NCBI GenBank assembly: GCA_045563135.1
Contig: JBJKUL010000001.1
Coordinates: 100,731 to 164,730, forward strand
Origin: Candidatus Actinomarina sp.
GTDB lineage: Bacteria > Actinomycetota > Acidimicrobiia > Actinomarinales > Actinomarinaceae
Direction: 5' to 3'
Length of the DNA stretch: 64,000 nucleotides
Below are positions 1 to 64,000 of the stretch, in pieces. The notes below the pieces were generated by a model. The model saw nothing but the letters and a program-made list of their open reading frames with translations, ran no database searches and had not been told where the DNA came from. Numbering within the stretch: position 1 is the stretch's first letter; the number at the start of each line of letters is the position of its first letter. Position numbers and translations under genes: made by a program.

Positions 1-75
1 TGAGGAAAACACCCCAGAGGAGTTTTTCAACAATCCAAAGAGCGACAGAACAAAGTTATTTTTGAGCCAAATTCT

Positions 76-1218
76 TTAAAGCTCACTCCATAGATTTTTT
101 TCAGCTAAATCAATTATTGTTGCTCCCATTGCATACGCCCCATCATAGATTGCTTTATGGCCTCCTGGAGTTAATGTAGCAGCCGCATATTCAGGTTGAT
201 GATTAACAGCATCACCAGAATCTATAGACAGCATGGGGTGAATAGACGGCATTGCAAGAGATACATTTCCCATATCTGTTGATCCAAGCCCTGGTCTAGC
301 TGCCTGACTTTGCAGTATCATTTGCCTGTTTACAGCTGTAGAGTTCTCTTTATAAAGTTCATACATTACTTTATTGTTATCAATTTCTGTGTATCTGTAA
401 TCTGGTGATTCTATTTTTACCTCACACTTTGTAGCCATTCCAGCTGCATTTACAAAATTTTTAAAATCACTTTCAATTTTTAATAAATCACCTTCATTTA
501 ATGCTCGAAGATACCATTCGGAACTTGTGTAGGAGGGAATAATATTTGGCTTAAAGCCCCCATTGGTGATGACGCCGTGCATTCTATTTGTAGATACCAT
601 TTGTTGTCGGTAGGTTGATGCATTTACAAAAAGCTGGATTTGAGCATCTAAGGCGTTTATACCTTCCTCAGGTGCACCAGCAGCATGAGCATCTTTACCA
701 AAAAATTCCACTTTGTATTGCTGAATGGTTGTAAAAGTCGGATTCACAACATCTTCATATCCTGGATGTATCATCATAGAACATGAAGCATCCTCAAAAT
801 TTCCATTCTCAAGGAGTATAATTTTTCCACCACCACCTTCTTCTGCAGGGGTGCCAAGTAATTTAACTCTTATACCTAAATCCTCTACGAGATCTTTTAT
901 AGCTAGACCCGCTCCAATTGATGCAGTTGCAATTATGTTATGACCACATGCATGACCAATTTCAGGTAAAGCATCATATTCAACACAGAGAACAGTAAGG
1001 GGTCCTTTACTACCATAGGTAATTTCAAAAGCGGTATCAAGACCTCCAGTTGGGTAGGCAACTTCTCCATCAAAAGACTCAATAAATTTAACCAAGTATT
1101 CTGATGTTTTAAATTCATTAAATCCAAGCTCAGGATTTTCGTACATCCAATCGCTAACTTCTGTAAGTTGCTTATGTATAGAATCTAGATTTTTTTTAAA
1201 GGTATTTTTAAATGTCAT
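76..1218 (-). CDS. M20D-family amidohydrolase (N-acyl-amino acid amidohydrolase / hippurate hydrolase-like)
   Basis: 380-aa ORF. It has an HACGHN metal-binding motif, a GTPAEEGGGG loop and overall M20 peptidase dimerisation-domain architecture. Confidence 0.75.
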   Translation of the reverse strand: MTFKNTFKKNLDSIHKQLTEVSDWMYENPELGFNEFKTSEYLVKFIESFDGEVAYPTGGLDTAFEITYGSKGPLTVLCVEYDALPEIGHACGHNIIATASIGAGLAIKDLVEDLGIRVKLLGTPAEEGGGGKIILLENGNFEDASCSMMIHPGYEDVVNPTFTTIQQYKVEFFGKDAHAAGAPEEGINALDAQIQLFVNASTYRQQMVSTNRMHGVITNGGFKPNIIPSYTSSEWYLRALNEGDLLKIESDFKNFVNAAGMATKCEVKIESPDYRYTEIDNNKVMYELYKENSTAVNRQMILQSQAARPGLGSTDMGNVSLAMPSIHPMLSIDSGDAVNHQPEYAAATLTPGGHKAIYDGAYAMGATIIDLAEKNLWSEL

Positions 1219-2501
1219 TCACTTAGTTTACTAAATGAATCTAATTCATACACTGATAATATATTCCAAATTAACCAGTCCATTTTTAAGTCAGAGGCAG
1301 CTTTAATATTGTTCCTAATATCTTCATTGCTATGCCAAAAACCCTGCAAGAAAGGCCTGATCTTATCCTTATCAATACCTCTGTCCAATGCATCTGTTAG
1401 TGCAGCTGTTATGACCTCATATGGATGCTTGTTAGGGTTTTGATAGCCAAAGGAACCATTTGTGTAGTGTGATGGATAAACCATTGGAGATATAAAATCT
1501 ACATTTTCAACAATACTTTCAAGATTCTGGCCGATTCCTCCGTCCTGTTTATTTGTAAGAATGTAACCAAAAGTATCTGCTGAGAGCAAACAGCCTTCAT
1601 TATGTAGCATTTTTCTGGATTTTGAAAGAAATGAATTTATATTATTAACCCTATTTTCAAAATCATTTTTAGTATCAAATCTCATAAATTTATTATTTGA
1701 GTCTGGGTATCTGATGTAATCGTATTGAATCTCGTCAAAACCAAGTCTGCAAGCCTCTACTGCAATATTTACAATATAATTTTGAACTTTTTCACTAGAT
1801 GGGTCTAAAAAAAATTGTCCATTTTGCGAATAAGGCTTATTTAATCTTGAGTCAAATACTGCCTCATCAGGAAAAAATTTTGCAAATAAAGGATCTTGAA
1901 AAACTACTAATCGAGCAATTAAGTAGAGATCTTTAATTTCTCTAAGATCTTGAATCTCATTTTTAGAGAATTTAACTCTTTCATTATTTAGATACGAAAC
2001 TTCTTCTACATCAGTGTCAAAAAGTATATGCCCATTGTCAGTCTTTACATCAATAACGAGAGTATTTACATTAGTACTCATCAAAATCTCTTCTATACTC
2101 TCCCTTTTATTAAGGTTATTGAATAAGTACCCATTAAAATAAACTCCTCTAATTTCATCATGCTCTTTTTTAAATTTATTAAATTCAAGAGATGCATAGA
2201 TTGTTGCATTTTTTTGGGCTATTTCGTTTAGCTGAATTTCTATGTCTCCTAAAAGATTGTCATAATACGCAGCTTGCTTTGATGAAGTTAAAGAAAGATC
2301 ATATCTTTCTGTAAGCTGTTTAATTTGTTTCATGTAGTCTTCTTCGGAAGGAATGTAGATTGTTATTTTTGGAGTCTCTATATCAGGTAATATCGTTTCT
2401 TCACTTTGAATTTCTTCTCTTGTATCTTGAGGGTACAAAATAATTAGTAAAAAAGAAGTCATTAATGTAACTAAGAATATGTTCACTACAACTTTTTTCA
2501 T
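1215..2501 (-). CDS. Secreted or membrane-anchored glycoside-hydrolase-like TIM-barrel protein (DUF4015/GHL-type), hypothetical
   Basis: 428 aa with an N-terminal hydrophobic anchor. IRYPD and PMVYPSHY motifs recall GH-like TIM-barrel families. Its stop overlaps the M20 gene start. Confidence 0.4.
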   Translation of the reverse strand: MKKVVVNIFLVTLMTSFLLIILYPQDTREEIQSEETILPDIETPKITIYIPSEEDYMKQIKQLTERYDLSLTSSKQAAYYDNLLGDIEIQLNEIAQKNATIYASLEFNKFKKEHDEIRGVYFNGYLFNNLNKRESIEEILMSTNVNTLVIDVKTDNGHILFDTDVEEVSYLNNERVKFSKNEIQDLREIKDLYLIARLVVFQDPLFAKFFPDEAVFDSRLNKPYSQNGQFFLDPSSEKVQNYIVNIAVEACRLGFDEIQYDYIRYPDSNNKFMRFDTKNDFENRVNNINSFLSKSRKMLHNEGCLLSADTFGYILTNKQDGGIGQNLESIVENVDFISPMVYPSHYTNGSFGYQNPNKHPYEVITAALTDALDRGIDKDKIRPFLQGFWHSNEDIRNNIKAASDLKMDWLIWNILSVYELDSFSKLSE

Positions 2502-2563
2502 ATAGTATATTTTATTAGAGCAATTTGTAATTAAAAGCTTGTAAATTAGTTTTATAATGTTTT

Positions 2564-3313
2564 ATGTCTAAAATTTCATACCAAAAAGCAGAAAAGTTCT
2601 TTGAAGTTCCTGTAATGATTTCTGTTCTAATGCTGATACCCGTTTTAGTAATAGAGTACACACAGCAAACATTAGAACCAGTAGCTTTATATCTTAACTG
2701 GGGAATATGGGCAGTTTTTTTAATAGAGTATGCAGTCTTATTTTACTTTTCAGAAAATAAGATTGAGTTCATAAAATCTCACAAAATAGAATTGATTATT
2801 GTTATTTTCTCATTTCCAATAGTTCCAGAGGGACTGGAGTCATCTGGATTTTTAAGATTTGCAAGACTTCCAAGACTTTTAAACGGATTAAGATTTTTCA
2901 GACTAGCAGCCTTGCTTAATCGATTTGCTTCAACAGTAAAAGCTATATTCAATTCAAAAGGATTGCGGTTTATTGTTTATGCAACAATAGGTATTATTCT
3001 TTTCTTTGGATTTCTTTTTTATATATCTGAACCAGCTGTAAAAACTTACAGTGATGGCTTATGGTGGGCGTTAGTCACAATTACCACAGTAGGTTATGGG
3101 GACATTACACCACTGACAAATCTTGGTCGCATAATTGCGAGTGCCTTGATGATCATGGGTATTGGTTTTATTGCAACAATTACAGCTGCTGTATCTTCAT
3201 ATTTTATTTATAGTTTTGGGGACAAGGATGTAACCATTAATGATTTAGCAAAAAAACTAGATAAACTGGAAGTAGAGATTCAAAATTTAAAAAAGGAAAA
3301 CAATGGCAAATGA
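2564..3313 (+). CDS. Voltage-sensor-containing K+ channel (6TM Kv-like, TVGYGD selectivity filter)
   Basis: TITTVGYGD pore signature. An S4-like helix (RFARLPRLLNGLRFFRLAALLNRF) carries Arg at every third position. There are about 6 TM segments and a C-terminal coiled coil. Confidence 0.8.
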   Translation: MSKISYQKAEKFFEVPVMISVLMLIPVLVIEYTQQTLEPVALYLNWGIWAVFLIEYAVLFYFSENKIEFIKSHKIELIIVIFSFPIVPEGLESSGFLRFARLPRLLNGLRFFRLAALLNRFASTVKAIFNSKGLRFIVYATIGIILFFGFLFYISEPAVKTYSDGLWWALVTITTVGYGDITPLTNLGRIIASALMIMGIGFIATITAAVSSYFIYSFGDKDVTINDLAKKLDKLEVEIQNLKKENNGK

Positions 3314-4994
3314 ACAGTTAGTAAAATTATCGGATGATTTTTTTCAACACTCTTTAGACTCTTCACCTACTTCGGCAATAATGAGGGGGCACAAAAGTTA
3401 TTTTGATAAAATTGAAGAACTCACAGAAGAAAAATTTGACCAAGAAATACATTCAGTAAACGAGGCTACAACTAGATTAACTGCAATCGATTTTGAATCC
3501 CTTACCAATAGAGAAAAAGTCACGCATGGAATGCTTGAGTTTGCACTTAGCTCACAAAAAGATTCCTTACTAGATAGGGGTTGGGAATTTTCAGCAGGAG
3601 TAGCAGGTTTTACAGGTTTTTTAATTGATTACAATCAGCAAATGTTTGTTCCAGACTTGGAGTCTGCAGATTTACTATTAAAAAGACTTGAACTTTACAA
3701 AAGATTATTTAATCAAATAGCGAGTGTGCAGAAATTAGGTTTAGATAAAAATAGGGTAGCTACTGAGAGAAATCTTCTAAGAACTATTGACCAACTAGAA
3801 AACTACTTGGACACGAGTCTTGAAGCTGATCCACTACTTCTAGTCAATTTTGCCCCTGCGATAACTGAATCTGAAGTTTCTAACTGGAAAGATAAAGCGA
3901 TGGGAATTATTGAAACACACATAAGGCCAAGTGTTTTATCATACTTAGAACTTTTAAGAACTGAACACCTTCCTAATGGTAGGTCTGACAATGAACCAGG
4001 AGTTATGTGGATTCAAGGAGGGGAAGAGTCCTACTTAAGAAGTCTGAGAAAATTTACAGGTCATAAAAACACAACAGTAAAAGAAGTACATGAAATTGGT
4101 ATGTCAGAAATTGAAAGATTAAAAAAAGAGTTTTTTGAAATAGGAAAAGATGTTTTTGATGGGGTCAATACACCAGAAGACGTAATTCATAAAATGCAAA
4201 CAGACCCATCAATGAGGTACGAAAGTAAGGAACAAATGCTACAACTTGCTGTTGACACTATAGAGAGAGCATATAGACCATTAGGAGAATGGTTTACAGT
4301 GTTTCCAAAGTCTCCCTGCAAAGTTCTTCCAGTACCCTCTGCAGCAGAACAGCACGCACCACCTGCTTATTATTATCCTCCGTTACCAGACGGATCTAGA
4401 GATGGAACTTACTTTTTAAATACCTATAAAGCTGAGACAAAAAGTATTTTTGAAGCCGAATCTGTTGCTTTTCATGAAGCTATACCTGGACATCATCTAG
4501 ATCGAACTATTGCTGTAGAGCTACAAGATGTTCCAGATTTTCAGAGATATGTTGCTTCAACTGCTTTCGTAGAAGGCTGGGGATTGTATTCAGAACAGCT
4601 AGCAAATGAAATGGGTCTTTACTCTAATGACGTCCAACAGCTTGGAAGACTTGGTAATGATGCTTGGAGGGCTTGTCGACTGGTATTAGACACTGGCATG
4701 CACGGTATGGGATGGTCTCGAGACAAGGCCGTAGAGTTTTTTAAAGCTAATTCACCTATTGAGGAACTAAATGCGAATGTTGAAACAGATAGGTATATTG
4801 CTTGGCCAGGACAAGCTTGTTCTTATAAGATGGGTCAACTAAAAATAGAAGAACAAAGAAGAAAAGCTGAAGATGAACTTGGTGATAACTTTGACATCAG
4901 ATATTTTCATGACGAAGTTTTATGTGATGGAGGAATAACACTTCCAATTTTAGAAAATAAAATTGAAGCTTTTATCAAAAAGCATAAAAGCTAA
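3303..4994 (+). CDS. DUF885-family protein (putative metallo-hydrolase, HEAIPGHH motif)
   Basis: 563 aa. The FHEAIPGHH motif and overall length and composition are typical of DUF885 proteins. Confidence 0.55.
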   Translation: MANEQLVKLSDDFFQHSLDSSPTSAIMRGHKSYFDKIEELTEEKFDQEIHSVNEATTRLTAIDFESLTNREKVTHGMLEFALSSQKDSLLDRGWEFSAGVAGFTGFLIDYNQQMFVPDLESADLLLKRLELYKRLFNQIASVQKLGLDKNRVATERNLLRTIDQLENYLDTSLEADPLLLVNFAPAITESEVSNWKDKAMGIIETHIRPSVLSYLELLRTEHLPNGRSDNEPGVMWIQGGEESYLRSLRKFTGHKNTTVKEVHEIGMSEIERLKKEFFEIGKDVFDGVNTPEDVIHKMQTDPSMRYESKEQMLQLAVDTIERAYRPLGEWFTVFPKSPCKVLPVPSAAEQHAPPAYYYPPLPDGSRDGTYFLNTYKAETKSIFEAESVAFHEAIPGHHLDRTIAVELQDVPDFQRYVASTAFVEGWGLYSEQLANEMGLYSNDVQQLGRLGNDAWRACRLVLDTGMHGMGWSRDKAVEFFKANSPIEELNANVETDRYIAWPGQACSYKMGQLKIEEQRRKAEDELGDNFDIRYFHDEVLCDGGITLPILENKIEAFIKKHKS

Positions 4995-6136
4995 ATAAAA
5001 AGATAAGTAAGTTTTCTCCAGAACCATTCAAGTGGACCATATCTCCACTTTTCTAAGATAGGTTTCGACCAGTATATTTGTAACCCCCAAATAATTAACA
5101 CATACAGAATTAATTGAGACCTTGAAAATGTTCCAATTCCAAACAAACCACCAAGCAAAAATACTCCAACCAATGTTTGGGTTATATAGTTTGTAAATGC
5201 CATCTTGCCACATGCACGTAATCTTGTTGAAATACTTTCTCTAAGTTTTATATTCATGATTGTCAGCAATCCAACATAGCCAAGCACCATTGGAATTACT
5301 GAGAAAGAAAGCCAGAACCAACTTGTTATTGCTGTTGCAGCACTGTATTCAGTTGAGACACGCAAATAAATACTATAAATTGAAAAAGGTAAACCTATAC
5401 AAAATCCATAAAACATCAATTTTTTATAAAAGTTTAAGCCTCTTGTTCCTTGAATAACGTTAAGTCTATACAGTAAAATTCCAACAACCATTAAAGTTAT
5501 TGCTCTCAAGAAGCCGTCTAAAACAAACATAAGTCCAATTATATTTCCAAACTCAGGTTCCTCAGGAAACCAAAACTTTCCTAAATTTAAAGAACCACCC
5601 TCACTTGCAGCAACTATCCAGGCTGAATCTAAAATTAAATTTCCAGAATTATCATATAAAGAACCAATATAATTTATTAGCAAAAGATCTAACAAAACAA
5701 GAAAAGTGATAAAAAATATTGTTATTTTATTATTTTGAATTTGAGGAAATAAAACTATACAAAAAGCGCACAAAGCATATGATACGAGAACATCTCCTTC
5801 CCAAATTGATACATGAGCAATGCCAAATAATAGTAATAAACAGTTTCTCCAAAAAGATAGTAATTTAGGTCTTTTAACTTTTTGTTTAGCATTATCAAGA
5901 AAAATCATGAGCCCAACTCCAAAAAGCATTGAAAATAAGCCCATCATTTTGAATTCAAAAAATACCGAAGAGATAACGACAACAATCCAATCTAGTAAGT
6001 TTTCAACACCATAAGTGGGGTGATTAAATATAGCCGTAACAGGTAAACCAAATGATATTACATTTATTACAAGTATCCCAAGAACGGCAAAGCCCCTAAT
6101 AAAGTCGAGGTTAGTAATTCTTTGAGAAGAATTCAT
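4991..6136 (-). CDS. DUF418 (YeiB-like) multi-pass membrane protein
   Basis: 381 aa and polytopic. The C-terminal GPLEWFWRKLTY matches the DUF418 GPxEWxWR signature. Confidence 0.65.
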   Translation of the reverse strand: MNSSQRITNLDFIRGFAVLGILVINVISFGLPVTAIFNHPTYGVENLLDWIVVVISSVFFEFKMMGLFSMLFGVGLMIFLDNAKQKVKRPKLLSFWRNCLLLLFGIAHVSIWEGDVLVSYALCAFCIVLFPQIQNNKITIFFITFLVLLDLLLINYIGSLYDNSGNLILDSAWIVAASEGGSLNLGKFWFPEEPEFGNIIGLMFVLDGFLRAITLMVVGILLYRLNVIQGTRGLNFYKKLMFYGFCIGLPFSIYSIYLRVSTEYSAATAITSWFWLSFSVIPMVLGYVGLLTIMNIKLRESISTRLRACGKMAFTNYITQTLVGVFLLGGLFGIGTFSRSQLILYVLIIWGLQIYWSKPILEKWRYGPLEWFWRKLTYLFI

Positions 6137-6144
6137 TTAAGTTA

Positions 6145-6534
6145 TTATATGTTTTTTCTTATCGACTTGTCTGACTTTTTAACAATTTCGTTCTTGTAGC
6201 TTTGGTGAATATCTTTTTCATTTTTAGTATGTTGTATTTTTTCCTGGCTAATTTCTTGTTGTAGAGATAAAACGGTTTTTTGCAATTCCTCAATTTTATC
6301 TCTCATTTCATAGATTATTTTTATTCCATCTAAATTTATTCCTCTTTGCGATAAGTCCTGTATTTGTATTAGTTTATCAATATCATTTTGAGAGTATCTT
6401 CTTGTGCCCCCTCCAGTTCTGTAGGGCTTGATTAAACCTTTTTCCTCGTATGTACGTATTGTTTGTTGATGAATACCTGAAAGAGTAGAAGCAACTGAAA
6501 TAAAGTATATTGCAGTAGAGCTTTCTTTACTCAT
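6145..6534 (-). CDS. hspR: MerR-family heat-shock repressor HspR
   Basis: 129 aa with an N-terminal MerR-type HTH (IYFISVASTLSGIHQQTIRTYEEKGLI...GGTRRYS). It is the last gene of the dnaK-grpE-dnaJ operon, as in Actinobacteria. Confidence 0.8.
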   Translation of the reverse strand: MSKESSTAIYFISVASTLSGIHQQTIRTYEEKGLIKPYRTGGGTRRYSQNDIDKLIQIQDLSQRGINLDGIKIIYEMRDKIEELQKTVLSLQQEISQEKIQHTKNEKDIHQSYKNEIVKKSDKSIRKNI

Positions 6535-7603
6535 TTAAATAATCCCTTGGATTATCACCTGATTCAAACTGATCACGAAATTTTTCAAGATGCTTTTTTG
6601 CAGATCTTGAAAGGTTTTGTGGTGGATTCAAGTATACCTTTACATATAAGTCTCCAGATCTTCTGCCTTGGGGAGAAATACCTTCCCCCTTAACCTTAAA
6701 AGTTTTACCACTAGGAGTTCCAGAAGGTATTTTAAGTGAGATTGTTTTTTCCAATGTCGGAATTTTAATTGTCGATCCCAGTGCAGCTTCAGTAAACAGA
6801 AGAGGAACTTCTAATATTAAATCACTTCCATTTCTCTTAAAAAATTTATGTGGTTCTACAGTAATTTGCACAAGGAGGTCTCCATCTGGAGCACCACTGT
6901 CCCCAGGTCCACCATATCCTCTAAGTCGAATAACTGTTCCATTATCAACACCTGCTGGAATTTTTACTTTTACCGTTTCATTCTTTATTACAATTCCCTG
7001 TGCTTTACAGGTCTTACATTGTTTATCAATTACGCTACCTTGACCTCTACAAGCTTGACAAGGCTGAGCAAATGAGAAAAAACCTTGGTTAGAGGCTGTC
7101 TGACCAGTTCCTCCACAAATATTACAAGTATGATAGGCAGTACCATTTTCTGAGCCATTTCCCCTACAGTCTGTACAGGCTACTTCTTTTCTTAATGGCA
7201 CATTTGTTTCTAATCCTGATGCTGATTCAACAAAAGATATGGTTAAATTTGTTTGGTAGCTCTGACCTTTTCTTCTCCCGGCTCCGCCGAAACCAAAAAT
7301 ATCTCCCAAGTTTCCAAAAATATCTCCAAGGTCATCAACATTGAAACCACCCTGTCCGCTAAAAGCAGATGGCCCCATTGCTCTAACTTGGTCATATTCT
7401 TGTCTTTTTTTCTGATCGGTAAGGATTGCACTTGCTTCAGAGATGTCTTTAAATCTTTTTTCAGCTTCTGGATCACCAGGATTTAAATCAGGATGATTTT
7501 CTCGTGCTAACTTTTTATAATTTTTCTTAATTTCATCAACAGATGCATTTTCAGAAACACCCAAGACTTTATAGAAATCTTTTTCTAGCCAGTCCCTATT
7601 CAC
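6527..7603 (-). CDS. dnaJ: Chaperone DnaJ
   Basis: J-domain with HPD motif (HPDLNPGD), a G/F-rich linker and four CxxCxGxG zinc-finger repeats. Confidence 0.95.
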   Translation of the reverse strand: MNRDWLEKDFYKVLGVSENASVDEIKKNYKKLARENHPDLNPGDPEAEKRFKDISEASAILTDQKKRQEYDQVRAMGPSAFSGQGGFNVDDLGDIFGNLGDIFGFGGAGRRKGQSYQTNLTISFVESASGLETNVPLRKEVACTDCRGNGSENGTAYHTCNICGGTGQTASNQGFFSFAQPCQACRGQGSVIDKQCKTCKAQGIVIKNETVKVKIPAGVDNGTVIRLRGYGGPGDSGAPDGDLLVQITVEPHKFFKRNGSDLILEVPLLFTEAALGSTIKIPTLEKTISLKIPSGTPSGKTFKVKGEGISPQGRRSGDLYVKVYLNPPQNLSRSAKKHLEKFRDQFESGDNPRDYLNE

Positions 7604-8141
7604 TATGGACTTTCACCATTGCCGGCCTTAAAAGGCGACTATCAATTTGATATCCTTTTCTTAGAACTTCGCCAACAATTTCCTTCTCTCCATCACCGCT
7701 TTTTTCTACAGCTTCATGATAAGAAGGATCAAAGGGCGCACCTTTTCCTGGCACCTCTTTTACATTAAAAGTATCTAAAAATGCCTGTGCCATTTTATAA
7801 AGCGCAGAAATTTCACCTGGAGTTTCTTCTTGAGCCATCGCTATTTCAAAGTTATCAATCAAGGGAAGTAAGGAAGATATAATCATTGAAAGAGAAGTTA
7901 CTGCACTCATGCTCTTTTCTTTTTCAGCTCGTTTCTTATAGTTATCGAAATCAGCTGCAAGTCTTAAGTAATCATCTTTCATTTTTTCATACTGCTCTAG
8001 TGGAACAGTATGAACTGTAATATCCTCTGAAGTTTCCTCTGAAGTTTCCTCTGAAGTTTCCTCTGAAGTTTCCTCTGAAGTTTCCTCTGAAGTTTCCTCT
8101 GAAGTTTCTAAATTTTCAGAATCATTAACATCCTTACTCAT
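7596..8141 (-). CDS. grpE: Nucleotide exchange factor GrpE with an N-terminal (ETSE)x7 acidic repeat
   Basis: GrpE core at the C-terminus (DNFEIAMAQ...GEVLRKGYQ). It sits between dnaK and dnaJ. The N-terminus is encoded by a perfect 12-nt tandem repeat. Confidence 0.9.
8020..8108 (-). repeat. Perfect 12-nt tandem repeat (about 7 copies) encoding (ETSE)n at the GrpE N-terminus
   Basis: The plus strand reads ctgaagtttcct repeated. Translation gives [12 protein letters not shown].... Confidence 0.9.
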
Positions 8142-9951
8142 CTTCTTCTACAACTTCACCTTCAACTACGTCTCCATCTTCCTGATTATCTGAAGAGTTG
8201 TTTTCTGCATCTTGTTGGGCTTCAGCATATAACTTTTCAGCAAATGACTGGCTAGCTTTAGTCAGCTCATCTATTGCATTCTTTATATCTTCTAAAGACG
8301 CTTCTTCATTTTCTAAAACTTTAGAGAGTGAATCCTTTCCTTCAGTAATAGCAGTAGCTTCTTCATCGGTAGCTTTTTCTTTGTTCTCTTCTAGCATTTT
8401 TTCGGTTGAAGTAACCATCCCCTCTGCCAAGTTTCGAGTCTCAATAAGTTCTTTTTTCTGAGCATCCTCATTAGCATGAGTTTCTGCATCTTTAATCATT
8501 CTTTCTATCTCATCATCCTCAAGAGCACTTCCTCCTGTGATGGTGATATTCTGCTCTTTCCCAGTGCCTAGATCTTTTGCATTAACATTAACAATACCGT
8601 TAGCATCTATATCGAAGGTAACTTCTATTTGAGGAGTGCCTTGTTTTGCAGAAGGAATTTCTGTAAGTTTAAATTTACCCAGAGATTTATTCCCAGATGC
8701 CATTTCCCTCTCACCTTGCAAGACATGGATTTCTACTTCTGTTTGTCCATCTTCTGCAGTTGTGAAAGTTTCAGACCTTTTCGTTGGTATAGTTGTATTT
8801 CTTTCAATCATCTTTGCAACTATTCCACCTTTGGTTTCAACACCTAAAGTTAAAGGAGTTACATCAAGTAACAATACATCTTTTACATCTCCCTTTAATA
8901 CCCCAGCTTGAATAGCTGCACCTGAAGCAACTACCTCATCCGGGTTAACACCTTTATGAGGGTCTTTACCAGTCATACTTTTAACCAAAGCTTGAATAGA
9001 TGGAATTCGAGTAGAACCCCCAACTAAAATTATGTGTTCAATATCAGAATATGATAATCCAGCATCCTCAATTGCTTTATTTACTGGAGCTTTAGTTCTT
9101 TCAACTAAGTCAGAAGTTATTTTCTCAAATTCGCTTCTAGATAGTTTTTCTAGTAAATGTTGTGGGCCTGAGTCATTGGCAGTTATGAAAGGGAGATTAA
9201 TTTCTGTTTCACTTGTTGACGAAAGTTCAATTTTAGCTTTTTCTGCTCCCTCTTTAATTCTCTGCATAGCCATTTTGTCTGTAGAGATATCAATTCCTGT
9301 TGAGGATTTAAATTTCTCAACTAACCAATCCATGACCTTTTGGTCCCAGTCATCTCCTCCTAGTTTCGAATCACCTGCAGTAGATTTCACTTCGAATACA
9401 CCTTCTGATATTTCTAATACAGACACATCAAAGGTTCCTCCACCTAAGTCATAAACTAGTATTTTTTGGTCTTCGCTATTTTCTAATCCGTAAGCTAGTG
9501 AGGCAGCTGTTGGTTCGTTAATTATTCTTAAAACATTTAGGCCAGCAATTTTACCTGCTTCCTTAGTTGCTTGTCTTTCAGCATCATTAAAATATGCTGG
9601 TACAGTAATAACGGCTTCTGTGACATCTTCTCCTAAGTATGCCTCTGCATCTGTTTTCAATTTTTGAAGAATTCTTGCTGAGATTTCTTGAGGAGTATAC
9701 TCCTTACCTTCAAAAGTTTCTTTCCATGAAGTACCAATTTCTCGTTTTATAGATCTAATTGTGTTGTCAGGGTTGGTTATAGCTTGTCTTTTTGCAAGTT
9801 CACCTACTAAAACTTCGCTCCCTTTGAAAGCTACAATGGAAGGTGTTGTTCTATTCCCTTCTGCATTAGCAACTACTGCAGGCTCTCCACCTTCTAGTAC
9901 TGCAACCACGCTATTTGTAGTTCCAAGATCAATTCCAACTGCTTTTCCCAT
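8134..9951 (-). CDS. dnaK: Chaperone DnaK (Hsp70)
   Basis: 605 aa with [16 protein letters not shown] and the full Hsp70 ATPase and substrate-binding domains. Confidence 0.97.
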
Positions 9952-9983
9952 GTTTGTTTTCCTTTCTTAAAATTTATTAGTTA

Positions 9984-10187
9984 TTAAATATTTGGTTCTT
10001 GGTCCCTTGATAAATGTCCTCTTACCCTCGGATAGGAGACAGGAGAATGCAAGAAACAAAATTTTTTCTTATTGTAAATACTTATTTGTGTTTCACATGC
10101 TGCAAATTCGCAAACACGACCAGATGTGTATTTTTTAGATCGCCTTACTCCAGGTTTTACTGAAGAAGCTGTTAATGTTCCACTCAT
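9984..10187 (-). CDS. Hypothetical small basic Cys-containing protein (67 aa) immediately upstream of dnaK
   Basis: ORF with a GGAAGG Shine-Dalgarno about 8 nt upstream of its ATG. It ends 33 nt before the dnaK ATG on the same strand. It contains CEFAAC...CFLH. No recognisable family. Confidence 0.3.
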   Translation of the reverse strand: MSGTLTASSVKPGVRRSKKYTSGRVCEFAACETQISIYNKKKFCFLHSPVSYPRVRGHLSRDQEPNI

Positions 10188-10224
10188 AATATATCCTTCC
10201 TTATCTATGTATTATTATATACAT

Positions 10225-10248
10225 AATCTAAGTAAATATACTTAGATT
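10225..10248. promoter_or_regulatory. Perfect 9-bp inverted repeat (AATCTAAGT-N6-ACTTAGATT), a candidate HspR/HAIR-like operator overlapping the dnaK-operon promoter
   Basis: Read directly from the sequence. On the minus strand a TATAAT hexamer follows at plus coordinates 10214..10219. The IR lies about 40 nt upstream of the small ORF start, in the only long (400 nt) intergenic gap in the window. Confidence 0.45.
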
Positions 10249-10351
10249 TATATAAAATATAATATACTTTTAATTTTATGCAAACTTTTTTATTATATTT
10301 CCAAAAAATCATAGAGATATACATTTCTTTTAATAGTGATATTATTAAATA

Positions 10352-11131
10352 ATGGAAAATCTTGATGTTCATATTGTTGGCATAGGTAATTTAGGTTCAT
10401 CGTTAGTTTCTGGATTAAATAATGCTAATAAAGATTTATCCTTGTATTTATACGATCAAAATCCTAAATTATCTTCACTGCATGACTTACCTGTTAAGAA
10501 TGAAATCGATTCTATAAACACAGGAGTCTTAATTTTGTGTATAAAACCAAAAGACATACAAGATTTTATTAAAGCAAACATTAACAAGATCTCTGAAGAT
10601 GTATTGATCTGCACAGTTTTAGCTGGTGTAGAAATTAAATATCTTGAACAATATTTTGCCAATAGAATTATTAGGTTGATGCCTAATTTATCAATAAAAA
10701 ATAACTCTGGTTTCATTCCTTATACAAAAAACTACAATGAAGACTATCTCTCTTTTTTATCAATTCTTAATGAACTAGGAGAAACATCTGAATACGATGA
10801 AAGTTTATTTCATGTAATTACATCTATATACGGGAGTGGACCAGCGTGGTATTTTGAGCTTTCAGCAAAAATAGTTGATGCAGCCACATCCTCTGGTTTA
10901 GACAATAGTGAAGCTAATAAAATTGTACGAGAATTAGTGAAGTCATTACCCTCTTTACTTTCAAATGATGAATTTACTAAAACTGTTGATAAAATTAAAT
11001 CTCCTAATGGTACAACAGAAGCGGGTCTCGATTCGCTAGAAAACGATTCTTTTGATAAGATTATTCTCAATGCAATTAACTCCGCTACAAATAGATCTAA
11101 AACAATTTCTCAAGAAATAGCTAATGATTAA
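10352..11131 (+). CDS. proC: Pyrroline-5-carboxylate reductase-like NAD(P)-binding oxidoreductase
   Basis: N-terminal Rossmann motif (VGIGNLG). The C-terminal SPNGTTEAGL matches the P5CR dimerisation-domain SPGGTTxAGL motif. Confidence 0.6.
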   Translation: MENLDVHIVGIGNLGSSLVSGLNNANKDLSLYLYDQNPKLSSLHDLPVKNEIDSINTGVLILCIKPKDIQDFIKANINKISEDVLICTVLAGVEIKYLEQYFANRIIRLMPNLSIKNNSGFIPYTKNYNEDYLSFLSILNELGETSEYDESLFHVITSIYGSGPAWYFELSAKIVDAATSSGLDNSEANKIVRELVKSLPSLLSNDEFTKTVDKIKSPNGTTEAGLDSLENDSFDKIILNAINSATNRSKTISQEIAND

Positions 11132-13283
11132 TCAAAAAAAATCTAGACAAGTAAATGATTATGTTCTTCTTTTTTCTGCAGGATCAGCTGTTGGAACTTT
11201 ATTTTTGTGGGCGGCTAGTTACATCTTTCCTGAAGGAGATATTGTAGAGGGCAGAAGGGTTTTTGAAAATATTCCAAAATACCTTCAGTATGCATTTTAT
11301 CTTTTGAGTGCTTCATCAGTTTTTATTAGTGGTTATTTATTTTCATTAAGAGCAAAGAATTGGGCTAGAGGTACAAGTGAAAAAAGAAAAACTTCTTTAA
11401 TTTCTAAAATCAAAAATTTTTTTGACGGAATTCTTATGAGAACAGTACTGAGGTTTCGCGCTGCAGGTTTGATGCATTCAATGATTTATATTGGTTTTCT
11501 TGGTTTGTTTGCAGGAACTATAACTTTAGAAATCCATCACTTAATGCCACCTTCATTGAAGTTTCTTCAAGGTACTACTTATTTTATTTATTCGTTTGCA
11601 CTTGAATTAGCATCTTTAGTTTATTTATTTGGGATAGCTTGGGCTCTTTTTAGAAGAATTTTTGGCACGGAGTACAGAATAAAAGTTAAAACAAAAATGG
11701 ATGACTATTTAACTCTTGGTCTCCTTGGATTTATGGGTATTTCTGGTTTAACCACAGAGGCAGGAAGAATTATTGTAGAAGGTTTTCCCGAATATGAAAA
11801 GTGGAGCTTTGTAGGATATTTCATTGCTGAGATTCTTCCCATAGAAAATGGAGTTCTTTTCCATAGGGTATCTTGGATACTTCATGTAGTCTCATTCTTT
11901 ATTTTTCTAATATCTCTTCCTCAATCAAAGCTTAGACATATCATTACCTCTCCAGTAAATATGTTCCTTAGCCCTAAAGATCGACCAAAAGGCGCAATGA
12001 AAGATATCGGAAATCTATTGGAAGCGGAAGACATTGAAACCGTAGGTGCAGAAGTAATCGAAAATTTCTCATGGAAACAACTAGTTGATTTAGATGCATG
12101 TACAGTATGTGGAAGGTGCACATCTGTTTGCCCAGCTAATTTAACTGGAAAACCACTAGACCCACGAGAAATCATTCTGAAAGTTGGTCAAGTAATGTCT
12201 GAGTCCGGTTCTCCACCAGTTCCTGCAACAGTATCTACTCCTGTGGATTTACAGGTTAAAACTGCAAATGTATTTGAAAGAATTACGCCAGAAGAATTAT
12301 GGGCATGCACTTCATGTCGCGCCTGTGATGAAATTTGTCCTGTAAATATAGAAATTTTAGACAAAATACTTGATATGAGAAGACACCTCGCATTAATGGC
12401 CTCCGATTTTCCTTCAGAATTAGGAAAAGCATATGTTGCTATGGAAAACTCATCTAACCCTTGGGGAGCATCTCAAAACGATAGAATGAAATGGTCTGAG
12501 GAACTAGAATTTGATGTACCTATTCTAGAAGAAGAAAACAAAGAAGAAGTAGAGTATTTGTACTGGATAGGATGTGCAGGAGCTTTTGATGATAGGAATG
12601 TTCCAGTAACTAGAGCTGTTGCAACACTCTTAAAACGTGCTGGTGTTTCGTATGCAGTTTTAGGAACAAAAGAAGTTTGTACTGGTGACTCAGCAAGAAG
12701 AACTGGTAACGAGTTTGTATTCCAACAATTAGCAATTCAAAATATTGAAAACATGAACAATCTAAACGTTCAAAAGATTATTACGCAGTGCCCTCATTGT
12801 TTTAATACAATTGCTAATGAATATCCTCAGCTTGGTGGCAACTTTGAAGTTATCCACCACAGTCAATTATTAACTGAACTAGTTCAGTCGGGGAAAATTG
12901 AAGTTGGTACGAGTGACAATCCTTATGTAATTACTTATCATGACTCTTGCTATCTTGGTAGACACAACGACGTATATACAGCCCCTAGAGAGATTCTTGG
13001 ATCAATAGGGGGTATAGAGGTTCGTGAGATGAAGCGTCAGGGTACAAACAGCTTCTGTTGTGGTGCTGGAGGCGGAAGAATGTGGATGGAAGAGTCAACA
13101 GGAAAAAAAGTTAATATTGAACGATCAGAGGAAGCTATTGAAACTGGTGCAGATGAAGTTGCTGTAGCCTGCCCATTTTGCTACATAATGATGGATGATG
13201 GCGTTAAGGAGCTTGGAAAAGGTGAGTCAGTAAAAGTAAGAGATGTTTCTTTAATCCTTCTAGACAACCTAAAAAAAGATTAG
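11124..13283 (+). CDS. Membrane-bound Fe-S oxidoreductase with a NarI/HdrE-like heme-b membrane domain fused to an HdrD/GlpC-like domain (2x[4Fe-4S] plus 2 CCG domains)
   Basis: The N-terminal roughly 290 aa have about 6 TM helices with conserved His. Two ferredoxin motifs follow (CTVCGRCTSVCP, CTSCRACDEICP), then two CCG-type Cys clusters (CPHCFN, SFCCGAGGG). Start overlaps the proC-like stop (AATGATTAA). Confidence 0.7.
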   Translation: MINQKKSRQVNDYVLLFSAGSAVGTLFLWAASYIFPEGDIVEGRRVFENIPKYLQYAFYLLSASSVFISGYLFSLRAKNWARGTSEKRKTSLISKIKNFFDGILMRTVLRFRAAGLMHSMIYIGFLGLFAGTITLEIHHLMPPSLKFLQGTTYFIYSFALELASLVYLFGIAWALFRRIFGTEYRIKVKTKMDDYLTLGLLGFMGISGLTTEAGRIIVEGFPEYEKWSFVGYFIAEILPIENGVLFHRVSWILHVVSFFIFLISLPQSKLRHIITSPVNMFLSPKDRPKGAMKDIGNLLEAEDIETVGAEVIENFSWKQLVDLDACTVCGRCTSVCPANLTGKPLDPREIILKVGQVMSESGSPPVPATVSTPVDLQVKTANVFERITPEELWACTSCRACDEICPVNIEILDKILDMRRHLALMASDFPSELGKAYVAMENSSNPWGASQNDRMKWSEELEFDVPILEEENKEEVEYLYWIGCAGAFDDRNVPVTRAVATLLKRAGVSYAVLGTKEVCTGDSARRTGNEFVFQQLAIQNIENMNNLNVQKIITQCPHCFNTIANEYPQLGGNFEVIHHSQLLTELVQSGKIEVGTSDNPYVITYHDSCYLGRHNDVYTAPREILGSIGGIEVREMKRQGTNSFCCGAGGGRMWMEESTGKKVNIERSEEAIETGADEVAVACPFCYIMMDDGVKELGKGESVKVRDVSLILLDNLKKD

Positions 13284-13597
13284 TTTTTATCACCTAAAAA
13301 AAACTTAGTTACATCACCATTTGATTTTCTAATGCTATAAATAACATAAACAGCTGTTGTTAGGTTTCCTAAGACTATAAGTCCTACAATCCAAAAAAAA
13401 CTTTTTAAGAGAGATTCTTTATAAATAATCCATAATCCAAATAGTGTAAATCCAGCATAAAGGTCTACTAAGGAGACAACACCCCATGGAAGTTCTGGTA
13501 TAGGAGAATCAAGAATTGAAACTTGACTTTGTGCCCAAAATATTACTACTGTCATTGCAATGGCTATACAGTATGAAATTAACTTTGCTATAGTCAT
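13280..13597 (-). CDS. Small integral membrane protein, hypothetical (105 aa, 3 TM)
   Basis: Hydrophobic ORF, convergent with the Fe-S oxidoreductase. No assignable family. Confidence 0.4.
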   Translation of the reverse strand: MTIAKLISYCIAIAMTVVIFWAQSQVSILDSPIPELPWGVVSLVDLYAGFTLFGLWIIYKESLLKSFFWIVGLIVLGNLTTAVYVIYSIRKSNGDVTKFFLGDKN

Positions 13598-13627
13598 ACA
13601 CTAGATTCTAAGGTATAAATAAATAAA

Positions 13628-14236
13628 ATGAAAAACAATACAATTTTTTATAGAGTGCTCCAACTTGATAAGAACATTTATGGAGAGCTGGTTACAGACC
13701 AGTCTTCATTACAAAAAAGCATAGCGATATGGCTTTCCGGTTCAATTATCAGTACTTTAGCGGTAACCACTTTCTTTAAAAACTTAGTTGAGTATTTAAA
13801 AGAAGTGGTTTCACAATCTAGTTCACAACTTCCCCAGGAAGCTGTGTTAGATTTCCAAACTTTAATTATTGAAGTCGAAGAAGGCTTTGAGTCTATAAAT
13901 AATGTAAACTCTCTCATTACAACTCAGCTATTTGGATTTATAAATGTTGTAGTATCTGTCCTAATTATTTTCGCTGTTTTAAAGTATTTTTTTAGAAGAG
14001 ATCCAAACCTATTGTTCATAGGAATCATTTACGGTTTTTCTTCAATACCGATACTTTTGAATGCGCCGATACTCTTTTTTGACTCTTTGGCATTACAAGG
14101 AATAGTTTTAGTAGCAACGAGTATTTTTTCACTTGTATGCTTAGGTTCAGGTCTAAAGCAAGTTTATATGTTAAGGAATATTGAAGTTATTTTGTTAATT
14201 CTTTTTTCTGGTTTTTCAAGTTTGGTTGCAATGTGA
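13628..14236 (+). CDS. Hypothetical multi-pass membrane protein (Yip1-like topology)
   Basis: 202 aa with about 5 TM helices. It overlaps the next gene by 4 nt. Confidence 0.4.
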   Translation: MKNNTIFYRVLQLDKNIYGELVTDQSSLQKSIAIWLSGSIISTLAVTTFFKNLVEYLKEVVSQSSSQLPQEAVLDFQTLIIEVEEGFESINNVNSLITTQLFGFINVVVSVLIIFAVLKYFFRRDPNLLFIGIIYGFSSIPILLNAPILFFDSLALQGIVLVATSIFSLVCLGSGLKQVYMLRNIEVILLILFSGFSSLVAM

Positions 14237-14829
14237 ATGCAGCAATAATTTTAGCTGCTGGGGAATCACTCAGAATGGGGTTCCCTAAGCAATTAGCTGA
14301 GTACAAAGGCTCTACGATTTTAGAAACAACTATTGAAACTGTTTCTACTTTTTTTGAAGAAACAGTAGTTGTTCTTGGATACGAGAACGAAACAATTACC
14401 GAAAAAGTTGACTTTAAGTCAGCTGCGATATTGATAAATGAAAATTGGGAAGAGGGAATTATTTCTTCAATACGAACTGGCTTGCACCACATAAATCATA
14501 ATAAAAATTATGAAAATGTTTTCATATTCTTAGGTGACCAACCCTCAGTTGACCGCAAGGTAATTGAAAAACTACTTGAAACAAAGCATGATTTTGATGA
14601 GGTGATGATACCAAAATATCGTTACAAATTTGGATACCCAGTAGTTGTACCTAAATATTTTTGGAACAAATTAGAACTCATCACGCAAGACAACACTTCT
14701 GATGAGGTAGATTCTGTATTTGGTGAGTTTGATTTAATTAATTTTTTTGAATCTTCAGAATTTAAAACTAAAAGTGTTAATTTTAATTTTCTAAGACCTA
14801 CAGATTTTGATGAACAAAAAGATTTTTAG
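14233..14829 (+). CDS. MobA/MocA-like nucleotidyltransferase (NTP_transf_3) domain protein
   Basis: N-terminal AIILAAGESLRMGFPKQL matches the MobA-like (L)AAGxSxRMG.PK signature. Confidence 0.6.
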   Translation: MNAAIILAAGESLRMGFPKQLAEYKGSTILETTIETVSTFFEETVVVLGYENETITEKVDFKSAAILINENWEEGIISSIRTGLHHINHNKNYENVFIFLGDQPSVDRKVIEKLLETKHDFDEVMIPKYRYKFGYPVVVPKYFWNKLELITQDNTSDEVDSVFGEFDLINFFESSEFKTKSVNFNFLRPTDFDEQKDF

Positions 14830-14890
14830 AGTGGGAAAAACTCTTCTATTTTTTAATTAAATTATATTTATTTTTTTGTAAAATCTAATA

Positions 14891-15295
14891 ATGACTTCAA
14901 TTGATTCTATAAATGGTATGACTCACACCGAAGCAACAAAGCTGAGGAGAGCAAGGGTTCGGACCACAGTCACTTTTCTTCAAATTGCCTCAACTAGATC
15001 AGGTAGAGCATTACTGACAAAAGAAACTGGTATAACATCTCCAAAACTTTTACATTGGGCAAAAAGGGCAGAGCTTATGAAAATCAAGAACCTAGGAAGA
15101 GATTATGCCGACCTTTTAGAAGCTGCAGGAATTGAAAGCATCGCAGAGCTAAAAAGAAGAAATCCAGATTCTCTTCACGAGACCATGGAATTAATTAATA
15201 AAAAGAGAAAAATAGTAGACAGAATGCCTTCTGTAAAACGTGTTTCAAAGTGGATTGAAGAGTCAAAAGATATAAAAATTACAGTATCTTCTTAG
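14891..15295 (+). CDS. DUF4332-like small protein (helix-hairpin-helix-like), hypothetical
   Basis: 134 aa. Composition and length recall DUF4332. The assignment is weak. Confidence 0.35.
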   Translation: MTSIDSINGMTHTEATKLRRARVRTTVTFLQIASTRSGRALLTKETGITSPKLLHWAKRAELMKIKNLGRDYADLLEAAGIESIAELKRRNPDSLHETMELINKKRKIVDRMPSVKRVSKWIEESKDIKITVSS

Positions 15296-15320
15296 TTAAT
15301 CATCAATCTATCATTGTATT

Positions 15321-17030
15321 GTGAATACAAAAAAAATTAGACTAACCGGAGCACAACTTTCATTTTCAGTAGGGGCAATACAGGAAAATAAATCTAAAAT
15401 TCTTGATACATTAGAAGAAGCAGAAAAAATACAATCTGATGTTGTAATTTTTCCAGAACTCTCAATAACGGGATACCCACCAGAAGACCTTCTCTTAAGA
15501 GAAAGCTTTATTGGAAAAAATTTCGCAGTTCTTGAAGAGATTGCTGCGTACTCTGGATCAAGCAGTGCAATTATTGGCTTTGTAGACAGAAGTCTTAACG
15601 AAGACTCAACCGACAACTTTGATAGAAAAATTTCTAATGCTGCTGCAATTGTTCAAAATGGAGATGTCAAAGGAATATATCACAAGTGTTTTCTTCCAAA
15701 TTATTCGGTTTTCGATGAAGCAAGGTATTTTGCTAAAGGAAATAACCCAGCAGATTTATTCTGGTATGACGATATTGCAATAGGAATAAATATCTGTGAA
15801 GATATTTGGATTGATAATGGTCCAGCTGACCGACAGGTCGCATCAGGTGCTTCAATCATTATAAATATAAATGCATCTCCATTTGATATCAATAAGATTG
15901 ACTCTCGTCGTAATCAAGTTATGGAGAAAGCAAAAAAACTAAATGTTCCAATAATATATCTAAATATGGTTGGAGGGCAGGATGAATTAGTGTTTGATGG
16001 AGGCTCCTTTGTAGTTGATTCATCCGGTAAAATAATTTATCAAGCTAGTCAATTTAAAGAGGAAGTTTTCACTTTGGACTTGGAAGTACAAATAAAAGAT
16101 ATTATCTCTGATTCAAAACTCACACTTAACACAAAGACGGAAGAGCTTCCAAATTTAATTTCTCAAGAGACTTTTAATGAACTGGAGTCAATGTATGAAG
16201 CACTTAAACTTGGAGTTTCAGATTATGTACGTAAAAACAATTTTCAAAAGATTCTTGTTGGTTTGTCTGGAGGTATAGATTCAGCTTTAACAGCAACAAT
16301 AGCAGTAGATGCTCTAAGTCCAGAAAATGTGATTGGAATTGCAATGCCCTCAAAATATAATCCTGACAGTTCTTTAGACGACGCCCAACAGCTTGCAGAT
16401 AATTTGGGGATAGAGTTTAAGGTTATTCCAATCGAGGAAACGGTAGAGAGCCTAAGGACATTACTCAAAGATAGCTTGGAAGAACCTCTCGCAGATGTTA
16501 CTGATGAGAATATTCAATCAAGGATTAGGGGAAATATAATCATGGGTCTTTCAAATCAATTAGGAGCTATGGTTTTGTCTACAGGCAACAAATCGGAAAT
16601 GGCTGTAGGTTACTCTACTCTTTATGGTGATCTCGCAGGAGGTTTTGCCTTGCTTAAAGATGTATACAAAACTGAAGTCTATAAACTTGCTGAATTCCGA
16701 AACAAAGAATCAAAAGTAATCCCCTTAAACTCAATTACTAAAGAACCAAGTGCTGAATTAAGGGACGATCAGTTTGATTCAGACTCTTTACCAGATTACG
16801 AATTACTAGATAAGATATTGAAAATGTATATTGAATCTGATTACTCATCAGAAAAAATAATTGCTTCCGGTATAGAAAACAACATTGTTTACGATGTGTT
16901 AGAAAAAGTTGATAAAAATGAATATAAAAGGAAACAAGTAGCACCTGGAGTAAAATTAACAGAAAGAGCTTTTGGTAAAGACAGAAGAATGCCTATTACA
17001 AACACCTACATAAGAGAGAGATATTCTTAA
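15321..17030 (+). CDS. nadE: Glutamine-dependent NAD+ synthetase
   Basis: N-terminal nitrilase/CN-hydrolase domain followed by an NAD synthetase domain with the PP-loop SGGIDSA. Confidence 0.9.
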   Translation: MNTKKIRLTGAQLSFSVGAIQENKSKILDTLEEAEKIQSDVVIFPELSITGYPPEDLLLRESFIGKNFAVLEEIAAYSGSSSAIIGFVDRSLNEDSTDNFDRKISNAAAIVQNGDVKGIYHKCFLPNYSVFDEARYFAKGNNPADLFWYDDIAIGINICEDIWIDNGPADRQVASGASIIININASPFDINKIDSRRNQVMEKAKKLNVPIIYLNMVGGQDELVFDGGSFVVDSSGKIIYQASQFKEEVFTLDLEVQIKDIISDSKLTLNTKTEELPNLISQETFNELESMYEALKLGVSDYVRKNNFQKILVGLSGGIDSALTATIAVDALSPENVIGIAMPSKYNPDSSLDDAQQLADNLGIEFKVIPIEETVESLRTLLKDSLEEPLADVTDENIQSRIRGNIIMGLSNQLGAMVLSTGNKSEMAVGYSTLYGDLAGGFALLKDVYKTEVYKLAEFRNKESKVIPLNSITKEPSAELRDDQFDSDSLPDYELLDKILKMYIESDYSSEKIIASGIENNIVYDVLEKVDKNEYKRKQVAPGVKLTERAFGKDRRMPITNTYIRERYS

Positions 17031-17031
17031 T

Positions 17032-17862
17032 ATGTTCATTATTAATGGTGCAAAAGTAGAAGAAGCTAATTTTGTTGTTCCAATTCAAAATCTATCCTTC
17101 TGGAGGGGTGATGGTATTTTTGAAGCAATAAAAATTCATGAAGGCTATCTTTTTGCTCTAGACCGCCATATAAAAAGATTTAAGCAATCTGCAAAAAAAA
17201 TGCTGTTTGATGATATCGATTTTGAAGAAATAAAAAAAGATATGATCCTCTTAGCTTCAAACTATGCAGAAGGCTACGTAAGAGTGATAATAAGTAGATC
17301 AACATCAAAAAGTGATTATGATGTTTATATTTTTCACCAAGAACCTGTAGAAATCCCAGAACATTACTCTTTACAATCACAACCTAGTCCATGGCATCCT
17401 GGAGGTGATTTTGCATTAGAAGATAATCAGGTAGTAGGAACAAAATCTACATCATATGCTCTGAACATTGCTCAAACACGGATAGCTGAACAAAATGGAT
17501 ATTCAGATGCTTTGCTTTTAAATAGAGAAAATATAGTATTGGAAGGTCCAACATTCTCAATTGGGTGGATAAAAGGGGACACAGTATATGTTCCAGATTT
17601 ACAACTTGGAATTTTAGATTCAATAACTAGACAATACATCCTTCTTTTTGGAAGCAACAATCAAATTAAGGTTAAGGAGAGTCGGATATCCATTGATGAG
17701 ATATATGACGTAGATACAGTTTTTGTAATTTCAACAGCTAAACATGCAAAGTTTGTTTCTAAAATCGATAGTAAAACATATAACCAGAGCCCAATTTTAG
17801 AGTTAATACAAGACTGTTTTACTAAACAAATTGAAATTGAAAAGTTGAACGAATTTAAATAG
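17032..17862 (+). CDS. Class IV (fold-type IV) aminotransferase (BCAT / D-aa aminotransferase / ADC lyase family)
   Basis: 276 aa. Class-IV motifs include FLFALDRHIKRF and EGPTFSIGWIKGDTVYVP. Confidence 0.7.
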   Translation: MFIINGAKVEEANFVVPIQNLSFWRGDGIFEAIKIHEGYLFALDRHIKRFKQSAKKMLFDDIDFEEIKKDMILLASNYAEGYVRVIISRSTSKSDYDVYIFHQEPVEIPEHYSLQSQPSPWHPGGDFALEDNQVVGTKSTSYALNIAQTRIAEQNGYSDALLLNRENIVLEGPTFSIGWIKGDTVYVPDLQLGILDSITRQYILLFGSNNQIKVKESRISIDEIYDVDTVFVISTAKHAKFVSKIDSKTYNQSPILELIQDCFTKQIEIEKLNEFK

Positions 17863-17866
17863 GAGG
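17861..17866 (+). promoter_or_regulatory. Shine-Dalgarno (AGGAGG) for the true selD start
   Basis: AGGAGGTGAA precedes ATG 17871. Confidence 0.7.
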
Positions 17867-17870
17867 TGAA

Positions 17871-18899
17871 ATGAGACTAACAGAGTACTCCCACGGTTCT
17901 GGTTGAGCTTGCAAATTATCTCCTAGTGAGCTTGCACAAGTTTTGTCGCAATTTAAAAATCATAAAGCTTTAGCTGGAAGTAATGTTTCAGTTGGTTTAA
18001 ATAATCCAGATGATGCTGGAGTAGTTGTTGCTTCGGATAAAAATCTTATACAGTCAGTAGACTTTTTTACACCTGTATTGGACAATCCTTATGACTGGGG
18101 AAGAGTTTCTGCTGCAAATGCCCTGTCTGATATTTACGCCATGGGAGGAGAGCCCTTATCAGCTTTACAATTAGTTTGTTGGCCACGTGACCATTTAAGT
18201 TTCGAAATTCTTGGCGATGTAATTAGAGGAGGCTTAGATGTAATGGAAGAAGCAAAGTGTTCTGTAATAGGTGGTCACAGCATAGATGATAATGAGCCTA
18301 AATATGGTTTCTCAGTAACAGGAACGGCTAATGAAAAGATATTTCTTAACAACACTATAAAAAAGGGGGATAAATTATTTTTATCCAAACCTTTAGGTAC
18401 AGGGATTATATCTACTGCTATTAAAAAAGATTTAACGGATTCGAAAGTTGTAAACGAAGCAACGAAAGTAATGGCAAGCCTAAACAATACGGCATCAGAA
18501 TTTGCACATAATTACAATGCCCATGCTGTAACTGATATTACGGGATTTGGTTTATTTGGCCACTTAAGTGAAATGTTGAAGAGTACTAACTTAGGAGCAA
18601 TTATCAATAGCAAAAATATTCCTGCAATAAATGGTGTAAAAGAACTATTAGAGAAGGGATTGTTTTCATCTGGAAGTCAAAGAAATTTCGAGCATGTTAG
18701 TGCCTCAATAATTGACAATACAGAAGATACAAACCTTATAAAACTTTGTTGCGATGCACAAACTAGTGGAGGTCTTCTTGTAGCCATCCCTGAAAAAGAA
18801 GATGTTAATATTCAAGTAATAAAGGAAACAATGGGGTTAAATCTCTGGGAAATAGGTCAGATTAGTGACCAATATATCGAAAAGATAAATATTATCTAA
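17871..18899 (+). CDS. selD: Selenide, water dikinase SelD. It is a selenoprotein with Sec (UGA) at the Cys17-equivalent position; the N-terminus was missed by the ORF track
   Basis: ATG 17871 is in frame with track ORF 17943..18899. Translation gives MRLTEYSHGSG-U-ACKLSPSELAQVL, matching the E. coli [25 protein letters not shown] N-terminus with TGA 17904..17906 at Cys17. Downstream the protein aligns with SelD throughout (DFFTPVLDNPYDWGRV, TDITGFGLFGHLSEM). Confidence 0.85.
17904..17906 (+). other. In-frame UGA recoded as selenocysteine in selD
   Basis: Codon 12 of the extended selD frame. A tRNA-Sec gene is present in the same window. Confidence 0.8.
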
Positions 18900-18904
18900 T
18901 AGTA

Positions 18905-19825
18905 ATGATAAAAAAATTAACAAAATTTTTTGCAGTAGCAACAGTAATAAAAAATTTAATTGGAACTAAGTCCGATAGCACAGAGGGTTTAACTCAGATT
19001 CATCCATCAAAAATACCGGGTAGGACTGTCTTCATTAGAGAAAAAGAATATTTTATTCGAGAATCACTTGTTGAGAACACACTACCAATAGTGTTTCTTC
19101 ATAGCTGGGGCTCTGACTCTCTAGGCAGTTGGTTCAAAGTTCTTCCCTATTTTCATCATAAAAATTCTTTCATTGCAATTGATATGAAAAATCATGGTAA
19201 ATCAGATGCAAGTTGGAAACGATGGGATGTAGATGAGAATGCAGATATAGTAATAAGCATTTTAGAACAGCTAGGAGTAGAGAAGTGCAACCTAGTCGGA
19301 TGGTCGATGGGAAGTGCGGTGGCACTGAGCATATCAAGAAAAAAAGAAAAATTAATAAATAAAATGGTTTTAATTACACCCTTTAGTTGGCTAGGTGGGG
19401 CAGTCTATAAAGATAAGCCCCTATTTAAAGCTTTTGTAGCGGTAGTAAGGATTAGAGAAAGACTATTTCCAAACATGAACTCAAAATCAAAATACTCACA
19501 TCTTCGTAAAACAGGTGCATTAGAAAATGAATATACAGACTGGGCCTGGAATAATTTACATAAATCAAAAGATGATTTTATATATGAAGACGGAGGTAGG
19601 TATGTCGTTCCTTATGACGCAAGACCTTGGTTAAAAGAAATAAAGACTAAAACACTTGTAATTACAGGTGGAAAAGACAATTTAGTTCCAGAAGAGACAT
19701 CTCAGGATGTAATTAAGAATTTAGAAAATGTTAAGGAGCTAATTTTTGATAATGCTGCTCATTCTATTCCATGGACACATGATCAGGAATTAATCGATGA
19801 ACTAGAAGCATTTTTTAAAGAATGA
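18905..19825 (+). CDS. Alpha/beta-fold hydrolase (esterase/lipase-like)
   Basis: HSWG oxyanion-type motif, a GWSMG nucleophile elbow (GxSxG) and a C-terminal His. Confidence 0.7.
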   Translation: MIKKLTKFFAVATVIKNLIGTKSDSTEGLTQIHPSKIPGRTVFIREKEYFIRESLVENTLPIVFLHSWGSDSLGSWFKVLPYFHHKNSFIAIDMKNHGKSDASWKRWDVDENADIVISILEQLGVEKCNLVGWSMGSAVALSISRKKEKLINKMVLITPFSWLGGAVYKDKPLFKAFVAVVRIRERLFPNMNSKSKYSHLRKTGALENEYTDWAWNNLHKSKDDFIYEDGGRYVVPYDARPWLKEIKTKTLVITGGKDNLVPEETSQDVIKNLENVKELIFDNAAHSIPWTHDQELIDELEAFFKE

Positions 19826-20949
19826 AGAATGTCCTTTTTATAGCACCGACTACATACAAGCTTCCGCTAGATGATAACATGCAAAAAAAATTCGAGTTTT
19901 TATCACAAGTTTGCAAACTTAATGTTGTTGCATTTGCAAACGAGAAGAAGGAAATAAAACTAGAAAATGGAGATTTATATTTTTATAAGAAAACATCAAA
20001 CAGGTTTATTAACTACTTTAAAATAATCTTTCTTTCTCTCTTCTCTATTTCAAAGATAATAAAAAGAAAAAAAATAGAGGTAGTTTCATTTCAGGACCCA
20101 GTATCAAGCTTTCTCTCAATGTTTATTATCAAGATGAGACATAAAAATATAAAAGTTATAGTAGAAACACACGGAGATTTCATAGAGACACTAGGTTTGG
20201 AGAAAAATTTAATTTTCCCTAGAATCTATAGAAAGTTGTTCATAAAACTTGCATCATATACCATAAAAAATGCAGATATTATAAGAGCGGTTTCATCCTC
20301 GACAGAAGCTCAAGTTCAAAAAATGAATAAAACAAAAAAAATTGTAAGATTCCCAGCGTGGGTCGATTTTGACGATTTTAAAGACATAGAAATCAACAGA
20401 GTCAATACAACATTTCAAATTTTGTTTATAGGAAGCGTCACAGATAGAAAAAAACCGCACTTAATCATTGAAGCCATGAAGCTTTTAAAAAAAGAAAATA
20501 TAGAACTTCTTATTGTAGGGCCAATGCCGAATGCAAAGTATCTCAGTTTCTTAAAAAATTTAATTAGTGACCACGGACTTGAAGCAAACGTTAAATTTTT
20601 TGGTGAAGTTGATCGAAAAGAAGTTAAATCCTTTTATTCAAAAATTAATTTAATGATACTTCCTTCAGTATCAGAGGGTCTTGCAAGAGTAATATTTGAG
20701 TCACAAGCTACAGCCTGCCCAGTTCTAGTGACAGATGCACCTGGAATGGGAGATATTGTAATTGATGGTCAAACAGGTTATGTATTTGAGAGTAATAATG
20801 TTGAAAGTTTGGCAAAAAAAATCCAGTATATTGAAGAAAATTATGATGAAGCAATGCATGTTGGAAGAAACGCTAAGGACTTTATTCTGAATAATTATTC
20901 TGCTGAAAACTTTAAATTTAGCTTTAAAAAGATTTTTGATACAGTTTAA
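19822..20949 (+). CDS. Glycosyltransferase family 4 (GT-B, retaining)
   Basis: The C-terminal domain carries EGLARVIFESQATACPVLVTD...GQTGYVFE, the EX7E-type GT4 motif. Confidence 0.75.
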   Translation: MKNVLFIAPTTYKLPLDDNMQKKFEFLSQVCKLNVVAFANEKKEIKLENGDLYFYKKTSNRFINYFKIIFLSLFSISKIIKRKKIEVVSFQDPVSSFLSMFIIKMRHKNIKVIVETHGDFIETLGLEKNLIFPRIYRKLFIKLASYTIKNADIIRAVSSSTEAQVQKMNKTKKIVRFPAWVDFDDFKDIEINRVNTTFQILFIGSVTDRKKPHLIIEAMKLLKKENIELLIVGPMPNAKYLSFLKNLISDHGLEANVKFFGEVDRKEVKSFYSKINLMILPSVSEGLARVIFESQATACPVLVTDAPGMGDIVIDGQTGYVFESNNVESLAKKIQYIEENYDEAMHVGRNAKDFILNNYSAENFKFSFKKIFDTV

Positions 20950-21009
20950 ATAAAGCAATCTTAAGGTATTTTTCTAATAATTGTCTACCCTTATTGCTAT
21001 TCTTGAATC

Positions 21010-22029
21010 ATGGAAATTGTAATTTACGCATTGAACATAGTACTTATGTTTGTAATTATCTATATCGTTTCTCGAAAAGACGAAGTTGTTGAAAAAGATG
21101 ATGAGTATTTAATTAAGGGAATAGTAAGTGAGCTAATTGAAAATGAAGAGTCTCAAATCTATAAGCTTCTTGATAAATCAGATAGAACTGTAAAAGACTT
21201 TTTAGAAAAAACAGGAGAAATTAAAAGTTCAATTAGTGGAGTAGACCAACAAACTAGAAATCTTATATCTGTACTTAACAACAATCAGAGTCGAGGTCAA
21301 TGGGCCGAGTTTCAAGTAGAAGATTTACTCAGCATCATGGAATATAAAGATGGAATTCATTACGAATCCCAAAAAATCATGAAAAGTGGAAATAAGCCTG
21401 ACTTTACATTTTATTTACCTGATAATAAAACAATCAATATGGATTCAAAGTTTCCCTTGAATTTATATATGCAGCTATCAAAATTAAATCTTGACTTAGA
21501 AGATGAAACCTTAGACGAAATTTCAAGAAAGCAAATTACTGATAGTATAAAAATTAAAAATAAAGAATTTATCGATAAAGCAATTAAAACTAAAATCGAT
21601 GAAACTTCTTCAAGGGAGGGATACATTTCACCGGAGGAAGACACCGTAGATTTTGTATTAATGTATATACCTCTTGAAAATTTGTATCACTTTCTTTTAA
21701 CATCTGAAATTGGTGCAAACAAAACACCTGTAATTCAATACGCTTTTGCAAAAAAAGTTATTTTAGTAAGTCCTCAAACACTTATGGCATATTTAGAGAC
21801 TATAAGGCATTCAATGAAGTTATTTAGCTTGCAGACTGATACTAAGAATATTCTCCTGGCACATGAAAAAGTAAAGAACGAAATCAGCAAATTTATAGAA
21901 TCTTTTGATGATGTTACAAAAAGATTAGATCAAACAGTAGAATCTTTCGAAAAACTAAAGACTACTCGAAAAAATAAGCTAGAAAAATCATTTGAAGAGT
22001 TAACTGAAATCAATAAAAAAGTTGATTAA
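21010..22029 (+). CDS. rmuC: DNA recombination protein RmuC
   Basis: N-terminal TM, coiled coil and an RmuC core (NKPDFTFYLPDNKTINMDSKFPLNLY). Confidence 0.7.
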   Translation: MEIVIYALNIVLMFVIIYIVSRKDEVVEKDDEYLIKGIVSELIENEESQIYKLLDKSDRTVKDFLEKTGEIKSSISGVDQQTRNLISVLNNNQSRGQWAEFQVEDLLSIMEYKDGIHYESQKIMKSGNKPDFTFYLPDNKTINMDSKFPLNLYMQLSKLNLDLEDETLDEISRKQITDSIKIKNKEFIDKAIKTKIDETSSREGYISPEEDTVDFVLMYIPLENLYHFLLTSEIGANKTPVIQYAFAKKVILVSPQTLMAYLETIRHSMKLFSLQTDTKNILLAHEKVKNEISKFIESFDDVTKRLDQTVESFEKLKTTRKNKLEKSFEELTEINKKVD

Positions 22030-22035
22030 TACTTT

Positions 22036-22428
22036 TTAGTAATTATCGATTAGTCCCGCTACAACCATGATGCATTTATCATCAATATAATTTTTATTTT
22101 CTGATTTAAGAAAGTTTGAAATTTCTTCACTTTCTGCACCTGGCTGATACCAAAAGTTGTCATAGCCATTGGCGACAAGATCTTTTGTAATTTCAAATCC
22201 TACACCTGGCGGTACCACAAAATTAATTATTGAGGGACATTCAGCAATCTCTTTAACATCTTTATGGACTTTGATACCCTGAATTTCATGTTCTTTAGTG
22301 TTTATAGGTAAAACTTCATGTCCTTTATGTTTGAGATCGAGTAGTATTTTAAATCCGTACTTACTCTCGTCATTACTTGCTCCGATTAGCGCAATTGAAT
22401 TAGTTTTATCTTTTAAAAGTTCAATCAA
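22036..22428 (-). CDS. CoA-binding domain protein (YccU/YneT family)
   Basis: IALIGASNDESKYGFKI....VLPIN, the CoA_binding_2 pattern. Confidence 0.7.
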   Translation of the reverse strand: MIELLKDKTNSIALIGASNDESKYGFKILLDLKHKGHEVLPINTKEHEIQGIKVHKDVKEIAECPSIINFVVPPGVGFEITKDLVANGYDNFWYQPGAESEEISNFLKSENKNYIDDKCIMVVAGLIDNY

Positions 22429-24228
22429 TTAGAAATTTTCAGATTTAATACTGTATAAATCTTCTTTACCAGCTTTGATTGAAGAAGTATATCCTGATGC
22501 CAGAGGTAATAATTGTTCCATGTAGAAATTAGAAAGAGTAATCTTATCCGCATAGAACTCATCATTAGTATCTTCAAACTTTTTCTTAGCTAGAATTGCA
22601 GCTTTAGCCATGTAATAACCGCCGATAACTTGGCCAAACATTTTCATGTAAGGGGTTGCTGCAGAGCTAGCATCTACAAGCTCTCCTTCAAGCATTTTTC
22701 CACCCAGCCAAAGAGTTACCTCAGATAAATTAGTGACTTCTTTATCTAAAAGAGAAGCCATCTTTTGTAAGTCCTCATCCCCAGTTTTCATTGTTTCAAT
22801 AGTTTCATTTACCTCAGATAACAAACGTTGCATTGCTTGACCTCCATCTAAAGGTAATTTTCTAAACATGAGATCTAATGCCTGAATACCATTAGTCCCC
22901 TCATAAATTGGCGCAATTCTTGCATCCCTTAAGTATTGAGCTACCCCAGTTTCTTCAACATAACCCATGCCTCCATAGACCTGTATCGCAATTGAGCTTA
23001 GCTCAACACCAAGATCAGAAACCCAGGCTTTAGTAACTGGAGTTAGTAGACCACACCTTTCTTCACCAAAAGATTTAGTTTCTTCATCTTCTGCAAAATA
23101 CTCTAGATCCATCATCAACTGATTATCATACATAAGATATCTCATGGCATCCGTATATGCCTTCATAGTCATAAGCATTCTTCTTACATCTGCGTGATCA
23201 ATGATTGTTGATTTCTTTGCATCTTCCTTACTCATTCCTACAGGTCTTCCTTGAACACGATCACGTGCATATTGAGCCGCACCTTGAAGTGCAGGCACAG
23301 CACAGGAAAGTCCTTGACCGCCAACCCAAACTCTGGCTTCGTTCATCATTGTAAACATGTAGGTTAAACCTCTATTTTCTTCTCCAACTAAATAGCCTAT
23401 AGCACCTTTATCTCCACCATATTCCATAACACAAGTCGGACTTGCATGAATTCCTAATTTTTCTTCGATAGATAAACATTTAACTTCGTTACGATCACCA
23501 AGAGATCCATCATCATTAACCATAAATTTAGGGACAATAAACATAGAAATCCCCTTAGTTCCCTCTGGTGAACCAGGTACTTTAGCTAGAACTAAATGGA
23601 TAATATTTTCTGTCATATCATGTTCACCAAAAGTGATCCATACTTTTGTACCAGTGATGCTATAGGTACCATCTTCGTTTTTCTCAGCTTTTGTAGTGAT
23701 TGTTCCCAAGTCGGATCCAGACTGTGGTTCACTTAAATTCATTGTTCCGGTCCACTCTCCAGAAACTAATTTTGGAAGAAATTTATCTTTTTGTTCCTGA
23801 CTTCCATGAAAGTTGAGTGCTGATATTGCTCCTGCACTCAAACCTGGAGCTAGTCCAAAAGCAAGATTTGCAGAACTAAGTATTTCTAATGTTCCTCCTG
23901 ACAAAACTACAGGCATTCCTCCACCACCTATTTCTGATGGGAGAGAGATTGATGACCAACCAGCCTCTGCAAATTTCTTATAAGCATCTACAAAACCATC
24001 AGGCATTGTTACCACAGAGTCTTTGATTGTTGCTCCATTTTCATCACCGATGGCATTTATTGGAGCTAAAACCTCTTCGGCAAATTTTCCACATTCTTCC
24101 ATAGTCGGTATAACTATGTCTTCAGAAAAGTCACTAAACTGGCTAATTTTTGACAGAACATCATAAGAGTTGATTACTTGATATCCGAATACGATGTCTT
24201 TTATTGGAGCTTTATAATTCACAGCCAT
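22429..24228 (-). CDS. Long-chain acyl-CoA dehydrogenase (FadE-like, with C-terminal extension)
   Basis: 599 aa with ACAD N/M/C domains (GxxG, YGGMGY..E active-site region) and a C-terminal helical extension. Confidence 0.85.
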   Translation of the reverse strand: MAVNYKAPIKDIVFGYQVINSYDVLSKISQFSDFSEDIVIPTMEECGKFAEEVLAPINAIGDENGATIKDSVVTMPDGFVDAYKKFAEAGWSSISLPSEIGGGGMPVVLSGGTLEILSSANLAFGLAPGLSAGAISALNFHGSQEQKDKFLPKLVSGEWTGTMNLSEPQSGSDLGTITTKAEKNEDGTYSITGTKVWITFGEHDMTENIIHLVLAKVPGSPEGTKGISMFIVPKFMVNDDGSLGDRNEVKCLSIEEKLGIHASPTCVMEYGGDKGAIGYLVGEENRGLTYMFTMMNEARVWVGGQGLSCAVPALQGAAQYARDRVQGRPVGMSKEDAKKSTIIDHADVRRMLMTMKAYTDAMRYLMYDNQLMMDLEYFAEDEETKSFGEERCGLLTPVTKAWVSDLGVELSSIAIQVYGGMGYVEETGVAQYLRDARIAPIYEGTNGIQALDLMFRKLPLDGGQAMQRLLSEVNETIETMKTGDEDLQKMASLLDKEVTNLSEVTLWLGGKMLEGELVDASSAATPYMKMFGQVIGGYYMAKAAILAKKKFEDTNDEFYADKITLSNFYMEQLLPLASGYTSSIKAGKEDLYSIKSENF

Positions 24229-24267
24229 TGTTTTATTTTACTATATTCTATAAAGAACGCGTAATTT

Positions 24268-25116
24268 TTACCTAGGAGTAACTTCAACTAATTCTGATAT
24301 TTCTTCAATCTTTTTAAGTGTTGGCATATCATTAGTTCCAGCAGTGATTGCTCCAGCTGCACAAGCATTTTTGATAGTTAGGATAATATCTTCTACTCCA
24401 TGGGCAGCTATATAAGCCGCTGTAGCATCACCGGCTCCTGTTGAATTAATAGTTTTAAAATCAGGAGGAGTTATTTCAACCGCACCCTCTGAGCTTATTA
24501 ATCTAGCAGGTAGATTTGAGTGAGTAAGTAATATTCTCGATACTAAATCTTGATTTAGTAATTTTTCAGCTTCAACAACGTCTATTTCATCTTTACTAAC
24601 AACTAAGAAATCAATCTTATAGTCTATTGTATGTTCATAACCTGCTTGAACAACAAAAACGCCACTATCGGTTATTTCAGAGATATTGTCTTTTATATGT
24701 GGAATAGAATACCTGTCAATAAGTAAAGAGTCATAGTCTTTAATCCCTTTAATTTCATTCCACGTGCACTTAGAGTAACCAGATGAAATTATGGTTCTTT
24801 CGCCATCTTTGTCAACAAAGATAGAGCAGGTAGGTGTTGGCAATTCCGAAAAGAGTATGTTTTCATGAGATATGTTTTTCTTATCTAATTCATCTATCAG
24901 ATAAGAGCCTAATGAGTCTTTACCTATGCTATTGCCAAGTACTGACACATCTATTCCCCAATTAGCAATATTTTTTGCACAGTTAATAGCAGTCCCACCG
25001 GCACGAATTTGATAATCATTGCCTCTAATATCTCCTCCAGCAACCGGAAGGTCATCTATAAAATAGATGAGATCTGGATTAAGTGTTCCGTAGCAAAGTA
25101 TCTTTTGATAACTCAT
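24268..25116 (-). CDS. PfkB-family carbohydrate or nucleoside kinase
   Basis: N-terminal GG motif and a C-terminal STGAGDATAAY (GAGD) ATP-binding motif. Confidence 0.7.
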   Translation of the reverse strand: MSYQKILCYGTLNPDLIYFIDDLPVAGGDIRGNDYQIRAGGTAINCAKNIANWGIDVSVLGNSIGKDSLGSYLIDELDKKNISHENILFSELPTPTCSIFVDKDGERTIISSGYSKCTWNEIKGIKDYDSLLIDRYSIPHIKDNISEITDSGVFVVQAGYEHTIDYKIDFLVVSKDEIDVVEAEKLLNQDLVSRILLTHSNLPARLISSEGAVEITPPDFKTINSTGAGDATAAYIAAHGVEDIILTIKNACAAGAITAGTNDMPTLKKIEEISELVEVTPR

Positions 25117-25159
25117 AACTTTAATATAATGTATTAAAAATAAACTGAAAGAAAGAAAA

Positions 25160-25525
25160 ATGAAAGTAGCCTATGTCTTAAACTCACCAAATGCAGCAAA
25201 TTATAAAGTTGGGGAGATGATACTTCCGCAACTAGAAGCTGGTAACCATGGAGTAGATGTTGTTGGAATTTTCTTTTTTGATGACAACACAATGTTACTT
25301 CAAAAAGGAAACCCAAAAGGAGAAAGGCTAGCAAAAATAGCAGCTGAAAAGGGAATGCTTTTAATGATGTGTGACCAATGTGCAAACCAAAGAGGTTTAG
25401 CTACTGAAAATGCTGATGGAGGCTACACTCCAGAGGGAACTGTTGAGGGAGTAGCAGCAGGTTGTTTCCCAGACTTATACCAAGCATTATCAGGCAATAT
25501 GCCCGATCAAGTCATATCTTTATAA
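25160..25525 (+). CDS. DsrE/DsrF-like (YchN-fold) sulfur-relay family protein
   Basis: 121 aa. It has the MKVAYVLNSP...GVDVVGIFFF.D pattern and a CDQC motif typical of the DsrE family. Confidence 0.6.
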   Translation: MKVAYVLNSPNAANYKVGEMILPQLEAGNHGVDVVGIFFFDDNTMLLQKGNPKGERLAKIAAEKGMLLMMCDQCANQRGLATENADGGYTPEGTVEGVAAGCFPDLYQALSGNMPDQVISL

Positions 25526-27487
25526 CTAAACTAAACCACTTATAACAGCTGTAAGGATGAGGATTATTAAATAGCTTATTAGTCCTCCTCCTATGGCAGC
25601 ATATTTCATAGTTTTTGATATTGAGCTTGGACCAACTAGATGGTACGCAAGAACTCCGAAAAATGGCACCAAAAATACTAAGGCTAGCCACATATATCTT
25701 CTACCACCCGAAACCTGATTATTAGTGTTCAAATCATATAACGCTAATGCTGTCCATGCTGCATAAAGCACAAAAGGCATTAAATAGCCATATAGTTGAA
25801 ACAATAATTGCCAAATACTTGGGCTTGAAATAGGCACTCCACTCATTATTATCTCCTTTTTAGCTTCAAATAAGTTATTTAAATCCTCGTCTACAAGATC
25901 GTATGGAAGTTCCATAGTGTCAATGCTAGGAACGTAAAACAGGTTTATAGCTGGGCTAGGGGTTTTAATATTATCAAAAGTCATATTGAGTTGCTCTTTA
26001 GGCCACGGATATTCCTTATATCTATTCTTGTCTAGTTCTTCATTTTGAGCATCTGCAAAAAATCCAGCGAGCATCATTAATCCTGATACGTCACCTTGTA
26101 GGGGAAACCTGGAAAACAAATTGTCATTTTCTAATGATGAACAATTATGTAGTTGCTCAAGAAGAGGAGGTGTCGATGTTTGATAGATGTTATCTTCATA
26201 GCAATTCCCCGGACCCCACGGACCTGCCAATGCCAAATCAGTATATCCTGAATCAAGAACCAAGTTCTCTTTAACTTGGACGTGTTGGGAAAAATAGAGT
26301 TTTGCATCCAACATAGGACTTGCAACTATTCCATATTTATCATGATTTATAACAATATTTTTCTCAATAATATCTCCAACTCTTCCGGGAACAACAATTC
26401 CCATTCCACGTGCAACAAGTCCAAAACGATTTGTTGGTGCATCATAATTATTATTGTCTACAACTAAGTTGCTGATAATTGTTGTTTCTCTACCTGGTGG
26501 ATTTAATTCTGAATCAAGTGTATTTGGAACTATACCTGACATATTATCTCGCCAAATATTTCTATATAAATAAAGGTGTCCACCTGCATTAGTTCCTGAG
26601 TATCCAAGTGCATTTCCTTCAACAACGTTATCGTAAATTAATGAATTACACGGATAACATTGTCCAATGTATATACCACTATCAGGATGACCAGAGGCAT
26701 AAATGTTATCAAAAACTCCATCTGTAGAGTCGAATGCATATACTCCATAATCACCATTGTTATAAACTGTTAAGTAAGAGCCTTTAAATCCTTTTGAACC
26801 GTTCCAATAGACTCCATTAAGTGAAAAATTTCTAACGGATAAGTTTTCAACACTAACTCCATCTGTGTCATAAATCTGAATACCATTCTCTCTCATAAAT
26901 TCACCATCAACAATTACAGAGTTTCTATTAGTACCTCTAATTGTTAAATAATCAGTTGTTATAGTTACACTTTCGTTATATACCCCAGGATTTATTAAAA
27001 CTAGGTCACCTTCTAGTGCTGAGTCAACAGCTTCCTGAATTGTGTTAAATTGCTTATTATCTCCTACTTCAAGCACATTGCTGCTAAGTTCTACAACAAC
27101 CTTTTCTACAGGTGCACTGTACTCTACATCGCCAACAATGACGGTTCCAACCATCCCCTTATTATTTGTACCGTGATATGGGCAATAATATTCGTATACC
27201 CCTGGCTCCTCAAAAGTATATTCATATTGGTCACCTTTTGTAATAATTCCATATTCAAAGTAGTCAGATGAAATAGCCTGCCACGATCCATCACTAGCAA
27301 TTACATTATGGTTATTTGACCCACCTGATTCCCATATCACGGTTGAGCCAACTGGAACATTGATGACTTTGGGAGAAAATTCATCATCAACTATTCGAAT
27401 CACTAATGGTTCCTCAGAGGAAGCATCTCCAGCTCCACAAGCTAAAAGGAGAATGGAAAAAATGAATAAACTTAGAACTTTCTTCAC
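25526..27487 (-). CDS. Lipoprotein with a type-1 cupredoxin (plastocyanin-like) domain, a NosD-like right-handed parallel beta-helix and a C-terminal PLDc_N-like TM anchor
   Basis: Lipobox LLLACG. Blue-copper ligand set in NNHNV...YYCPYHGTNNKGMVGTVIV. Repetitive beta-helix region (NLSVRNFSLNGVYWNGS, YGVYAF, NVVEGNALGYSG). The C-terminal WLALVFLVPFFGVLAYHLVG plus TM helices is PLDc_N-like. Confidence 0.6.
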   Translation of the reverse strand: MKKVLSLFIFSILLLACGAGDASSEEPLVIRIVDDEFSPKVINVPVGSTVIWESGGSNNHNVIASDGSWQAISSDYFEYGIITKGDQYEYTFEEPGVYEYYCPYHGTNNKGMVGTVIVGDVEYSAPVEKVVVELSSNVLEVGDNKQFNTIQEAVDSALEGDLVLINPGVYNESVTITTDYLTIRGTNRNSVIVDGEFMRENGIQIYDTDGVSVENLSVRNFSLNGVYWNGSKGFKGSYLTVYNNGDYGVYAFDSTDGVFDNIYASGHPDSGIYIGQCYPCNSLIYDNVVEGNALGYSGTNAGGHLYLYRNIWRDNMSGIVPNTLDSELNPPGRETTIISNLVVDNNNYDAPTNRFGLVARGMGIVVPGRVGDIIEKNIVINHDKYGIVASPMLDAKLYFSQHVQVKENLVLDSGYTDLALAGPWGPGNCYEDNIYQTSTPPLLEQLHNCSSLENDNLFSRFPLQGDVSGLMMLAGFFADAQNEELDKNRYKEYPWPKEQLNMTFDNIKTPSPAINLFYVPSIDTMELPYDLVDEDLNNLFEAKKEIIMSGVPISSPSIWQLLFQLYGYLMPFVLYAAWTALALYDLNTNNQVSGGRRYMWLALVFLVPFFGVLAYHLVGPSSISKTMKYAAIGGGLISYLIILILTAVISGLV

Positions 27488-27516
27488 AGGTACATTTTAG
27501 CAACTATTATTGGCAC

Positions 27517-27780
27517 ATGGATAGTAAAGTATGGGCTTGTCCCAAGTGCAACACATCATCTGTGGTGATTGCAAAAAAAGACAAAGACAGAAGCAGAGAT
27601 TCAATTTCTCAACCACATACAAGTGAAACAGTTTCAATGACAAGTGGGGGTTTTACTAAGTTTTTCAATGTTCAAAATCAAAAGTTCTTAGTTATTACAT
27701 GTAGCAAATGTTCATATTCAGAATTTTATCGTTCTGAAGTTAAGGCTTGGGAGTCTATAATCGACTTTTTTGGTAACTAA
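27517..27780 (+). CDS. Zn-ribbon nucleic-acid-binding-like small protein (DUF2082-like)
   Basis: CPKC ... CSKCSYSEFY, two Cys pairs flanking a low-complexity linker. Confidence 0.5.
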   Translation: MDSKVWACPKCNTSSVVIAKKDKDRSRDSISQPHTSETVSMTSGGFTKFFNVQNQKFLVITCSKCSYSEFYRSEVKAWESIIDFFGN

Positions 27781-27833
27781 ATTTAAAGATCATTTTTTTA
27801 ATATTTTATAAAATATAAGAACCCTATACTTAC

Positions 27834-29663
27834 TTGCTTATGGCAAAAGAAAATATTAGAAATATAGCAATAATTGCCCATGTTGACCATGGTAAAACAA
27901 CATTAGTTGATGGACTTCTTCAGCAAAGTGGAACATTTAGCGAGCATCAAGTGTTAGAAGAAAGAGTTATGGATTCAGGTGATCTCGAAAAAGAAAGAGG
28001 CATAACTATTACATCAAAAAATACGGCAATTCACTACAACAATATAAAAATAAATATAGTCGATACACCTGGTCACGCTGACTTTGGTGGCGAAGTTGAA
28101 AGGAGTCTTAACTTAGTTGACGGAGTTCTTTTATTAGTTGATTCAAGTGAAGGACCATTACCTCAAACAAGATTTGTCTTGAAAAAAGCCCTCGAGAGAA
28201 ACTTACCTGTAATATTGGTGATAAATAAAATTGATAGATCTGATGCCCGAATTGATGAAGTAGTTGAAGAGGTTTATGATTTATTTATTGACTTAGATGC
28301 AAATGACAAGCAAATCGAATTTCCTATCGTATACACAAATGCAAAAGATGGAGTTGCTCATGAGTCACTAGGAGATGAGTCTACAGATTTAATTCCTTTG
28401 CTTAATTTGATAACAAGTTTTTTTAGTGGACCTGAAACTGATGACACATTAATTCCACAATTCTTAGTAACAAACCTTGCTTATGACTCTTATGTTGGAC
28501 AAGTTGCAATTGGCAGATTAGACAATGGAATTCTTGAGCTTAATAAACAATACAGTTTATGCGGGAAAGAAGAAACTATAAATAACCAAAAGTTTTCTGC
28601 ATTATATACATTTAAAGGATTAGAAAAAGTAAAGGTTGAAGCCCTTGAATCAGGAGATATTATCGCAGTAGCTGGAATAGACAATATCCAAATCGGAGAT
28701 ACCATTTCAAGCAATGACAATCCCAGCCCACTTCCAAGAATTGAAATTGACGAACCCACTGTCTCAATATTTTTTCATGTAAACAATGGCCCTTTTGCGG
28801 GTAGAGAAGGCAAATATGTGACTTCAAGAAATATTAATGACAGGCTGCAAAAAGAAATTTTAAGTAATGTCTCACTTCAGATTATTCCAAGTGATAAAAC
28901 AGACGTCTTTGAAGTTAGGGGCCGTGGAGAGTTGCAAATGGCAGTATTGATTGAGACTATGCGTAGAGAAGGATATGAATTCATGGTTTCACGGCCAGAA
29001 GTGATCATAAAAGAAATTGACGGCAAGAAAAATGAACCAATGGAAAAAGTTTTTATAGATACACCGGAAGATTATGTTGGAGTGATTACTGAAAAGCTTT
29101 CTAAAAGGAAAGGTAAAATGACTAATCTAATGAACAATGGATTTGGTAGAGCAACATTGGAATTTTCCATCCCCTCTAGGGGTTTAATTGGTTTCCGAAA
29201 CCAATTTCTGACCGACACAAGAGGTTCAGGAATTATGAACTCTTTATTTGATGGTTATGCACCTTGGTCAGGTGAAATTCCACAAAGAACTAATGGTGTG
29301 TTAATTTCTGATAGAAATGGAAAAGTTACACCATATGCAAGTCTCGCAATGGTTGACAGAGGGGTCTTGTTTGTACCACCTGGTACAGAGGTATATGAAG
29401 GAATGATTATAGGAGAGAGAAATAACGAAGGAGATCTTGAAGTCAATATTACCAAAGAAAAGAAACTTACTAACCATCGTGCTTCTGGCTCAGATGAGAC
29501 CATTCCACTAAGACCACCGCAGTTAATGTCTTTAGATCAATGCATAGAATTTATTTCAGAAGGAGAGTTTGTTGAAGTAACACCTGAATCAATCAGATTA
29601 AGAAAATCAGAACTTAACGCCACCCAAAGAGCTTTAAATAAAAAGAAGGAAAAAAAATCCTAA
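27834..29663 (+). CDS. typA: Translational GTPase TypA/BipA
   Basis: IRNIAIIAHVDHGKTTLVD, DTPGHADF and NKIDR G-motifs. The five-domain BipA architecture is present and there is no SelB-type C-terminal winged-helix extension. Confidence 0.9.
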   Translation: MLMAKENIRNIAIIAHVDHGKTTLVDGLLQQSGTFSEHQVLEERVMDSGDLEKERGITITSKNTAIHYNNIKINIVDTPGHADFGGEVERSLNLVDGVLLLVDSSEGPLPQTRFVLKKALERNLPVILVINKIDRSDARIDEVVEEVYDLFIDLDANDKQIEFPIVYTNAKDGVAHESLGDESTDLIPLLNLITSFFSGPETDDTLIPQFLVTNLAYDSYVGQVAIGRLDNGILELNKQYSLCGKEETINNQKFSALYTFKGLEKVKVEALESGDIIAVAGIDNIQIGDTISSNDNPSPLPRIEIDEPTVSIFFHVNNGPFAGREGKYVTSRNINDRLQKEILSNVSLQIIPSDKTDVFEVRGRGELQMAVLIETMRREGYEFMVSRPEVIIKEIDGKKNEPMEKVFIDTPEDYVGVITEKLSKRKGKMTNLMNNGFGRATLEFSIPSRGLIGFRNQFLTDTRGSGIMNSLFDGYAPWSGEIPQRTNGVLISDRNGKVTPYASLAMVDRGVLFVPPGTEVYEGMIIGERNNEGDLEVNITKEKKLTNHRASGSDETIPLRPPQLMSLDQCIEFISEGEFVEVTPESIRLRKSELNATQRALNKKKEKKS

Positions 29664-29666
29664 ATT

Positions 29667-30515
29667 TTAAGCTTGAATCCAATCTTCAGGATTGTCATCA
29701 ACAAAAAAATCACTAACTAAAGTTTCTCCAGGTTGAATTGCATACTGCTCAAAATCTGTAACTCCTTCTTCTTCTAAGACATCTTGATCAAGGAAAAAGT
29801 TCCCCGTACACTCTGCTGAGTTCCTTTTGAGTACTGCATATGCTGCATCTGCATAGATTGATGGTTTACGAGAACCTTTCACTAGCTCAGCTCCAATAAC
29901 ATTTCTTACTGCGGCTGTATCAAGAGATGTCCGTGGCCACAAACAGTTAGAAGCAATTTGATCTTTTTTGAACTCCTCCGCAAGGCCGTGGGCAACAAGT
30001 GACATGCCGTATTTCGCTGTTGTGTAAGCTAAAGTCATTCCAAACCATTTCCTGGAAATGTTCAAAGGAGGGGATAGTGTCAAAATATGAGCATTCTCGC
30101 TTTTTTTGAGATGAGGGATACACTGCTGACTCAATAAAAATGTTCCACGAACATTTATATTATGCATTAGGTCATATCTTTTCATAGGAGTATTTACAGT
30201 ATCAGAAAGATGAATAGCACTAGCGTTGTTTATACAGATATCAATTCCACCAAATTTTTCAACACACTGTTCAACCGCCGATGCCACTTGGTCTTCAAAT
30301 CTTATGTCACAAACGACTGGTAAAGCATTTCCGCCTGCTGCTTCGATTTCCTCTGCTGCTGTATATATAGTTCCAGGTAGGGTTGGATGGGGTTCAGTTG
30401 TTTTAGCCAAGATTACAATGTTTGCACCATCTTTAGCTAATGTCTTTCCAATCTCTAAACCAATACCTCTTGAGCCACCACTCATAATTACTGTTTTGTT
30501 TTTAAAATTTTCCAT
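29667..30515 (-). CDS. SDR-family oxidoreductase (HSDL2-like)
   Basis: SGGSRGIGLEIGKTLAKDGANIV Rossmann motif, an NNAS motif and a YxxxK catalytic pair. Confidence 0.85.
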   Translation of the reverse strand: MENFKNKTVIMSGGSRGIGLEIGKTLAKDGANIVILAKTTEPHPTLPGTIYTAAEEIEAAGGNALPVVCDIRFEDQVASAVEQCVEKFGGIDICINNASAIHLSDTVNTPMKRYDLMHNINVRGTFLLSQQCIPHLKKSENAHILTLSPPLNISRKWFGMTLAYTTAKYGMSLVAHGLAEEFKKDQIASNCLWPRTSLDTAAVRNVIGAELVKGSRKPSIYADAAYAVLKRNSAECTGNFFLDQDVLEEEGVTDFEQYAIQPGETLVSDFFVDDNPEDWIQA

Positions 30516-30527
30516 AGATGTATTGTA

Positions 30528-31790
30528 TTAAAATTGTTGTTCTTCTGTAGAGTCTTTTTTAGAAAGTAGCTTTGAGTCACTGCCCATAACTATCTCACCT
30601 ATCGACTCATAATAATCTCCTCCAACTTCTTGTTGATGTTTAATAGCTGTGTACCCATCTTTAGACAGTTCTAGTTCATTTTTTTGTAAATCTACAATTG
30701 CCTTCATGTTCCCTCCTTTATAGTTTTTAGCTAATTCATACATGGAGCTTGCCATTGAGTGAAATCCAGCCAAAGAAACAAATTGAAGAGAATAACCAAA
30801 ATCAGCAAGACTCTGTTGGAATTTTATTATTTCTTCATCTGCAAACTTGTCTGTCCAGTTAAACGAAGGAGAGCAGTTATAAGCTAAAATTTTATCAGGA
30901 TAATGCTTTCTTATTTCTGAAGCAAATTCTTTTGCAAATCCAAGATCTGGCGTGTTTGTTTCGCACCAAATGACATCTGCATATTCTGCGTATGATAAGG
31001 ATTTAGAAATCGCCATTTCGTGATTTTTTTCAATAGGGTAATATCCATCAGCAGTTCTTTTATTGCTCAAATATGGTTTGTCACTTTCGTCAAAATCTGA
31101 TGTCATTAATTTAGCGTTTAATGAATCTGTTCTAGCTATAAGGACTATTGGAGAGCCCAATACATCTGAGGCTAATCTTGCAGAAGTTAACTTATTTATA
31201 TATTCATGTGTTGGAATTACAACCTTGCCACCCATATGACCACATTTTTTTTCTGAAGCTAACTGATCCTCAAAGTGCAATCCTGCTATTCCAGAATGAA
31301 TAAACTGTGAAGTAAGATTAAAAACATTATAAACCCCTCCAAAACCAGATTCAGCATCTGCAATTATTGGGGGAACCTCAATTTTTTTAAGCTCAACCAT
31401 CTTTTGTAGCATTGTGTTATTTATCTTCTCTACAAAATTTGGGCCACTGTTTGATGGGTATAAAGATAGGTCGGGATATGTATTAATTCCATTATTACTT
31501 TCAGCAGCTACTTGCCAGCCACTCACATAAATAAATTCATAGTCAAGGTTAAACATCTGCAATGCTTGTTGAGCAGTAGATGCACCAAGACCAGATATAA
31601 AATGTTCTTTTTGATTAAGTAGCTTCCACAATTTGGATGCCCCTCGTTCTGAGATTGGACTTATAGTTTTGAATGGTGCTCTTAACTTTTGAATATCTTC
31701 TGGTAAGTACTTTCTATTTAGATCTTTCCACCGATCAGATTCAATATATTTATTTATCTGTGTAAGGTCATTAAAAGAATCACTGCTCAT
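30528..31790 (-). CDS. aceA: Isocitrate lyase
   Basis: ICL signature KKCGHMGGK. Near-colinear with M. tuberculosis Icl (LSGWQVA, YPDxSLYP, ILAYNCSPSFNW). Confidence 0.95.
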   Translation of the reverse strand: MSSDSFNDLTQINKYIESDRWKDLNRKYLPEDIQKLRAPFKTISPISERGASKLWKLLNQKEHFISGLGASTAQQALQMFNLDYEFIYVSGWQVAAESNNGINTYPDLSLYPSNSGPNFVEKINNTMLQKMVELKKIEVPPIIADAESGFGGVYNVFNLTSQFIHSGIAGLHFEDQLASEKKCGHMGGKVVIPTHEYINKLTSARLASDVLGSPIVLIARTDSLNAKLMTSDFDESDKPYLSNKRTADGYYPIEKNHEMAISKSLSYAEYADVIWCETNTPDLGFAKEFASEIRKHYPDKILAYNCSPSFNWTDKFADEEIIKFQQSLADFGYSLQFVSLAGFHSMASSMYELAKNYKGGNMKAIVDLQKNELELSKDGYTAIKHQQEVGGDYYESIGEIVMGSDSKLLSKKDSTEEQQF

Positions 31791-31795
31791 AAAAT

Positions 31796-32908
31796 TTAAA
31801 GTTGGCTTGCAGCAACTGAAGCAATAATTATTGTGAGGGTAATTATTCCGAGAGCTGTAATGAGAACTTCGTTCTTTGTGATTTTTATTTTAGGACCTGC
31901 GCTCATCAAAGCTGAGAAAAGTAAAATTGCGGCTGAAATTATTAATGCAAATAGTGGAGCATAGTCATGAAAATTGATAAAAACTTGAGATATAAGTACA
32001 GCAATTATACCCCCAACTAAAATTGCACCTAAAGGAATAACTGCTGAACCAGTGATTCTATTTCGAATAATAACCGCTTCTTCTTCTTCAAAAAGCTCTA
32101 AACCTTTGGGTACGCCCAGAAGTATTGAGATTACTGAAATTAGCGCCTGAAAAAGAGTTGACATTAAAACGATTCTCCAAAAAGATCCAAAAACTGGAAG
32201 CAAAAATAATGTTGGATCTTCTGGAAGAATTGGCTCAATTGTTTGACCAATTGATGATGTTATAAAGAATCCGGTGATTGATCCAAACATTAACCCTAAC
32301 CCAGTGCCTTGAAAGATTGATTCCCTATCACTTGTTTTTATGCCATGACCAATAAAGTTGGCTTCAAGTAGTTTCTTAACATTAACTGTATTTATAACTG
32401 CAAAAAAAGTTGTTAGAAGTGTTAAAGCAACAATGTAAGTAGTTTTCTTATATTCTGTTATAAGATTGAAAGTTTCAGATTCAAGAATCAAACCATCATA
32501 AAGATATGTACTTATAGCAATTGCTTGAATAAATCCAGTGATAATCCCAAATAAAGATCCATACTGTAATGCGCGTGCAACTTTTGAAAATAAATCTGCA
32601 GGTGGTTCGATAAACTCCTCAACAACTTCGGTTGCTACAGGAGCTTCCTCAACAACTTCGGTTGCTACAGGAGCTTCCTCAACAACTTCGGTTGCTACAG
32701 GAGCTTCCTCAACAACTTCGGTTGCTACAGGAGCTTCCTCAACAACTTCGGTTGCTACAGGAGCTGCGGGGCTTCCAGAGGACCAACTTGAAAGAATTGA
32801 ATTTATGTCAACGCCATTAGCTTCTGCTCTCGCCTGAGCTGATCGCGAAACTAGCATCTGAGGAACACCAGTTGTGTTACTAATTTCTTCTATAAGTTTT
32901 TCATCCAT
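31796..32908 (-). CDS. Polytopic membrane protein with an N-terminal soluble region containing five tandem PVATEVVEEA repeats, hypothetical
   Basis: 370 aa with a repeat region followed by about 8 TM helices. It sits 4 nt upstream of aceA within the cta/aceA minus-strand gene string. Confidence 0.5.
   Translation of the reverse strand: MDEKLIEEISNTTGVPQMLVSRSAQARAEANGVDINSILSSWSSGSPAAPVATEVVEEAPVATEVVEEAPVATEVVEEAPVATEVVEEAPVATEVVEEFIEPPADLFSKVARALQYGSLFGIITGFIQAIAISTYLYDGLILESETFNLITEYKKTTYIVALTLLTTFFAVINTVNVKKLLEANFIGHGIKTSDRESIFQGTGLGLMFGSITGFFITSSIGQTIEPILPEDPTLFLLPVFGSFWRIVLMSTLFQALISVISILLGVPKGLELFEEEEAVIIRNRITGSAVIPLGAILVGGIIAVLISQVFINFHDYAPLFALIISAAILLFSALMSAGPKIKITKNEVLITALGIITLTIIIASVAASQL
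32611..32770 (-). repeat. Perfect 30-nt tandem repeat (about 5 copies) encoding PVATEVVEEA
   Basis: The plus strand reads gagcttcctcaacaacttcggttgctacag repeated. Confidence 0.9.
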
Positions 32909-32925
32909 AATATTCTTATTAAATT

Positions 32926-33708
32926 TTAGTCGTTAGTTGAAGTTCTAACTACATCATCGAAGGTTTTTTCAGTTTTATACCAACTCATCCAAGTTATTAA
33001 AATAAATATCCACAGAATTAAACCACCACCCAATTTCAGGACAAGTCCAGCCATAGTTTGATCATTAATAACCGATACATTAAAAATATTTTCAACCTCA
33101 AGATATGCGGAATACAATGGCTCCGTTCCAAATGCTAGGAAGCTTGCCGGAATCGTAGGTAACAAAGACTGAAGAAAAAGATAGGCTATCTTACCGGGAG
33201 CACTTAGTTGTTTGATATCTTTGGTTAGTCCTATTACGGGAATCCACATATTCAAAGAAACTAAAAGCATTACTCCATGGATAAGGAAATGAAAGAGAGT
33301 ATTAGTAACCATTAAATTAATTACATTAGTCCAGTGCATGCCAACCATAACAAAATTAAAAAGAAAAAATGCAACCACGGGTTTAGTTGTTACTTGCAAA
33401 AGTGAAATTAAAGGTTTCACAGAAATTAATTTTTTTTGTGCACTATTCAAGCCATTTAGCAGCAGGGGGGGAGCAACTAGTGCTAGTACTAAGTGTTCTG
33501 CTGAGTGTACGGAGAATAAATATTTTTCACCAATATCATGAATTGGCCAATCTGTGAATAGCCAGAGGAAGAATAATCCCGAATACCATGATCTTCTTTT
33601 ATTTTTTTTAATATCAGAATTGTCAGTGGAGTATTCAAAGAAAACTATAAGTGAAACTATCAGTGCCCAGACGTCATAGTGTGGGTGCCAAACTAAACTA
33701 CTCATCAA
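32926..33708 (-). CDS. ctaG: Cytochrome c oxidase caa3-type assembly factor CtaG-like membrane protein
   Basis: 260-aa polytopic protein immediately downstream of ctaF. Its start overlaps the ctaF stop. Conserved His residues are present. Confidence 0.5.
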   Translation of the reverse strand: MMSSLVWHPHYDVWALIVSLIVFFEYSTDNSDIKKNKRRSWYSGLFFLWLFTDWPIHDIGEKYLFSVHSAEHLVLALVAPPLLLNGLNSAQKKLISVKPLISLLQVTTKPVVAFFLFNFVMVGMHWTNVINLMVTNTLFHFLIHGVMLLVSLNMWIPVIGLTKDIKQLSAPGKIAYLFLQSLLPTIPASFLAFGTEPLYSAYLEVENIFNVSVINDQTMAGLVLKLGGGLILWIFILITWMSWYKTEKTFDDVVRTSTND

Positions 33709-34004
33709 ATAAAGTTTGCAGCAGCTCTTTCGAACATAACAATTGCAAATAAGATGAGTGCTAAAATCATTCCACCAGTAAAAAATTTGTTTATCAGAGA
33801 GTTTTCAAACCTCAAGTGCATAAACCAACCAACAACAATTACAAACTTACCAACAGCTAAAATTATCAAGAGAGGGTCAGTAAACACTCCAACAAAGTCT
33901 TCGGTGTAGTATAAAGCAACTTCAATTGCAGTAAGAACACCTAGGACTAATGCTATCTGAACATATTGAGCAGGCTTTGGGTGCGGTTTGTGATCAACTG
34001 ACAT
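33705..34004 (-). CDS. ctaF: Cytochrome c oxidase subunit IV (prokaryotic CoxD/CtaF type). The start is trimmed to the ATG that overlaps the ctaE stop
   Basis: The track ORF (to 34133) runs 130 nt into ctaE. The ATG at 34004..34002 shares its A with the ctaE TGA stop. The 100-aa product has 3 TM helices and an FMHL motif. Confidence 0.6.
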   Translation of the reverse strand: MSVDHKPHPKPAQYVQIALVLGVLTAIEVALYYTEDFVGVFTDPLLIILAVGKFVIVVGWFMHLRFENSLINKFFTGGMILALILFAIVMFERAAANFI

Positions 34005-34588
34005 CAGATTAGGTAAACCACTGTGAAAAGGACAATCCAAACAATATCTACGAAGTGCCAATATAAGGCGACAAATTCCAAGTTCATTCCACCATCTAAT
34101 GAGAGTCCTTTTTGTCTTTGGCCAATACCCCAAAGAGCTAAAAGCAGAACAACGCCAATAAATACGTGCAACCCATGAAATCCAGTCAAAACATAAAATG
34201 TAGAACTAAAAATATTTGAAGATAGCTCAAATCCCTTATGATAAAATTCAGTAAATTCATAAATTTGACCTGCAAGAAAAACTGCACCCAACATGGCAGT
34301 AGATAGTAACCAAACCCTAGTTTTTTCTTGATCATTGTTTTCTAATGCATTGTGAGCAAGAACCATAGTTAATGAGCTCATTAATAAGACAAATGAACTT
34401 ACAGAAGTGAATGGTATGTCGTAAACATCTGTAAGTTTAATTCCAGGAAAATCTCTTCCCTTGAAGATCATAAATGTAGTTATTAAGGTCCCAAAGAAAA
34501 GTATTTCAGTAGATAAAAATATCCAGAATCCTAGTTTTCTAGTTTCAACGCCCGTAGGTTCATGAGGATATGAGTGAGAGTCACTCAT
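34004..34588 (-). CDS. ctaE: Cytochrome c oxidase subunit III
   Basis: 194 aa with 5 TM helices and the typical COX3 HVFIGVVLL / WHFVD motifs. Confidence 0.85.
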   Translation of the reverse strand: MSDSHSYPHEPTGVETRKLGFWIFLSTEILFFGTLITTFMIFKGRDFPGIKLTDVYDIPFTSVSSFVLLMSSLTMVLAHNALENNDQEKTRVWLLSTAMLGAVFLAGQIYEFTEFYHKGFELSSNIFSSTFYVLTGFHGLHVFIGVVLLLALWGIGQRQKGLSLDGGMNLEFVALYWHFVDIVWIVLFTVVYLI

Positions 34589-36542
34589 TTTCTAGATCTT
34601 CCATAAATTCTTCCTCTAAAGGCTCCGTTCCCCATCCAAAGCTACCGATAAGGATTAGCAAAGTACCAAGGATTGCTAAAGGAAGCATTTTATAAATTAC
34701 AGCGTAGCCCAGGAACGGAAGTCCAGATGCCAAGATTATTGGAAAATATGATGGATTTGGAAGGACAATCTCTTCTGACGGGTTTAACCCTTCTTCCTCG
34801 AGTTCTGCTAATAATGCATCTGCTCCTTCTTTCCTAACAGGTCTGCCATCCTCATCCTCATCATATTTCATATGCCAAAAATCATCAAGAGACTTTACTT
34901 CCGGTGCCTTCGAAAAGTTCCATACTGGTGTTGGTGAAGGAATACTCCATTCAATTGTTCGCGCATCCCATGGATCAAATCCAGCTTCTGGGCCTTTTCT
35001 CTTTGAATATATCCAGTTAGCCATAAAGACCAATATGGAAAGAGCAATGATGAATGCTCCTATAGAAACGATTAAGTTCCAAAATCCTAAATTAGTCTCT
35101 TCTGCGTACACCCAAGTTCTTCGAACCTGGCCTTGTAGTCCTAACCAATGCATCGGTCCAAAAGTGAGGTTAAAACCAATTATCATGAGCCAAAAATGTA
35201 TTTTTCCTAAAGCTTCGTTATACATTTTTCCCCATACTTTCGGGAACCAGTAATAGAGACCTGAGAAAATGCCAAACATAGCACCTCCAAAAAGAACATA
35301 GTGAAAATGTGCAACAACATAATATGTATCGGTTTGCTGGGTATCTGCTGGGACAATCGAATGTGTTACTCCACTGAGTCCACCAATAACAAACATACCA
35401 ATAAATCCTAGAGAAAATAGCATCGGTGTATTAAGTTTTAACTTACCTCCCCAAATTGTTCCAAGCCAATTAAATATCTTTACACCAGTTGGCACAGCTA
35501 TAACCATTGTTGATAACCCAAAACCTGCTTGGGCTACAGGACTTATTGCTGATGCAAACATGTGATGTGCCCACACTCCAAAACCAATAAATGCTATACC
35601 GAACCCTGCAAACACTATTGCTGGATAGCCGAAAAGAGGCTTTCTAGAGAAAGTAGGTAAGACCTCAGAGACAATTCCAAAGGCAGGAAGTATTAATATG
35701 TATACTTCAGGGTGACCAAATAACCAAAATAGATGTTGCCATAATATTGGGTCACCTCCACCTTCGGTCAAAAAGAAAGTTGTTCCAAATTGTCTATCAA
35801 ATGTTACATAAAAGAGTGCTATAGCAATTATTGGTAATGAGAATGCAAGTAAAAATGAAACTGCAAATGTCATCCAGGTGAATACGGGCATTCTCATTAG
35901 TCTCATACCTTTAGTTCTCATGTTCAGAATTGTTGTTATGAAATTAAATGCTGAGACTAAAGAAGCAATACCAAGAATTTGTAGACCTATAGCCCAATAA
36001 TCCATAGCTGTACCAGGTGAGTATTTAAAACCAGCATTGGGTTGATACCCAAACCAGCCACCATTGGGAGCAGAACCTAATCTACTAACTTCTTCTGCCA
36101 AATAACCACCTTGAGGTGCTCCTGCTGTACCAAATAAGAAAGTTGAATATAGAAAAACTCCTCCAAAGATAAAAATCCAAAAAGAAAGAGCATTTAGCCT
36201 TGGAAAGGCAACATCTCTTGCACCTATTTGCAGAGGTAACAAATAATTAAAAAAAGCAGCACTGATGGGCATAATTGCCAGAAAGATCATCGTGGTACCA
36301 TGCATAGTAAACATAGCGTTGTACTCAGCAGCACTTAAAAAGTTATTGTCTGGAGAAGCTAATTGGATTCTCAACAAGAGGGCTTCAATGCCTCCGATAA
36401 GTAAAAAGAAGAATGCAGCATATCCATACATTATTCCTATTTTTTTGTGGTCAACGGTTGTTATCCAGCTCCATATTCCTGTTTCTGAAGAGGGTCTTTT
36501 AAATATGTTAGATTGTTTTTTTGGTTCAATAATTTTTGTCAT
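34581..36542 (-). CDS. ctaD: Cytochrome c oxidase subunit I (with an extra 2-TM C-terminal extension of about 90 aa)
   Basis: Heme-copper oxidase motifs are present (GHPEVYILILP, WAHHMF, HFHYV). It runs 653 aa versus a typical length of about 550. Confidence 0.95.
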   Translation of the reverse strand: MTKIIEPKKQSNIFKRPSSETGIWSWITTVDHKKIGIMYGYAAFFFLLIGGIEALLLRIQLASPDNNFLSAAEYNAMFTMHGTTMIFLAIMPISAAFFNYLLPLQIGARDVAFPRLNALSFWIFIFGGVFLYSTFLFGTAGAPQGGYLAEEVSRLGSAPNGGWFGYQPNAGFKYSPGTAMDYWAIGLQILGIASLVSAFNFITTILNMRTKGMRLMRMPVFTWMTFAVSFLLAFSLPIIAIALFYVTFDRQFGTTFFLTEGGGDPILWQHLFWLFGHPEVYILILPAFGIVSEVLPTFSRKPLFGYPAIVFAGFGIAFIGFGVWAHHMFASAISPVAQAGFGLSTMVIAVPTGVKIFNWLGTIWGGKLKLNTPMLFSLGFIGMFVIGGLSGVTHSIVPADTQQTDTYYVVAHFHYVLFGGAMFGIFSGLYYWFPKVWGKMYNEALGKIHFWLMIIGFNLTFGPMHWLGLQGQVRRTWVYAEETNLGFWNLIVSIGAFIIALSILVFMANWIYSKRKGPEAGFDPWDARTIEWSIPSPTPVWNFSKAPEVKSLDDFWHMKYDEDEDGRPVRKEGADALLAELEEEGLNPSEEIVLPNPSYFPIILASGLPFLGYAVIYKMLPLAILGTLLILIGSFGWGTEPLEEEFMEDLENE

Positions 36543-37555
36543 TTAAGTGTTCCTAAATAAGCAATTAATGCGTTTATTTCTTTCTCAGTTAATTCTAGAT
36601 TAGGCATGAAAGTACCAGGTTTTATTTCAGCAGGATTTGCAAGCCACTTTGTTAGATTTTCAGGATTATTTTTCAAGGCTGCACCAGCAAAGACACTTCT
36701 ATTTGCAAAATGTGTAAGATTAGGAGCGATTCTATCACCTTGTACATCCCACACCCCATCAATAACATGGCACTGCGTACAGCCTGCATTTAGATAAACA
36801 AGTTGACCTTCAGCAGCTAAGGAAGATTCAGGCAATTCTTTTTCTGCATAAGATTGTTCATTTGCTACCCAGGCAGCAAAATCACTTTCAGTCATAGAAA
36901 TAACCCTTCCTCTCATTTTTGAATGACTTAATCCACAATACTCACCGCATTGAGCCCAGAATTCTTCGGGAGAATCAGCTTGAAGATTAAGATACGTTGT
37001 TTGTCCTGGAACTAGGTATCTTTTTCCGTTTAGTTTAGGGACCCAATAGTTATGTAAAACGTCATTTGACCACATTTCGAGTCTGACGGGTTGGTCTTCA
37101 GGTATTACTAAAACATTCGCAGTAGTTATTCCAAAATCTGGGTATTTGTATTCAAACCACCACTGGTGACCAATTACCTCAATTTTAAGTGCATCCTCTG
37201 GCTCACGAGCAAGATCAAATATTGTTTTTACAGTAGGTACAGCAATTGCTGCCAAAATTAATACAGGAATAATCGTCCAAAGAATTTCCAAGAAGTTATT
37301 TCCATGAATTTGCTTTGGGTCTGGGCTAGATTCCCTCTCCTTAAAATAAAACACTGAAAATAGAAGTGCACCTTGAACAATTACAAAGACACCTACAGCA
37401 ATCCAAAATGTAAGCCAAAAAAGTTCATCAATACTTCTTGCATAAGGGCCTGCGGGACTTAACGAGTCAAGGGGAGCATCTTCTATACAAGAAGCTATGA
37501 AAATAAACCCTAACAAAAAAATTTTTTTACTTTTAAACAATTTCATCTCAAACAA
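36539..37555 (-). CDS. ctaC: Cytochrome c oxidase subunit II with a fused C-terminal cytochrome c domain (caa3-type)
   Basis: CuA site CGEYCGLSHSKM. C-terminal heme-c motif CTQCH. N-terminal lipoprotein-like signal. Confidence 0.9.
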   Translation of the reverse strand: MFEMKLFKSKKIFLLGFIFIASCIEDAPLDSLSPAGPYARSIDELFWLTFWIAVGVFVIVQGALLFSVFYFKERESSPDPKQIHGNNFLEILWTIIPVLILAAIAVPTVKTIFDLAREPEDALKIEVIGHQWWFEYKYPDFGITTANVLVIPEDQPVRLEMWSNDVLHNYWVPKLNGKRYLVPGQTTYLNLQADSPEEFWAQCGEYCGLSHSKMRGRVISMTESDFAAWVANEQSYAEKELPESSLAAEGQLVYLNAGCTQCHVIDGVWDVQGDRIAPNLTHFANRSVFAGAALKNNPENLTKWLANPAEIKPGTFMPNLELTEKEINALIAYLGTLK

Positions 37556-37604
37556 TCCTTAAGGATAGCGTTCAAACTATATATAGTGTAATCATAAGTA
37601 GTAT

Positions 37605-38498
37605 GTGTTAATGTTATCAAAAAAAATTTCTTTGGTAAAAAAATTTGTAAAACTCTCAAAACTGCGGGTTGTGGAACTCTTGTTAGTCACAACAATACCA
37701 AGCATGATAGTCTCTCTTTACTCAATGCCCCCACTGACGCTTGTATTATCTACGCTAGTTGGTGGAACGTTGTTAGCTGTTAGTGCAAATGTCATGAACC
37801 AGGTTTTTGAAATTGAAAGAGACAAGTTAATGCAGAGAACTGCAGATAGACCACTCGTGACAGGAGAGCTCACTAAATCTACTGGTATAGGATTTTCAAT
37901 AATTACCGGGATTATTGGTTTTGCAACTTTATATTTACTAACAACTCCAACAGCAGCATATATAGGGCTTATAGCAAATCAATTCTACATTTTCATCTAT
38001 ACATTAATTCTTAAGCCAAGAACAAATCAAAACATTGTAATTGGTGGAGCTGCAGGAGCAGCTCCGGTATTAATTGGTTGGACTGCGACAGGTAGCACTC
38101 TTGATATCGGGGCCTGGCTATTGTTTTTATTAGTATTTATGTGGACTCCGGCACATTTTTGGGCTCTCTCAATTGAAAACAAGGAAGATTATAAACATGC
38201 AGATTTTCCAATGCTACCAACTCAGGAATCATACGAAAGATCTACAATATATATAGCAATTTATTCTTGTGCAACGGTGTTGATTTCATTAGCTGTTGCT
38301 CCAGTGCTTCAATTAGGTATTGTTTATTTACTAATTTCCATTTTTTTAGGATCAAATCTAATGCTTAAATCTTTTAACCTGTATAAAAAAAATATAAAGC
38401 CGATCAAATACTTTGTCTTTTCAAACACTTATTTAGCTGTTATATTTTTAGGAATAGTTGCAGACATAATGTGGACATTGAGGGGAATAGCTGTATGA
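37605..38498 (+). CDS. ctaB: Protoheme IX farnesyltransferase (heme O synthase)
   Basis: UbiA-family, 8-9 TM. It is adjacent to and divergent from ctaC. Confidence 0.8.
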   Translation: MLMLSKKISLVKKFVKLSKLRVVELLLVTTIPSMIVSLYSMPPLTLVLSTLVGGTLLAVSANVMNQVFEIERDKLMQRTADRPLVTGELTKSTGIGFSIITGIIGFATLYLLTTPTAAYIGLIANQFYIFIYTLILKPRTNQNIVIGGAAGAAPVLIGWTATGSTLDIGAWLLFLLVFMWTPAHFWALSIENKEDYKHADFPMLPTQESYERSTIYIAIYSCATVLISLAVAPVLQLGIVYLLISIFLGSNLMLKSFNLYKKNIKPIKYFVFSNTYLAVIFLGIVADIMWTLRGIAV

Positions 38499-39325
38499 AT
38501 GAATTTCTTTTTTCGATAACCTATCCGCCTATACCAATTACACAAATTGGACCTGTTGCCTTTTCTTTACATGGAGTATTTGCTGCAGTCGGTTTTTATT
38601 TTGGATCAACTTACGCGATTAAGTTATGTGTGAAAGATGGAAATGATGACCAGCTATTTTCAGATGCTTTTACCTGGGCAATTTTTGGTGCAATAATTGG
38701 TGCGAGATTTTTTACAATACCTGCTCACATAGGAGATCCAGGCTATGGATTAGATGATGTATTTTCAGTAGCAGGTAGTTATTCAATTATGGGTGGTATG
38801 TCAGGAGGTATTATCGCAGCATATTTGAGGATTGTAACAGTAGGTAAAGCAAACTTTCAAACTTATAGTGATTATGCTGCCCCAGGATTAATTATGGGTA
38901 TTGCTATTGGAAGAATAGGGGACCTAGCAATTGTTGAACATTTAGGAAGAGCAACTGATTTTATGTTTGGTTACGAAATCAAGCCTGGGTATGATGTAGC
39001 TCCGCAACACAATGCACTTGAATGCTTTGCTCCCGAGATTACTTGCGGAACCTATCACCATGTTGCAATGTACGACCTTATTCTTGCAACTCTTTTCTTT
39101 TTTGTATTTAGATACTTACAAAAGAATCTAAATTTTGGGAGTGGTTCTTGGATTGGTCTATGGGCAATCTGGTATGGTGTTCAAAGAATGATACTAGACA
39201 CACTCAGGTTTGGCATGGGTGATGCAACTATCGGCATATTTACTTGGAATCAGATTGGTGGTGCAACCCTTGCAAGCATTGGACTGCTGGTCTTTTTACG
39301 ATTTAAGAATATTAAAACAAGCTAA
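38471..39325 (+). CDS. lgt: Prolipoprotein diacylglyceryl transferase-like
   Basis: Polytopic with a GIAIGRIGDLAIVEHLGR motif resembling the Lgt GRxGNFxNxE signature. The exact start is uncertain because it overlaps the ctaB 3' end. Confidence 0.55.
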   Translation: MDIEGNSCMNEFLFSITYPPIPITQIGPVAFSLHGVFAAVGFYFGSTYAIKLCVKDGNDDQLFSDAFTWAIFGAIIGARFFTIPAHIGDPGYGLDDVFSVAGSYSIMGGMSGGIIAAYLRIVTVGKANFQTYSDYAAPGLIMGIAIGRIGDLAIVEHLGRATDFMFGYEIKPGYDVAPQHNALECFAPEITCGTYHHVAMYDLILATLFFFVFRYLQKNLNFGSGSWIGLWAIWYGVQRMILDTLRFGMGDATIGIFTWNQIGGATLASIGLLVFLRFKNIKTS

Positions 39326-40235
39326 ATATAAATAACGAATACGCACCCAGCATTGAGAAACCTACAAGGGAACTTCTTTTTACTGTGCTCCTTGAAAAGA
39401 TTATCACCATTAAAGAGACAAAGTACATCATAAACATCTGAATTAAAACATCTGATTCAATATTTCCTGGTTGGATAACAATAGAAGCACCACCTACAAG
39501 ACCAATATTAAAAAGATTTGAACCAAAAATATTTCCAAAAACTATATCTGGTTTTTTCAATCTAGCGGCAGCAATAGTTCCAGCTACTTCTGGAAGACTT
39601 GTTCCAAGCGCAACCACTGTAACTCCAATTATTAAAGATGATATTCCAAATAATTCAGCTAAATCTATTGCATTATTTACTACTAGTGAGCTCCCAAAGA
39701 TTGTTGCACCTAAAGATAATGCAGCTTTTGGCCATACATTTGTTATTGTTTCTTCCATAAACTCTTCATCCTCAATAGCTTCTTCATTTACTAATTTATA
39801 TGTGATTGCTACAACAAGTATTAATAGAGTGATGCCTAATATAAAAGGAAATTCATTAATCAAAATATAGCTGGATACAAAAACTGTTGTCACAACCATC
39901 ATCCACAAGGCAGATGTTGGGTTAAGATCTATTTTTTTATTGTATGAAGTATCAATAAACAAATACAACACAGCAACCACAAGTAATGAGTTTGCAATAT
40001 TTGAACCAATTATGTTGCCTATTCCTAAAGATAAATTTCCATTTAATGCAGCACCTGTGCTCGCAAATAATTCTGGAGCTGAGGTTCCAAAACCAATAAA
40101 CGTAGCTCCAATAATTGATGGAGGTATTTTTAACTTTAGTGCAATTTGAACAGCAGATTTGACCATAACATCAGCACCCTTAACCAAAAGAATGAACCCA
40201 GCCGCGAGGCCCAAAAGAATAACTAAAATATCCAT
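39312..40235 (-). CDS. Ca2+/Na+ (CaCA family, YrbG-like) antiporter
   Basis: Two alpha-repeats: GFGTSAPELFAS and LGTSLPEVAGT. Confidence 0.8.
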   Translation of the reverse strand: MDILVILLGLAAGFILLVKGADVMVKSAVQIALKLKIPPSIIGATFIGFGTSAPELFASTGAALNGNLSLGIGNIIGSNIANSLLVVAVLYLFIDTSYNKKIDLNPTSALWMMVVTTVFVSSYILINEFPFILGITLLILVVAITYKLVNEEAIEDEEFMEETITNVWPKAALSLGATIFGSSLVVNNAIDLAELFGISSLIIGVTVVALGTSLPEVAGTIAAARLKKPDIVFGNIFGSNLFNIGLVGGASIVIQPGNIESDVLIQMFMMYFVSLMVIIFSRSTVKRSSLVGFSMLGAYSLFIFSLF

Positions 40236-40241
40236 CAGATC

Positions 40242-41060
40242 TTAATTTTTTGAATCTCTCCAAGCTATCCACTCTTTAACATCTGTAAGGTCATAGCCTG
40301 GACCATTTACTGCCAGAGTAACTTCTGTTGCGCCTGCTTCTATAAGTTCGTCAGCTAGGTCGATTCTTTTAATATCAATCCCAATGGATCTTTTAATTTC
40401 ACTTGGATCCCTTCCTATTTCTTTACACCAATTATTTAAAACATTATTTTTATGAGCGACAGTTTCTATACCAGACCTTTCTTCAGTTTTTGTTGCAAAG
40501 CCATGCCATATATCTGCATATTGCGCTGTAATTCTTAGAGTAACTTTCTCTCCACCGCCACCAATTAAAATTGGAATCTTTCTTATTGGTTGTGGATTAA
40601 GTTCTTTCATTCTTTTTACAATTCTTTCCAAAGACTTTTCTAACGCATGAAGTCTTGAAATAGCCGTACCAAACTCATAACCATATTCGTCATAATCTTG
40701 CTCAAACCAACCAGAACCAATTCCTAAAATTGCTCTCCCGTTTGATATATGATCAACAGTTCTAGCCATATCTGCTAATAGTTCAGGATTTCTATAAGAG
40801 TTACAGGTAACCAGGGGACCAATATCTACCTTGCTAGTTACTTCTCCCCAGCTTGAAAGCATTGTCCAGCACTCGAAATGCTTACCTTCTCTTCTTTCAC
40901 CTTCATTCCACTGAGTACCATCTTCTTTATACAGTGGATAAAAATGATCCCAGTTATAAATCGCGTCTGCTCCAATTTCCTCAGCCTCAATTGCTGCTTG
41001 TCTAATTTGATCATACTCAGCATGTTGGGGTTGTAAAAAAACGGCTATTCTAGGTTTCAT
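40242..41060 (-). CDS. LLM-class (luciferase-like) flavin/F420-dependent oxidoreductase
   Basis: 272-aa TIM-barrel LLM family. The N-terminal pattern resembles F420-dependent LLM subfamilies, but cofactor assignment is inference. Confidence 0.65.
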   Translation of the reverse strand: MKPRIAVFLQPQHAEYDQIRQAAIEAEEIGADAIYNWDHFYPLYKEDGTQWNEGERREGKHFECWTMLSSWGEVTSKVDIGPLVTCNSYRNPELLADMARTVDHISNGRAILGIGSGWFEQDYDEYGYEFGTAISRLHALEKSLERIVKRMKELNPQPIRKIPILIGGGGEKVTLRITAQYADIWHGFATKTEERSGIETVAHKNNVLNNWCKEIGRDPSEIKRSIGIDIKRIDLADELIEAGATEVTLAVNGPGYDLTDVKEWIAWRDSKN

Positions 41061-41080
41061 TTTTAACTCCTGTTCCTGTA

Positions 41081-43618
41081 TTAATTGTCTAAGATTTTAT
41101 CATCCAAAGAATTATTGATACGTTTTACTAATTCCATATTAGCTTCAAGCTTCTCTAATTTTTGCGCCATCATTTTTTCTGCAGAAGGCAGGGGATTCTC
41201 TAGGATAAATGTTCTTATATCCTCTCCTAAATCTTTATCATATATTGAGTCAAGACCTGAAAGAATTCTTGATGCAGTCCATTCAGGCATAACTGATAGC
41301 AAACCTTTATAGTTATTTTTGATTTCCTTCCATGATTTTTTACCATTCACCTTGTTAGTAATCATCGATGCCAGAATATATGGACAATCAGCACCTCTGA
41401 TTGTTCCATCCAGCATTGACTTAATTATCTTTTCACCAGCATTAGGGTCTCGTACGGCACCGAGTATTGCTCTGTATCTGCCTTCGATCTGAGGTGAACC
41501 AGCATTTAAGAATTTTTCAAGAAAATGTTCGATTTTGATTTCTTCATCTAGAGCTGAAAGATAAAGGGTTGTATTGTAAAAGCTTCCATCTTGAATGGTT
41601 TCAATTGATCCATCCTTAAACTTACTACTGTAGAAATTAATAAAATCAGCATCATTTTCTATTGATCCAATTAATTTATTTACTATTGCTCTAAGCTCTT
41701 TAACTTCCATTGAATCAGATTCTCTTACTTCACGACCCAGGTTTTCTTTTATAGGACCAATTAGCTTATTAAAATAATTTAAAAAAGAATCACTTTTTTC
41801 TACTGGTAAAATTTTTGAAAGTGAAGAAATTATTCCGGCAATATATGACCAAATATTTGGATCTGTCTCTGATTTATAAAGAGGCAAAAATTCTAAAAAA
41901 TCGTTTATTGAAAATTTATCAACAGTTACTGATTTCCATGTGTCCTCCAGCAATCTATACTTTTCAAGAGAGTTTAATTCCTTAAAGTTGTCTTTAATTT
42001 TTGAAAAAATTTCTTGACTATAAACTACGTGGTAGAAAGCCCAGCCGCCATTGTTTATAAAAGGTACTTCACCAAGTGCTTCTAATTCTAAATTCTTTGA
42101 ATTTTGTACGACAGTATTTATCTTGCCATTATCTAGAAAGCGAACATTTACTGGTATTTCCCATAATGAATTATCAGTACTTCCATCAATCAGAAATTTA
42201 GATTGGGTGAGTTCAAACTTTTCACCAACCTTTTGTACTTCAATAATTGGAAAACCAGGTTGTTTAATCCAGGTAGGCAACATCTTGTTTAGAGGTATAT
42301 TGCTTTCTTCAGTAAGGCAATCCCACAAGTCCGATGAATGCGTGTTCTGAAATTTGTATTTATTTAAGTATTTCTGTACACCCGCTTGAAATACTTCTTC
42401 TCCAACAAACATCTCAAACATTTTTAAAACTGTTGACCCTTTTTCGTATGTAAGAACATCAAACATTTCTTCAGCTTGTTCAGGGGTTTCAACCTCAAAC
42501 TCAACCGGTCTGGAGTTTTTAAGCGAATCGACACCAAAGCCTGCACTTCTAGATAAATTCATTTCACTCCATTGTTCGAATTCAGGGTAAGTCCCATTTG
42601 CGGCAATAGCCTCCATCAGACTGGCAAAAGCTTCGTTTAACCAGATACCATCCCACCACTTCATAGTTACTAAATCCCCAAACCACATATGTGCAAGTTC
42701 GTGTGCAATTACACTTACAGATCTTGATAGCTCTTGTCTAGTTGCTTTAGATTCGTCGATGAGAAGCAAGCTTTCTCTGAAAGTAACTGCACCTACATTT
42801 TCCATTGCACCCATTGCAAAATCAGGTATAGCTATGAGGTCAAGTTTCGAACCTGGATAAGGAATTTTATAATAGTTTTCAAAAAACTCTAATATTTTCA
42901 ACCCAGCTTTTCCGGCAAAACCTGTTTGATGTGAAAAACCAGGCCTATGAATAATTCTTATTTGTGTGTTACCTACATTTCCAATTTCTGTAATCTCAAG
43001 TTCTCCAATTACAAAAGCTACTAAGTATGTAGACATTATCATTGAATCCACATAAGTAGTTTGGACTTTCCCATCTTCGAGTTCTTTTTCTTCAAGAACT
43101 TTTTCATTTGATATTCGTAGATATTTTTTATCAGAAATTAATGTCATTGAAAATACTGCTTTATATTCTGGTTCATCCCAGCATGGAAAAGCATTTCTTG
43201 CTGATGTTGGTTCAAATTGAGTTGTTGCGAGCCATTTTTCATTATTATTTAAATCTAAAAACTGACTTTTATAAAATCCTTTTAAATCATTTGTGATATT
43301 TGAGGTAAATTCAAGTTTTAGAGAGTATGAGCCAATTGAAAGAGTGTTTTTAGAAATGAAAGAAATTCTTTCTAAATCTCTTAAATATTCACAATCTAAA
43401 CTAATTTGAGATTCGTTTGAATCAACTAAGTAAGCATTTGTTATCTCTATATCAATTGCATTTACTTCAAAAGAAGAAGTTTCTTCAACTATCTCTAAAT
43501 CAACAGTTTGAGAACCCTTGTAATTAAAGCTATCCAAGTCAACATCTAGCTTGACTTGATATCTTACGGGTTTAGCGACCTTTGGTAGCAGTGCTTTATT
43601 CATCTTTTCTCCAATCAA
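41081..43618 (-). CDS. pepN: Aminopeptidase N (M1 family)
   Basis: GAMEN (FAMGAMENVG), HELAHMWFGDLVT (HExxH) and a downstream WLNEAFA Glu. Confidence 0.92.
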   Translation of the reverse strand: MIGEKMNKALLPKVAKPVRYQVKLDVDLDSFNYKGSQTVDLEIVEETSSFEVNAIDIEITNAYLVDSNESQISLDCEYLRDLERISFISKNTLSIGSYSLKLEFTSNITNDLKGFYKSQFLDLNNNEKWLATTQFEPTSARNAFPCWDEPEYKAVFSMTLISDKKYLRISNEKVLEEKELEDGKVQTTYVDSMIMSTYLVAFVIGELEITEIGNVGNTQIRIIHRPGFSHQTGFAGKAGLKILEFFENYYKIPYPGSKLDLIAIPDFAMGAMENVGAVTFRESLLLIDESKATRQELSRSVSVIAHELAHMWFGDLVTMKWWDGIWLNEAFASLMEAIAANGTYPEFEQWSEMNLSRSAGFGVDSLKNSRPVEFEVETPEQAEEMFDVLTYEKGSTVLKMFEMFVGEEVFQAGVQKYLNKYKFQNTHSSDLWDCLTEESNIPLNKMLPTWIKQPGFPIIEVQKVGEKFELTQSKFLIDGSTDNSLWEIPVNVRFLDNGKINTVVQNSKNLELEALGEVPFINNGGWAFYHVVYSQEIFSKIKDNFKELNSLEKYRLLEDTWKSVTVDKFSINDFLEFLPLYKSETDPNIWSYIAGIISSLSKILPVEKSDSFLNYFNKLIGPIKENLGREVRESDSMEVKELRAIVNKLIGSIENDADFINFYSSKFKDGSIETIQDGSFYNTTLYLSALDEEIKIEHFLEKFLNAGSPQIEGRYRAILGAVRDPNAGEKIIKSMLDGTIRGADCPYILASMITNKVNGKKSWKEIKNNYKGLLSVMPEWTASRILSGLDSIYDKDLGEDIRTFILENPLPSAEKMMAQKLEKLEANMELVKRINNSLDDKILDN

Positions 43619-44987
43619 TGTGTATGTATTCGTCTGAACTTAAAAGCTGTACAGTATGACTCCCAAAAAAATCTCTCTGAGCTTGAATTAGATTTGATGG
43701 GTTGTCACTAGAACTCAAGTTAAGGTACCAATTCAAGCTTGAAGAAAAAACTGGTAGCGCAATATCTTTTGACAACGCATCTCTAACCAAGTTTTTGACA
43801 GCATCCAGATTTACTTTAAGTAAACTATGCAATTCCTCTGATCGTAAAAAGTCTTCTGAGGTGTCGTCAATTTTAATTAATTCATCGAGCATCTCAGACC
43901 TGATAATACACCCACCACTCCAGTTCTTAAAAATATCTACAAAATTAAATGAAAATTTATTAACTTCGTTGTAACTCCAAATTATTGTGAGACCTTGAAT
44001 CATTGAAGATATTCTTCCAAAGTATAAAGACCTTGCCACTAAGTTAAATATCTCTGTTTTTTCACTACCTTGAGGACCTACTGTATTGTCTTGTTTAAAT
44101 AATTTTTCGTCAAGTTTCCAATAATCACCGGCATTACTTTGAACTCTTGCATCATAAGCTGCAAATATTGAGGGGGCAGTTATACCTAAATCAAGAGCTG
44201 TTTCCACTGTCAATCTTCCAGTTCCTTTGTTGTTTGCAGAAGGTTTTATTAAATCAATGATAAATTTCTCTCCCTCTTTTTTCCTAAGTATTTCGGATGT
44301 AATTTCAATCAGATAAGAAGATTGATTCAAGATTTTAAGGGAGTCAAAAAAATCTGCTATCTCTAGATTTGTATATCCTGATTTTTTTAATAGAAAGTAG
44401 CTTTCAGCAATTAGTTGCATTTCTGCATACTCGATCCCATTGTGGACCATTTTTACGAAATGACCTGAACCAAATCCCTCGTAGAAACCTATACAGGCAT
44501 CTGCAGCTTTTGCTGAGATTGATGACAATAAATCAATCAGATTCTCATCAAGATTTTTATTTGAACCGACCATTATGGCAGGACCATTTCTTGCACCCTC
44601 TTCTCCACCCGAGACACCCATGCCAACAAAGTTTATTTTTTTCTCGGCTAGTGAATTTCCATGATTAATACTTTCTTGATAAAAAGAGTTACCACCATCG
44701 ATAATGACGTCACCTTCATCTAATAAATCAGAAAGTTGATTAATGATGTTGTGAGTAGGTTCCCCAGATGGAATCATTAATAAGATATTTCTTGGACGAG
44801 CAATATTTTCAACTAACTCCTTGAGGGTTGTGTACCCTGAAAAATTGGTACCAAACTCTTTTTTTATAGAGTCTAATTTTTCAGTTGAAGCATTATAAGC
44901 CTTAATATTTGTACCTTTTTCGGAGATATTAAGACCAATATTTTTACCCATTACACCGAGTCCGATTAATCCAATTTCACTCAGCAT
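43596..44987 (-). CDS. gnd: 6-phosphogluconate dehydrogenase (decarboxylating)
   Basis: IGLIGLGVMGKNIGLNI NADP-binding motif. 463 aa with the 6PGD C-terminal domain. Confidence 0.85.
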   Translation of the reverse strand: MLSEIGLIGLGVMGKNIGLNISEKGTNIKAYNASTEKLDSIKKEFGTNFSGYTTLKELVENIARPRNILLMIPSGEPTHNIINQLSDLLDEGDVIIDGGNSFYQESINHGNSLAEKKINFVGMGVSGGEEGARNGPAIMVGSNKNLDENLIDLLSSISAKAADACIGFYEGFGSGHFVKMVHNGIEYAEMQLIAESYFLLKKSGYTNLEIADFFDSLKILNQSSYLIEITSEILRKKEGEKFIIDLIKPSANNKGTGRLTVETALDLGITAPSIFAAYDARVQSNAGDYWKLDEKLFKQDNTVGPQGSEKTEIFNLVARSLYFGRISSMIQGLTIIWSYNEVNKFSFNFVDIFKNWSGGCIIRSEMLDELIKIDDTSEDFLRSEELHSLLKVNLDAVKNLVRDALSKDIALPVFSSSLNWYLNLSSSDNPSNLIQAQRDFFGSHTVQLLSSDEYIHIDWRKDE

Positions 44988-46308
44988 TTTGTGGATCCCT
45001 TATTAAATTTAAATCTTTCAATTTTGTGATCAATTTACTTCTTATTTTTATATCAATTAATAATAATTCAGAACTATTTTTTACTTCCAGAATTTCACCG
45101 AATCTATTTACTTTGTCTAAGTTTTTTGGTTCAACTAAAAAAGAGCTCATTTGGGTGTCCCCATAGATTTCTGTTGAAATCTTCTCAATAAGTTCTTCTA
45201 TACCAATGTTTTTTAATGATGAAATAAATAAAGCTTGAGGGTATCTTTCTGATAGGTCATTTAATGAAGCTTGGTCAATTCTATCAACTTTATTAAATAC
45301 CATCACTTCATTGGCTGTTACTTCAATTTGTTCAAGAATTTCTCGAACAGTGCCAATATGCATTTCAGGAATTGCTGTTGCAGCATCAACTACATGAATT
45401 AATAAATCTGCGCTCGTAGCAACTAGTAGCGTAGATTTGAAAGACTCAATTAATGTAGTTGGCAGGTTTTGAATAAACCCAACAGTGTCTGATAATATCA
45501 ACGGCTCTTGTATATCTTTAATAGGAAGCTCTCTTTGCAGTGAGTCCACAGTAGCAAATAGTTCATCAGCAGCATATGCATCAGAATTAGTCAATGATTT
45601 TAATAGAGTTGATTTCCCAGCATTTGTATAACCAACTATAGAAACCAGTGGAGTATTTTTTTTCTCTCTTGAGCTTGCTTGTAGAAGCCTTTGTCTTTCT
45701 ATTTTTTTAAGCTCTTTCCTCAGTTTGTTAATCCGATTATCTATCAACCTACTATCAGTTTCTAGTTTTGCTTCTCCAGGTCCTCGTGTCCCGATTCCTC
45801 CACCTTGTTGATTCAAGGTTTTGCCTAAACCTGCAAGTCTGGGTTTTAAATAGACGGACATTGCAAGTTCAACCTGTAAATTTGCCTCTTTAGATTGGGC
45901 GTGTAAAGCAAATATATCAAGAATTAGACCAGTTCTGTCAACCACGTCACACTGAAAAATAGCCCGAAGCTCCTTTTGTTGATTGGGGCTAAGTTCACAA
46001 TCAAAAACAACAACATCAATATCATTTGCCTTTGACAGGTCTTCAAGTTCAATAATCGAGCCTTTGCCAATAAAAGTTTTTGGATCAATTCGATCAATTC
46101 TTTTGGTCTGGATAATAGTTGGATTTGATCCAGCTGTTTTTACCAGACTTGTGAGTTCTTTTAATGATTCTTCACGATCTGCCCTTGTTTGATTTTTTAA
46201 AATAATTCCAACAAGCAAGGCTTTTTGCACTGTTACAAAAATATCTTTGTCAGATACCGTTAGTAACCGTCTGTCAGTTTGATTAGGATTATTATTTCTT
46301 TGATTCAA
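44977..46308 (-). CDS. hflX: GTPase HflX
   Basis: HflX N-domain plus G-domain (VGYTNAGKSTLL, DTVGFI). Confidence 0.85.
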   Translation of the reverse strand: MNQRNNNPNQTDRRLLTVSDKDIFVTVQKALLVGIILKNQTRADREESLKELTSLVKTAGSNPTIIQTKRIDRIDPKTFIGKGSIIELEDLSKANDIDVVVFDCELSPNQQKELRAIFQCDVVDRTGLILDIFALHAQSKEANLQVELAMSVYLKPRLAGLGKTLNQQGGGIGTRGPGEAKLETDSRLIDNRINKLRKELKKIERQRLLQASSREKKNTPLVSIVGYTNAGKSTLLKSLTNSDAYAADELFATVDSLQRELPIKDIQEPLILSDTVGFIQNLPTTLIESFKSTLLVATSADLLIHVVDAATAIPEMHIGTVREILEQIEVTANEVMVFNKVDRIDQASLNDLSERYPQALFISSLKNIGIEELIEKISTEIYGDTQMSSFLVEPKNLDKVNRFGEILEVKNSSELLLIDIKIRSKLITKLKDLNLIRDPQNAE

Positions 46309-46361
46309 CTATTTAAGAGTATCCAAAATTTTTTTATATGAAAGATATATTTTTTGAATGT

Positions 46362-46456
46362 TGGCGGAGGTGGACGGGAATCGAACCCGCCAAAGACTTT
46401 TACACCTTTCACCAGTTTTGAAGACCGGGGAGCCCACCAGGCGCTCATTCACCTCC
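46362..46456 (-). tRNA. selC: tRNA-Sec (selenocysteine tRNA, anticodon UCA), 95 nt including encoded CCA
   Basis: The reverse complement reads GGAGGTGAATGAGCGCCTGGTGGGCTCCCCGGTCTTCAAAACTGGTGAAAGGTGTAAAAGTCTTTGGCGGGTTCGATTCCCGTCCACCTCCGCCA. The anticodon arm CCGGT/CTTCAAA/ACTGG gives U33-UCA-A37. Acceptor plus T helix total 13 bp (7+6 or 8+5), the discriminator is G, the variable arm is about 20 nt and the T-loop is TTCGATT. Confidence 0.8.
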
Positions 46457-46508
46457 ATTATTAAGACTAATTGTATAAAAAATTTTATATTGAATACAAT
46501 TATGTATT

Positions 46509-47105
46509 ATGGAAAACTTTTCGTCATTGTTTATGAGGCTTAAAAAAGAAAGAGGCTTATCTAACAAGCAAATAGCATCATTTACTGGTGCAAAACTTAA
46601 AGAAGTAAAAAAGTGGGATGCTGGTACAAGTTTTCCTACAGACAAAAAAGTTATCGTTGCACTTGAAGGTTTGCTGGGTAAAGAAGTCATGGATACACTT
46701 GAAGATCTATCAAGTTATGATCAAGTCACAACAAACTCTACTAATGTTGAAGATTCATTATTTAATATTGATAGAGATAAAAAGGTTGAATTAAAATCAG
46801 GCATCTTTAATAGGTTTAAATCTGAAAAACAGGAAACAAAAGATATCCCTCAACCTGAACTATTTACTTATGAGAATATCCAAGACACGGAAGATATTTC
46901 TGACTTTGAAGCAGATGCACAAAAAGAAACTTTTGAGACAGCCCTTGACGAAAAACCATATATAGAGGATTCAAAACAATTCAGTTTTTACCTAACAAGG
47001 AATATGAAAACATTTTTTACTCTTCTTGCTATAAGCGTACTAATAGTTCGTGGATTTAGATTATTTTTAGATTCTATGAAAATTATTATCGATAACTTAT
47101 TATGA
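46509..47105 (+). CDS. XRE-family HTH protein with a C-terminal membrane anchor (RodZ-like topology)
   Basis: N-terminal Cro/C1-type HTH (LKKERGLSNKQIASFTGAKLKEVKKWDAG), an acidic linker and a single TM near the C-terminus. It overlaps ctaA by 4 nt. Confidence 0.55.
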   Translation: MENFSSLFMRLKKERGLSNKQIASFTGAKLKEVKKWDAGTSFPTDKKVIVALEGLLGKEVMDTLEDLSSYDQVTTNSTNVEDSLFNIDRDKKVELKSGIFNRFKSEKQETKDIPQPELFTYENIQDTEDISDFEADAQKETFETALDEKPYIEDSKQFSFYLTRNMKTFFTLLAISVLIVRGFRLFLDSMKIIIDNLL

Positions 47106-48004
47106 CTTTGTACAAACTGAGCAGAGCAGGCTTAGGATTTTCTATTTTATCCATCATTGCAGGAGCAGTTGTAAGAGCTACTGGTTCTGGAAACGGATGT
47201 GGCTCATCTTGGCCAAGTTGTAATGGTCAATTAATACCATCCCTCAATTCCGCATCAGAGCAGATTGAGTTTTCACATAGAGCTATTAGTGGATTATTAC
47301 TTGTTATCACATTAATTATATTCTTAAAATCCTTTAGCTCATCAGTTACTCCGCCGCAAAAAAGGATTATTAATTATCTGACATTTTTTGTATTATTCGA
47401 AGCTCTAATTGGAGCTGTTATAGTTTTGTATGAATGGGTTGGTATGAACAGCTCTACACCTAGGATAGCGGCAGTCCCTCTTCATCTAGTAAATACATTT
47501 GGACTACTTGCTATGTATGCAATCCTCTTCAAGGTATCGAAGAATCCAGAAATCCAAATAAGTGATTGTATTGATAGAAATTTTAAAATTGCAACAGGTT
47601 TATTTATACTTGCTGGAGCAACTGGGTCAATTACAGCACTTGCAGACGTATTATTTCCTAGCGAATCTTTTATAAGTGGTTTGATTGAAGATTTTGACTC
47701 TACATCTGCCTTATTAACAAGGTTGAGGATTACACACCCCCTAGCCTCAACACTCCTATCAATTTTTCTATTTAGCGAATCAAATAGATTTAAAAAGCAA
47801 TATGGCATTAGAACTTTCGAAATAAAAGTTTTAGTTATTTTGGGTGTAGGTTTAGGAGTCTTAAATGTGTTATCAAATATCAACTTATTGTTAAGCATAA
47901 TTCATTTATTAACAGCAGATTTACTTTGGATTACATATATATATAAAACATTAGAAAAAAGTACTAAAGTTCTAGAAATACCAAATAATTCCAGTATCGA
48001 TTAG
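47102..48004 (+). CDS. ctaA: Heme A synthase (CtaA/COX15, type-1 with loop Cys pair)
   Basis: 8-TM protein. The first extracytoplasmic loop carries GNGCGSSWPSCNG, matching the B. subtilis CtaA GCPDWPLCNG motif. Conserved His residues sit in the TM helices. Confidence 0.65.
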   Translation: MTLYKLSRAGLGFSILSIIAGAVVRATGSGNGCGSSWPSCNGQLIPSLNSASEQIEFSHRAISGLLLVITLIIFLKSFSSSVTPPQKRIINYLTFFVLFEALIGAVIVLYEWVGMNSSTPRIAAVPLHLVNTFGLLAMYAILFKVSKNPEIQISDCIDRNFKIATGLFILAGATGSITALADVLFPSESFISGLIEDFDSTSALLTRLRITHPLASTLLSIFLFSESNRFKKQYGIRTFEIKVLVILGVGLGVLNVLSNINLLLSIIHLLTADLLWITYIYKTLEKSTKVLEIPNNSSID

Positions 48005-48074
48005 GTTTATATCAAAAATATGTTTATCCTTACATTTCTGTAACTAGAAATGATAATTAAAGGTCAAATTACTA

Positions 48075-49130
48075 ATGGTAACTAAAACAATACCGGCAAA
48101 GCCAAAAACTTCTAAAATGGAAGAGCAGATTGCTGTTGATGAAGAAAGCTTAACTCCTGAACAAGAAGCCGCGGCAAAAGAGAAAGCTAAATCTTTAGTT
48201 AAAAAGCTTGCAGACGATAAAGGAAAATTAACAACTGATTTAGTTAGTCAATACCTAACAGCAATAGGTAACTTTGATCTATTAACTGCGGAGCAAGAAG
48301 TAGAACTTGCTCAAAAAATTGAATCAGGTGAAAAAGCTTCTATTAAACTTCAAAAAAAGCAATTTAAGGATAAAAAAGGTGAAATAAGACTTAAAAGAGA
48401 CAGGAAAAAAGGTGCTGAAGCCAAAGATGCTTTTTTGACAGCAAACCTTCGACTTGTAGTCGCAAATGCTAGAAGGTATGCAAACACTTCAGGAATTGAT
48501 TTTCTAGATTTAATTCAAGAAGGTAATCTAGGTTTGATTAGAGCTGTGGAAAAATTTGACTGGAGAAAAGGGTTTAAGTTTTCTACTTATGCAACATGGT
48601 GGATTAGACAAGCTATTACAAGAGCGATTGCTGATAAGTCAAGAACCGTTAGAATCCCAGTTCACCTTCATGACACAATGGCAGCAGTCAGGGCAGCACA
48701 GGCTCAACTAAAAGCTGAATTAGGTAGAGATCCAAAACCACAGGAAATTGCGAAAGAAGCTGGAGTAGGTGTTGATAAAGTTGAACTTGCCTTAAGTGTT
48801 GCTGACACAGTTTCTCTTGAGCAACCAGTAGGAGAAGATGGTGCACAATTAGGAGACTTCATTCAAGATGAGGACGCCAGTGACCCATCTCTTATTGTTC
48901 AAGACCTAGATGTTGCTGAAAGTTTAAGAGATAGTATCAGTAGGCTTCCTGAGAGAGAAGGAAGAATTTTAGCTTTAAGATATGGCTTCTATGACGGTGT
49001 ACCCAGAACACTTGAAGAAATTGGTGAAGAGTTTGATTTAACTCGAGAAAGAATTAGGCAGTTAGAAAAATTAGCACTTTGCCGTCTTAGACATCCTTCA
49101 TTTGGAATCAGAGAACAAGACTTAGTTTAA
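48075..49130 (+). CDS. sigA: Principal RNA polymerase sigma factor (RpoD/HrdB-like)
   Basis: Lys/Glu-rich N-terminus and conserved regions 1.2-4.2 ([53 protein letters not shown]). Confidence 0.9.
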
Positions 49131-49179
49131 ATCACGCAAAGAGTTTCTAAATTTCTCAAACAATTGTTAATCTATAAAC

Positions 49180-50616
49180 ATGTTTGATTTACTCAATATT
49201 GCTATTGATTCTGCAATAAATTCTGGCGCAAGGTATTCAGATGCAAGAATACTGGTCTCGAAGTCTCGAAGTATTGCAGCTAAAAATGGTGAAGTAGAGA
49301 ATTTTAATGAGTCTGAAAAAATTGGACTAGGTATAAGAGCTTTAGTAGGATCTTCATGGGGTTTTTATTCAACTTACAACTTATCAAAAGAATCACTAAT
49401 CTCCTCTGGGAAAAAAGCATTTGAAATAGCAAAAGCCTCCGCAGCTGTCTCAGGGAAAGAAACACCTTTTGCTGATGTTCCTGTAGTAAAAGATGAATAT
49501 ACAACCCCTCATGAAGAGAACCCCTTCAAGGTATCATCAACAGAGCAAATTGATTTATTAGTAAATTCAACAGAACAAATGAAAAAATTTGGTAGTTCAA
49601 GATCATCTGGACGTCTTGATTTTTGGGATACTGAAAAATGGTTTTGCTCAAGTCAAGGCCATGAAATTTTTCAAAATATAATCGAGTCTGGAGGAGGCAT
49701 ATCATCCTTGTCTGTAGGAGATGGCGAAACACAGATAAGGTCTTATCCACAATCCTTTGGAGAATACAGAACTGGCGGATGGGAAGTAGTAAAATCATTT
49801 GAATTTGAAAATCAAACACAGAGATTAGCCGAAGAATCCCAGAGGCTCCTAGTTGCACCTCAATGTCCAGAAGGAACAATGGATCTTATTTTAGAAGGCA
49901 GTCAATTAGCTTTGCAAATTCACGAATCAGTAGGACATGCAATAGAGTTAGATAGAATTCTTGGTTGGGAGGCTGCATACGCTGGTACATCTCATTTAGA
50001 ACTAGATAAATTAAATAAGCATAAATATGGCTCAGAATTAATGAATATAGTTGCGGACGCAACCCTTCCTGGTGCATTAGCAACATTTAAGTATGACGAT
50101 GAAGGAACCCCAGCACAGCGTGTTGACATTGTTAAAGAAGGAATATGGACAGGAGTTTTATCTGGAAGAGACAGTGCAGCAATCGCAGGAGTAAAACCAG
50201 GAGGGATGGTTAGAGCAGACGGTTTTGCAAGGCTGCCAATGGTAAGAATGACTAATGTCGGACTGCTACCAGGCGAATCGTCTTTAGAGGAAATTATTGA
50301 ATCTACAGACAATGGTATTTATATGGAGACAAACAGATCATGGTCAATAGATGATTTGAGATTGAATTTTCAGTTTGGGTGTGAGGTAGGCTGGGTTGTA
50401 AAAAATGGAAAAATAATCGACATGGTTAAGAACCCAACCTATACAGGGATAACACCTGAATTTTGGGGAAACATGGACATGCTTGCTAATGAAGATGAGT
50501 GGGTATTTTGGGGTACTCCAAATTGTGGAAAAGGTCAACCAAGTCAAATTGGTCACACTGGACACCCTGCTTCACCTGCCAGATTCAAAAATACAAGAAT
50601 TGGAGTTAGAGGTTGA
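49180..50616 (+). CDS. tldD: TldD-family metalloprotease
   Basis: 478 aa with an HESVGHAIELD zinc-binding motif. It is followed by a PmbA paralogue. Confidence 0.8.
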   Translation: MFDLLNIAIDSAINSGARYSDARILVSKSRSIAAKNGEVENFNESEKIGLGIRALVGSSWGFYSTYNLSKESLISSGKKAFEIAKASAAVSGKETPFADVPVVKDEYTTPHEENPFKVSSTEQIDLLVNSTEQMKKFGSSRSSGRLDFWDTEKWFCSSQGHEIFQNIIESGGGISSLSVGDGETQIRSYPQSFGEYRTGGWEVVKSFEFENQTQRLAEESQRLLVAPQCPEGTMDLILEGSQLALQIHESVGHAIELDRILGWEAAYAGTSHLELDKLNKHKYGSELMNIVADATLPGALATFKYDDEGTPAQRVDIVKEGIWTGVLSGRDSAAIAGVKPGGMVRADGFARLPMVRMTNVGLLPGESSLEEIIESTDNGIYMETNRSWSIDDLRLNFQFGCEVGWVVKNGKIIDMVKNPTYTGITPEFWGNMDMLANEDEWVFWGTPNCGKGQPSQIGHTGHPASPARFKNTRIGVRG

Positions 50617-51938
50617 ACACCTGGTCAGAGCTGCTCGAAGATTTACAGAAACATATTCCAAGTAGTGTTGAATGTGAAATAAAGATGATGCACTCTAAAA
50701 GTGCATTAACTAGGTTCGCAAATTCACATATACATCAGAATGTTGATGAGGAGTCTGCAGATATTTTTTTGACAATACATAAAGACGGTAAAACTATTTC
50801 TAGGTCAAAAAATATTACAGCTATTAAGAATTCAAAAGATTTTGTAAAAGAAGCTCTCGACTCATTAGAGAAAAGTCCTAAAGATACAACTTGGGCAGGA
50901 CTTACCGGTAAAACAGAATCGTATGAAGGTTTTCAAAAAAAGCGTGAATCAAGCCCTGAGGAAAGAGCAAATTTAGTAAGAGATTTTGTTGACGAAGGAA
51001 AAGAAATGAACGCTGCAGGATATTGTTCAACATATTTAAATAATTTCTTTATTTGGAATTCAAATGGGCTAAATTCATCCGACACCTCATCAAGTGCATT
51101 TATTGATGGAATATTTAGAACTAATACTTCCGCTGGTTCATCTCACAGGGGAGCTGTAAATATAAATAATTTAGATGCCTCAGAAACAGGAAAGGAGGCA
51201 GCAAAGTTAGCGGTTGACAGTCAAAACCCAGTAGATATTGATCCTGGAAAGTATGAAGTAATCCTTGGCCATGAAGCCGTAAGCACTATATTGGTTTTCC
51301 TGTCCGTTTATGGGTTTAATGCAAAAAGTAAGATTGATGGGATGAGTCCGATTTTACTAAATCAAAATCAATTTGATGAAAAAATTAATTTATTTGATAC
51401 ACCTGAAGATGAAGAATCCATTGGTTTTAAAATTGATGCATCTGGGGCAAAGAAATATAATTTAGAAATTATTAAAAATGGAGTGCCAAATACTTATTTT
51501 CATACCAGAAGGACATCTAAAGAATTAAATATGGAAAATACTCACCATGAATTTTTTGGAGTTGATGACTATTTTGGAGGGATAGGTACGAACTTGAGCC
51601 TTAATAAAGGCAATGCAAGTGAAAAAGATATGATTTCTAGTGTTAAGAAAGGAATTTATATCAACGAATTTTGGTATTGCAGAGTACTAGACCCAATAAC
51701 ACAGGTTGTAACAGGCTTAAATAGGAATGGCTCATTTTTAATTGAAAATGGAAAAATTACAAAACCAATTGGTCGACTTAGATTCACCCAAAGTTTTATA
51801 ACTTCTTTAAGTCAGGGAAATGTCATTTCAGTAGGAGATACATCCAGATATGCTGACTCTGAATTTGGAGAAGGGATGTTAAAAGTTCCAAAATTACATC
51901 TAAAAGAATTTAATTTTACAGGTGGTGTCTCTGGTTAA
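50613..51938 (+). CDS. pmbA: PmbA/TldE-family protein (TldD partner)
   Basis: 441 aa of the TldD/PmbA fold, lacking the HExxxH motif. It overlaps tldD by 4 nt. Confidence 0.7.
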   Translation: MNTWSELLEDLQKHIPSSVECEIKMMHSKSALTRFANSHIHQNVDEESADIFLTIHKDGKTISRSKNITAIKNSKDFVKEALDSLEKSPKDTTWAGLTGKTESYEGFQKKRESSPEERANLVRDFVDEGKEMNAAGYCSTYLNNFFIWNSNGLNSSDTSSSAFIDGIFRTNTSAGSSHRGAVNINNLDASETGKEAAKLAVDSQNPVDIDPGKYEVILGHEAVSTILVFLSVYGFNAKSKIDGMSPILLNQNQFDEKINLFDTPEDEESIGFKIDASGAKKYNLEIIKNGVPNTYFHTRRTSKELNMENTHHEFFGVDDYFGGIGTNLSLNKGNASEKDMISSVKKGIYINEFWYCRVLDPITQVVTGLNRNGSFLIENGKITKPIGRLRFTQSFITSLSQGNVISVGDTSRYADSEFGEGMLKVPKLHLKEFNFTGGVSG

Positions 51939-52704
51939 TTTTGAATATTTTGAGGGAATTAAACCCTTAATAATCCCTCACAGAGGTGGTTCAAATATTG
52001 TGCCAGAAAATACAAAACACGGACTTGAATTTGTAACAGAAGAAGGTTTCACACATTTTGAAACTGATCTAAGAATGTCTAAAGATGGAGAAATATTCCT
52101 TCATCATGATGACTCCTTTGATCGAACAACTGATGTTAAAGGTAAGGTAAGAGATTTTAATTGGAACGACATCATGAAAATAAATGCAGGATTCAAGTTT
52201 TATAAGAAAAAAGGTTTACATAACATGCAAACAAATTTTATTCGATTAGCAGATGCTCTTGAGTTCAATAAAGATTTGAAATTTAATTTAGATTTGAAAC
52301 AATCTGGTATGGCCACACATGTTGCTGAAATTATATTCTCTCTTAAAGCAGAAAAAAGAGTTTTAGTATCTTCATTTAGCCCAAGAAGACTTGATGAATT
52401 TATAAATGTAACCAAAGGAAAAATTTTATCATCTGGAACTTTTAGAGAAAATGCCATTGCGAAGTTTTTACCAAAGAAAGCCAGGAGTCTTAAAGTTCAA
52501 GCTCTACAATCTCCGTATACTTGGAGAGGGCTACAGATTCATTCAAAAAAATTAAGGGAATTTTGTAAGCTAAACAATCTTCAACTTCATATATGGACAG
52601 TAAACACAGTAGAAAAATTTCAACATTGCCTTGATATCGGTTGTGATGGGGTCATAACAGATGAGCCGGTGATGCTTAGAAATTATCTAAATTCAAAAAG
52701 TTAA
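51922..52704 (+). CDS. Glycerophosphodiester phosphodiesterase
   Basis: IIPHRGGSNIVPENT ... ETDLRMSKDGEIFLHHDDSFDRTT, the GDPD catalytic motifs. Confidence 0.8.
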   Translation: MVSLVNFEYFEGIKPLIIPHRGGSNIVPENTKHGLEFVTEEGFTHFETDLRMSKDGEIFLHHDDSFDRTTDVKGKVRDFNWNDIMKINAGFKFYKKKGLHNMQTNFIRLADALEFNKDLKFNLDLKQSGMATHVAEIIFSLKAEKRVLVSSFSPRRLDEFINVTKGKILSSGTFRENAIAKFLPKKARSLKVQALQSPYTWRGLQIHSKKLREFCKLNNLQLHIWTVNTVEKFQHCLDIGCDGVITDEPVMLRNYLNSKS

Positions 52705-54194
52705 ATCGTATTATTTTTTATAAATTTCTTTGCTTCTGAAAATATATGTTTTTTTCTGTCTGGGTCAAGTTTATCCAATGAACGAGTCAAAAGTGACAAT
52801 CTGGGATTTGATTGATAAAATTTTCTATTTTTTTCTGTAAAGCTCCAGTAAAGACCATCTAATGTATCGCACCATTCACCTCTTTTGTAATTACTCATCT
52901 TAAGAATATAGTTTGAACCACAAGTATAGGGTTTTGTTGACATCAGCCCACCGTCTGCATAGGTGGCCATACCGAATACATTCGGAACCATAACCCACTC
53001 TGAGGAATCAATATACATTTCCATGAACCACTTGTATATTTCTTTAGGGTCTACGCCGCAAAGATTCATAATATTGCTTATAACCATAAGTCTTGGGATA
53101 TGGTGTATGTACCCATCTTTGAGTGTGGTTTTAATACAATCATCAAGTGGGGCAATTCCTGTTGTTCCGTCATACCAGGACGAGCTAAGCTTTTTTTTAT
53201 TACCCCAGTAGTTGCTTTTTAGCTGATTTAGCCCCTCTTCTTGATATATGCCCCTAACAAATTCTCTCCATCCAATAATTTGACGAATAAAACCTTCTAG
53301 TGAATTTAATGGAATTGAGTTTTTATCAGAATAAAGAACAGCTTTATCGATGACTTCTTTTGGAGTAATTAAACCAATATTTAGAAAAGGACTGATACAG
53401 CTGTGGAATAAAAAGTTTTGGTCTTGTTGCATTGCATCTTCATATCTTCCAAAATTTTCAAACCTAATTTTTAAAAATTCATCCAATTGTTTTATTGCAC
53501 CTTGTCGAGTTACAGGAAACCATATTTTTTCTAAACCACCTGGATGATCATTAAACTTGGTGGTTATTAATTGAACAATACTGTCGTGATGAGTTGATAT
53601 TTCAGGCTGGGATAATTCAGGAATAACTGTATTTTTAGGAATTTTTTTTCTATTTTCTTCATCAAATGACCATTTCCCCCCTACAGGCTTATTTTCCTCG
53701 TCCATCAATAGTCCAAGTTCTTTTCTAGCTTTTTGATAAAAAGATGCCATCCTATATACTTTTTTCCCCTTAGCCATAGCTTTAAAATTATCTCTACCAA
53801 ATATGAACATAGGAGTTTGATGTATTTCAATTTCGATATCAGCCTTTGAGAGAGTTTCAATAAAAATTTTTTCAAAAGACTTATCTTCAATTTCAAAAAT
53901 GTTTATTTGTTTAATATTTTTTGAAATAAGAAATTTAAGTAAAAAAGATACATAATCATCCGAGTCATTTCTTTCATCCAGTTTGTGGTATTCAGTTTTT
54001 ATGGATTTTTTTATGAGTAAATCGTTATATTCTCTCATTGCAGTAAGAAATAAGTAAATTTTGGATTTGTGATATTTAAAAGTAGTGCATAATCCTTGAT
54101 CTTCAGCCATAAATACTTCTTGGCAACCCTTTTGAACCAAATAGTCTGGTTCAAATAGCTGATTTCCCAGTATTACAAAAAAATTACTCTGCAT
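52701..54194 (-). CDS. Cryptochrome/photolyase-family protein (photolyase-related, COG3046/FeS-BCP-like)
   Basis: 497 aa with an N-terminal photolyase alpha/beta domain and a C-terminal FAD-binding helical domain. A C-terminal Cys-containing tail (YTCGSNYILKMSNYKRGEWC) is typical of the photolyase-related family. Confidence 0.6.
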   Translation of the reverse strand: MQSNFFVILGNQLFEPDYLVQKGCQEVFMAEDQGLCTTFKYHKSKIYLFLTAMREYNDLLIKKSIKTEYHKLDERNDSDDYVSFLLKFLISKNIKQINIFEIEDKSFEKIFIETLSKADIEIEIHQTPMFIFGRDNFKAMAKGKKVYRMASFYQKARKELGLLMDEENKPVGGKWSFDEENRKKIPKNTVIPELSQPEISTHHDSIVQLITTKFNDHPGGLEKIWFPVTRQGAIKQLDEFLKIRFENFGRYEDAMQQDQNFLFHSCISPFLNIGLITPKEVIDKAVLYSDKNSIPLNSLEGFIRQIIGWREFVRGIYQEEGLNQLKSNYWGNKKKLSSSWYDGTTGIAPLDDCIKTTLKDGYIHHIPRLMVISNIMNLCGVDPKEIYKWFMEMYIDSSEWVMVPNVFGMATYADGGLMSTKPYTCGSNYILKMSNYKRGEWCDTLDGLYWSFTEKNRKFYQSNPRLSLLTRSLDKLDPDRKKHIFSEAKKFIKNNTI

Positions 54195-54262
54195 CTATCT
54201 ATAACTTAGTTAACATTAAAAATAATAAGAAAGTACATTTCGAAGTAAACATAGGGGGAAAG

Positions 54263-55381
54263 ATGAACTTAGAGTTACTGAATCACGGATTTATTCCAGA
54301 AGAAATTTGCTATAAGCTCCCCGAAACATTCTCAGATGTTGAGAAGTTAGCACTCGAATTACCTAAAGTCCTTGCTAATGAACAAATTGAAGCCAGAGTT
54401 TTAAAACTTGAGGCTGAAAAAGATGTTGATACCTTAACAGGACCTCAATTAGAGAGGGCAATGCTTATCTACTCATATATTGGTCATGCTTTCATGTGGG
54501 GAAAAAGTAATGATAAAAATCTAATACCACTTCAGATTGCTAAAACATGGCATAAAATTTCTATCAAATTAGAAAGACCTCCAATTCTTTCTTATGCATC
54601 CTACGCACTTAACAATTGGAAAATGTTAGATTCTTCACAACCGTTTGATCTAGAAAATATAGTTATAGTTCAGAATTTCTTGGGAGGGGTCGATGAGGAT
54701 TGGTTTATCATGATTCATGTGGCCATAGAATATGAGGCAAAAGAAATATTATCCTCCCTTAATAAATATTTTTTTGATTCAGGTGATGCATCAAATCTTG
54801 AGGACGCTTTAAAAAGTATAAAAAAAATAAACCATATTATGAATCGAATGCCTGAAAAGTGTGATCCGTTTATTTACTACAATCGTGTAAGACCTTATAT
54901 TTTTGGATGGAAGAATAATCCAACAACACCAGAAGGAGTTGTTTACGAAGGAGTTGAGGAATATGATGGAAAACCTCAGATATTTAGAGGTGAGACAGGA
55001 GCTCAAAGTTCAATTGTCCCTATGTTAGATGCCTTATTAGGAGTAACTCACTCTGATGATCCATTGAAAGAATATTTAGATGAAATGAGGCTATATATGC
55101 CAAAGGAACACAGAGACTTACTAAATAATCTAGATGCCTGGTCACAAACTGAGAGAAGTGTAGTCGTTGAATCAAAAGACAGTAAGGATAAAAATTTAAT
55201 TGATGAAATTATTAAAGAGGTACATGTTTTTAGAAACAAGCATTTGGAGTATGCAAGAATTTACATATATGAACAGTCGTTAACTAATGACTCTAATTCA
55301 AATATTGTGGGAACTGGTGGTACGCCATTTATGAAATATCTTGATAAACACCTTCAGGAAACAGTCCCTTCAAATGATTAA
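54263..55381 (+). CDS. Indoleamine 2,3-dioxygenase-like heme dioxygenase
   Basis: FRGETGAQSSIVPMLDALLGV matches the IDO signature GGSAGQSSxxQxxDxLLG. The length (372 aa) and all-helical composition are consistent. Confidence 0.55.
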   Translation: MNLELLNHGFIPEEICYKLPETFSDVEKLALELPKVLANEQIEARVLKLEAEKDVDTLTGPQLERAMLIYSYIGHAFMWGKSNDKNLIPLQIAKTWHKISIKLERPPILSYASYALNNWKMLDSSQPFDLENIVIVQNFLGGVDEDWFIMIHVAIEYEAKEILSSLNKYFFDSGDASNLEDALKSIKKINHIMNRMPEKCDPFIYYNRVRPYIFGWKNNPTTPEGVVYEGVEEYDGKPQIFRGETGAQSSIVPMLDALLGVTHSDDPLKEYLDEMRLYMPKEHRDLLNNLDAWSQTERSVVVESKDSKDKNLIDEIIKEVHVFRNKHLEYARIYIYEQSLTNDSNSNIVGTGGTPFMKYLDKHLQETVPSND

Positions 55382-56477
55382 AAAACTCGGGATACCAAAA
55401 GAAGTAAAAAAAGATGAAGGAAGAGTTAGTTTAATTCCTGAACATATAACTCAATTTACTGGTTTAGCTGATATTTTCGTTGAAACAAATGCTGGGCTTG
55501 GTTCAGGTTTCACCGATGAAGATTATGAATCTGCAGGAGCAAAAATTGTACCCAATGCACAAGAGTTGTACGGTGTGTCAGAAATTATTTGTAAGGTAAA
55601 AGAACCTCAGGAACAAGAGTTTGAGTTACTTAGGTCTTCTCATGTGATATTTGGCTATCTTCATTTGGCCTCAAATCTTTCATTAACAAAAATGTTATTA
55701 GAAAAAAAGCTTACAGCTATTGCAACTGAAATGATTATGGATGAAAACGAGTATCCACTCTTAATCCCAATGTCAAAAATTGCTGGCAATCTGGCTATCC
55801 AAAAAGGTATGCAATTTTTAGAGTATTCCTCTGAAGGTAAGGGCTTGCTTTTATCTTCAATTTCAGATGAAAGGAATTCAAAAGTTACAGTCATTGGTTG
55901 TGGAGAAGTAGGCAGAAGTTCTATTCATAAGTCTATTCAAATTGGTGCATCAGTGACAGCAATTGATTTAGATGAGAATATTTTGAGTGAGTTAAAAAAT
56001 AAATATGGTGAAAATATTTCTACACATATAAGTGGAAGTGATGAAGCAACTGAGGCAATCAGATCTGCAGATTTGGTAGTTGGTGCAGTTCTATTACCCG
56101 GCAGGAAGCCACCTATTGTAATCACACAAGATGATATCGAGCAAATGGAAAAAGGTTCAGTAATTGTAGATGTAGCTATCGACCAAGGTGGCTGTGTTGA
56201 AGGTGTAACTGCAAACACACATAGTGAACCATTTGAAATAAGAAATGGTGTAATCATATCTGCTATTGCAAACCTTCCAGGTGCGGTACCTAAAACTTCA
56301 TCAATTGAGTTATCTACAAATATGCAAAAATATGTAGACAATCTCTTAATTGATAACTGGTTTAGCGAATATAGTAAAAATGAGAATCTAAAACCTTCTT
56401 TACAGATACACAATGGTCTTTTACTTTCAGAGGAAGTTGCTGAAAGCCTAAGTTTATCTTTGTCTAAGCTAGTTTAG
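55374..56477 (+). CDS. Alanine dehydrogenase/PNT-family NAD(P) oxidoreductase (alanine dehydrogenase-like)
   Basis: The start is taken at ATG 55374, which overlaps the IDO-like stop (AATGATTAA). The N-terminal KKLGIPKEVKKDEGRVSLIPE is the AlaDH/PNT N-domain, followed by a Rossmann VIGCGEVG. Confidence 0.7.
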   Translation: MIKKLGIPKEVKKDEGRVSLIPEHITQFTGLADIFVETNAGLGSGFTDEDYESAGAKIVPNAQELYGVSEIICKVKEPQEQEFELLRSSHVIFGYLHLASNLSLTKMLLEKKLTAIATEMIMDENEYPLLIPMSKIAGNLAIQKGMQFLEYSSEGKGLLLSSISDERNSKVTVIGCGEVGRSSIHKSIQIGASVTAIDLDENILSELKNKYGENISTHISGSDEATEAIRSADLVVGAVLLPGRKPPIVITQDDIEQMEKGSVIVDVAIDQGGCVEGVTANTHSEPFEIRNGVIISAIANLPGAVPKTSSIELSTNMQKYVDNLLIDNWFSEYSKNENLKPSLQIHNGLLLSEEVAESLSLSLSKLV

Positions 56478-57051
56478 GCTTCCACTGCTTTCTTGATTTA
56501 CTGAAGCTTTCTATTTGATCCACGTATTCAAGAGTTATGTCAATTTTGTCTAAACCTTCGATGATTCTTTTTTGAGAAAAATTATCTAGGTCAAATGAGA
56601 AACTAATATCTTCACAGACAACAGTCTTGTCTTCAACTGAAATTTTTATTAGTGTTTTTTGATTTTCATGGATTTTGTTGAACAATTTTTCTATATTTTC
56701 TTGATTAGTCTCAATAGGCAAAAGACCAATATTTATTGAATTTAATCTAAAAATATCAGCAAATTTAGTTGAGATAATTGCATCAAAGCCCCAATCTTGC
56801 AGACCCCAGGGGGCATGTTCCCTAGATGAACCTGTCCCAAAATTATCTCCAGCTACTAAAACCTTTGCACCCTTATATATGTCATTATTTAATGGAAAAT
56901 CAGGATCTTTCTTCCAATCGTAAAATAAATATTCCCCATAGCCAGTGCGCTCAACACGCTTAAGGAATTGTTTCGGCATAATTTGATCTGTATCAACATT
57001 AGACATATTCAGGGGGAGCATATTTGATTCTATTATTTTCAGTTTTTTCAT
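56464..57051 (-). CDS. leuD: 3-isopropylmalate dehydratase small subunit
   Basis: 195-aa aconitase swivel domain directly downstream of leuC. Confidence 0.85.
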   Translation of the reverse strand: MKKLKIIESNMLPLNMSNVDTDQIMPKQFLKRVERTGYGEYLFYDWKKDPDFPLNNDIYKGAKVLVAGDNFGTGSSREHAPWGLQDWGFDAIISTKFADIFRLNSINIGLLPIETNQENIEKLFNKIHENQKTLIKISVEDKTVVCEDISFSFDLDNFSQKRIIEGLDKIDITLEYVDQIESFSKSRKQWKPKLA

Positions 57052-57052
57052 T

Positions 57053-58450
57053 CTATATTTCTCTTATATCTACAAATTTTCCATGCAATGCGGCAGCTGC
57101 AGCCATTTTTGGACTTACTAAATGGGTACGACCTCCTACACCTTGTCTACCTTCATAGTTCCTATTTGATGTAGAAGCACATCTCTCACCTGGACTTAGA
57201 ATGTCAGGATTCATTCCTAAACACATAGAACAACCAGCTTCCCTCCAGTCAAAACCTGCATCGATAAATATTTTATCTAATCCCTCATCTTCAGCTTGTT
57301 TCTTAACAAGCGTTGAACCAGGAACAACCATTGCACCGATTGTTTCGGCTACTTTTCCACCTTTTACTACTGCTGCTGCCTCTCTCAAATCTTCAATACG
57401 TCCGTTGGTACAGCTTCCTATAAAGACTCTATCTAATTGGATTTCACTAATTTTTTCTCCAGGTTCTAAGTCCATATACTCCAAGGCCCTTGTTGCTGCT
57501 TCTTTCTCAGACTCTTTTTTAAAATCATCTGGATGTGGAATCGTATCATTTATAAAAATAACTTGTGAAGGATTTGTGCCCCAGGATATTGATGGTTCCA
57601 GTTCATTTGCATTTATAGTTACAATTTTGTCAAAAGATGCATCTTCATCGGAATATAAATCACTCCATTCATTGATAGCATCGCTCCAGTCACTATCTTT
57701 AGGTGAATAGTTTTTATCTTTAAGATAATTAAAAGTTACTTCATCTGGTGCAATCATTCCTGCTCTGGCTCCACCTTCGATAGACATATTACAGATTGTC
57801 ATTCTGTTTTCCATGCTCATATTTTTGATAACGTCTCCTACGTATTCAATGACATGCCCTGCTCCACCACCAGTACCAATTTTTCTGATTATCCCTAAAA
57901 TAATATCTTTTGGACCCACTCCATCTGATACATCTCCAACAACTTCAACTTTCATTGTTTTCGGTTTTTCCATCGCCAATGTTTGAGTAGCGAGCACATG
58001 TTCCACTTCTGAAGTTCCTATACCAAAAGCTAAGGCACCGAAAGCACCATGAGTAGCAGTATGGCTGTCTCCACAGACAATTGTCATTCCTGGTTGAGTA
58101 ATTCCCTGTTCAGGACCAATTACATGGACAATACCTTGACGCGGATCGTTTATGCCAAATAACGTTACTCCAAACTCATTGCAATTATTTTCTAGAGCTT
58201 CTATCTGAATTTTTGATAGAGGATCTTTAATTCCTAATAACCTATTTGAGGTTGGGACACCATGGTCAACTGTTGCTAATGTCAATTCAGGATGTCTAAC
58301 CTTTCTATTAGATAGTCTTAAGCTATCAAAGGCCTGTGGAGACGTTACCTCATGTACAAGATGTAAATCTATAAATATTAAGTTAGTACTCGCATCAATT
58401 GAAGCAATTAAATGCTTATCCCATATTTTTTCAAATAATGTTTTTCCCAT
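57053..58450 (-). CDS. leuC: 3-isopropylmalate dehydratase large subunit
   Basis: 465 aa of the aconitase family with Cys ligands (GSCTNGR, CGDSHT, SMCLGMN). Confidence 0.9.
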
Positions 58451-58482
58451 ACCAGTTACAAATTATATAATTTTTTTTAAAT

Positions 58483-59784
58483 TTAATCTATAGTGTTATT
58501 TTTTGTTTCATTAATTAGTTTTTGAGACAAAAGCCTAGGTGCACTTAAAAAAAGAATAAGCATAAAAATACCACCCAATAAAAAGGGAAATCTTAAAGCA
58601 AATTCTCTTGAAAATGAATTATTAAGAATTTTAACTAAAGCACCCCCAAAAAGTGCACCTATAGGATTTAATCCAAGCGCCAAAAGGCGATAAACGCTAT
58701 TCACTCTTCCTAATAAATTATCTGGAATCAAAGATTGTCTTATCGATACTGCCTGAACATTCCATAAAACACTTCCAAAACTACTAAGGCCAAATGATCC
58801 AGCTATAACAAAAGGATTTGAGGTCACATAAGGTGCAAACATTCCAATGCCAAACAAAGCAACAGAAATTAACAGAGTTTTGGATTCCTCAAATCTAGCA
58901 TTTACTTTGTTTGCTAATTGACTTCCAACTAAGCCACCAATAGCTGCACCATATGCGAGAAAAGAATATTGGATAGCGTTCAAGCCAATTAACTCTTGAG
59001 CAAAAAGAATCATTATTGGGAATTGCATTGAGCCAAAAAAATTTGCAATCCCAGTGTAAATTGCCAACCTCTTTAAAAGTGTATTATTTTTAAGCCAATT
59101 CACTCCTTCTTTAATCATTTCTGATGTATTTTGCTCTTTACTATTTTTCTCAGGTCTTTCAAACTTACCTTTTATTCCTATTATGAAAAAAACAGATGCC
59201 AACATTAAGAGAGTGTCAAATATAAAAGGAGTAATTAAACTTAAGCCAATTAAAAAACCACCAACAGGTGTTCCTAGAAAATTATTAGTTACAATTTCTA
59301 TTCCAAATAATCTACCATTTGCTTTAGGAAGATTATCCTTAGACACTATTTGTGGTAAGAATGCTTGAGCAGCATTATCTCTTGTTACTTCTAGTAAACC
59401 AAACATAAATGCAAGTAAATAAGCAGTTGATATTATTAAAAATTTTGATTCAAATTGAGGTTCGTTAAACTGTACTGCTTTTGGTATGCTATCTAAATTT
59501 ATAAAAATTAGAAGTATAAACATAGAAGTTAAAAAAACTTGACCCAATCTTGTGTAAATCAATATCTTCTGACGATTAAATTTATCTGCGATTACACCAG
59601 CATATAAAACAAAAATCAAACGAGGTAAGTTAACTAATACGGATACAATTGAAATTAAAAGTGGATCTCTTGTTAAAAGTGAGAACAACCACGGATATGC
59701 AAATCCTGCTATACCGTCAGCAAGATTACTAAAAGTTGATGCTGTTAATAACAAGTTAAAGTTTCTATTTGATTCTTTTTTCAT
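58483..59784 (-). CDS. MFS transporter
   Basis: 433 aa with 12 predicted TM helices and the MFS motif-A-like GVIADKFNRQK. Confidence 0.75.
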   Translation of the reverse strand: MKKESNRNFNLLLTASTFSNLADGIAGFAYPWLFSLLTRDPLLISIVSVLVNLPRLIFVLYAGVIADKFNRQKILIYTRLGQVFLTSMFILLIFINLDSIPKAVQFNEPQFESKFLIISTAYLLAFMFGLLEVTRDNAAQAFLPQIVSKDNLPKANGRLFGIEIVTNNFLGTPVGGFLIGLSLITPFIFDTLLMLASVFFIIGIKGKFERPEKNSKEQNTSEMIKEGVNWLKNNTLLKRLAIYTGIANFFGSMQFPIMILFAQELIGLNAIQYSFLAYGAAIGGLVGSQLANKVNARFEESKTLLISVALFGIGMFAPYVTSNPFVIAGSFGLSSFGSVLWNVQAVSIRQSLIPDNLLGRVNSVYRLLALGLNPIGALFGGALVKILNNSFSREFALRFPFLLGGIFMLILFLSAPRLLSQKLINETKNNTID

Positions 59785-59833
59785 ATTTCTATTTACTTAT
59801 CATTTAATCTACGCTCATTTAGAATAAAACAAC

Positions 59834-61060
59834 ATGGAAACAATAATTGAAAAATTTTTGGAAATAGCAGTAATCTTAGTTGCAGCCAAGTTTGGTGCGG
59901 AAGTTATGCGAAGGATAAACCAACCTGCAGTAATCGGTGAATTAGTTATTGGAATTTTTATTGGTTATTACGGACTTGGACTTTTACCTCATTTCGAATC
60001 TGGAGATGTCGTCTCAACTTTAGCTGAAATCGGAGTTGTACTTTTATTATTTGAAGTTGGCCTTGAAACTAATCTAGATGAATTTATTGAGCTTGGGTCG
60101 ACCTCCCTTGTCGTTGCTTTAATTGGCGTGGTTGCACCATTCGCACTTGGCTTTGGCTCTATTTTTGCACTTGGCTTAGGTGGAGAGAATCAGTTTGAAA
60201 TTGCTTTGTTTGTAGGTGCTGCAATGACCGCAACTTCTGTAGGAATAACAGCAAGAGTATTCGGCGATTTAGGTGCTTTGAAGTCCAAAGAAGCAAAGAC
60301 AATCATAGGAGCTGCAGTTGTTGATGATATTTTAGGACTGTTAATCCTTACTGTTGTTGCAGGAGTTTTGGGAAGTTCAGGAGACTTCTCATTGATAGAT
60401 CTTGGTATTATCAGTGGTAAAGCCATAGGGTTTTTAATTGCCGTAGTTTTCATTGGAAGAAAACTTTCTAAACCTATTTTTAACTTTTTTGTAAAAATAC
60501 CTTCACCTGGAACATTTGTAACTGGAAGCTTTATATTTGCTATGCTGCTAGGTGCTGCTGCACATTTTGTTGGTTTACACCCAATTGTCGGGGCATTTGC
60601 TGGTGGTGTAGTTGCTGGAGAGTCAGGGATGACTCATAGGATTAGAGAAGAAATGAAACCATTAAATTTCTTGCTGGTACCAATATTTTTCGTATATATC
60701 GGTTCTGAAGTCAACATTCAAACATTAGCTTCATTAGATGTCTTTTTATATGGTATGTTGGTTAGTTTATTGGCATTTGTTGGAAAATATGTTTCTGCAT
60801 TAGGTGCCGTTGGCAAGGGCATGAATACATCTCTTATTGGAATAGGAATGTCACCAAGAGGCGAAGTTGGATTGATTTTTGTTGCTGTGGCCACAACAAC
60901 ACTTTCAGATGTGATTACATCAGATATAATATCAATAATTATTTGGATGGTTATAGTGACAACAGTTATAGCTCCTATTTTATTGAATAGAATTTTACAA
61001 AAAGTACCATTGTCTGAAAGAGATGATGACGATAGATTTGAGTCTCCTGTAGTTGAGTAG
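59834..61060 (+). CDS. Cation:proton antiporter (CPA1/CPA2, Na+/H+ exchanger family)
   Basis: 408 aa with 11-12 TM helices and the Na_H_exchanger-family pattern. Confidence 0.75.
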   Translation: METIIEKFLEIAVILVAAKFGAEVMRRINQPAVIGELVIGIFIGYYGLGLLPHFESGDVVSTLAEIGVVLLLFEVGLETNLDEFIELGSTSLVVALIGVVAPFALGFGSIFALGLGGENQFEIALFVGAAMTATSVGITARVFGDLGALKSKEAKTIIGAAVVDDILGLLILTVVAGVLGSSGDFSLIDLGIISGKAIGFLIAVVFIGRKLSKPIFNFFVKIPSPGTFVTGSFIFAMLLGAAAHFVGLHPIVGAFAGGVVAGESGMTHRIREEMKPLNFLLVPIFFVYIGSEVNIQTLASLDVFLYGMLVSLLAFVGKYVSALGAVGKGMNTSLIGIGMSPRGEVGLIFVAVATTTLSDVITSDIISIIIWMVIVTTVIAPILLNRILQKVPLSERDDDDRFESPVVE

Positions 61061-61124
61061 TAAAAACACTCCAATAAATTAGATTTTTAGTATCATATTA
61101 TGAGTCATAACAAGGGGAAAATAA

Positions 61125-63158
61125 ATGCTTATTAATTCTATGATTGCTGCTGCTGCCGGTCTTATACTTGCAGCTTTTTATGCAAATAAAGTTTTATCAA
61201 TAAAAGTCACAGACTCAAGAGTAGAAGAGCTTTCTGCTGCTATCAGACAAGGCTCAATGGCCTTTTTAAAAAGAATGTATTCATGGATTAGTGTCTTCGT
61301 TGTAATCTTGGCTGTCTTGATTTCCACACTCACTGAATGGGGCTATCCATGGGGTTCTGTAGCATTTGTCGCAGGAGCATTACTTTCTTCACTAGCAGGA
61401 TTCGTTGGAATGAGAATTGCGACCGCAGCAAACGGTAGAACGACAGAAGCTGCCAGGGATGGCGGAACTCTAAAAGCATTACCTGTAGCATTCAGAGGTG
61501 GAGCAGTTATGGGCTTCACGGTTGCAGGTTTAGGATTATTGGGAGTAGCTTTAGGATATTGGTTATTTATCGAAGTCTTAGATCTTCCTAACGGATATGA
61601 CGTTTTAGCAGCAATAGGTCTTGGAGGTTCATCAATAGCTCTTTTCGCAAGAGTTGGTGGCGGAATTTATACAAAAGCAGCAGACGTAGGGGCAGACTTG
61701 GTAGGTAAGGTTGAAGCAGGAATTCCTGAGGATGATCCAAGAAACCCTGCCACAATAGCTGACAATGTTGGAGATAATGTTGGGGACGTTGCCGGAATGG
61801 GTGCAGATCTTTTCGAAAGTTATGTAGGGTCACTTGTTGCACCACTGGCATATGCTGCAATTGTTTTTGCTGGGCAAAGTGTACTTCCTTCTTTATTGCT
61901 TTTCCCACTAGCTGTGGGAACAATAGGTATGGGAGCATCAATTCTCTCTTCATTTTTAGTTGTTCCTAAAGAAGGAAAGCTTGCACAAGCTCTTCATAGA
62001 GGTACATACAGTGCAGCGCTGTTAACTGTTGTAGGGGTTTACTTTTTAAGTGACTTCATGTTTGCTGATTATGCAGAAAATCCTATCGGATTATTCTTCT
62101 CAGTCATAATTGGACTTGGTGTTGGACTACTAGTAGGTCAAATTTCAGAATGGTTCACATCTGATCATTATTCAATTGTTAAAAATATTGCTGATCAAGC
62201 AAAAACTGGTCCAGCAACACTAGTGTTATCAGGTATATCTGAAGGTATGAGATCAGCAGCTTTTTCAGTGATCGTAGTTGTTTTCGGAATTTATGGTGCG
62301 TATACAGCAGGTGACTGGGCATTAGGTGCTGATGGAGGAATCTATGGTATTGCTATTGCTGCAATTGGAGTTTTGTCTACATTAGGGATAACAGTAGCAG
62401 TAGATGCTTATGGTCCAATCGCCGATAATGCTGGAGGAATTGCTGAAATGGCACACTTACCTCCAGAAGTAAGAGAAGCAACTGATGAATTAGACTCTCT
62501 AGGAAATACAACAGCGGCAATCGCAAAAGGGTTTGCTATTGGTTCTGCAGCAGTTACAGCATTAGCTTTATTCTCAGCTTTTGTCCAAAGTGCTGGTATC
62601 GAAAAATTAGATATTACAGAGGTAGAAGTAACCTTAGGCTTATTTTTGGGAGGTATGTTTCCATTTTTATTTGCAGCCATGACCATTAATGCGGTGGGAA
62701 GAGCAGCATTTAAAATGATTGAAGAAGTTAGACGACAATTTAATGAAATCCCTGGATTGAGAGAAGGAAAAGAAGGAGTTGTTCCTGACTATACAAAATG
62801 TGTAGACATAGCCACAACTGCAGCATTAAAAGAAATGTTGCTACCTGGTGGTTTAGCCATTGCCCTTCCATTAATCATTGGTTTTTGGGACAAGGAGGCA
62901 CTGGGAGGTTTCTTAGCTGGCTCATTGGTTACTGGATTTCTCTTAGCAATATTTATGGCTAACTCTGGTGGAGCTTGGGATAATGCTAAAAAATATATTG
63001 AAGCTGGAGGTGGAGCAGGAAAGGGTTCTGACGAACACAAAGCTGCTGTGATCGGGGACACAATTGGAGATCCTTTTAAAGACACATCTGGACCTGCAAT
63101 GAATATTGTTATCAAAGTAATGACAATTGTAAGTTTGATATTTGCGTCTGCTTTTTAA
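61125..63158 (+). CDS. hppA: Membrane-bound pyrophosphatase (K+-dependent type, H+- or Na+-translocating)
   Basis: GDTIGDPFKDTSGPAMNI, DNVGDNVGD and the GNTTAA motif. Ala rather than Lys in that motif marks the K+-dependent class. Confidence 0.95.
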   Translation: MLINSMIAAAAGLILAAFYANKVLSIKVTDSRVEELSAAIRQGSMAFLKRMYSWISVFVVILAVLISTLTEWGYPWGSVAFVAGALLSSLAGFVGMRIATAANGRTTEAARDGGTLKALPVAFRGGAVMGFTVAGLGLLGVALGYWLFIEVLDLPNGYDVLAAIGLGGSSIALFARVGGGIYTKAADVGADLVGKVEAGIPEDDPRNPATIADNVGDNVGDVAGMGADLFESYVGSLVAPLAYAAIVFAGQSVLPSLLLFPLAVGTIGMGASILSSFLVVPKEGKLAQALHRGTYSAALLTVVGVYFLSDFMFADYAENPIGLFFSVIIGLGVGLLVGQISEWFTSDHYSIVKNIADQAKTGPATLVLSGISEGMRSAAFSVIVVVFGIYGAYTAGDWALGADGGIYGIAIAAIGVLSTLGITVAVDAYGPIADNAGGIAEMAHLPPEVREATDELDSLGNTTAAIAKGFAIGSAAVTALALFSAFVQSAGIEKLDITEVEVTLGLFLGGMFPFLFAAMTINAVGRAAFKMIEEVRRQFNEIPGLREGKEGVVPDYTKCVDIATTAALKEMLLPGGLAIALPLIIGFWDKEALGGFLAGSLVTGFLLAIFMANSGGAWDNAKKYIEAGGGAGKGSDEHKAAVIGDTIGDPFKDTSGPAMNIVIKVMTIVSLIFASAF

Positions 63159-63202
63159 ATCCATAAAAACTAATTAAAGACGTATAATATTACTCAGTAC
63201 TA

Positions 63203-64000
63203 ATGAGAATTTTACTGATAACTAATGACTGGTTCCCAAAAAAAGGGGGAATAAGCACGTATTTAGCAAATTTAGTTGACTCAGTCGATCACGAATTTGT
63301 TATTTATGCTCCTAAATGGGTTGAAGGTGAAAATACAATAGCTGCTTCGTCAGATTTTCTTGTTAACAGCAAAGCAACAGTTAATGAGATTACAGAAATT
63401 GTTCACACTGAAAACATAGATATTATTCTTCATGGCTCCAGCAATCCACAGTTCTTACTGGTAAATAAATTAGATCAGATCTCAAATCCCAATAATCCTA
63501 AGAACATAAAAATCCCTCAGTATATGATCTGTCACGGAGCAGAATTTAATATATTGAATTACATCCCAGTTGTCAGACGTTTGCTGAGGAAGAGTCTAAA
63601 CAAGCTAAATAAAATATTTACTGTCAGTGAGTTTTCAAAGAAAAAACTGCAAGACATTACTGATACTGAAATTATAAATATTGGTGCCGGTATCGAAGTA
63701 CCAGCTTTTAATAAAGAATTTGACACAAACAAAGTTCTAAAAATAGGAGTAATGAGTCGTTTTGTCTCAAGAAAAAAGATTGACTGGGTTATTGATGCAG
63801 TGCATGAACTTAAAGAAACTGGTAACAATATTGAATTAGATATTATGGGATTTGGAAAACAAAAAAATTATCTCAACAGATTATCTCTAGTCTCTTCAGC
63901 AAAGGTCAATTTTGTGAATGAAAAAAATGATGAAGAATCTAATTTTTATGAAGACATTGACATCTTTGTTATGCCTTCAAAGTCAAAGTACTTTGGTGCT
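63203..64000 (+). CDS. Glycosyltransferase (GT4-like), 3'-truncated by the window edge
   Basis: ATG 63203. MRILLITNDWFPKKGGISTYL is a typical GT4 N-terminal (ITND.FPP.GGI) pattern. The ORF continues beyond 64000. Confidence 0.55.
   Translation, partial: MRILLITNDWFPKKGGISTYLANLVDSVDHEFVIYAPKWVEGENTIAASSDFLVNSKATVNEITEIVHTENIDIILHGSSNPQFLLVNKLDQISNPNNPKNIKIPQYMICHGAEFNILNYIPVVRRLLRKSLNKLNKIFTVSEFSKKKLQDITDTEIINIGAGIEVPAFNKEFDTNKVLKIGVMSRFVSRKKIDWVIDAVHELKETGNNIELDIMGFGKQKNYLNRLSLVSSAKVNFVNEKNDEESNFYEDIDIFVMPSKSKYFGA

Follow-up and report, generated by a model that had tools for sequence, protein, structure and literature searches.

The window analysed in this study is a 64-kb stretch of a Candidatus Actinomarina genome with a GC content of about 34% (0.33-0.38 along the window). 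Its minus strand carries a small ORF, dnaK, grpE, dnaJ and hspR in this order, the small ORF being the first cistron, and proC (10352-11131, plus strand) diverges from this operon on the other side of a 164-nt intergenic region (Table 1). Together with the 204-nt small gene (67 amino acids) and a 32-nt spacer before dnaK, this intergenic region makes up the 400 nt at 9952-10351, which a sequence-only reading had singled out as an atypically long upstream region. That impression was an artefact of the uncounted ORF: the true intergenic distance is 164 nt, and other intergenic gaps in the window reach 201-347 nt. The distance from the stop codon of the small ORF to the dnaK ATG, earlier given as 33 nt, is 32 nt on recounting (9952..9983). 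The intergenic region holds an inverted repeat (IR) and has a GC content of 15%. At its proC-proximal end (window 10188-10351) the loci share a further conserved block, CATTATTTAATAATATCA, which adjoins the start codon of proC and is probably a proC leader or promoter lying in the intergenic region common with the dnaK-operon promoter. The 61 related genomic loci all come from single-cell and metagenome-assembled genomes of Candidatus Actinomarina/Actinomarinales (OCS155), and the comparisons below refer to 57 Actinomarina loci having readable upstream sequence and to four loci from sister lineages.

Table 1. Genes and control elements of the dnaK operon in the window, with the basis of each assignment; conservation is the mean column conservation over 57 Actinomarina loci.
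Feature	Position	Strand	Basis or conservation
hspR, MerR-family heat-shock repressor, 129 aa, last gene	6145..6534	minus	NF047375, Pfam MerR_1
dnaJ, with Cys-rich zinc-finger domain	6527..7603	minus	NCBIfam NF008035, 368.5 bits (cut-off 338)
grpE	7596..8141	minus	NCBIfam GrpE models, E=8.7e-33, below equivalog cut-offs; operon position
dnaK	8134..9951	minus	NCBIfam NF001413, 933 bits
Spacer, 32 nt, carrying only the dnaK Shine-Dalgarno sequence GAAAGGA	9952..9983	minus	read across loci
Small-ORF gene, 67-aa basic protein of CCCH zinc-knuckle type, first cistron	9984..10187	minus	ORF, homologues, constraint
Small-ORF Shine-Dalgarno region AAGGAAGGA	10194..10202	minus	read from sequence; unpaired in the predicted 5'-UTR fold
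Remainder to ATG, Shine-Dalgarno included			~0.66
TAGAT, third half-site-like element, direct repeat of the right arm	10203..10207	minus	fixed 23-nt offset; 0.93, AGAT in 55-57/57 loci
18 nt after the right arm			0.70
Inverted repeat AATCTAAGT-N6-ACTTAGATT, putative HspR operator	10225..10248	.	exact; arms 0.99, spacer 0.76
IR right arm ACTTAGAT			0.99
IR spacer			0.76
IR left arm ATCTAAGT			0.99
7 nt between -10 and IR			0.67
Predicted -10 hexamer TATATT	10256..10261	minus	consensus scan; 0.99
17-nt promoter spacer			0.72
Predicted -35 hexamer TTTGCA, operon promoter	10279..10284	minus	consensus scan; 0.89

All 57 Actinomarina loci, like the four from sister lineages, keep the arrangement of proC, the promoter with its IR, and small ORF-dnaK-grpE-dnaJ-hspR. 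The terminal position of hspR could be checked in the window, in the sister loci and in the 51 loci which reach this gene (50 from Actinomarina and L055), and in all of these the order dnaK-grpE-dnaJ-hspR is retained with overlapping or abutting genes. The 129-aa MerR-family product of the last gene is HspR; it scores 108.2 bits against the NF047375 HeatShock_HspR equivalog (cut-off 105) and matches Pfam MerR_1 at 1.2e-16. The gap between the small ORF and dnaK is 15-34 nt in all loci with a GAAAGGA-like sequence always inside it, and no terminator-like site was predicted between the two genes. The short gap, holding only a Shine-Dalgarno sequence of this type, and the lack of a terminator-like site point to co-transcription of the small ORF with dnaK.

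Two peculiarities of the chaperone genes were also observed. The N-terminus of GrpE (window 7596-8141, minus strand) consists of a perfect tandem repeat (TSEE)x6-7, forming a low-complexity acidic extension. In several Actinomarina clades DnaJ has undergone a clean deletion of about 70 residues which removes the whole Cys-rich CxxCxGxG zinc-finger domain, giving proteins of 289 aa against 358 aa (L009-L011, L017, L019, L021, L023, L025-L029, L035, L045 and L060, e.g. L009:7504-8373); the domain is retained in the window, in L012 and in L055. The small gene lies upstream of dnaK in all the genomes, with or without the DnaJ zinc-finger domain.

The small ORF was found as the sequence-only reading had placed it, with an ATG start and the cysteine and histidine residues C26-EFAA-C31 and C44-FL-H47, and its Shine-Dalgarno sequence lies 7 nt upstream of the ATG. 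It is located between the palindrome and dnaK in 57/57 Actinomarina loci, where the protein shows 75-96% identity to the window copy. The corresponding ranges are 77-97% for DnaK, 46-89% for GrpE and 31-75% for ProC, and the small protein is thus conserved about as well as DnaK and far better than ProC or GrpE. The mean pairwise pS and pN values are 0.60 and 0.088 (pN/pS 0.147), the variability at codon positions 1, 2 and 3 is 0.10, 0.04 and 0.30, respectively, and the other two frames contain 4-5 stops each. The small ORF is a genuine gene under strong purifying selection, and its occurrence as the conserved first cistron of every locus, its pN/pS and its homologues establish it as a real operon member, one of the options raised earlier. 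The other options raised, a leader peptide or an sRNA, did not hold. Both are ruled out by the coding signature, the stand-alone homologues and paralogues elsewhere and the lack of an Rfam match; the Rfam scan of 9800-10500 gave only noise, its best score of 19.9 bits lying far below the gathering score of 50 and every family being eukaryotic or irrelevant.

A word-indexed search with the small protein returned 38 matching metagenomic clusters, some of them fragments, with 58-100% identity in the aligned portion, and when 1.84 billion representatives were searched with a profile HMM at E<=1e-3, 700 representative clusters at 50% identity were returned. In an alignment of 46 diverse members, having 33-79% identity to the window protein, R24, C26, C31, Y38, N39, C44 and H47 are invariant and S36, R54, R56 and G57 nearly so. 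The family signature is GRVC-x4-C-xT-xLS-xYN-x4-C-x2-H-x6-PRxRG, with the invariant core R-x-C-x4-C-x6-YN-x4-C-x2-H. Neither Pfam nor NCBIfam gave a match at threshold for the small protein or the 46 family members, and every source name in the family is "hypothetical protein". The AF2 core of the protein is predicted with a pLDDT above 90, and the protein is basic with a net charge of about +8. From this residue pattern we infer that the protein binds zinc through a Cys3His motif of the knuckle type, and our guess is that it may act as a nucleic-acid- or protein-binding stress factor.

The resemblance of this small CCCH protein to known zinc motifs is faint. The SBP-box zinc finger is a domain of about 76 residues with two zinc sites (Cys3His and Cys2HisCys), and the EsV-1-7 cysteine-rich motif has the form C-x4-C-x16-C-x2-H. 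The first zinc site of the SBP box and the EsV-1-7 motif share with the small protein the order and spacing logic C-x4-C ... C-x2-H, a basic context and an L-S/T after the second Cys. However, the loop of the small protein has 12 residues instead of 16, there is only one zinc site, the protein is bacterial, about 65 aa long and stand-alone, and all the matches are sub-threshold: the sole match in a PDB sequence-profile search was the first Cys3His site of the plant SBP domain 8j49 (E=0.1), and the Pfam motifs EsV_1_7_cys (0.01) and CxC6 (0.006) were the sub-threshold ones. Pfam SBP is not among the family matches at E<=0.1 and the CCCH site is single, which places the protein outside the SBP-box family.

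Some Actinomarina genomes carry a second, diverged copy of the small CCCH gene with 55-57% identity (L058:4968-5156, L059:291-476 and L061:4968-5171). These three paralogue loci are devoid of the upstream palindrome. Three conserved ORFs follow the paralogue, the largest with weak HerA/AAA-like matches, and in L058 and L059 tandem repeats with a 9-nt unit, (CTCTGCTCA)n and (TTCTGCTAA)n, lie 5' of the paralogue. A search of viral contigs with the paralogue gave no match.

The control region of the operon was examined by a footprint of mean column conservation in an alignment of 57 non-identical Actinomarina upstream regions. The hexamers of the predicted promoter TTTGCA-17-TATATT reach 0.89 and 0.99, respectively, against flanks of 0.61-0.72, and the IR starts 7 nt after the -10 hexamer. 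As the conserved -10 ends 7 nt before the IR, the transcription start would fall at or beside the first base of the IR, which would thus lie at about +1, a position typical of repressor sites. The earlier reading had placed the IR just upstream of a TATAAT hexamer at 10214..10219. The hexamer is present, but its conservation (0.65) falls short of that of the TTTGCA-17-TATATT hexamers, and it was rejected as a -10 element since it sits in the poorly conserved 18-nt stretch. The geometry is accordingly reversed, the conserved promoter lying upstream of the IR.

The IR itself was described correctly: it is perfect and exact, and it extends to 10-bp arms (10239-10248 and 10225-10234) with a 4-nt spacer. 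No further copy is present in the 64-kb window at <=2 mismatches, nor do the 10-kb loci hold a second one. When this AT-rich region is Markov-shuffled, a perfect IR of at least 9 bp arises in 14% of the shuffles, so that it is not significant in one sequence; what makes it significant is that it is conserved in 61 loci, in each of which it occurs exactly once, and it is the best-conserved non-coding element at the locus. The distance from the IR to the ATG of the small ORF is 56-60 nt in Actinomarina proper; in the four loci of the sister lineages it is about 75 nt. A metagenome scan with TCTAAGT-N6-ACTTAGA gave, among the matches listed, five Actinomarina dnaK loci out of the 80 loci analysed; the other full-arm matches among those listed (L092, L114 and L128) are intragenic and belong to unrelated organisms. 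Neither clpB nor lon is evident among the genes of the window.

It could be argued that the small ORF is non-functional (a leader peptide or uORF, an sRNA or a chance ORF) and the IR a chance palindrome of an AT-rich region, in keeping with the shortness of the ORF, its lack of a Pfam or NCBIfam match and the shuffling result. This explanation is hardly credible. The pN/pS and third-position variability, the stops in the other frames, the 700 homologous clusters with their invariant CCCH signature, the stand-alone genes elsewhere and the 99% conservation of the IR arms in 57 loci all contradict it, and by family size, pN/pS and footprint it is effectively refuted.

Sister lineages were reached by a genome scan and by an HspR homologue search. 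The latter, started from the most distant relative L055, found Actinomarinales only and yielded the sister-lineage operators. L055, L193 and L196 carry ATCTTAGT-N7-ACTAAGAT in place of the N6 palindrome, and L198 and L199 carry the hybrid ATCTTAGT-N7-ACTTAGAT. Within Actinomarina, uncompensated arm changes were found as ACATAGAT in L008, L021 and L026, as AAGC in L042 and L043 and as AACC in L057. Further downstream of the IR, the spacing of the TAGAT element is constant although the 18 nt between are conserved to 0.70 only, and this element could possibly be a flanking low-affinity contact of HspR, by analogy with the weaker sites described below.

[quoted passage not shown] HspR sites overlap autoregulated promoters and are accompanied by flanking weaker sites (PMC6102357, PMC7464140), and the HspR proteins of C. 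jejuni and S. coelicolor bind weaker sites on the flanks in addition to a strong HAIR (PMC7464140). In agreement with the earlier reading, no canonical HAIR was found in the window at <=2 mismatches, and the 3-mismatch matches were intragenic and at chance level. CIRCE was likewise not found in the window, which excludes control by CIRCE/HrcA. Each half-site of the IR ATCTAAGT-N6-ACTTAGAT agrees with HAIR at 4/7 positions, and the spacer is shorter by 1 nt; the IR has in common with HAIR the AGT...ACT core and the T at the third position, and it is HAIR-like on sequence comparison and not a canonical HAIR. The sister-lineage site has the canonical HAIR spacing N7 and reads CTT-AGT against CTTGAGT. 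A literature search for Actinomarina plus dnaK found no relevant paper.

The repressor also differs between the two groups. The HspR proteins of the sister lineages are 57-64% identical to that of the window (6145-6534), and the N6 and N7 clades differ in the helix-turn-helix and wing by T28I and G41K. I28 and K41 occur in exactly those lineages with a 7-nt spacer and TTAGT arms (aligned for L055, L193 and L198), which is suggestive of co-evolution of repressor and operator. The IR lies at the promoter of an operon that contains hspR, the placement found for HAIR-type sites. Because hspR is in the operon, the promoter palindrome is conserved, its cores are HAIR-like and an N7 intermediate exists, we consider it quite probable that the IR is a divergent HAIR-type operator of HspR. 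The proposal of a lineage-specific HspR site thus stands as regards the conserved promoter element, its AGT...ACT core, the hspR gene in the operon and the N7 sister lineages, and only the promoter placement that went with it has to be given up.

With the inferred transcription start, the mRNA would begin with the IR, and hence the palindrome could act mainly as RNA, in the form of a 5'-terminal stem-loop stabilising the transcript or sensing temperature. In the predicted fold of the 66-nt leader (-13.9 kcal/mol, z = -3.06) the IR forms a hairpin of 9 bp, 93.8% of the cells are paired in an alignment of 32 sequences, and in the sister lineages a single position has changed on both arms, from A·T to T·A. 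A site bound by a dimeric protein would, however, be expected to show such a symmetric change in the two arms just as well, and the sequence is conserved beyond what pairing demands, with four core pairs invariant while spacer and flanks stay at 0.65-0.76. The uncompensated changes listed above and the hybrid arms of L198 and L199 also speak against pairing as the main constraint, as does the lack of an Rfam match. The Shine-Dalgarno sequence is unpaired in the predicted fold, which leaves no thermometer logic, and the RNA thermometer was dropped for this reason. A primary role as RNA is therefore unlikely, and a stabilising 5' hairpin is possible as a secondary role, compatible with the operator function.

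A regulator other than HspR may also be envisaged at the palindrome, e.g. the small CCCH protein as autoregulator of the operon. Its gene always adjoins the IR in Actinomarinales, the protein is basic, and its motif bears a faint likeness to the DNA-binding SBP domain at the first zinc site of the latter (PDB 8j49). Against this, the family members of other Acidimicrobiia and the Actinomarina paralogues have no palindrome nearby, the SBP likeness is sub-threshold with one zinc site only, and the hspR gene of the same operon with the AGT-N6/7-ACT core offers a more economical account. A regulator other than HspR, the CCCH protein included, is thus very unlikely, and HspR is retained as the candidate repressor.

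Taken as a whole, the locus is probably the control region and first cistron of an HspR-regulated heat-shock operon of five genes. In this model, the housekeeping-type promoter TTTGCA-17-TATATT would fire into the palindrome AATCTAAGT-N6-ACTTAGATT, located at about +1 to +24, where a dimer of the operon-encoded HspR would bind and prevent either initiation or the escape of the polymerase from the promoter. As in the Streptomyces and Mycobacterium model, titration of the DnaK co-repressor by heat or unfolded proteins would make HspR unstable, and all five genes would then be de-repressed together. The TAGAT element, 23 nt downstream, may serve as a flanking contact of low affinity.

Outside Actinomarinales, the small CCCH gene was followed in nine distinct loci from MAGs of other Acidimicrobiia and Actinomycetota, in none of which it is adjacent to dnaK. 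It occurs there in stand-alone positions, among them after a Peptidase_M3 gene and then followed by csoR-copZ-copA or flanked by zur-znuABC, and in two loci (L063 and L200) it directly follows genes for an ECF sigma factor and a zf-HC2 anti-sigma factor. Eight of the nine loci have the motif GGAAC-N17/18-CGT(T/C) at a distance of 63-123 nt before the ATG (L062, at ~5937-5962, L063, L065, L067, L069, L071, L200 and L202), against a background of about 1 per 10 kb, estimated from the first six loci with the promoter matches themselves counted. The 3' end of the anti-sigma gene itself contains the motif in L063 and L200. It was also observed that a Bpa (proteasome activator) gene adjoins in L200, and that in L062, L067, L069 and L071, from non-marine Acidimicrobiia, the small gene lies by csoR-copZ-copA or zur-znuABC, always after Peptidase_M3; this metal-locus neighbourhood could be inherited synteny or a hint at a link to metals.

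As two independent regulatory arrangements, through HspR and through an ECF sigma factor, agree by their sequence context in linking the small protein to stress, it looks like a stress-regulon product, synthesised when the cell meets heat, envelope stress or thiol stress. Its control appears to have passed from the ECF sigma factor to HspR in Actinomarinales, through insertion of the gene at the head of the dnaK operon. A tentative further reading, which we hold to be possible but rather doubtful, is that the small CCCH protein, of a family widespread in Acidimicrobiia under sigmaE/sigmaH promoters, is a dedicated and unrecognised actinobacterial component of the heat or proteotoxic stress response, hard-wired into the dnaK operon under a re-tuned HspR operator. 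Its role could then be that of a zinc-dependent partner or modulator of DnaK, DnaJ or HspR, or of a stress-specific nucleic-acid-binding factor, and the re-tuning could consist of the change of the operator from N7 to N6 with matching changes in the DNA-binding region of HspR in the streamlined Actinomarinales.

An HspR-autoregulated dnaK operon is textbook biology; the re-tuned operator and the extra first cistron for an unannotated CCCH small protein are variant features, and the small-protein family is the more interesting part of the locus. Few marine Actinobacteria are as abundant or as streamlined as the uncultured Candidatus Actinomarina, and its regulation is therefore, to our knowledge, known from sequence alone. 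For this organism the locus gives a concrete candidate operator of the heat-shock repressor. Further, the variant series N7, hybrid and N6 could show the co-evolution of a MerR-type repressor and its site in an AT-rich genome, and the fact that a 1-Mb genome keeps the small gene beside DnaK suggests an important role in proteostasis or stress signalling.

In C. glutamicum, the sigmaH/sigmaE consensus GGAAC-N17-18-cGTT drives dnaK, dnaJ2, clgR and sigB (PMC10012870). The homologues of the small gene in other Acidimicrobiia carry exactly that motif, whereas Actinomarinales have a sigma70-type promoter with a palindrome instead and the motif is absent from the whole window. The Actinomarina operon also resembles the HAIR operon of Streptomyces and Mycobacterium (Bucca 1995; Grandvalet 1999, via PMC6102357 and PMC7464140). 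Both have dnaK-grpE-dnaJ-hspR with hspR last and a palindrome at their own promoter, with an AGT-N-ACT core and T-rich outer positions; a candidate for the flanking weaker site is present in Actinomarina, and the N7 spacing is kept in the sister lineage. The Actinomarina operon differs from that description in its half-site, ATCTAAGT (or ATCTTAGT) instead of CTTGAGT with 4/7 positions in agreement, in the 6-nt spacer of Actinomarina proper against 7 nt, in having one strong palindrome instead of three, and in its extra small first cistron.

What the first reader, a model, noticed from the sequence alone, without database searches (positions are those of the whole stretch)
17861..17960. selD is itself a selenoprotein: in-frame UGA at the catalytic Cys17 position, with the N-terminus missed by ORF calling
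A strong RBS (AGGAGG) and ATG at 17871 open a frame continuous with the called ORF. It encodes MRLTEYSHGSG-[TGA]-ACKLSPSELAQVL. This aligns residue by residue with the SelD N-terminus (E. coli [20 protein letters not shown]) and puts TGA where Cys17 normally sits. Sec at that position is a known feature of Sec-containing SelD. The ORF track only begins at an internal TTG (17943), deleting the active-site loop. Together with the tRNA-Sec 28 kb away, this shows an active Sec-decoding trait in this AT-rich, streamlined lineage. The rest of the machinery (selA, selB) and any further selenoproteins must lie outside this window or be hidden behind UGA.
Basis: partly seen in the sequence, partly recalled or inferred. 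Interest (0 to 1): 0.8.

Follow-up and report, generated by a model that had tools for sequence, protein, structure and literature searches.

The report
Selenocysteine-containing selD with its SECIS hairpin
The selenophosphate synthetase gene of this tiny marine actinobacterium (Actinomarinales) does carry an in-frame UGA that encodes selenocysteine at its catalytic site and that gene callers misread as a stop. This kind of SelD has been known since the 1990s and was reported for this genus in a 2026 preprint; what I add is the mRNA hairpin that most likely directs the recoding.

Summary
AGGAGG lies at 17861-66, ATG at 17871 and an in-frame TGA at 17904-06, and the frame runs on to the stop at 18897-99 (342 codons). 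The TGA aligns to Cys17 of E. coli SelD. The N-terminal extension raises the TIGR00476 score from 331 to 371 bits and restores full profile coverage. UGA is otherwise an ordinary stop here (12 of 56 genes; 260 in-frame TGG against 1 in-frame TGA). A tRNA-Sec lies at 46362-46456(-).

The lineage is Ca. Actinomarinales. All 17 orthologous loci examined keep the TGA, and none of the 120 closest database proteins has Cys. The likely SECIS is a hairpin at 17927-17955 (core 17932-17951, loop GUU, bulged C17947). It is weak as a stand-alone fold but is supported by compensatory changes and by strong synonymous-site conservation (p = 8e-8).

selA and selB are not in the window. A 2026 preprint reports both, and Sec-SelD itself, in 84 complete Actinomarina genomes. 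Sec-SelD is one of the two most widespread bacterial selenoproteins. Verdict: correct but already known.

The parts
17861..17866 (+). Shine-Dalgarno sequence AGGAGG of the true selD start
   Evidence: Read directly from the sequence. A GGAGGTG core is conserved upstream of the start codon in the 8 close relatives.
17871..18899 (+). Full-length selD (selenide, water dikinase), 342 codons including one Sec codon
   Evidence: TIGR00476 scores 370.6 bits (cutoff 125) over profile positions 1-309. E. coli SelD 3U0O matches at E = 2.8e-75 over residues 1-331. Orthologues are syntenic in 16 loci.
17904..17906 (+). UGA selenocysteine codon (residue 12, equivalent to Cys17 of E. coli SelD)
   Evidence: Aligned to Cys17. 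TGA is kept in 17 of 17 Actinomarinales loci and 75 of 80 metagenomic SelD loci. It is the only in-frame TGA in 56 genes.
17927..17955 (+). Probable SECIS hairpin. The core stem is 17932-17939 paired with 17943-17951. The apical loop GUU is 17940-17942, C17947 is bulged, and a weak lower stem pairs 17927-17930 with 17952-17955.
   Evidence: RNAalifold predicts it independently. 96.5% of cells are paired, against 24-45% in slid controls; 3 pairs carry compensatory changes; 0 of 500 shuffles reach the covariation score. The same register holds in 34 distinct Sec-SelD sequences: pair +32/+42 is UA 15, CG 14, AU 4, GC 1 and is never broken. Synonymous sites are frozen and rare codons are used.
17943..17945 (+). 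Internal TTG wrongly used as the start codon by ORF and gene callers; it lies in the 3' strand of the hairpin
   Evidence: the database entries of 317-318 aa begin here.
46362..46456 (-). tRNA-Sec (selC), anticodon UCA
   Evidence: ARAGORN. Rfam RF01852 scores 75.3 bits, E = 1.2e-13, full length. The 28.5 kb distance to selD matches the 0.025 genome fraction in the preprint's Table 8.

Best explanation
This is the single selD gene of a Candidatus Actinomarinales bacterium, and it encodes a selenocysteine-containing selenophosphate synthetase.

Translation starts at ATG 17871. When the ribosome reaches UGA 17904, SelB carrying Sec-tRNA(Sec) is tethered by a small mRNA hairpin inside the coding sequence (17927-17955, loop G-U-N at +36 to +38 from the UGA). 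Sec is then inserted in the glycine-rich catalytic loop (SHGSG-U-AC-K), where E. coli has Cys17. The tRNA comes from the selC gene at 46362-46456.

The enzyme makes selenophosphate for SelA, so it is needed for its own synthesis, which is an autocatalytic loop.

Shown here: the gene, the conserved UGA, the standard genetic code, the tRNA-Sec, and the conservation and covariation of the hairpin.
Inferred: SelB binding to the hairpin, actual Sec insertion, and the autoregulatory consequence.
Taken from the literature: selA and selB elsewhere in the genome.
For: UGA conservation across deep divergence: 54-80% protein identity, perfect 15-gene synteny, and 17 of 17 loci with TGA. No Cys form appears among the 120 closest database clusters.

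The code is standard: stops are TAA 32, TGA 12, TAG 12, and in-frame TGG 260 against TGA 1. The other TGA-terminated genes are start-stop overlaps.

tRNA-Sec is confirmed.

Evidence for the hairpin:
- RNAalifold recovers it.
- Within Actinomarinales, compensatory A-U to U-A occurs at 17936/17946, A-U to G-C at 17939/17943 (L015, against the AT bias), and U-A to C-G at 17927/17955 (L009).
- In 34 distinct sequences from loci of 29-71% GC, the four upper pairs are kept almost without exception, with four Watson-Crick types at +32/+42.
- The five Cys-SelD loci lack the hairpin.
- Codons 13-32 are codon-invariant at 15 of 20 degenerate positions, against 30 of 190 elsewhere (odds ratio 16, p = 7.8e-8). 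The hairpin uses rare codons: TCG is 3% of Ser and TTG is 12% of Leu.
- The only free nucleotide in the close clade is the third loop base, 17942.

G-U at the 5' side of the loop matches the SelB contact bases G23/U24 of the E. coli SECIS (PMC8659212).

selA, a divergent selB, selC and selD are reported in 84 of 84 complete Actinomarina genomes, together with a Sec-SelD family with an 'MRLT* prefix, 342-346 aa' (bioRxiv 10.64898/2026.04.03.716425).
Against: - The hairpin is thermodynamically marginal in this lineage: -4.3 kcal/mol at 37 C, with z = -0.15 against shuffles.
- Part of the covariation (CAA..UUG against CAG..CUG) tracks genomic GC content.
- The A-U/U-A split inside Actinomarinales may be a single evolutionary event.
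- The invariant loop G-U is also the first two bases of a conserved Val codon.
- The core stem starts 25 nt after the UGA, against 11 nt in E. coli, and the bulge is on the 3' strand, not the 5' strand.
- No Rfam family matches.
- selA and selB were not verified with these tools, and selB scores below the KofamScan threshold in the preprint.
- There is no protein-level evidence for Sec.
Confidence: 0.9

Rival explanations
1. The genome uses a reassigned genetic code (code 4, UGA = Trp, or code 25, UGA = Gly). On this reading the TGA is an ordinary sense codon, as the 'GSGWACK' database entries suggest.
For: 47 public protein entries of about 341 aa carry W at this position. The genome is AT-rich at 34% GC.
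Against: TGA ends 12 of 56 genes, and selD holds the only in-frame TGA, against 260 TGG. The W entries are identical downstream to truncated 317-aa entries (P0021 against P0067), and the matching DNA reads TGA (L009 and L011 against P0027), so W is a gene-caller artefact. The position aligns to the catalytic Cys17, not to a Trp or Gly, and a dedicated tRNA-Sec is present.
Confidence: 0.01
2. The TGA is a real stop. On this reading selD is either a pseudogene or is made as an N-terminally truncated protein from TTG 17943, and the upstream 11 codons are not part of it.
For: Standard gene callers and NCBI annotate it this way ('SelD, partial', P0009). The hairpin is weak as a fold.
Against: The 11 upstream codons are conserved as protein while varying at synonymous sites, and they are preceded by a conserved strong RBS. 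TTG 17943 has no RBS and lies inside the hairpin. The truncated product would lack the Sec/Cys17-Lys20 loop, which is needed for catalysis according to established SelD biochemistry (my own knowledge). TGA at this exact codon is kept in 17 of 17 orthologues and in 75 of 80 diverse SelD loci, which a nonsense mutation would not produce.
Confidence: 0.03
3. The UGA is recoded, but the cis signal is not the 17927-17955 hairpin. It would instead be the direct-repeat stem 17905-12/17926-33, or the stem 17899-17906/17919-17926 that contains the UGA. The downstream nucleotide conservation would then have another cause.
For: The direct-repeat stem pairs in 94.8% of cells. RNAalifold also draws a stem 17899-17926 that includes the UGA. 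In E. coli the lower SECIS stem begins right after the UGA.
Against: Neither alternative stem has a single compensatory change. The central pair of the direct-repeat stem is broken in 4 of 12 distinct sequences. The window itself has a U-U mismatch in the stem that contains the UGA. Only the 17927-17955 hairpin is shared in register with Sec-SelD mRNAs from distant lineages, and it is absent from Cys-SelD.
Confidence: 0.06

Closest known systems
Sec-containing selenophosphate synthetase (SelD). Examples from my own knowledge: Haemophilus influenzae, Aquifex aeolicus (structures 2ZOD and 2YYE solved as Sec-to-Cys variants), Methanocaldococcus jannaschii, and Guimaraes et al. 1996. PMC1794560 reports FdhA and SelD as the most widespread bacterial selenoproteins. 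PMC2398784 counts 357 Sec-SelD sequences in GOS.
   Same: The fold and family are the same (TIGR00476, AIR-synthase-like N and C domains). UGA sits at the Cys17-equivalent position of the N-terminal glycine-rich loop, followed by x-C-K. The SECIS lies inside the coding sequence. The autocatalytic logic is the same.
   Different: Nothing differs in kind. The host is an extremely streamlined (about 1.1 Mb), AT-rich, aerobic photoheterotroph, and the hairpin is unusually weak.
Actinomarina Sec-SelD as reported in 'Actinomarina, resolved' (bioRxiv 10.64898/2026.04.03.716425, April 2026)
   Same: It is the same protein family ('MRLT* prefix, 342-346 aa'). The selD-selC spacing is the same (0.025 of the genome, about 27 kb, against 28.5 kb here). 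The conclusion that the lineage decodes Sec is the same.
   Different: The preprint found no SECIS, because its Rfam models failed. It also states that only about half of the genomes carry the Sec form and that the rest are presumably Cys. Here a SECIS candidate is defined, and 17 of 17 loci and 0 of 120 database clusters argue against a common Cys form.
E. coli fdhF-type bacterial SECIS (PMC8659212; Liu et al. 1998, cited there)
   Same: It is a stem-loop in the coding region 3' of the UGA. G-U at the 5' side of the apical loop is invariant. One nucleotide is bulged from the stem.
   Different: The core stem begins 25 nt after the UGA, against 11 nt, so the loop G is at +36 and not about +22. 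The loop has 3 nt. The bulge is a C on the 3' strand, not U17 on the 5' strand, and it is absent from most homologous SelD hairpins. Stability is only about -4 kcal/mol.

Membership tests
SelD / selenide, water dikinase (TIGR00476, NF002098) | Full-length match above the curated equivalog cutoff | tested here: met
   TIGR00476 scores 370.6 bits (cutoff 125). NF002098 scores 335.5 bits (cutoff 299), and passes only with the N-terminal extension.
SelD / selenide, water dikinase (TIGR00476, NF002098) | N-terminal glycine-rich loop with Sec/Cys17 and Lys20 (E. coli numbering) | tested here: met
   SHGSG-U-AC-K aligns to SHGAG-C17-GC-K20 of 3U0O.
SelD / selenide, water dikinase (TIGR00476, NF002098) | AIR-synthase-related N and C domains (PF00586, PF02769) | tested here: met
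   Both domains are precomputed on the 99%-identical P0001 and on all 120 hits.
SelD / selenide, water dikinase (TIGR00476, NF002098) | ATP-dependent selenophosphate synthesis activity | not testable with these tools
   This needs an enzyme assay.
Bacterial selenoprotein gene | In-frame UGA aligned to Cys in homologues and conserved in orthologues | tested here: met
   17 of 17 orthologues have TGA. 5 of 80 metagenomic homologues have TGT at the same codon.
Bacterial selenoprotein gene | SECIS stem-loop downstream of the UGA | tested here: met
   The hairpin 17927-17955 is supported by covariation and synonymous constraint. It is not supported by folding energy alone.
Bacterial selenoprotein gene | tRNA-Sec in the genome | tested here: met
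Bacterial selenoprotein gene | selA and selB in the genome | not testable with these tools
   Neither is in the 64 kb window. Both are reported in 84 of 84 complete genomes, with selB below the profile threshold, in bioRxiv 10.64898/2026.04.03.716425.
Bacterial selenoprotein gene | Selenium actually incorporated in the protein | not testable with these tools
   This needs 75Se labelling or mass spectrometry.
E. coli fdhF-type SECIS | Conserved G (and U) at the 5' side of the apical loop | tested here: met
   G and U are invariant in 34 of 34 sequences. This is confounded with the Val codon GUN.
E. coli fdhF-type SECIS | Upper stem-loop 11 nt from the UGA | tested here: not met
   The core stem starts at +28, leaving 25 nt between the UGA and the stem. 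The E. coli rule is from PMC8659212.
E. coli fdhF-type SECIS | Bulged U on the 5' strand (U17) | tested here: not met
   The bulged base in the core stem is C17947 on the 3' strand. Most homologous hairpins outside Actinomarinales have no bulge.
Rfam SECIS families | Covariance-model match | tested here: not met
   Only chance-level hits to unrelated families, with E above 3. There was no gathering-score hit other than tRNA-Sec.
Alternative genetic code (table 4 or 25) | UGA used as a sense codon genome-wide and not as a stop | tested here: not met
   12 of 56 genes end in TGA, and there is 1 in-frame TGA against 260 TGG.

The most novel reading that the evidence does not exclude
Sec-SelD may be the only selenophosphate synthetase in every Actinomarinales genome, with no Cys variant, contrary to the preprint's 'about half'. 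It may be recoded by an unusually weak, distal SECIS: loop G at +36, a bulge on the 3' strand, and about -4 kcal/mol. That SECIS would belong to a cross-phylum, SelD-specific hairpin class built on the codons for E/D-L-A/T-Q-V-L, and it would have co-evolved with the divergent SelB of this order. If so, the whole selenoproteome of one of the most abundant ocean bacteria would depend on a self-dependent enzyme and a marginal RNA signal. The hairpin class could also serve as a covariance model for finding and correctly annotating Sec-SelD genes.
Probability: 0.45. Interest if true: 0.4.

Novelty: already known. Interest (0 to 1): 0.22.

Why it matters
For annotation, public databases hold this gene either truncated (317-318 aa, lacking the catalytic loop) or with a false Trp, so pipelines that do not model Sec misdescribe a core enzyme of an abundant ocean lineage.

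For biology, it confirms that a genome of about 1.1 Mb pays for the whole Sec apparatus, and that its selenophosphate synthetase depends on its own product. This ties the lineage's selenoproteome to selenium supply.

The increment here is a defined and testable SECIS, plus evidence that the Sec form is universal in the order and not found in only half of the genomes. The central fact is not new.

Tried and rejected
- selA and selB next to selC: the three large ORFs downstream of tRNA-Sec are HflX, Gnd and PepN. The EF-Tu-like GTPase at 27834-29663 is BipA/TypA.
- Other selenoprotein genes in the window: I screened all TGA-joined frames, all intergenic gaps and all 12 TGA-terminated genes. The results were only start-stop overlaps and antisense frames.
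- Single-sequence folding as evidence for a SECIS: not significant.
- Rfam, with gathering and with permissive thresholds: no SECIS family match.
- A constraint on the codon before the UGA: it is GGT throughout Actinomarinales, but GGT, GGC, GGA and GGG all occur in the wide set, so there is none.
- The published bSECISearch geometry (UGA-to-loop distance of 16-37 nt, as I recall it): I could not confirm it in the papers held, so I do not use it as evidence.
Full report
**Observation.** AGGAGG lies at 17861-17866, ATG at 17871, and the translation is MRLTEYSHGSG, then TGA at 17904-17906, then ACKLSPSELAQVL... The frame is continuous with the ORF that mechanical ORF listing starts at TTG 17943 and ends at 18899. 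The 10-nt direct repeat TGAGCTTGCA at 17904 and 17927 is also there.

**Is it SelD with the UGA at Cys17?** Yes.
- With the extension (Cys substituted for the stop), the protein scores 370.6 bits on the NCBIfam equivalog TIGR00476 over profile positions 1-309.
- The TTG-start ORF scores 331.2 bits over positions 28-309.
- NF002098 passes its curated cutoff only with the extension.
- phmmer against PDB sequences aligns residues 1-18 to I6[11 protein letters not shown]17-G-C19-K20-ISP of E. coli SelD (3U0O). The UGA is opposite Cys17 and Lys15 is opposite Lys20.

**Is UGA a sense codon in general?** No. Among 56 genes in the window, 12 end in TGA, 32 in TAA and 12 in TAG. Inside reading frames there are 260 TGG codons and a single TGA, the one in selD. 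I screened every TGA-joined frame pair, all intergenic gaps and all TGA-terminated genes. These gave only ATGA, GTGA or TTGA start-stop overlaps and antisense frames. selD is therefore the only recognisable selenoprotein gene in this window.

**Sec machinery.**
- ARAGORN and Rfam (RF01852, 75.3 bits, gathering score 47) agree on a tRNA-Sec at 46362-46456 on the minus strand.
- Its neighbours are HflX, Gnd and PepN, not selA or selB.
- Pfam and NCBIfam scans of all 56 ORFs found no SelA, SelB or SelU. The only EF-Tu-like GTPase is BipA.

**Lineage and conservation.**
- A scan of GTDB species representatives returned eight Candidatus Actinomarinales/Acidimicrobiia genomes at 77-80% identity, with tblastn matches running through the stop. 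All eight have TGA at the same codon.
- A metagenome scan returned eight further loci at 57-62% identity. These share a perfectly syntenic gene block running at least from NadE to the glycosyltransferase, and from P5CR to the DsrE-like gene where the flanks allow. They are therefore orthologues, and all have TGA.
- The 11 codons before the UGA are conserved as protein but vary freely at synonymous sites, which shows they are translated.
- Among all 80 metagenomic SelD loci, 75 have TGA and 5 have TGT.
- Among the 120 closest protein clusters in the database, 73 start downstream of the TGA and 47 have 'W' at the site.
- The W entries are the same genes as the truncated ones. P0021 equals P0067 plus the N-terminus, and the DNA of L009 and L011 reads TGA where P0027 has W. 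The W is therefore an artefact of code-4 gene calling.
- None of the 120 has Cys.

**The SECIS.** Single-sequence folding is uninformative. The region folds no better than shuffles (z = -0.5 and -0.26). The candidate hairpin alone is worth -4.3 kcal/mol, with z = -0.15. The comparative evidence is much stronger.

1. *Synonymous constraint.* In nine sequences of about 75% nucleotide identity, 15 of 20 degenerate codons at positions 13-32 are codon-invariant, against 30 of 190 in the rest of the gene (odds ratio 16, Fisher p = 7.8e-8). The stretch also uses codons that are rare in this genome: TCG is 3% of Ser, TTG is 12% of Leu, and GAG is 24% of Glu.
2. *Independent prediction.* RNAalifold on 14 Actinomarinales sequences predicts one hairpin, at window 17927-17955. 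Its parts are:
   - upper stem 17936-17939 paired with 17943-17946;
   - loop GUU at 17940-17942;
   - bulged C17947;
   - middle stem 17932-17935 paired with 17948-17951;
   - bulged C17931;
   - a weak G-U-rich lower stem, 17927-17930 paired with 17952-17955.
3. *Pair counts in Actinomarinales.* 96.5% of cells are paired, against 24-45% when the 3' partner is slid by 1-3 columns. Three pairs carry compensatory changes, and 0 of 500 shuffles reach the observed covariation score.
   - 17936/17946 is A-U in six distinct sequences and U-A in six.
   - 17939/17943 changes from A-U to G-C in L015, against the AT bias of that genome.
   - 17927/17955 changes from U-A to C-G in L009.
   - L010 changes G-C to U-A and moves the bulge.
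   - In the close clade the only variable base is 17942, the third loop nucleotide.
4. *The same hairpin in distant lineages.* It occurs in the same register in a broad set of Sec-SelD mRNAs that encode [DE]-L-[AT]-Q-V-L, from loci of 29-71% GC. The figures below are from 34 distinct sequences.
   - Pair +32/+42 is never broken and takes four forms: UA 15, CG 14, AU 4, GC 1.
   - Pair +35/+39 is GC 17, AU 16, with one sequence broken.
   - Double-sided changes number 47 cells, against 14.7 +/- 5.8 in shuffles.
   - In those lineages the hairpin is an unbulged 8-bp stem and is clearly stable: L030 gives -8.2 kcal/mol (z = -3.5) and L017 gives -13.7 kcal/mol (z = -2.4).
5. *Controls.* The five Cys-SelD loci and a second Sec-SelD class (GPGDL..AL) do not form this hairpin.

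*Caveats.*
- The CAA..UUG against CAG..CUG alternation partly follows GC content.
- The A-U/U-A split within the order may be a single event.
- The invariant loop G-U is also the start of a conserved Val codon.

**Comparison with the E. coli SECIS.** The reference is summarised in PMC8659212: a 17-nt upper stem-loop 11 nt from the UGA, a bulged U17, and G23/U24 as the SelB contacts.
- This hairpin shares the G-U at the 5' side of the loop and has a bulged base.
- Its core stem lies 25 nt from the UGA.
- Its bulge is on the 3' strand.
- Its loop has 3 nt.

It works like a bacterial SECIS but does not meet the E. coli geometry. No Rfam model matches it.

**What is already known.**
- Sec-containing SelD is a classical selenoprotein. 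[quoted passage not shown]
- PMC2398784 counted 357 Sec-SelD sequences in 40 GOS samples. Two of my sister-clade loci are GOS contigs.
- For this genus, the preprint 'Actinomarina, resolved' (bioRxiv 10.64898/2026.04.03.716425) makes four relevant reports:
  - selC, selA and selD in all 84 complete genomes;
  - a divergent selB in all 84;
  - no selU;
  - a Sec-SelD family with an 'MRLT* prefix, 342-346 aa'.
- Its Table 8 places selD at about 0.077 and selC at about 0.102 of the chromosome, roughly 27 kb apart. That matches the 28.5 kb here. It places selA at about 0.92, which explains why selA is not in the window.
- The preprint found no SECIS. It inferred that about half of the genomes carry a Cys form, which my 17 of 17 loci and 0 of 120 clusters do not support.

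**Verdict.** This analysis adds three things:
- a defined and testable SECIS hairpin;
- evidence that the Sec form is universal across the order;
- identification of the database artefacts (truncated entries and false Trp).

Interest is low.

Noticed in passing
window 18840-18910: The last ~15 codons of selD are also frozen at synonymous sites (8 of 10 degenerate codons invariant). ...GAAAAGATAAATATTAT-stop is nucleotide-identical across both Actinomarinales clades. The downstream alpha/beta-hydrolase gene (18905-19825, MIKK...) starts 3-6 nt after the selD stop in nearly all loci examined (15 shown). This is probably a translational-coupling or initiation region.
   Followed up: partly
window 10352-25525; L001-L016: A 15-gene block (P5CR, CCG/Fe-S protein, unknown, MobA-like, DUF4332, NadE, class IV aminotransferase, selD, alpha/beta hydrolase, GT4, RmuC, CoA-binding, acyl-CoA dehydrogenase, PfkB, DsrE-like) is perfectly syntenic in every locus with enough flank. 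This includes loci with only 54-60% SelD identity, although the preprint describes gene order as extensively rearranged. SelD is among the least conserved proteins of the block (75-79%, against 84-96% for most neighbours).
   Followed up: partly
database proteins P0006, P0021-P0066: 47 public SelD entries of about 341 aa carry Trp at the Sec position because metagenome gene callers translated TGA with code 4. Another 73 entries are truncated at an internal TTG or ATG. NCBI labels one of them 'SelD, partial'. No correctly annotated U-containing entry appeared among the 120 closest clusters.
   Followed up: yes
L025, L032, L048, L056, L059, L065, L066, L070, L073, L075, L077, L079, L088 (U-A-S-K); L043 (U-A-G-K) and L081 (U-A-A-K): 15 of the 80 metagenomic Sec-SelD loci have U-A-S-K (13 loci), U-A-G-K (L043) or U-A-A-K (L081) in place of U-A-C-K, so they lack the Cys19 equivalent. 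Most of them encode GPGDL..AL/VL (L043, L077 and L081 do not) and, like the U-A-C-K loci that encode the same motif, they lack the hairpin in the window's register. In several GPGDL loci a different, UGA-proximal hairpin (CCGGGNGACCUGG from +18) is possible. This suggests at least two SECIS classes within one protein family.
   Followed up: no
bioRxiv 10.64898/2026.04.03.716425, Supplementary Table 8: The rows flagged 'selC in HVR = Y' (for example selA 0.109, selC 0.890, selD 0.911) are close to 1-x mirror images of the 'N' rows (0.917, 0.102, 0.077). The reported variable position of selC, inside the hypervariable region in 32 of 84 genomes, may therefore reflect genome orientation and not mobility. 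In this window selC lies between hflX and an unknown ORF, in ordinary housekeeping context.
   Followed up: no
window 27517-27780 (+) and 9984-10187 (-): Two small ORFs lie in the two largest intergenic gaps. One is an 87-aa protein with two CxxC pairs (CPKC...CSKC, zinc-ribbon-like). The other is a 67-aa Cys-rich protein. Both fall below the usual ORF length cutoffs.
   Followed up: no
window 46509-47105 (+), 31796-32908 (-), 13628-14236 (+): Three sizeable ORFs (198, 370 and 202 aa) have no Pfam hit at E <= 0.001, and the first has no NCBIfam hit either. The first lies directly next to tRNA-Sec. The third is conserved in the syntenic block.
   Followed up: no
window 25160-25525 (+): This is a 121-aa DsrE/DsrF-like protein. 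DsrE-like proteins are a known bacterial selenoprotein family (listed in PMC1794560), but this copy has no in-frame TGA and is 89-95% conserved in relatives.
   Followed up: partly

Follow-up and report, generated by a model that had tools for sequence, protein, structure and literature searches.

How a blue-copper domain, a right-handed beta-helix and a membrane anchor could act together in one protein, and for which partner, is the question raised by a gene in the window, the 64,000-nucleotide stretch of Candidatus Actinomarina sp. DNA analysed here. The first-pass annotation had described its product as a 653-aa fusion with a lipobox, a type-1 cupredoxin, a beta-helix and a PLDc_N anchor, and this architecture was confirmed by Pfam, AlphaFold2 and the sequence itself. 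The gene runs from a GTG start at 27487 to a stop codon at 25526..25528. Since the same or a near-same protein, assigned by NCBI to Candidatus Actinomarina sp., is carried by hundreds of metagenomic contigs, the ORF is a genuine gene rather than a chance reading frame. Its parts are as follows, the coordinates of the cupredoxin and the Cys motif having been verified by translation.

25526..27487, minus strand: whole gene, encoding a predicted lipoprotein of 653 aa in which cupredoxin and beta-helix are followed by a membrane anchor of three helices (ORF list, Pfam/NCBIfam, AlphaFold2)
27437..27487, minus strand: signal peptide and lipobox, residues 1-17, ending in LLLAC (hydropathy and sequence)
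27134..27406, minus strand: type-1 (blue) copper cupredoxin, residues 28-118 (PF00127 match, ligand alignment, Foldseek)
27308..27310, 27182..27184, 27173..27175 and 27152..27154, minus strand: codons of the ligands His60, Cys102, His105 and Met112, respectively
26132..27067, minus strand: right-handed parallel beta-helix, residues 141-452, the most conserved region of the protein
26648..26659, minus strand: Cys277-Tyr-Pro-Cys280, in a helix turn, the C-x-P-C motif that defines the family (orthologue alignment)
26141..26203, minus strand: Cys429 (26201..26203) and Cys449 (26141..26143), which probably form a structural disulfide at the helix C-terminus
25820..26131, minus strand: linker between helix and membrane, residues 453-556, partly helical (model secondary structure, pLDDT 71-98)
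25529..25819, minus strand: membrane module at the C-terminus, residues 557-653, consisting of a PLDc_N-type hairpin and one further transmembrane helix (Pfam, model)

An AlphaFold2 model, which the same annotation had proposed as a check on the copper site and the helix, was confident (mean pLDDT 91.1, pTM 0.87) and showed a beta-sandwich followed by a long beta-helix (about residues 141-452) and three C-terminal helices. For comparison, species-representative genomes were scanned and 581 stretches were found to encode relatives, helix-only proteins included. The best 80 of these, near-full-length, formed our locus set, giving 81 proteins with the query. Long upstream ORF extensions in the high-GC loci were discarded as antisense artefacts.

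We examined the copper domain in this set. Residues 36-118 match Pfam Copper-bind (PF00127, plastocyanin/azurin family) with 43.3 bits against a cutoff of 21.2 (E 4.9e-11), and the pattern H60...C102-P-Y-H105-x6-M112 lies in ligand-for-ligand register with plastocyanin; the best solved match was the Nitrosopumilus cupredoxin 5fc9 (E 1.3e-10). Foldseek comparison with known cupredoxins gave target-normalised TM-scores of 0.72-0.77. The fold and the His, Cys, His and Met ligands are those of plastocyanin, amicyanin, halocyanin and 5fc9, with a ligand loop two residues longer than that of plastocyanin. Scores for the curated equivalogs fell below their cutoffs: 40.2 against 87.85 for plastocyanin, 44.2 against 93.8 for halocyanin and 24.2 against 110.2 for amicyanin. 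The alignment revealed no loss of the proposed ligand triad: every one of the 80 informative orthologues, which come from five phyla, has His60, Cys102, His105 and Met112, and this argues for a functional copper site under selection.

Conservation was higher still in the helix, with a score of 0.68 versus 0.51 for the cupredoxin. Pfam Beta_helix covers residues 191-319 (43.1 bits, cutoff 25.9). Cys277 and Cys280 occur without exception (81 of 81 orthologues), Pro279 in 80 of 81; across the wider family each Cys of the pair was found in 101 of 104 sequences, including helix-only and cupredoxin-less proteins. Tyr247, Asp269, Tyr273, Asn300, Asp325 and Glu327 are likewise invariant, on rungs neighbouring the pair. 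The invariant residues of the helix are spaced by 20-22 positions, that is by one rung, much like those of an active-site groove; the conserved groove of the helix thus holds the Cys pair and a ladder of Tyr, Asp, Asn and Glu. The Cys pair was rejected as a haem c site: the second Cys is followed here by Asn and elsewhere by variable residues, CxxCH occurring in one listed representative only. The other two helix cysteines, Cys429 and Cys449, are present in 79 of 81 orthologues and are missing together in the remaining two (L015 and L066). Such exclusively joint loss fits a disulfide, and hence an oxidising, extracytoplasmic location.

The helix had been called NosD-like, which holds for its fold but not for its sequence. 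Target and NosD have in common a right-handed beta-helix on the outer face of the cytoplasmic membrane, and NosD genes also adjoin a copper enzyme (role described in PMC8457098). The NosD model TIGR04247, however, scored 27.8 bits against a cutoff of 300, with model positions 1-67 aligned to the first 70 helix residues only; Pfam NosD gave no match at E values up to 1, and a family profile did not find NosD among solved structures. Unlike NosD, the target has membrane helices of its own in place of docking on an ABC transporter, and a cupredoxin is fused to it; its helix bears the invariant Cys-x-Pro-Cys. No nosZ, nosF or nosY was found within about 12 kb on each side of it, and the neighbours conserved over the 80 loci include no ABC transporter. 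True membership of NosD is ruled out by sequence models and gene context. The best curated helix model was instead TIGR03805 (beta_helix_1, exported beta-helix proteins of unknown function; residues 150-392, E 1.4e-24), and its 86.8 bits against a cutoff of 141.5 make the target a relative and not a member.

Both termini are equipped for attachment to the membrane. The N-terminus bears a lipobox (MKKVLSLFIFSILLLAC) with Cys17 as the predicted lipidated residue; 47 of 81 orthologues have a Cys aligned here, and the window also contains an Lgt gene (38471..39325). The linker that follows the helix is poorly conserved (0.39) apart from conserved Pro494, Pro496 and Gln499. Pfam PLDc_N (PF13396) matches residues 579-619 with 25.3 bits (cutoff 23.3). 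In the model the anchor consists of helices 558-588, 595-618 and 625-650, the first two forming the PLDc_N hairpin; at least 95% of orthologues share Trp578, Asp585, Pro608 and Tyr615, and the RR-containing loop is predicted to face the cytoplasm. As no PLD catalytic domain follows PLDc_N, the protein is not a phospholipase D. The third transmembrane helix after the hairpin had escaped the first-pass annotation. The target is an exported protein on the outer face of the cytoplasmic membrane, with a predicted N-terminal lipid anchor and three C-terminal transmembrane helices.

It belongs to a widespread, uncharacterised family. Near-full-length orthologues were found in Actinomarina, other Actinomycetota, cultured Leptospira, Chloroflexota, Gemmatimonadota and one SAR11 cell, and cupredoxin-helix fusions turn up again in about 30 different clusters at 50% identity. 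Relatives made of the helix alone, or of helix plus anchor, are common and many family members have no cupredoxin; their contigs are short or uninformative, and on the three examined no cupredoxin gene lay beside the cupredoxin-less relative. Longer relatives carry as extra domains only a second helix, PD40 propellers and, in one case, a multicopper oxidase. Database names are generic ('right-handed parallel beta-helix repeat-containing protein', 'plastocyanin' or 'NosD', the last assigned automatically), and our search for literature on the family, Leptospira copper oxidases, Actinomarina copper proteins and TIGR03805 returned nothing relevant. Thus, of an architecture thought to be both unusual and uncharacterised, the second description stood while the first gave way to 581 relatives, some in cultured Leptospira.

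We then compared gene neighbourhoods over the 80 loci. A two-domain multicopper oxidase, whose closest solved structure is 3GDC, was the only neighbour to recur across phyla. In 15 of 17 Leptospira loci the order is the target orthologue, a free PLDc_N gene (104 aa, related to the target's membrane module), the two-domain multicopper oxidase and SCO1, the remaining two loci ending at contig ends. The same oxidase is encoded directly downstream of the target orthologue in both Gemmatimonadota loci and in one Acidimicrobiia locus. In addition, a target-type helix is joined to a cupredoxin and a three-domain multicopper oxidase in a single metagenomic protein. Copper-related neighbours were found in 0 of 14 Actinomarina loci (window counted), 0 of 4 in Chloroflexota, 0 of 1 in SAR11 and 1 of 43 in other Actinomycetota; the oxidase link is accordingly one of a minority of lineages. 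Around the high-GC Actinomycetota, Chloroflexota and SAR11 genes we found a sigma factor, an aminotransferase, an AAA ATPase, a wax-ester synthase, Ku/LigD, a two-component system and NlpC/P60, housekeeping genes only, which were not retained as partners. An alpha/beta hydrolase gene directly upstream of the target orthologue in 7 loci looks like inherited gene order.

We infer, tentatively and as a reading that may well fall short, that the protein is a surface copper-linked redox or maturation module serving exported copper oxidases, with the helix groove as its working site. The Cys pair in this groove would bind Cu(I) or cycle between dithiol and disulfide, and the tethered cupredoxin would pass single electrons to or from the site. 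The module might help to load or activate its client oxidase, or exchange electrons with it. The downstream two-domain multicopper oxidase would be its partner in Leptospira, in Gemmatimonadota and in one Acidimicrobiia genome, with the SCO1 copper chaperone added to the module in Leptospira; in Actinomarina the gene stands alone, no copper-related gene lying beside it. The tethered cupredoxin of extended copper oxidases relays electrons; in 9cck and 6hbe it sits on a larger copper enzyme, whereas that of the target sits on a beta-helix. A cell-surface copper or redox role, as the first-pass annotation had suggested, is the best-supported reading of the locus, given the invariant ligands (80/80), the oxidase downstream in three phyla and the one oxidase fusion. 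Against the copper module speak the small share of lineages with an oxidase link, the many relatives lacking a cupredoxin, and best fold matches to sugar-acting enzymes.

A bolder version would make the protein part of a hitherto unrecognised surface redox system, in which a thioredoxin-style Cys-x-Pro-Cys on a beta-helix is wired through the blue-copper domain to a dedicated two-domain multicopper oxidase, and thence to oxygen. We consider this decidedly unlikely. If true, it would mean copper-based extracellular oxidation of thiols (or Cu(I)) in Leptospira and a reduced form of the system in bacteria that rank among the sea's most abundant.

Could the helix itself be the enzyme? It might be an epimerase, lyase or hydrolase acting on envelope or extracellular polysaccharide, the cupredoxin being an accessory that supplies electrons for an oxidative step or a merely structural part. 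Its best fold matches are indeed sugar-acting enzymes and not NosD, and its N-terminal cap matches pectinesterases; a family profile search found no solved structure related by sequence beyond this cap. The invariant Tyr, Asp, Asn and Glu on successive rungs resemble the catalytic grooves of such enzymes: the mannuronan C5-epimerases AlgE4, AlgE6 and AlgG, at 14-16% sequence identity to the target, also present conserved polar residues on successive rungs. Most solved beta-helices are sugar enzymes, however, which tilts any ranking by fold in their favour. The catalytic motif of the AlgG/AlgE epimerases is DPHD, with a proton-abstracting His (PMC4444821); DPH[DE] was found in 0 of 81 proteins (80 orthologues and the query), and residues 141-452 contain no invariant His. 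Alginate-epimerase chemistry was rejected on the absence of DPHD. Unlike the target, AlgE4, AlgE6 and AlgG have neither a copper domain nor a membrane anchor, and no glycan-synthesis or glycan-export genes were found among the conserved neighbours. Such an enzyme would also leave unexplained the invariant copper ligands and the linkage and fusion to copper oxidases, and we regard it as unlikely.

The cupredoxin might conversely be the whole of the function, the protein being a halocyanin-like, membrane-tethered blue-copper carrier that feeds a caa3 cytochrome oxidase, with the helix as a rigid spacer. The type-1 site is intact and invariant, the protein is predicted to be anchored to the membrane at both ends, and a caa3 cluster lies in the same window (32926..37555), about 5.4 kb from the target; moreover, all lineages with the gene seem aerobic. 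Yet a spacer would not be expected to be better conserved than its cupredoxin (0.68 over 0.51) or to hold invariant residues such as the Cys pair, and helix-only and helix-plus-anchor relatives, common in the family, also speak against the scheme. The halocyanin and plastocyanin scores below cutoff likewise argue against it. Over some 12 kb to each side the target is surrounded by housekeeping or cytochrome oxidase genes, and cytochrome oxidase genes lie near it in Actinomarina and in no other lineage. A functional link to the caa3 cluster was set aside because of this restricted proximity, and the simple carrier appears to us very doubtful.

There remained the two genes that adjoin the target in the window:

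25160..25525, plus strand: SaoD/DsrE-family gene (NF040913, 191.6 bits against a cutoff of 152)
27517..27780, plus strand: Zn_ribbon_13/DUF2082 gene (Pfam)

The first had been reported as divergent and the second as immediately downstream. In fact the DsrE-like gene and the target converge, their stop codons abutting with zero intergenic bases, and the Zn-ribbon gene is upstream and divergent, with 29 bp between start codons. It is highly improbable that these two genes form a functional unit with the target, coupling copper handling to sulfur transfer. The tight packing on both sides favours such a unit, and so do two further points: the window's DsrE-like protein falls in the SaoD-related branch, whose members often adjoin metal-import genes (10.1101/2022.07.06.499078), and the slot of the DsrE-like gene is taken in five other Actinomarina species by a metal-related gene, of the cation-efflux family. 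Co-occurrence with the DsrE-like gene, suggested in the first-pass annotation as a line of enquiry, was not seen at the level of the locus: by blastp and tblastn the gene was absent from 80 of 80 related loci, 13 other Actinomarina species included. Adjacency of the Zn-ribbon gene is limited to Actinomarina. Being convergent, the target and the DsrE-like gene are never co-transcribed; the DsrE-like protein has no signal peptide and is predicted to be cytoplasmic, whereas the target's domains are extracellular. With no conserved adjacency the unit is largely refuted, and neither gene was retained as a partner. The copper oxidase that adjoins the family gene in Leptospira and two other groups indicates, too, that these neighbours are not the partners.

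For Actinomarina, marine Acidimicrobiia and SAR11, all with tiny genomes, retention of the protein in every Actinomarina genome examined suggests that it likely matters in a copper-scarce ocean. The family is also present in cultured Leptospira, pathogenic species included, where its gene sits in a four-gene copper cluster and where genetics is feasible. Once its function is established, multicopper oxidases would gain a newly defined accessory or redox partner, and at least hundreds of database entries could shed an automatic 'NosD' or 'plastocyanin' label that misleads.

The product of the gene under study is exported and has an anchor at either end. Its first-pass description, namely a lipobox followed by cupredoxin, beta-helix and PLDc_N modules, was borne out by Pfam, by alignment of the copper ligands and by the N-terminus. 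G+C content of the window is about 35%.

Domains and modelled elements of the lipoprotein
25526..27487, minus strand: ORF, 653 aa
Residues 28-118: beta-sandwich (AlphaFold2 model)
Residues 36-118: Copper-bind domain (Pfam, E 4.9e-11)
Residues ~141-452: regular right-handed beta-helix (AlphaFold2 model)
Residues 191-319: Beta_helix domain (Pfam, E 4.4e-11)
Between beta-helix and C-terminal helices: partly helical linker (AlphaFold2 model)
Residues 558-588, 595-618 and 625-650: three long helices (AlphaFold2 model)
Residues 579-619: PLDc_N domain (Pfam, 25.3 bits vs cutoff 23.3)

The N-terminus, MKKVLSLFIFSILLLAC, is a predicted signal peptide ending in the lipobox Cys17, and the window also carries a prolipoprotein diacylglyceryl transferase gene (Lgt). 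Upon alignment with plastocyanins, His60, Cys102, His105 and Met112 fell on the four type-1 copper ligands, with a Cys-to-Met loop two residues longer than in plastocyanin. The closest solved match of the cupredoxin was that of Nitrosopumilus (5fc9, E 1.3e-10). The AlphaFold2 model, computed from a 104-sequence alignment, had a mean pLDDT of 91.1 and a pTM of 0.87. Given the exported N-terminus and an Arg-Arg in the loop following the first C-terminal helix, both globular domains would be extracellular and the C-terminus cytoplasmic.

When 1.84 billion representative proteins were searched, 389 clusters matched at E < 1e-30. Among the best matches, helix alone was the commonest architecture; about a dozen clusters showed the full cupredoxin-helix-anchor arrangement, and forms lacking either the anchor or the cupredoxin were also seen, as were proteins joining the helix to a pair of membrane helices plus a PD40 propeller (P0228, P0239, P0255, P0261 and P0265). 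Many contigs carry an identical or near-identical protein, which NCBI attributes to Candidatus Actinomarina sp. A scan of one genome per species turned up relatives, helix-only proteins among them, in 581 stretches. In the best 80 of these nearly the whole query was matched: 13 loci are from Actinomarina, 43 from other Actinomycetota, 17 from Leptospiraceae (including cultured pathogenic and saprophytic Leptospira), four from Chloroflexota, two from Gemmatimonadota and one from a SAR11 single cell. In the latter (AG-900-K14, locus L074, 9932..11953) the member appears split into a 553-aa cupredoxin-helix ORF and, after a 39 nt gap, a separate 106-aa PLDc_N ORF; the split could be real or an assembly frameshift.

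Database names for the family are generic: 'right-handed parallel beta-helix repeat-containing protein', 'plastocyanin' or, automatically, 'periplasmic copper-binding protein NosD'. Membership in the NosD, TIGR03805, plastocyanin or halocyanin families was rejected, as the protein fails each of these curated models, and our literature search found no paper on the family. Each domain is of a known kind and their combination is common in nature; the family is best called one of uncharacterised multidomain surface copper proteins.

Genes around the lipoprotein gene in the window
25160..25525, plus strand: DsrE-like (SaoD/DsrE-like) gene, convergent, stop codons abutting
27517..27780, plus strand: Zn-ribbon gene, divergent, 29 bp upstream
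31796..32908, minus strand: 370-aa ORF between isocitrate lyase and CtaG
32926..39325: caa3-type cytochrome oxidase cluster (minus strand; CtaG, subunit IV, subunit III, 653-aa subunit I, subunit II-cytochrome c fusion), then haem O synthase (UbiA family) and Lgt (plus strand)

The first-pass annotation had placed the DsrE-like gene divergently and the Zn-ribbon gene downstream, both of which were wrong. The sulfur-relay unit that it drew from these three genes is essentially refuted: the DsrE-like gene was detected in none of the 80 related loci by blastp or tblastn, and the Zn-ribbon gene adjoins the lipoprotein gene within Actinomarina only, the genus to which proximity of the caa3 cluster is likewise confined. 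In seven other Actinomarina loci a pfkB kinase gene follows directly, with no insert, while in five (L001, 11965..12528; likewise L005, L006, L012 and L014) a 187-aa cation-efflux-family membrane gene fills this slot. The slot, which lies between the lipoprotein and pfkB genes, varies between Actinomarina species, the DsrE-like gene being the window's version, and both inserts come from metal-linked families. Gene packing is extreme: 29 bp (27488..27516) separate the start codons of the lipoprotein and Zn-ribbon genes, the GTG start of the former lacking an obvious ribosome-binding site, and zero bases lie between the stop codons at 25525/25526, so that there is no space for a terminator hairpin. 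The 370-aa ORF had no Pfam match and is conserved in 11 other Actinomarina loci. The caa3 subunit IV and III ORFs (33705..34133 and 34004..34588) overlap by 130 nt as listed, so one start codon was probably called too early.

Outside the genus, copper oxidases and a copper chaperone recur as fusion partners or neighbours of the family. Across the 80 loci a two-domain multicopper oxidase was the sole cross-phylum neighbour. In Leptospira (L021, 9980..14121) the family member is followed by a free-standing PLDc_N membrane protein of 104 aa, similar to the lipoprotein's own anchor, the two-domain oxidase, which bears a Tat-like signal, and SCO1/SenC; this order was found in 15 of the 17 Leptospiraceae loci, the remaining two being truncated at contig ends. 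Divergently upstream of this cluster is a MASE11 histidine kinase gene. Both Gemmatimonadota loci and a single Acidimicrobiia locus also have the oxidase gene as the next one downstream. Among solved structures this oxidase is closest to the Arthrobacter two-domain oxidase 3gdc, with copper nitrite reductases next. Its sequence carries a His-Cys-His motif and three more His-rich motifs, a pattern that would point to a laccase-type trinuclear copper centre and not to a nitrite reductase. In a forest-soil metagenome, the 1266-aa P0251 (L082, 8001..11801) unites a cupredoxin, a three-domain multicopper oxidase, several membrane helices and the family beta-helix in one protein.

In other lineages housekeeping genes flank the family member. 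An Abhydrolase_1 (alpha/beta-hydrolase) gene lies directly upstream on the same strand in seven Actinomycetota loci (L049, 9079..9969; L058, L059, L061, L073, L080 and L042) and about 1.5 kb upstream in 12 more; in the only one of these that was checked (L025), a wax-ester synthase gene separates the two. The Actinomarina homologue (window 18905..19825) lies ~5.7 kb from the lipoprotein gene, on the other strand. This adjacency looks like inherited gene order.

Conservation was examined in the window protein and its 80 orthologues. The four copper ligands were invariant in 80 of 80 informative sequences, and the blue-copper site, as judged from this alignment, is under strong selection. By region, conservation was highest in the helix (0.68; cupredoxin and anchor 0.51 each). 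Cys277, Cys280, Tyr247, Asp269, Tyr273, Asn300 and Asp325 were invariant in all 81 proteins, Pro279 and Glu327 each present in 80. Conserved helix residues are 20-22 positions, or one rung, apart and hence line one face, like an active-site groove; the Cys-x-Pro-Cys pair sits in this groove, which is more conserved still than the blue-copper site. Cys277 and Cys280 were each found in 101 of 104 members of a broader alignment including cupredoxin-less proteins, which makes the pair the family's hallmark in the helix. Two loci lack Cys429 and Cys449, always jointly, which fits a disulfide.

We tentatively propose, at somewhat less than even confidence, that the groove would be the working site, the cupredoxin its one-electron relay, and that the module may assist exported copper oxidases, whether in their loading, their activation or an exchange of electrons. 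What limits this confidence is that in most lineages, Actinomarina among them, no copper gene adjoins the family member. In outline such a module would work like NosD, a membrane-held helix that a copper enzyme needs (PMC8457098). The lipoprotein is not a member of that family (27.8 bits vs a cutoff of 300), and nosZ, nosF and nosY are absent from the genes around it in the window. The main rival is that the helix is a sugar-acting enzyme, as suggested by the fold ranking and by the acidic and aromatic groove; yet the epimerase DPHD motif occurs in none of the 81 proteins, the helix has no invariant His, and the copper links would be left unexplained. When the family profile was compared with solved structures, no solved relative was found; the only matches, pectinesterases, reached no further than the helix's N-terminal cap. 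That the protein is a plain electron carrier, with the helix as spacer, is unlikely, since no other part is as conserved as the helix.

The family is widespread, its members occurring both in bacteria that are ecologically dominant and in ones of medical relevance, and the cultured Leptospira allow it to be tested.

Follow-up and report, generated by a model that had tools for sequence, protein, structure and literature searches.

In bacteria, the pathway of selenocysteine (Sec) insertion begins with SerRS, which charges a dedicated tRNA with serine and recognizes the long variable arm and G73 of this tRNA as identity elements. SelA then converts the seryl-tRNA to Sec-tRNASec, for which SelD supplies the selenophosphate, and SelB delivers the Sec-tRNASec to UGA codons that precede a SECIS hairpin. 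Actinomarinales are among the most abundant bacteria of the ocean surface and have genomes of ∼1.1 Mb. Such abundance, combined with genomes of this size, makes retention of the Sec pathway ecologically interesting, a point that has already been made (10.64898/2026.04.03.716425).

The closest described case is found in the same clade. According to the preprint 'Actinomarina, resolved' (bioRxiv April 2026, 10.64898/2026.04.03.716425), selC and selD are present in 84/84 complete genomes, every Actinomarina genome has a tRNA-Sec with a UCA anticodon, and about five selenoproteins are predicted per genome, including a Sec-SelD family described as 'MRLT*, 342-346 aa'. The same authors report that these selenoproteins are missed or truncated by gene callers and that Rfam SECIS models fail on them, and they infer that about half of the genomes carry SelD with Cys instead (10.64898/2026.04.03.716425). 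As to genomic context, they describe selC as taking up variable positions with respect to a hypervariable region, with tRNA-targeted integration as a possibility, and find no gene adjacency to be universal; hflX is not mentioned (10.64898/2026.04.03.716425).

Here we analyse a stretch of 64,000 nucleotides from Candidatus Actinomarina sp., referred to below as the window. From its sequence and that of its relatives, we consider it very probable, close to certain, that the window carries a bacterial-type selenocysteine tRNA gene, selC, of Candidatus Actinomarinales (OCS155), with selD as its UGA-containing client in the same window. The selC described here is an ordinary textbook element, and use of Sec in the clade has been reported before (10.64898/2026.04.03.716425). 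What our analysis adds is minor, namely the linkage of selC with hflX and an invariant palindromic block upstream of the tRNA gene.

The tRNA gene and its covariation in relatives

The original prediction placed a 95-nt tRNA on the minus strand of the window. ARAGORN calls tRNA-SeC with anticodon tca at identical coordinates, 46362..46456 (-), and reports it as the sole tRNA in the 64 kb; the 95 nt include G73 and an encoded CCA. The covariance-model search that had been suggested as a check agrees with this call. Rfam model RF01852 (tRNA-Sec) matches at 46366..46456 (-) over its full length (1-91/91) with 75.3 bits and E 1.2e-13, the gathering score being 47. When the whole window is compared with Rfam 15, this is the only family over threshold, and it is also the best in the tRNA clan.

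The individual features read from the letters are all found at the expected places. The anticodon loop CUUCAAA lies at 46417..46423, with TCA at 46419..46421; both the free-energy fold and the Rfam alignment give a 7-nt loop closed by a 5-bp stem, and the loop is invariant in 11 distinct relatives. The G73 discriminator is present and is followed by the encoded CCA, and the T-loop TTCGATT occupies 46379..46385. The variable arm is indeed long, a 21-nt region made of a 5-bp stem and an 8-nt loop. Folded alone, the selC RNA adopts a Sec-type cloverleaf at -36.1 kcal/mol.

Canonical tRNAs have an acceptor plus T stack of 12 pairs. The 13 stacked pairs claimed for the present tRNA are recovered both by the free-energy fold (7 + 6) and by the Rfam alignment (13 levels). 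Their partition can be read in two ways: a bacterial 8/5 split leaves A.C as a mismatched 8th acceptor pair, and the free-energy fold gives 7+6 instead. The A8.C84 combination of the 8/5 form is found in 11/11 sequences, and the alternative G66-C84 pair of the 7/6 form is equally invariant, so that covariation favours neither. The D-stem has the 6 bp and the 4-nt loop (UGGU) that had been named as a check, though with one bulged G, so that the D-arm reads GAGC-g-CC / GG-GCUC.

Relatives were retrieved by their HflX, one genome per GTDB species, which gave 39 loci. The closest of them come from MAGs and SAGs labelled Candidatus Actinomarinales, Actinomarina or OCS155, with HflX identity of 77-91%, which assigns the window to this clade. 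The window tRNA is identical to that of the five loci L001-L005. The covariation set comprises 11 distinct tRNA sequences, two of which come from other Acidimicrobiia and serve as an outgroup (L035 and L036). In the cloverleaf alignment 95.9% of cells are paired, compared with 43-55% once the pairing partners have been shifted by 1-3 columns, and double changes occur at 8 pairs, compared with 0-3 after such shifts. These eight are the acceptor pair U6-A, which becomes C-G, three pairs of the anticodon stem and four of the variable arm. It is in the outgroup that four of the five variable-arm pairs are altered on both sides; G73 is invariant. The acceptor (except U6-A), D and T arms do not vary, and covariation is neutral with respect to them, including the six D-stem pairs. 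As read from these alignments, the Sec-specific architecture of the tRNA is maintained by compensatory evolution. The agreement of two independent programs, together with the covariation in relatives, thus upholds the assignment to tRNA-Sec rather than tRNA-Ser or tRNA-Leu.

The 3' end of the gene differs between species. CCA is encoded (GCCA, 46362..46365) only in the window and in L001-L005, and other Actinomarina species (L007-L027) have GCTA at the tRNA-Sec 3' end, so CCA addition would be needed there.

It had also been proposed that the tRNA is masked by a spurious open reading frame on the opposite strand. A 61-aa plus-strand frame, 46358..46543 (+), does exist mechanically; the masking itself is not borne out, as no public protein set contains the frame. 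A collection of ∼15 billion predicted proteins does not contain this exact sequence, and in the same collection the exact HflX of this locus occurs on 517 contigs and its divergent neighbour on 465. There is thus no sign that gene callers use this frame to mask the tRNA.

The in-frame UGA of selD

A tRNA-Sec implies that some UGA codons of its genome are read as Sec, and standard gene calling will truncate or miss the genes that contain them. One such gene lies in the window. The frame 17943..18899 has an in-frame TGA before it, and reading through this TGA extends the protein to an ATG at 17871, with the N-terminus MRLTEYSHGSG-U-ACKLSP. The complete gene, selD for selenophosphate synthetase, covers 17871..18899 (+), has 342 codons and carries the ribosome-binding site AGGAGGTG upstream of its ATG. 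The TGA is codon 12 (17904..17906, +), in the context SHGSG-U-ACK.

With Cys in place of U, the 342-aa product passes the equivalog profiles for SelD (selenide, water dikinase), with 370.6 bits for TIGR00476 (cut-off 125) and 335.5 bits for NF002098 (cut-off 299), and the profile match starts at residue 1-2. Its best matches among solved structures are 3U0O (E 2.8e-75) and 2YYE (E 4.5e-65). The alignment to E. coli SelD (3U0O) runs from residue 1 and puts U12 on the catalytic Cys17 and K15 on Lys20; U12 also aligns to the Sec13Cys position of Aquifex aeolicus SelD (2YYE). Codon 12 is TGA in 20/20 sequences, that is, in the window and in 19 metagenomic relatives with protein identity of 77-99%, and the Sec form of selD thus appears universal among the sequences sampled. 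Since Sec takes the catalytic site, SelD, the source of the selenium donor, would itself need Sec insertion. TGA is the ordinary stop for 12 of the 56 window ORFs and is therefore not reassigned. Decoding of UGA as Sec by this organism, which had been claimed from the tRNA, thus finds support in a second gene of the same window, with a conserved TGA at the catalytic Sec/Cys position.

It could be argued that the tRNA is instead a UGA suppressor, a type II tRNA similar to allo-tRNAs that inserts serine or another standard amino acid at UGA with no conversion to Sec. We regard this as very unlikely. The conserved acceptor A.C mismatch and the bulge in the D-stem are slight departures from the textbook form that such a reading could draw on, as is the lack of selA and selB in the DNA examined. 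Neither gene was found in the 64-kb window, and exact-protein look-ups up to 10 kb past either window end met with housekeeping genes only. The PLP-lysine motif of SelA and the G1 motif GHVDHGKT occur nowhere in the window plus 64 loci (0.9 Mb), and NCBIfam models found nothing relevant to selA or selB near selC in the two outgroup loci. Against the suppressor reading, the Rfam Sec model is the best in the tRNA clan and scores 28 bits over its gathering score, and the 13-pair acceptor/T stack, 6-bp D-stem and G73 are hallmarks of tRNA-Sec. The only UGA client in the window, moreover, has its codon at the Sec/Cys site of SelD, the very enzyme that makes the selenium donor. Finally, selA is reported in 84/84 complete Actinomarina genomes, and selB there is divergent, its best score of 268 falling below the KofamScan threshold of 306 (10.64898/2026.04.03.716425). 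For the Sec pathway proper, SelA and SelB would accordingly be encoded elsewhere in the genome, as the preprint indicates (10.64898/2026.04.03.716425).

Public databases contain this SelD in another form. The expectation that ORF-based annotation truncates selenoproteins is confirmed by entries in NCBI, JGI and ENA, which hold a 318-aa SelD that starts after the UGA, at TTG 17943. This form is found on hundreds of contigs (among the entries are MCH1415435.1 and NND23707.1, 'SelD [Candidatus Actinomarina sp.]') and is without the 24 N-terminal residues, which include the catalytic Sec and Lys. The truncated protein passes as a complete gene because the first alternative start lies just 24 residues in. 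One ENA translation has W at codon 12, since the table with TGA=Trp was applied. Apart from that copy, all public SelD copies of this lineage that we examined are 318 aa long and without the catalytic Sec loop.

Directly downstream of the Sec codon, 63 nt (17907..17969, +) are constrained at synonymous sites and are a putative bacterial SECIS. Synonymous diversity in selD amounts to 0.27 over codons 2-11, to 0.09 over codons 13-33 and to 0.38 over codons 34-342, which makes it about 4-fold lower in the 21 codons past the UGA; among all 21-codon windows of the gene the minimum starts at codon 10. Low synonymous diversity is what an RNA element that overlaps coding sequence would be expected to leave, and this nucleotide-constrained stretch may thus mark the site of the putative SECIS of the clade. 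For segments of 47-131 nt around the selD UGA, folding energies give z-scores of -0.5 to +0.6, which does not set them apart from shuffled sequences. RNAalifold on nine distinct sequences predicts a 14-pair hairpin that starts at the G of UGA; there are no double or compensatory changes in it, and two of its pairs are broken in the sequence of the window itself. With Rfam, permissive scanning of 17800..18100 returned no SECIS; the matches, to a snoRNA and a CRISPR repeat with E 2.9-4.6, are at the level of chance.

These data also bear on the possibility that the selD TGA is a true stop, in which case the real SelD would have 318 aa from TTG 17943 and selC would have different clients or no client at all. 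We find this extremely improbable. The hairpin signal after the TGA is indeed thermodynamically not significant, and the 318-aa form is indeed the one present on hundreds of public contigs; those entries, however, are plain output of gene callers that treat TGA as a stop. A 318-aa protein would be without the glycine-rich loop that carries the catalytic Sec/Cys and Lys, whereas the profile match to SelD begins at the very N-terminus of the long form. In addition, the protein is conserved over codons 1-11 although their synonymous sites vary, and AGGAGGTG stands ahead of them. The reading of codon 12 as Sec is thus the one that we retain.

A second dip in synonymous diversity (∼0.10) is seen at selD codons 326-340 (18846..18890), before the start of the next gene at 18905. 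It may reflect the ribosome-binding region of that gene or translational coupling. A selenoneine cluster around selD was considered and rejected, as the neighbouring GT4 glycosyltransferase reaches 49 bits against the SenB cut-off of 300 and the other neighbour of selD is an alpha/beta hydrolase.

Among all window ORFs interrupted by TGA, none besides selD is a credible selenoprotein gene, selD alone having a coding sequence on either side of the TGA in a plausible context. Two large intergenic gaps contain one ORF each, neither with an in-frame TGA. The first, 27517..27780 (+) in a 346-nt gap, codes for a zinc-ribbon protein of 87 aa with four Cys (Pfam Zn_ribbon_13/DUF2082, 68 bits). The second, 9984..10187 (-) in the 400-nt gap upstream of dnaK, is a 67-aa ORF with no Pfam match; 67-aa Pfam-less genes stand at the equivalent position in L067 (2179..2382) and L068 (2303..2506), matched by position and length alone. 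Two further genes of the window may be mentioned. GrpE (7596..8141, -) has six SEET repeats in a run at its N-terminus, which looks variable, grpE being called at 128 or 185 aa in related contigs. The gene at 54263..55381 (+) belongs to the indoleamine 2,3-dioxygenase family (PF01231 IDO, from precomputed Pfam assignments of identical contigs) and adjoins an alanine dehydrogenase gene.

The selC-hflX locus and its upstream block

The original prediction put selC upstream of hflX, and the downstream gene is HflX by TIGR03156 (407.9 bits, cut-off 216.75). This gene, for a ribosome-associated GTPase, occupies 44977..46308 (-); its TTG start codon is conserved in relatives, and the exact 443-aa protein is present in NCBI as HflX. 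Between the two genes lies an AT-rich spacer of 53 nt (46309..46361, -), which measures 47-53 nt in relatives and is not conserved in sequence.

The arrangement holds throughout the order. In 27/27 testable species representatives of Actinomarinales, ARAGORN places selC on the strand of hflX and ∼50 nt upstream of it; the 28th locus, L006, begins inside hflX, has no upstream DNA and was left out of this count. A 10-gene block, 39312..51938, keeps its gene order in each of the 28 Actinomarinales loci over the length that the contig covers, which in loci with full flanks means at least 6 kb per side. Its order is pmbA-tldD-sigA-ctaA-ORF on one side and selC-hflX-gnd-pepN-LLM oxidoreductase-Na/Ca exchanger on the other. 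More distant Acidimicrobiia keep hflX-gnd-pepN and have no selC there. Being embedded among core genes, selC does not lie at an island junction, and its fixed place beside hflX in a collinear core block argues against a mobile selC. That selC is a decaying relic or the non-functional remnant of a mobile-element attachment site, as the variable position and tRNA-targeted integration suggested in the preprint (10.64898/2026.04.03.716425) might allow, is scarcely conceivable, since the acceptor (except U6-A), D and T arms do not vary anywhere in the order, the other changes are compensatory, and the same genes flank selC on both sides in 28/28 loci within the reach of each contig, with hflX directly 3' and no island.

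Upstream of the tRNA, a 20-nt block, TTTTTATACAATTAGTCTTA (46462..46481, -), extends from -25 to -6 relative to the 5' end of the tRNA and is invariant in the alignment of 21 distinct Actinomarinales loci. It includes a -10-like TACAAT (46470..46475, -), and TTGTAT is found 18 nt further upstream. A scan for consensus promoters did not list the block, because its -35 matches at just 3/6 positions.

The alignment of loci further reveals an inverted repeat, AATTGTAT-N17-ATACAATT, at 46469..46501, whose left arm has a G-to-C change in L002-L005. Each strand of it reads TTGTAT-18 nt-TACAAT, the minus strand towards selC and the plus strand towards a divergent ORF, 46509..47105; the same hexamers on the other strand therefore point at this ORF. 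The ORF has no match in Pfam or NCBIfam. In every lineage its ATG stands 8-9 nt past the -10-like hexamer, a distance that suggests a leaderless mRNA. The inverted repeat is a putative bidirectional promoter or operator.

Taken together, selC would be transcribed from the invariant block with TACAAT, 6-25 nt upstream. Since no terminator-like hairpin or site was found in 44800..46800, the transcript would read through into hflX, and the tRNA would then be freed by RNase P and 3' processing. Co-transcription of hflX with selC is thus probable. A more far-reaching proposal can be formulated, in which selC and hflX form an order-wide unit, with tRNA-Sec and HflX, a ribosome-splitting GTPase, co-regulated from a palindromic promoter/operator shared with the apparently leaderless 46509..47105 and with a tRNA built on a 7/6 or an A.C-mismatched 8/5 stack. 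As a whole, we consider this unlikely.

Comparison with described systems

The tRNA shares with bacterial tRNA-Sec (E. coli selC, RF01852) the UCA anticodon, G73, 13 acceptor plus T pairs, an extended D-stem with a 4-nt loop and a long variable arm. E. coli tRNA-Sec is also 95 nt long with its encoded CCA, the same length as here. The present tRNA differs in the conserved A.C at the 8th acceptor pair (or a 7/6 stack via G66-C84) and in the bulged D-stem G. Read from sequence, this acceptor geometry and D-stem, the palindromic block and the apparent selC-hflX unit are the unusual points of the locus, all of them minor.

A known precedent for the gene arrangement is the E. coli thrU-tyrU-glyT-thrT-tufB operon, in which tRNA genes are co-transcribed with a translation-factor gene. 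Both loci have a tRNA directly upstream of a same-strand gene for a translational GTPase, with no terminator between. The two differ in that the partner here is HflX, the tRNA is selC and co-transcription is proposed from the gene layout. The literature that could be searched gave no description of selC being linked with hflX.

The selD gene resembles that of Aquifex aeolicus (PDB 2YYE/2ZOD, Sec13Cys), which likewise has Sec in place of the catalytic Cys of the N-terminal glycine-rich loop. Sec-containing SelD is also described for other bacteria and archaea by Guimaraes et al. 1996, as cited in 10.64898/2026.04.03.716425. Within the clade, the 342-codon MRLTEYSHGSGU... gene of the window matches the Sec-SelD family of the preprint (10.64898/2026.04.03.716425). 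Our results depart from that description in two respects: in place of a Cys form in about half of the genomes, we find TGA in 20/20 selD sequences sampled, and whereas no adjacency was held to be universal, selC-hflX and the 10-gene block around it are collinear in 28/28 of the Actinomarinales representatives retrieved (10.64898/2026.04.03.716425 for comparison).
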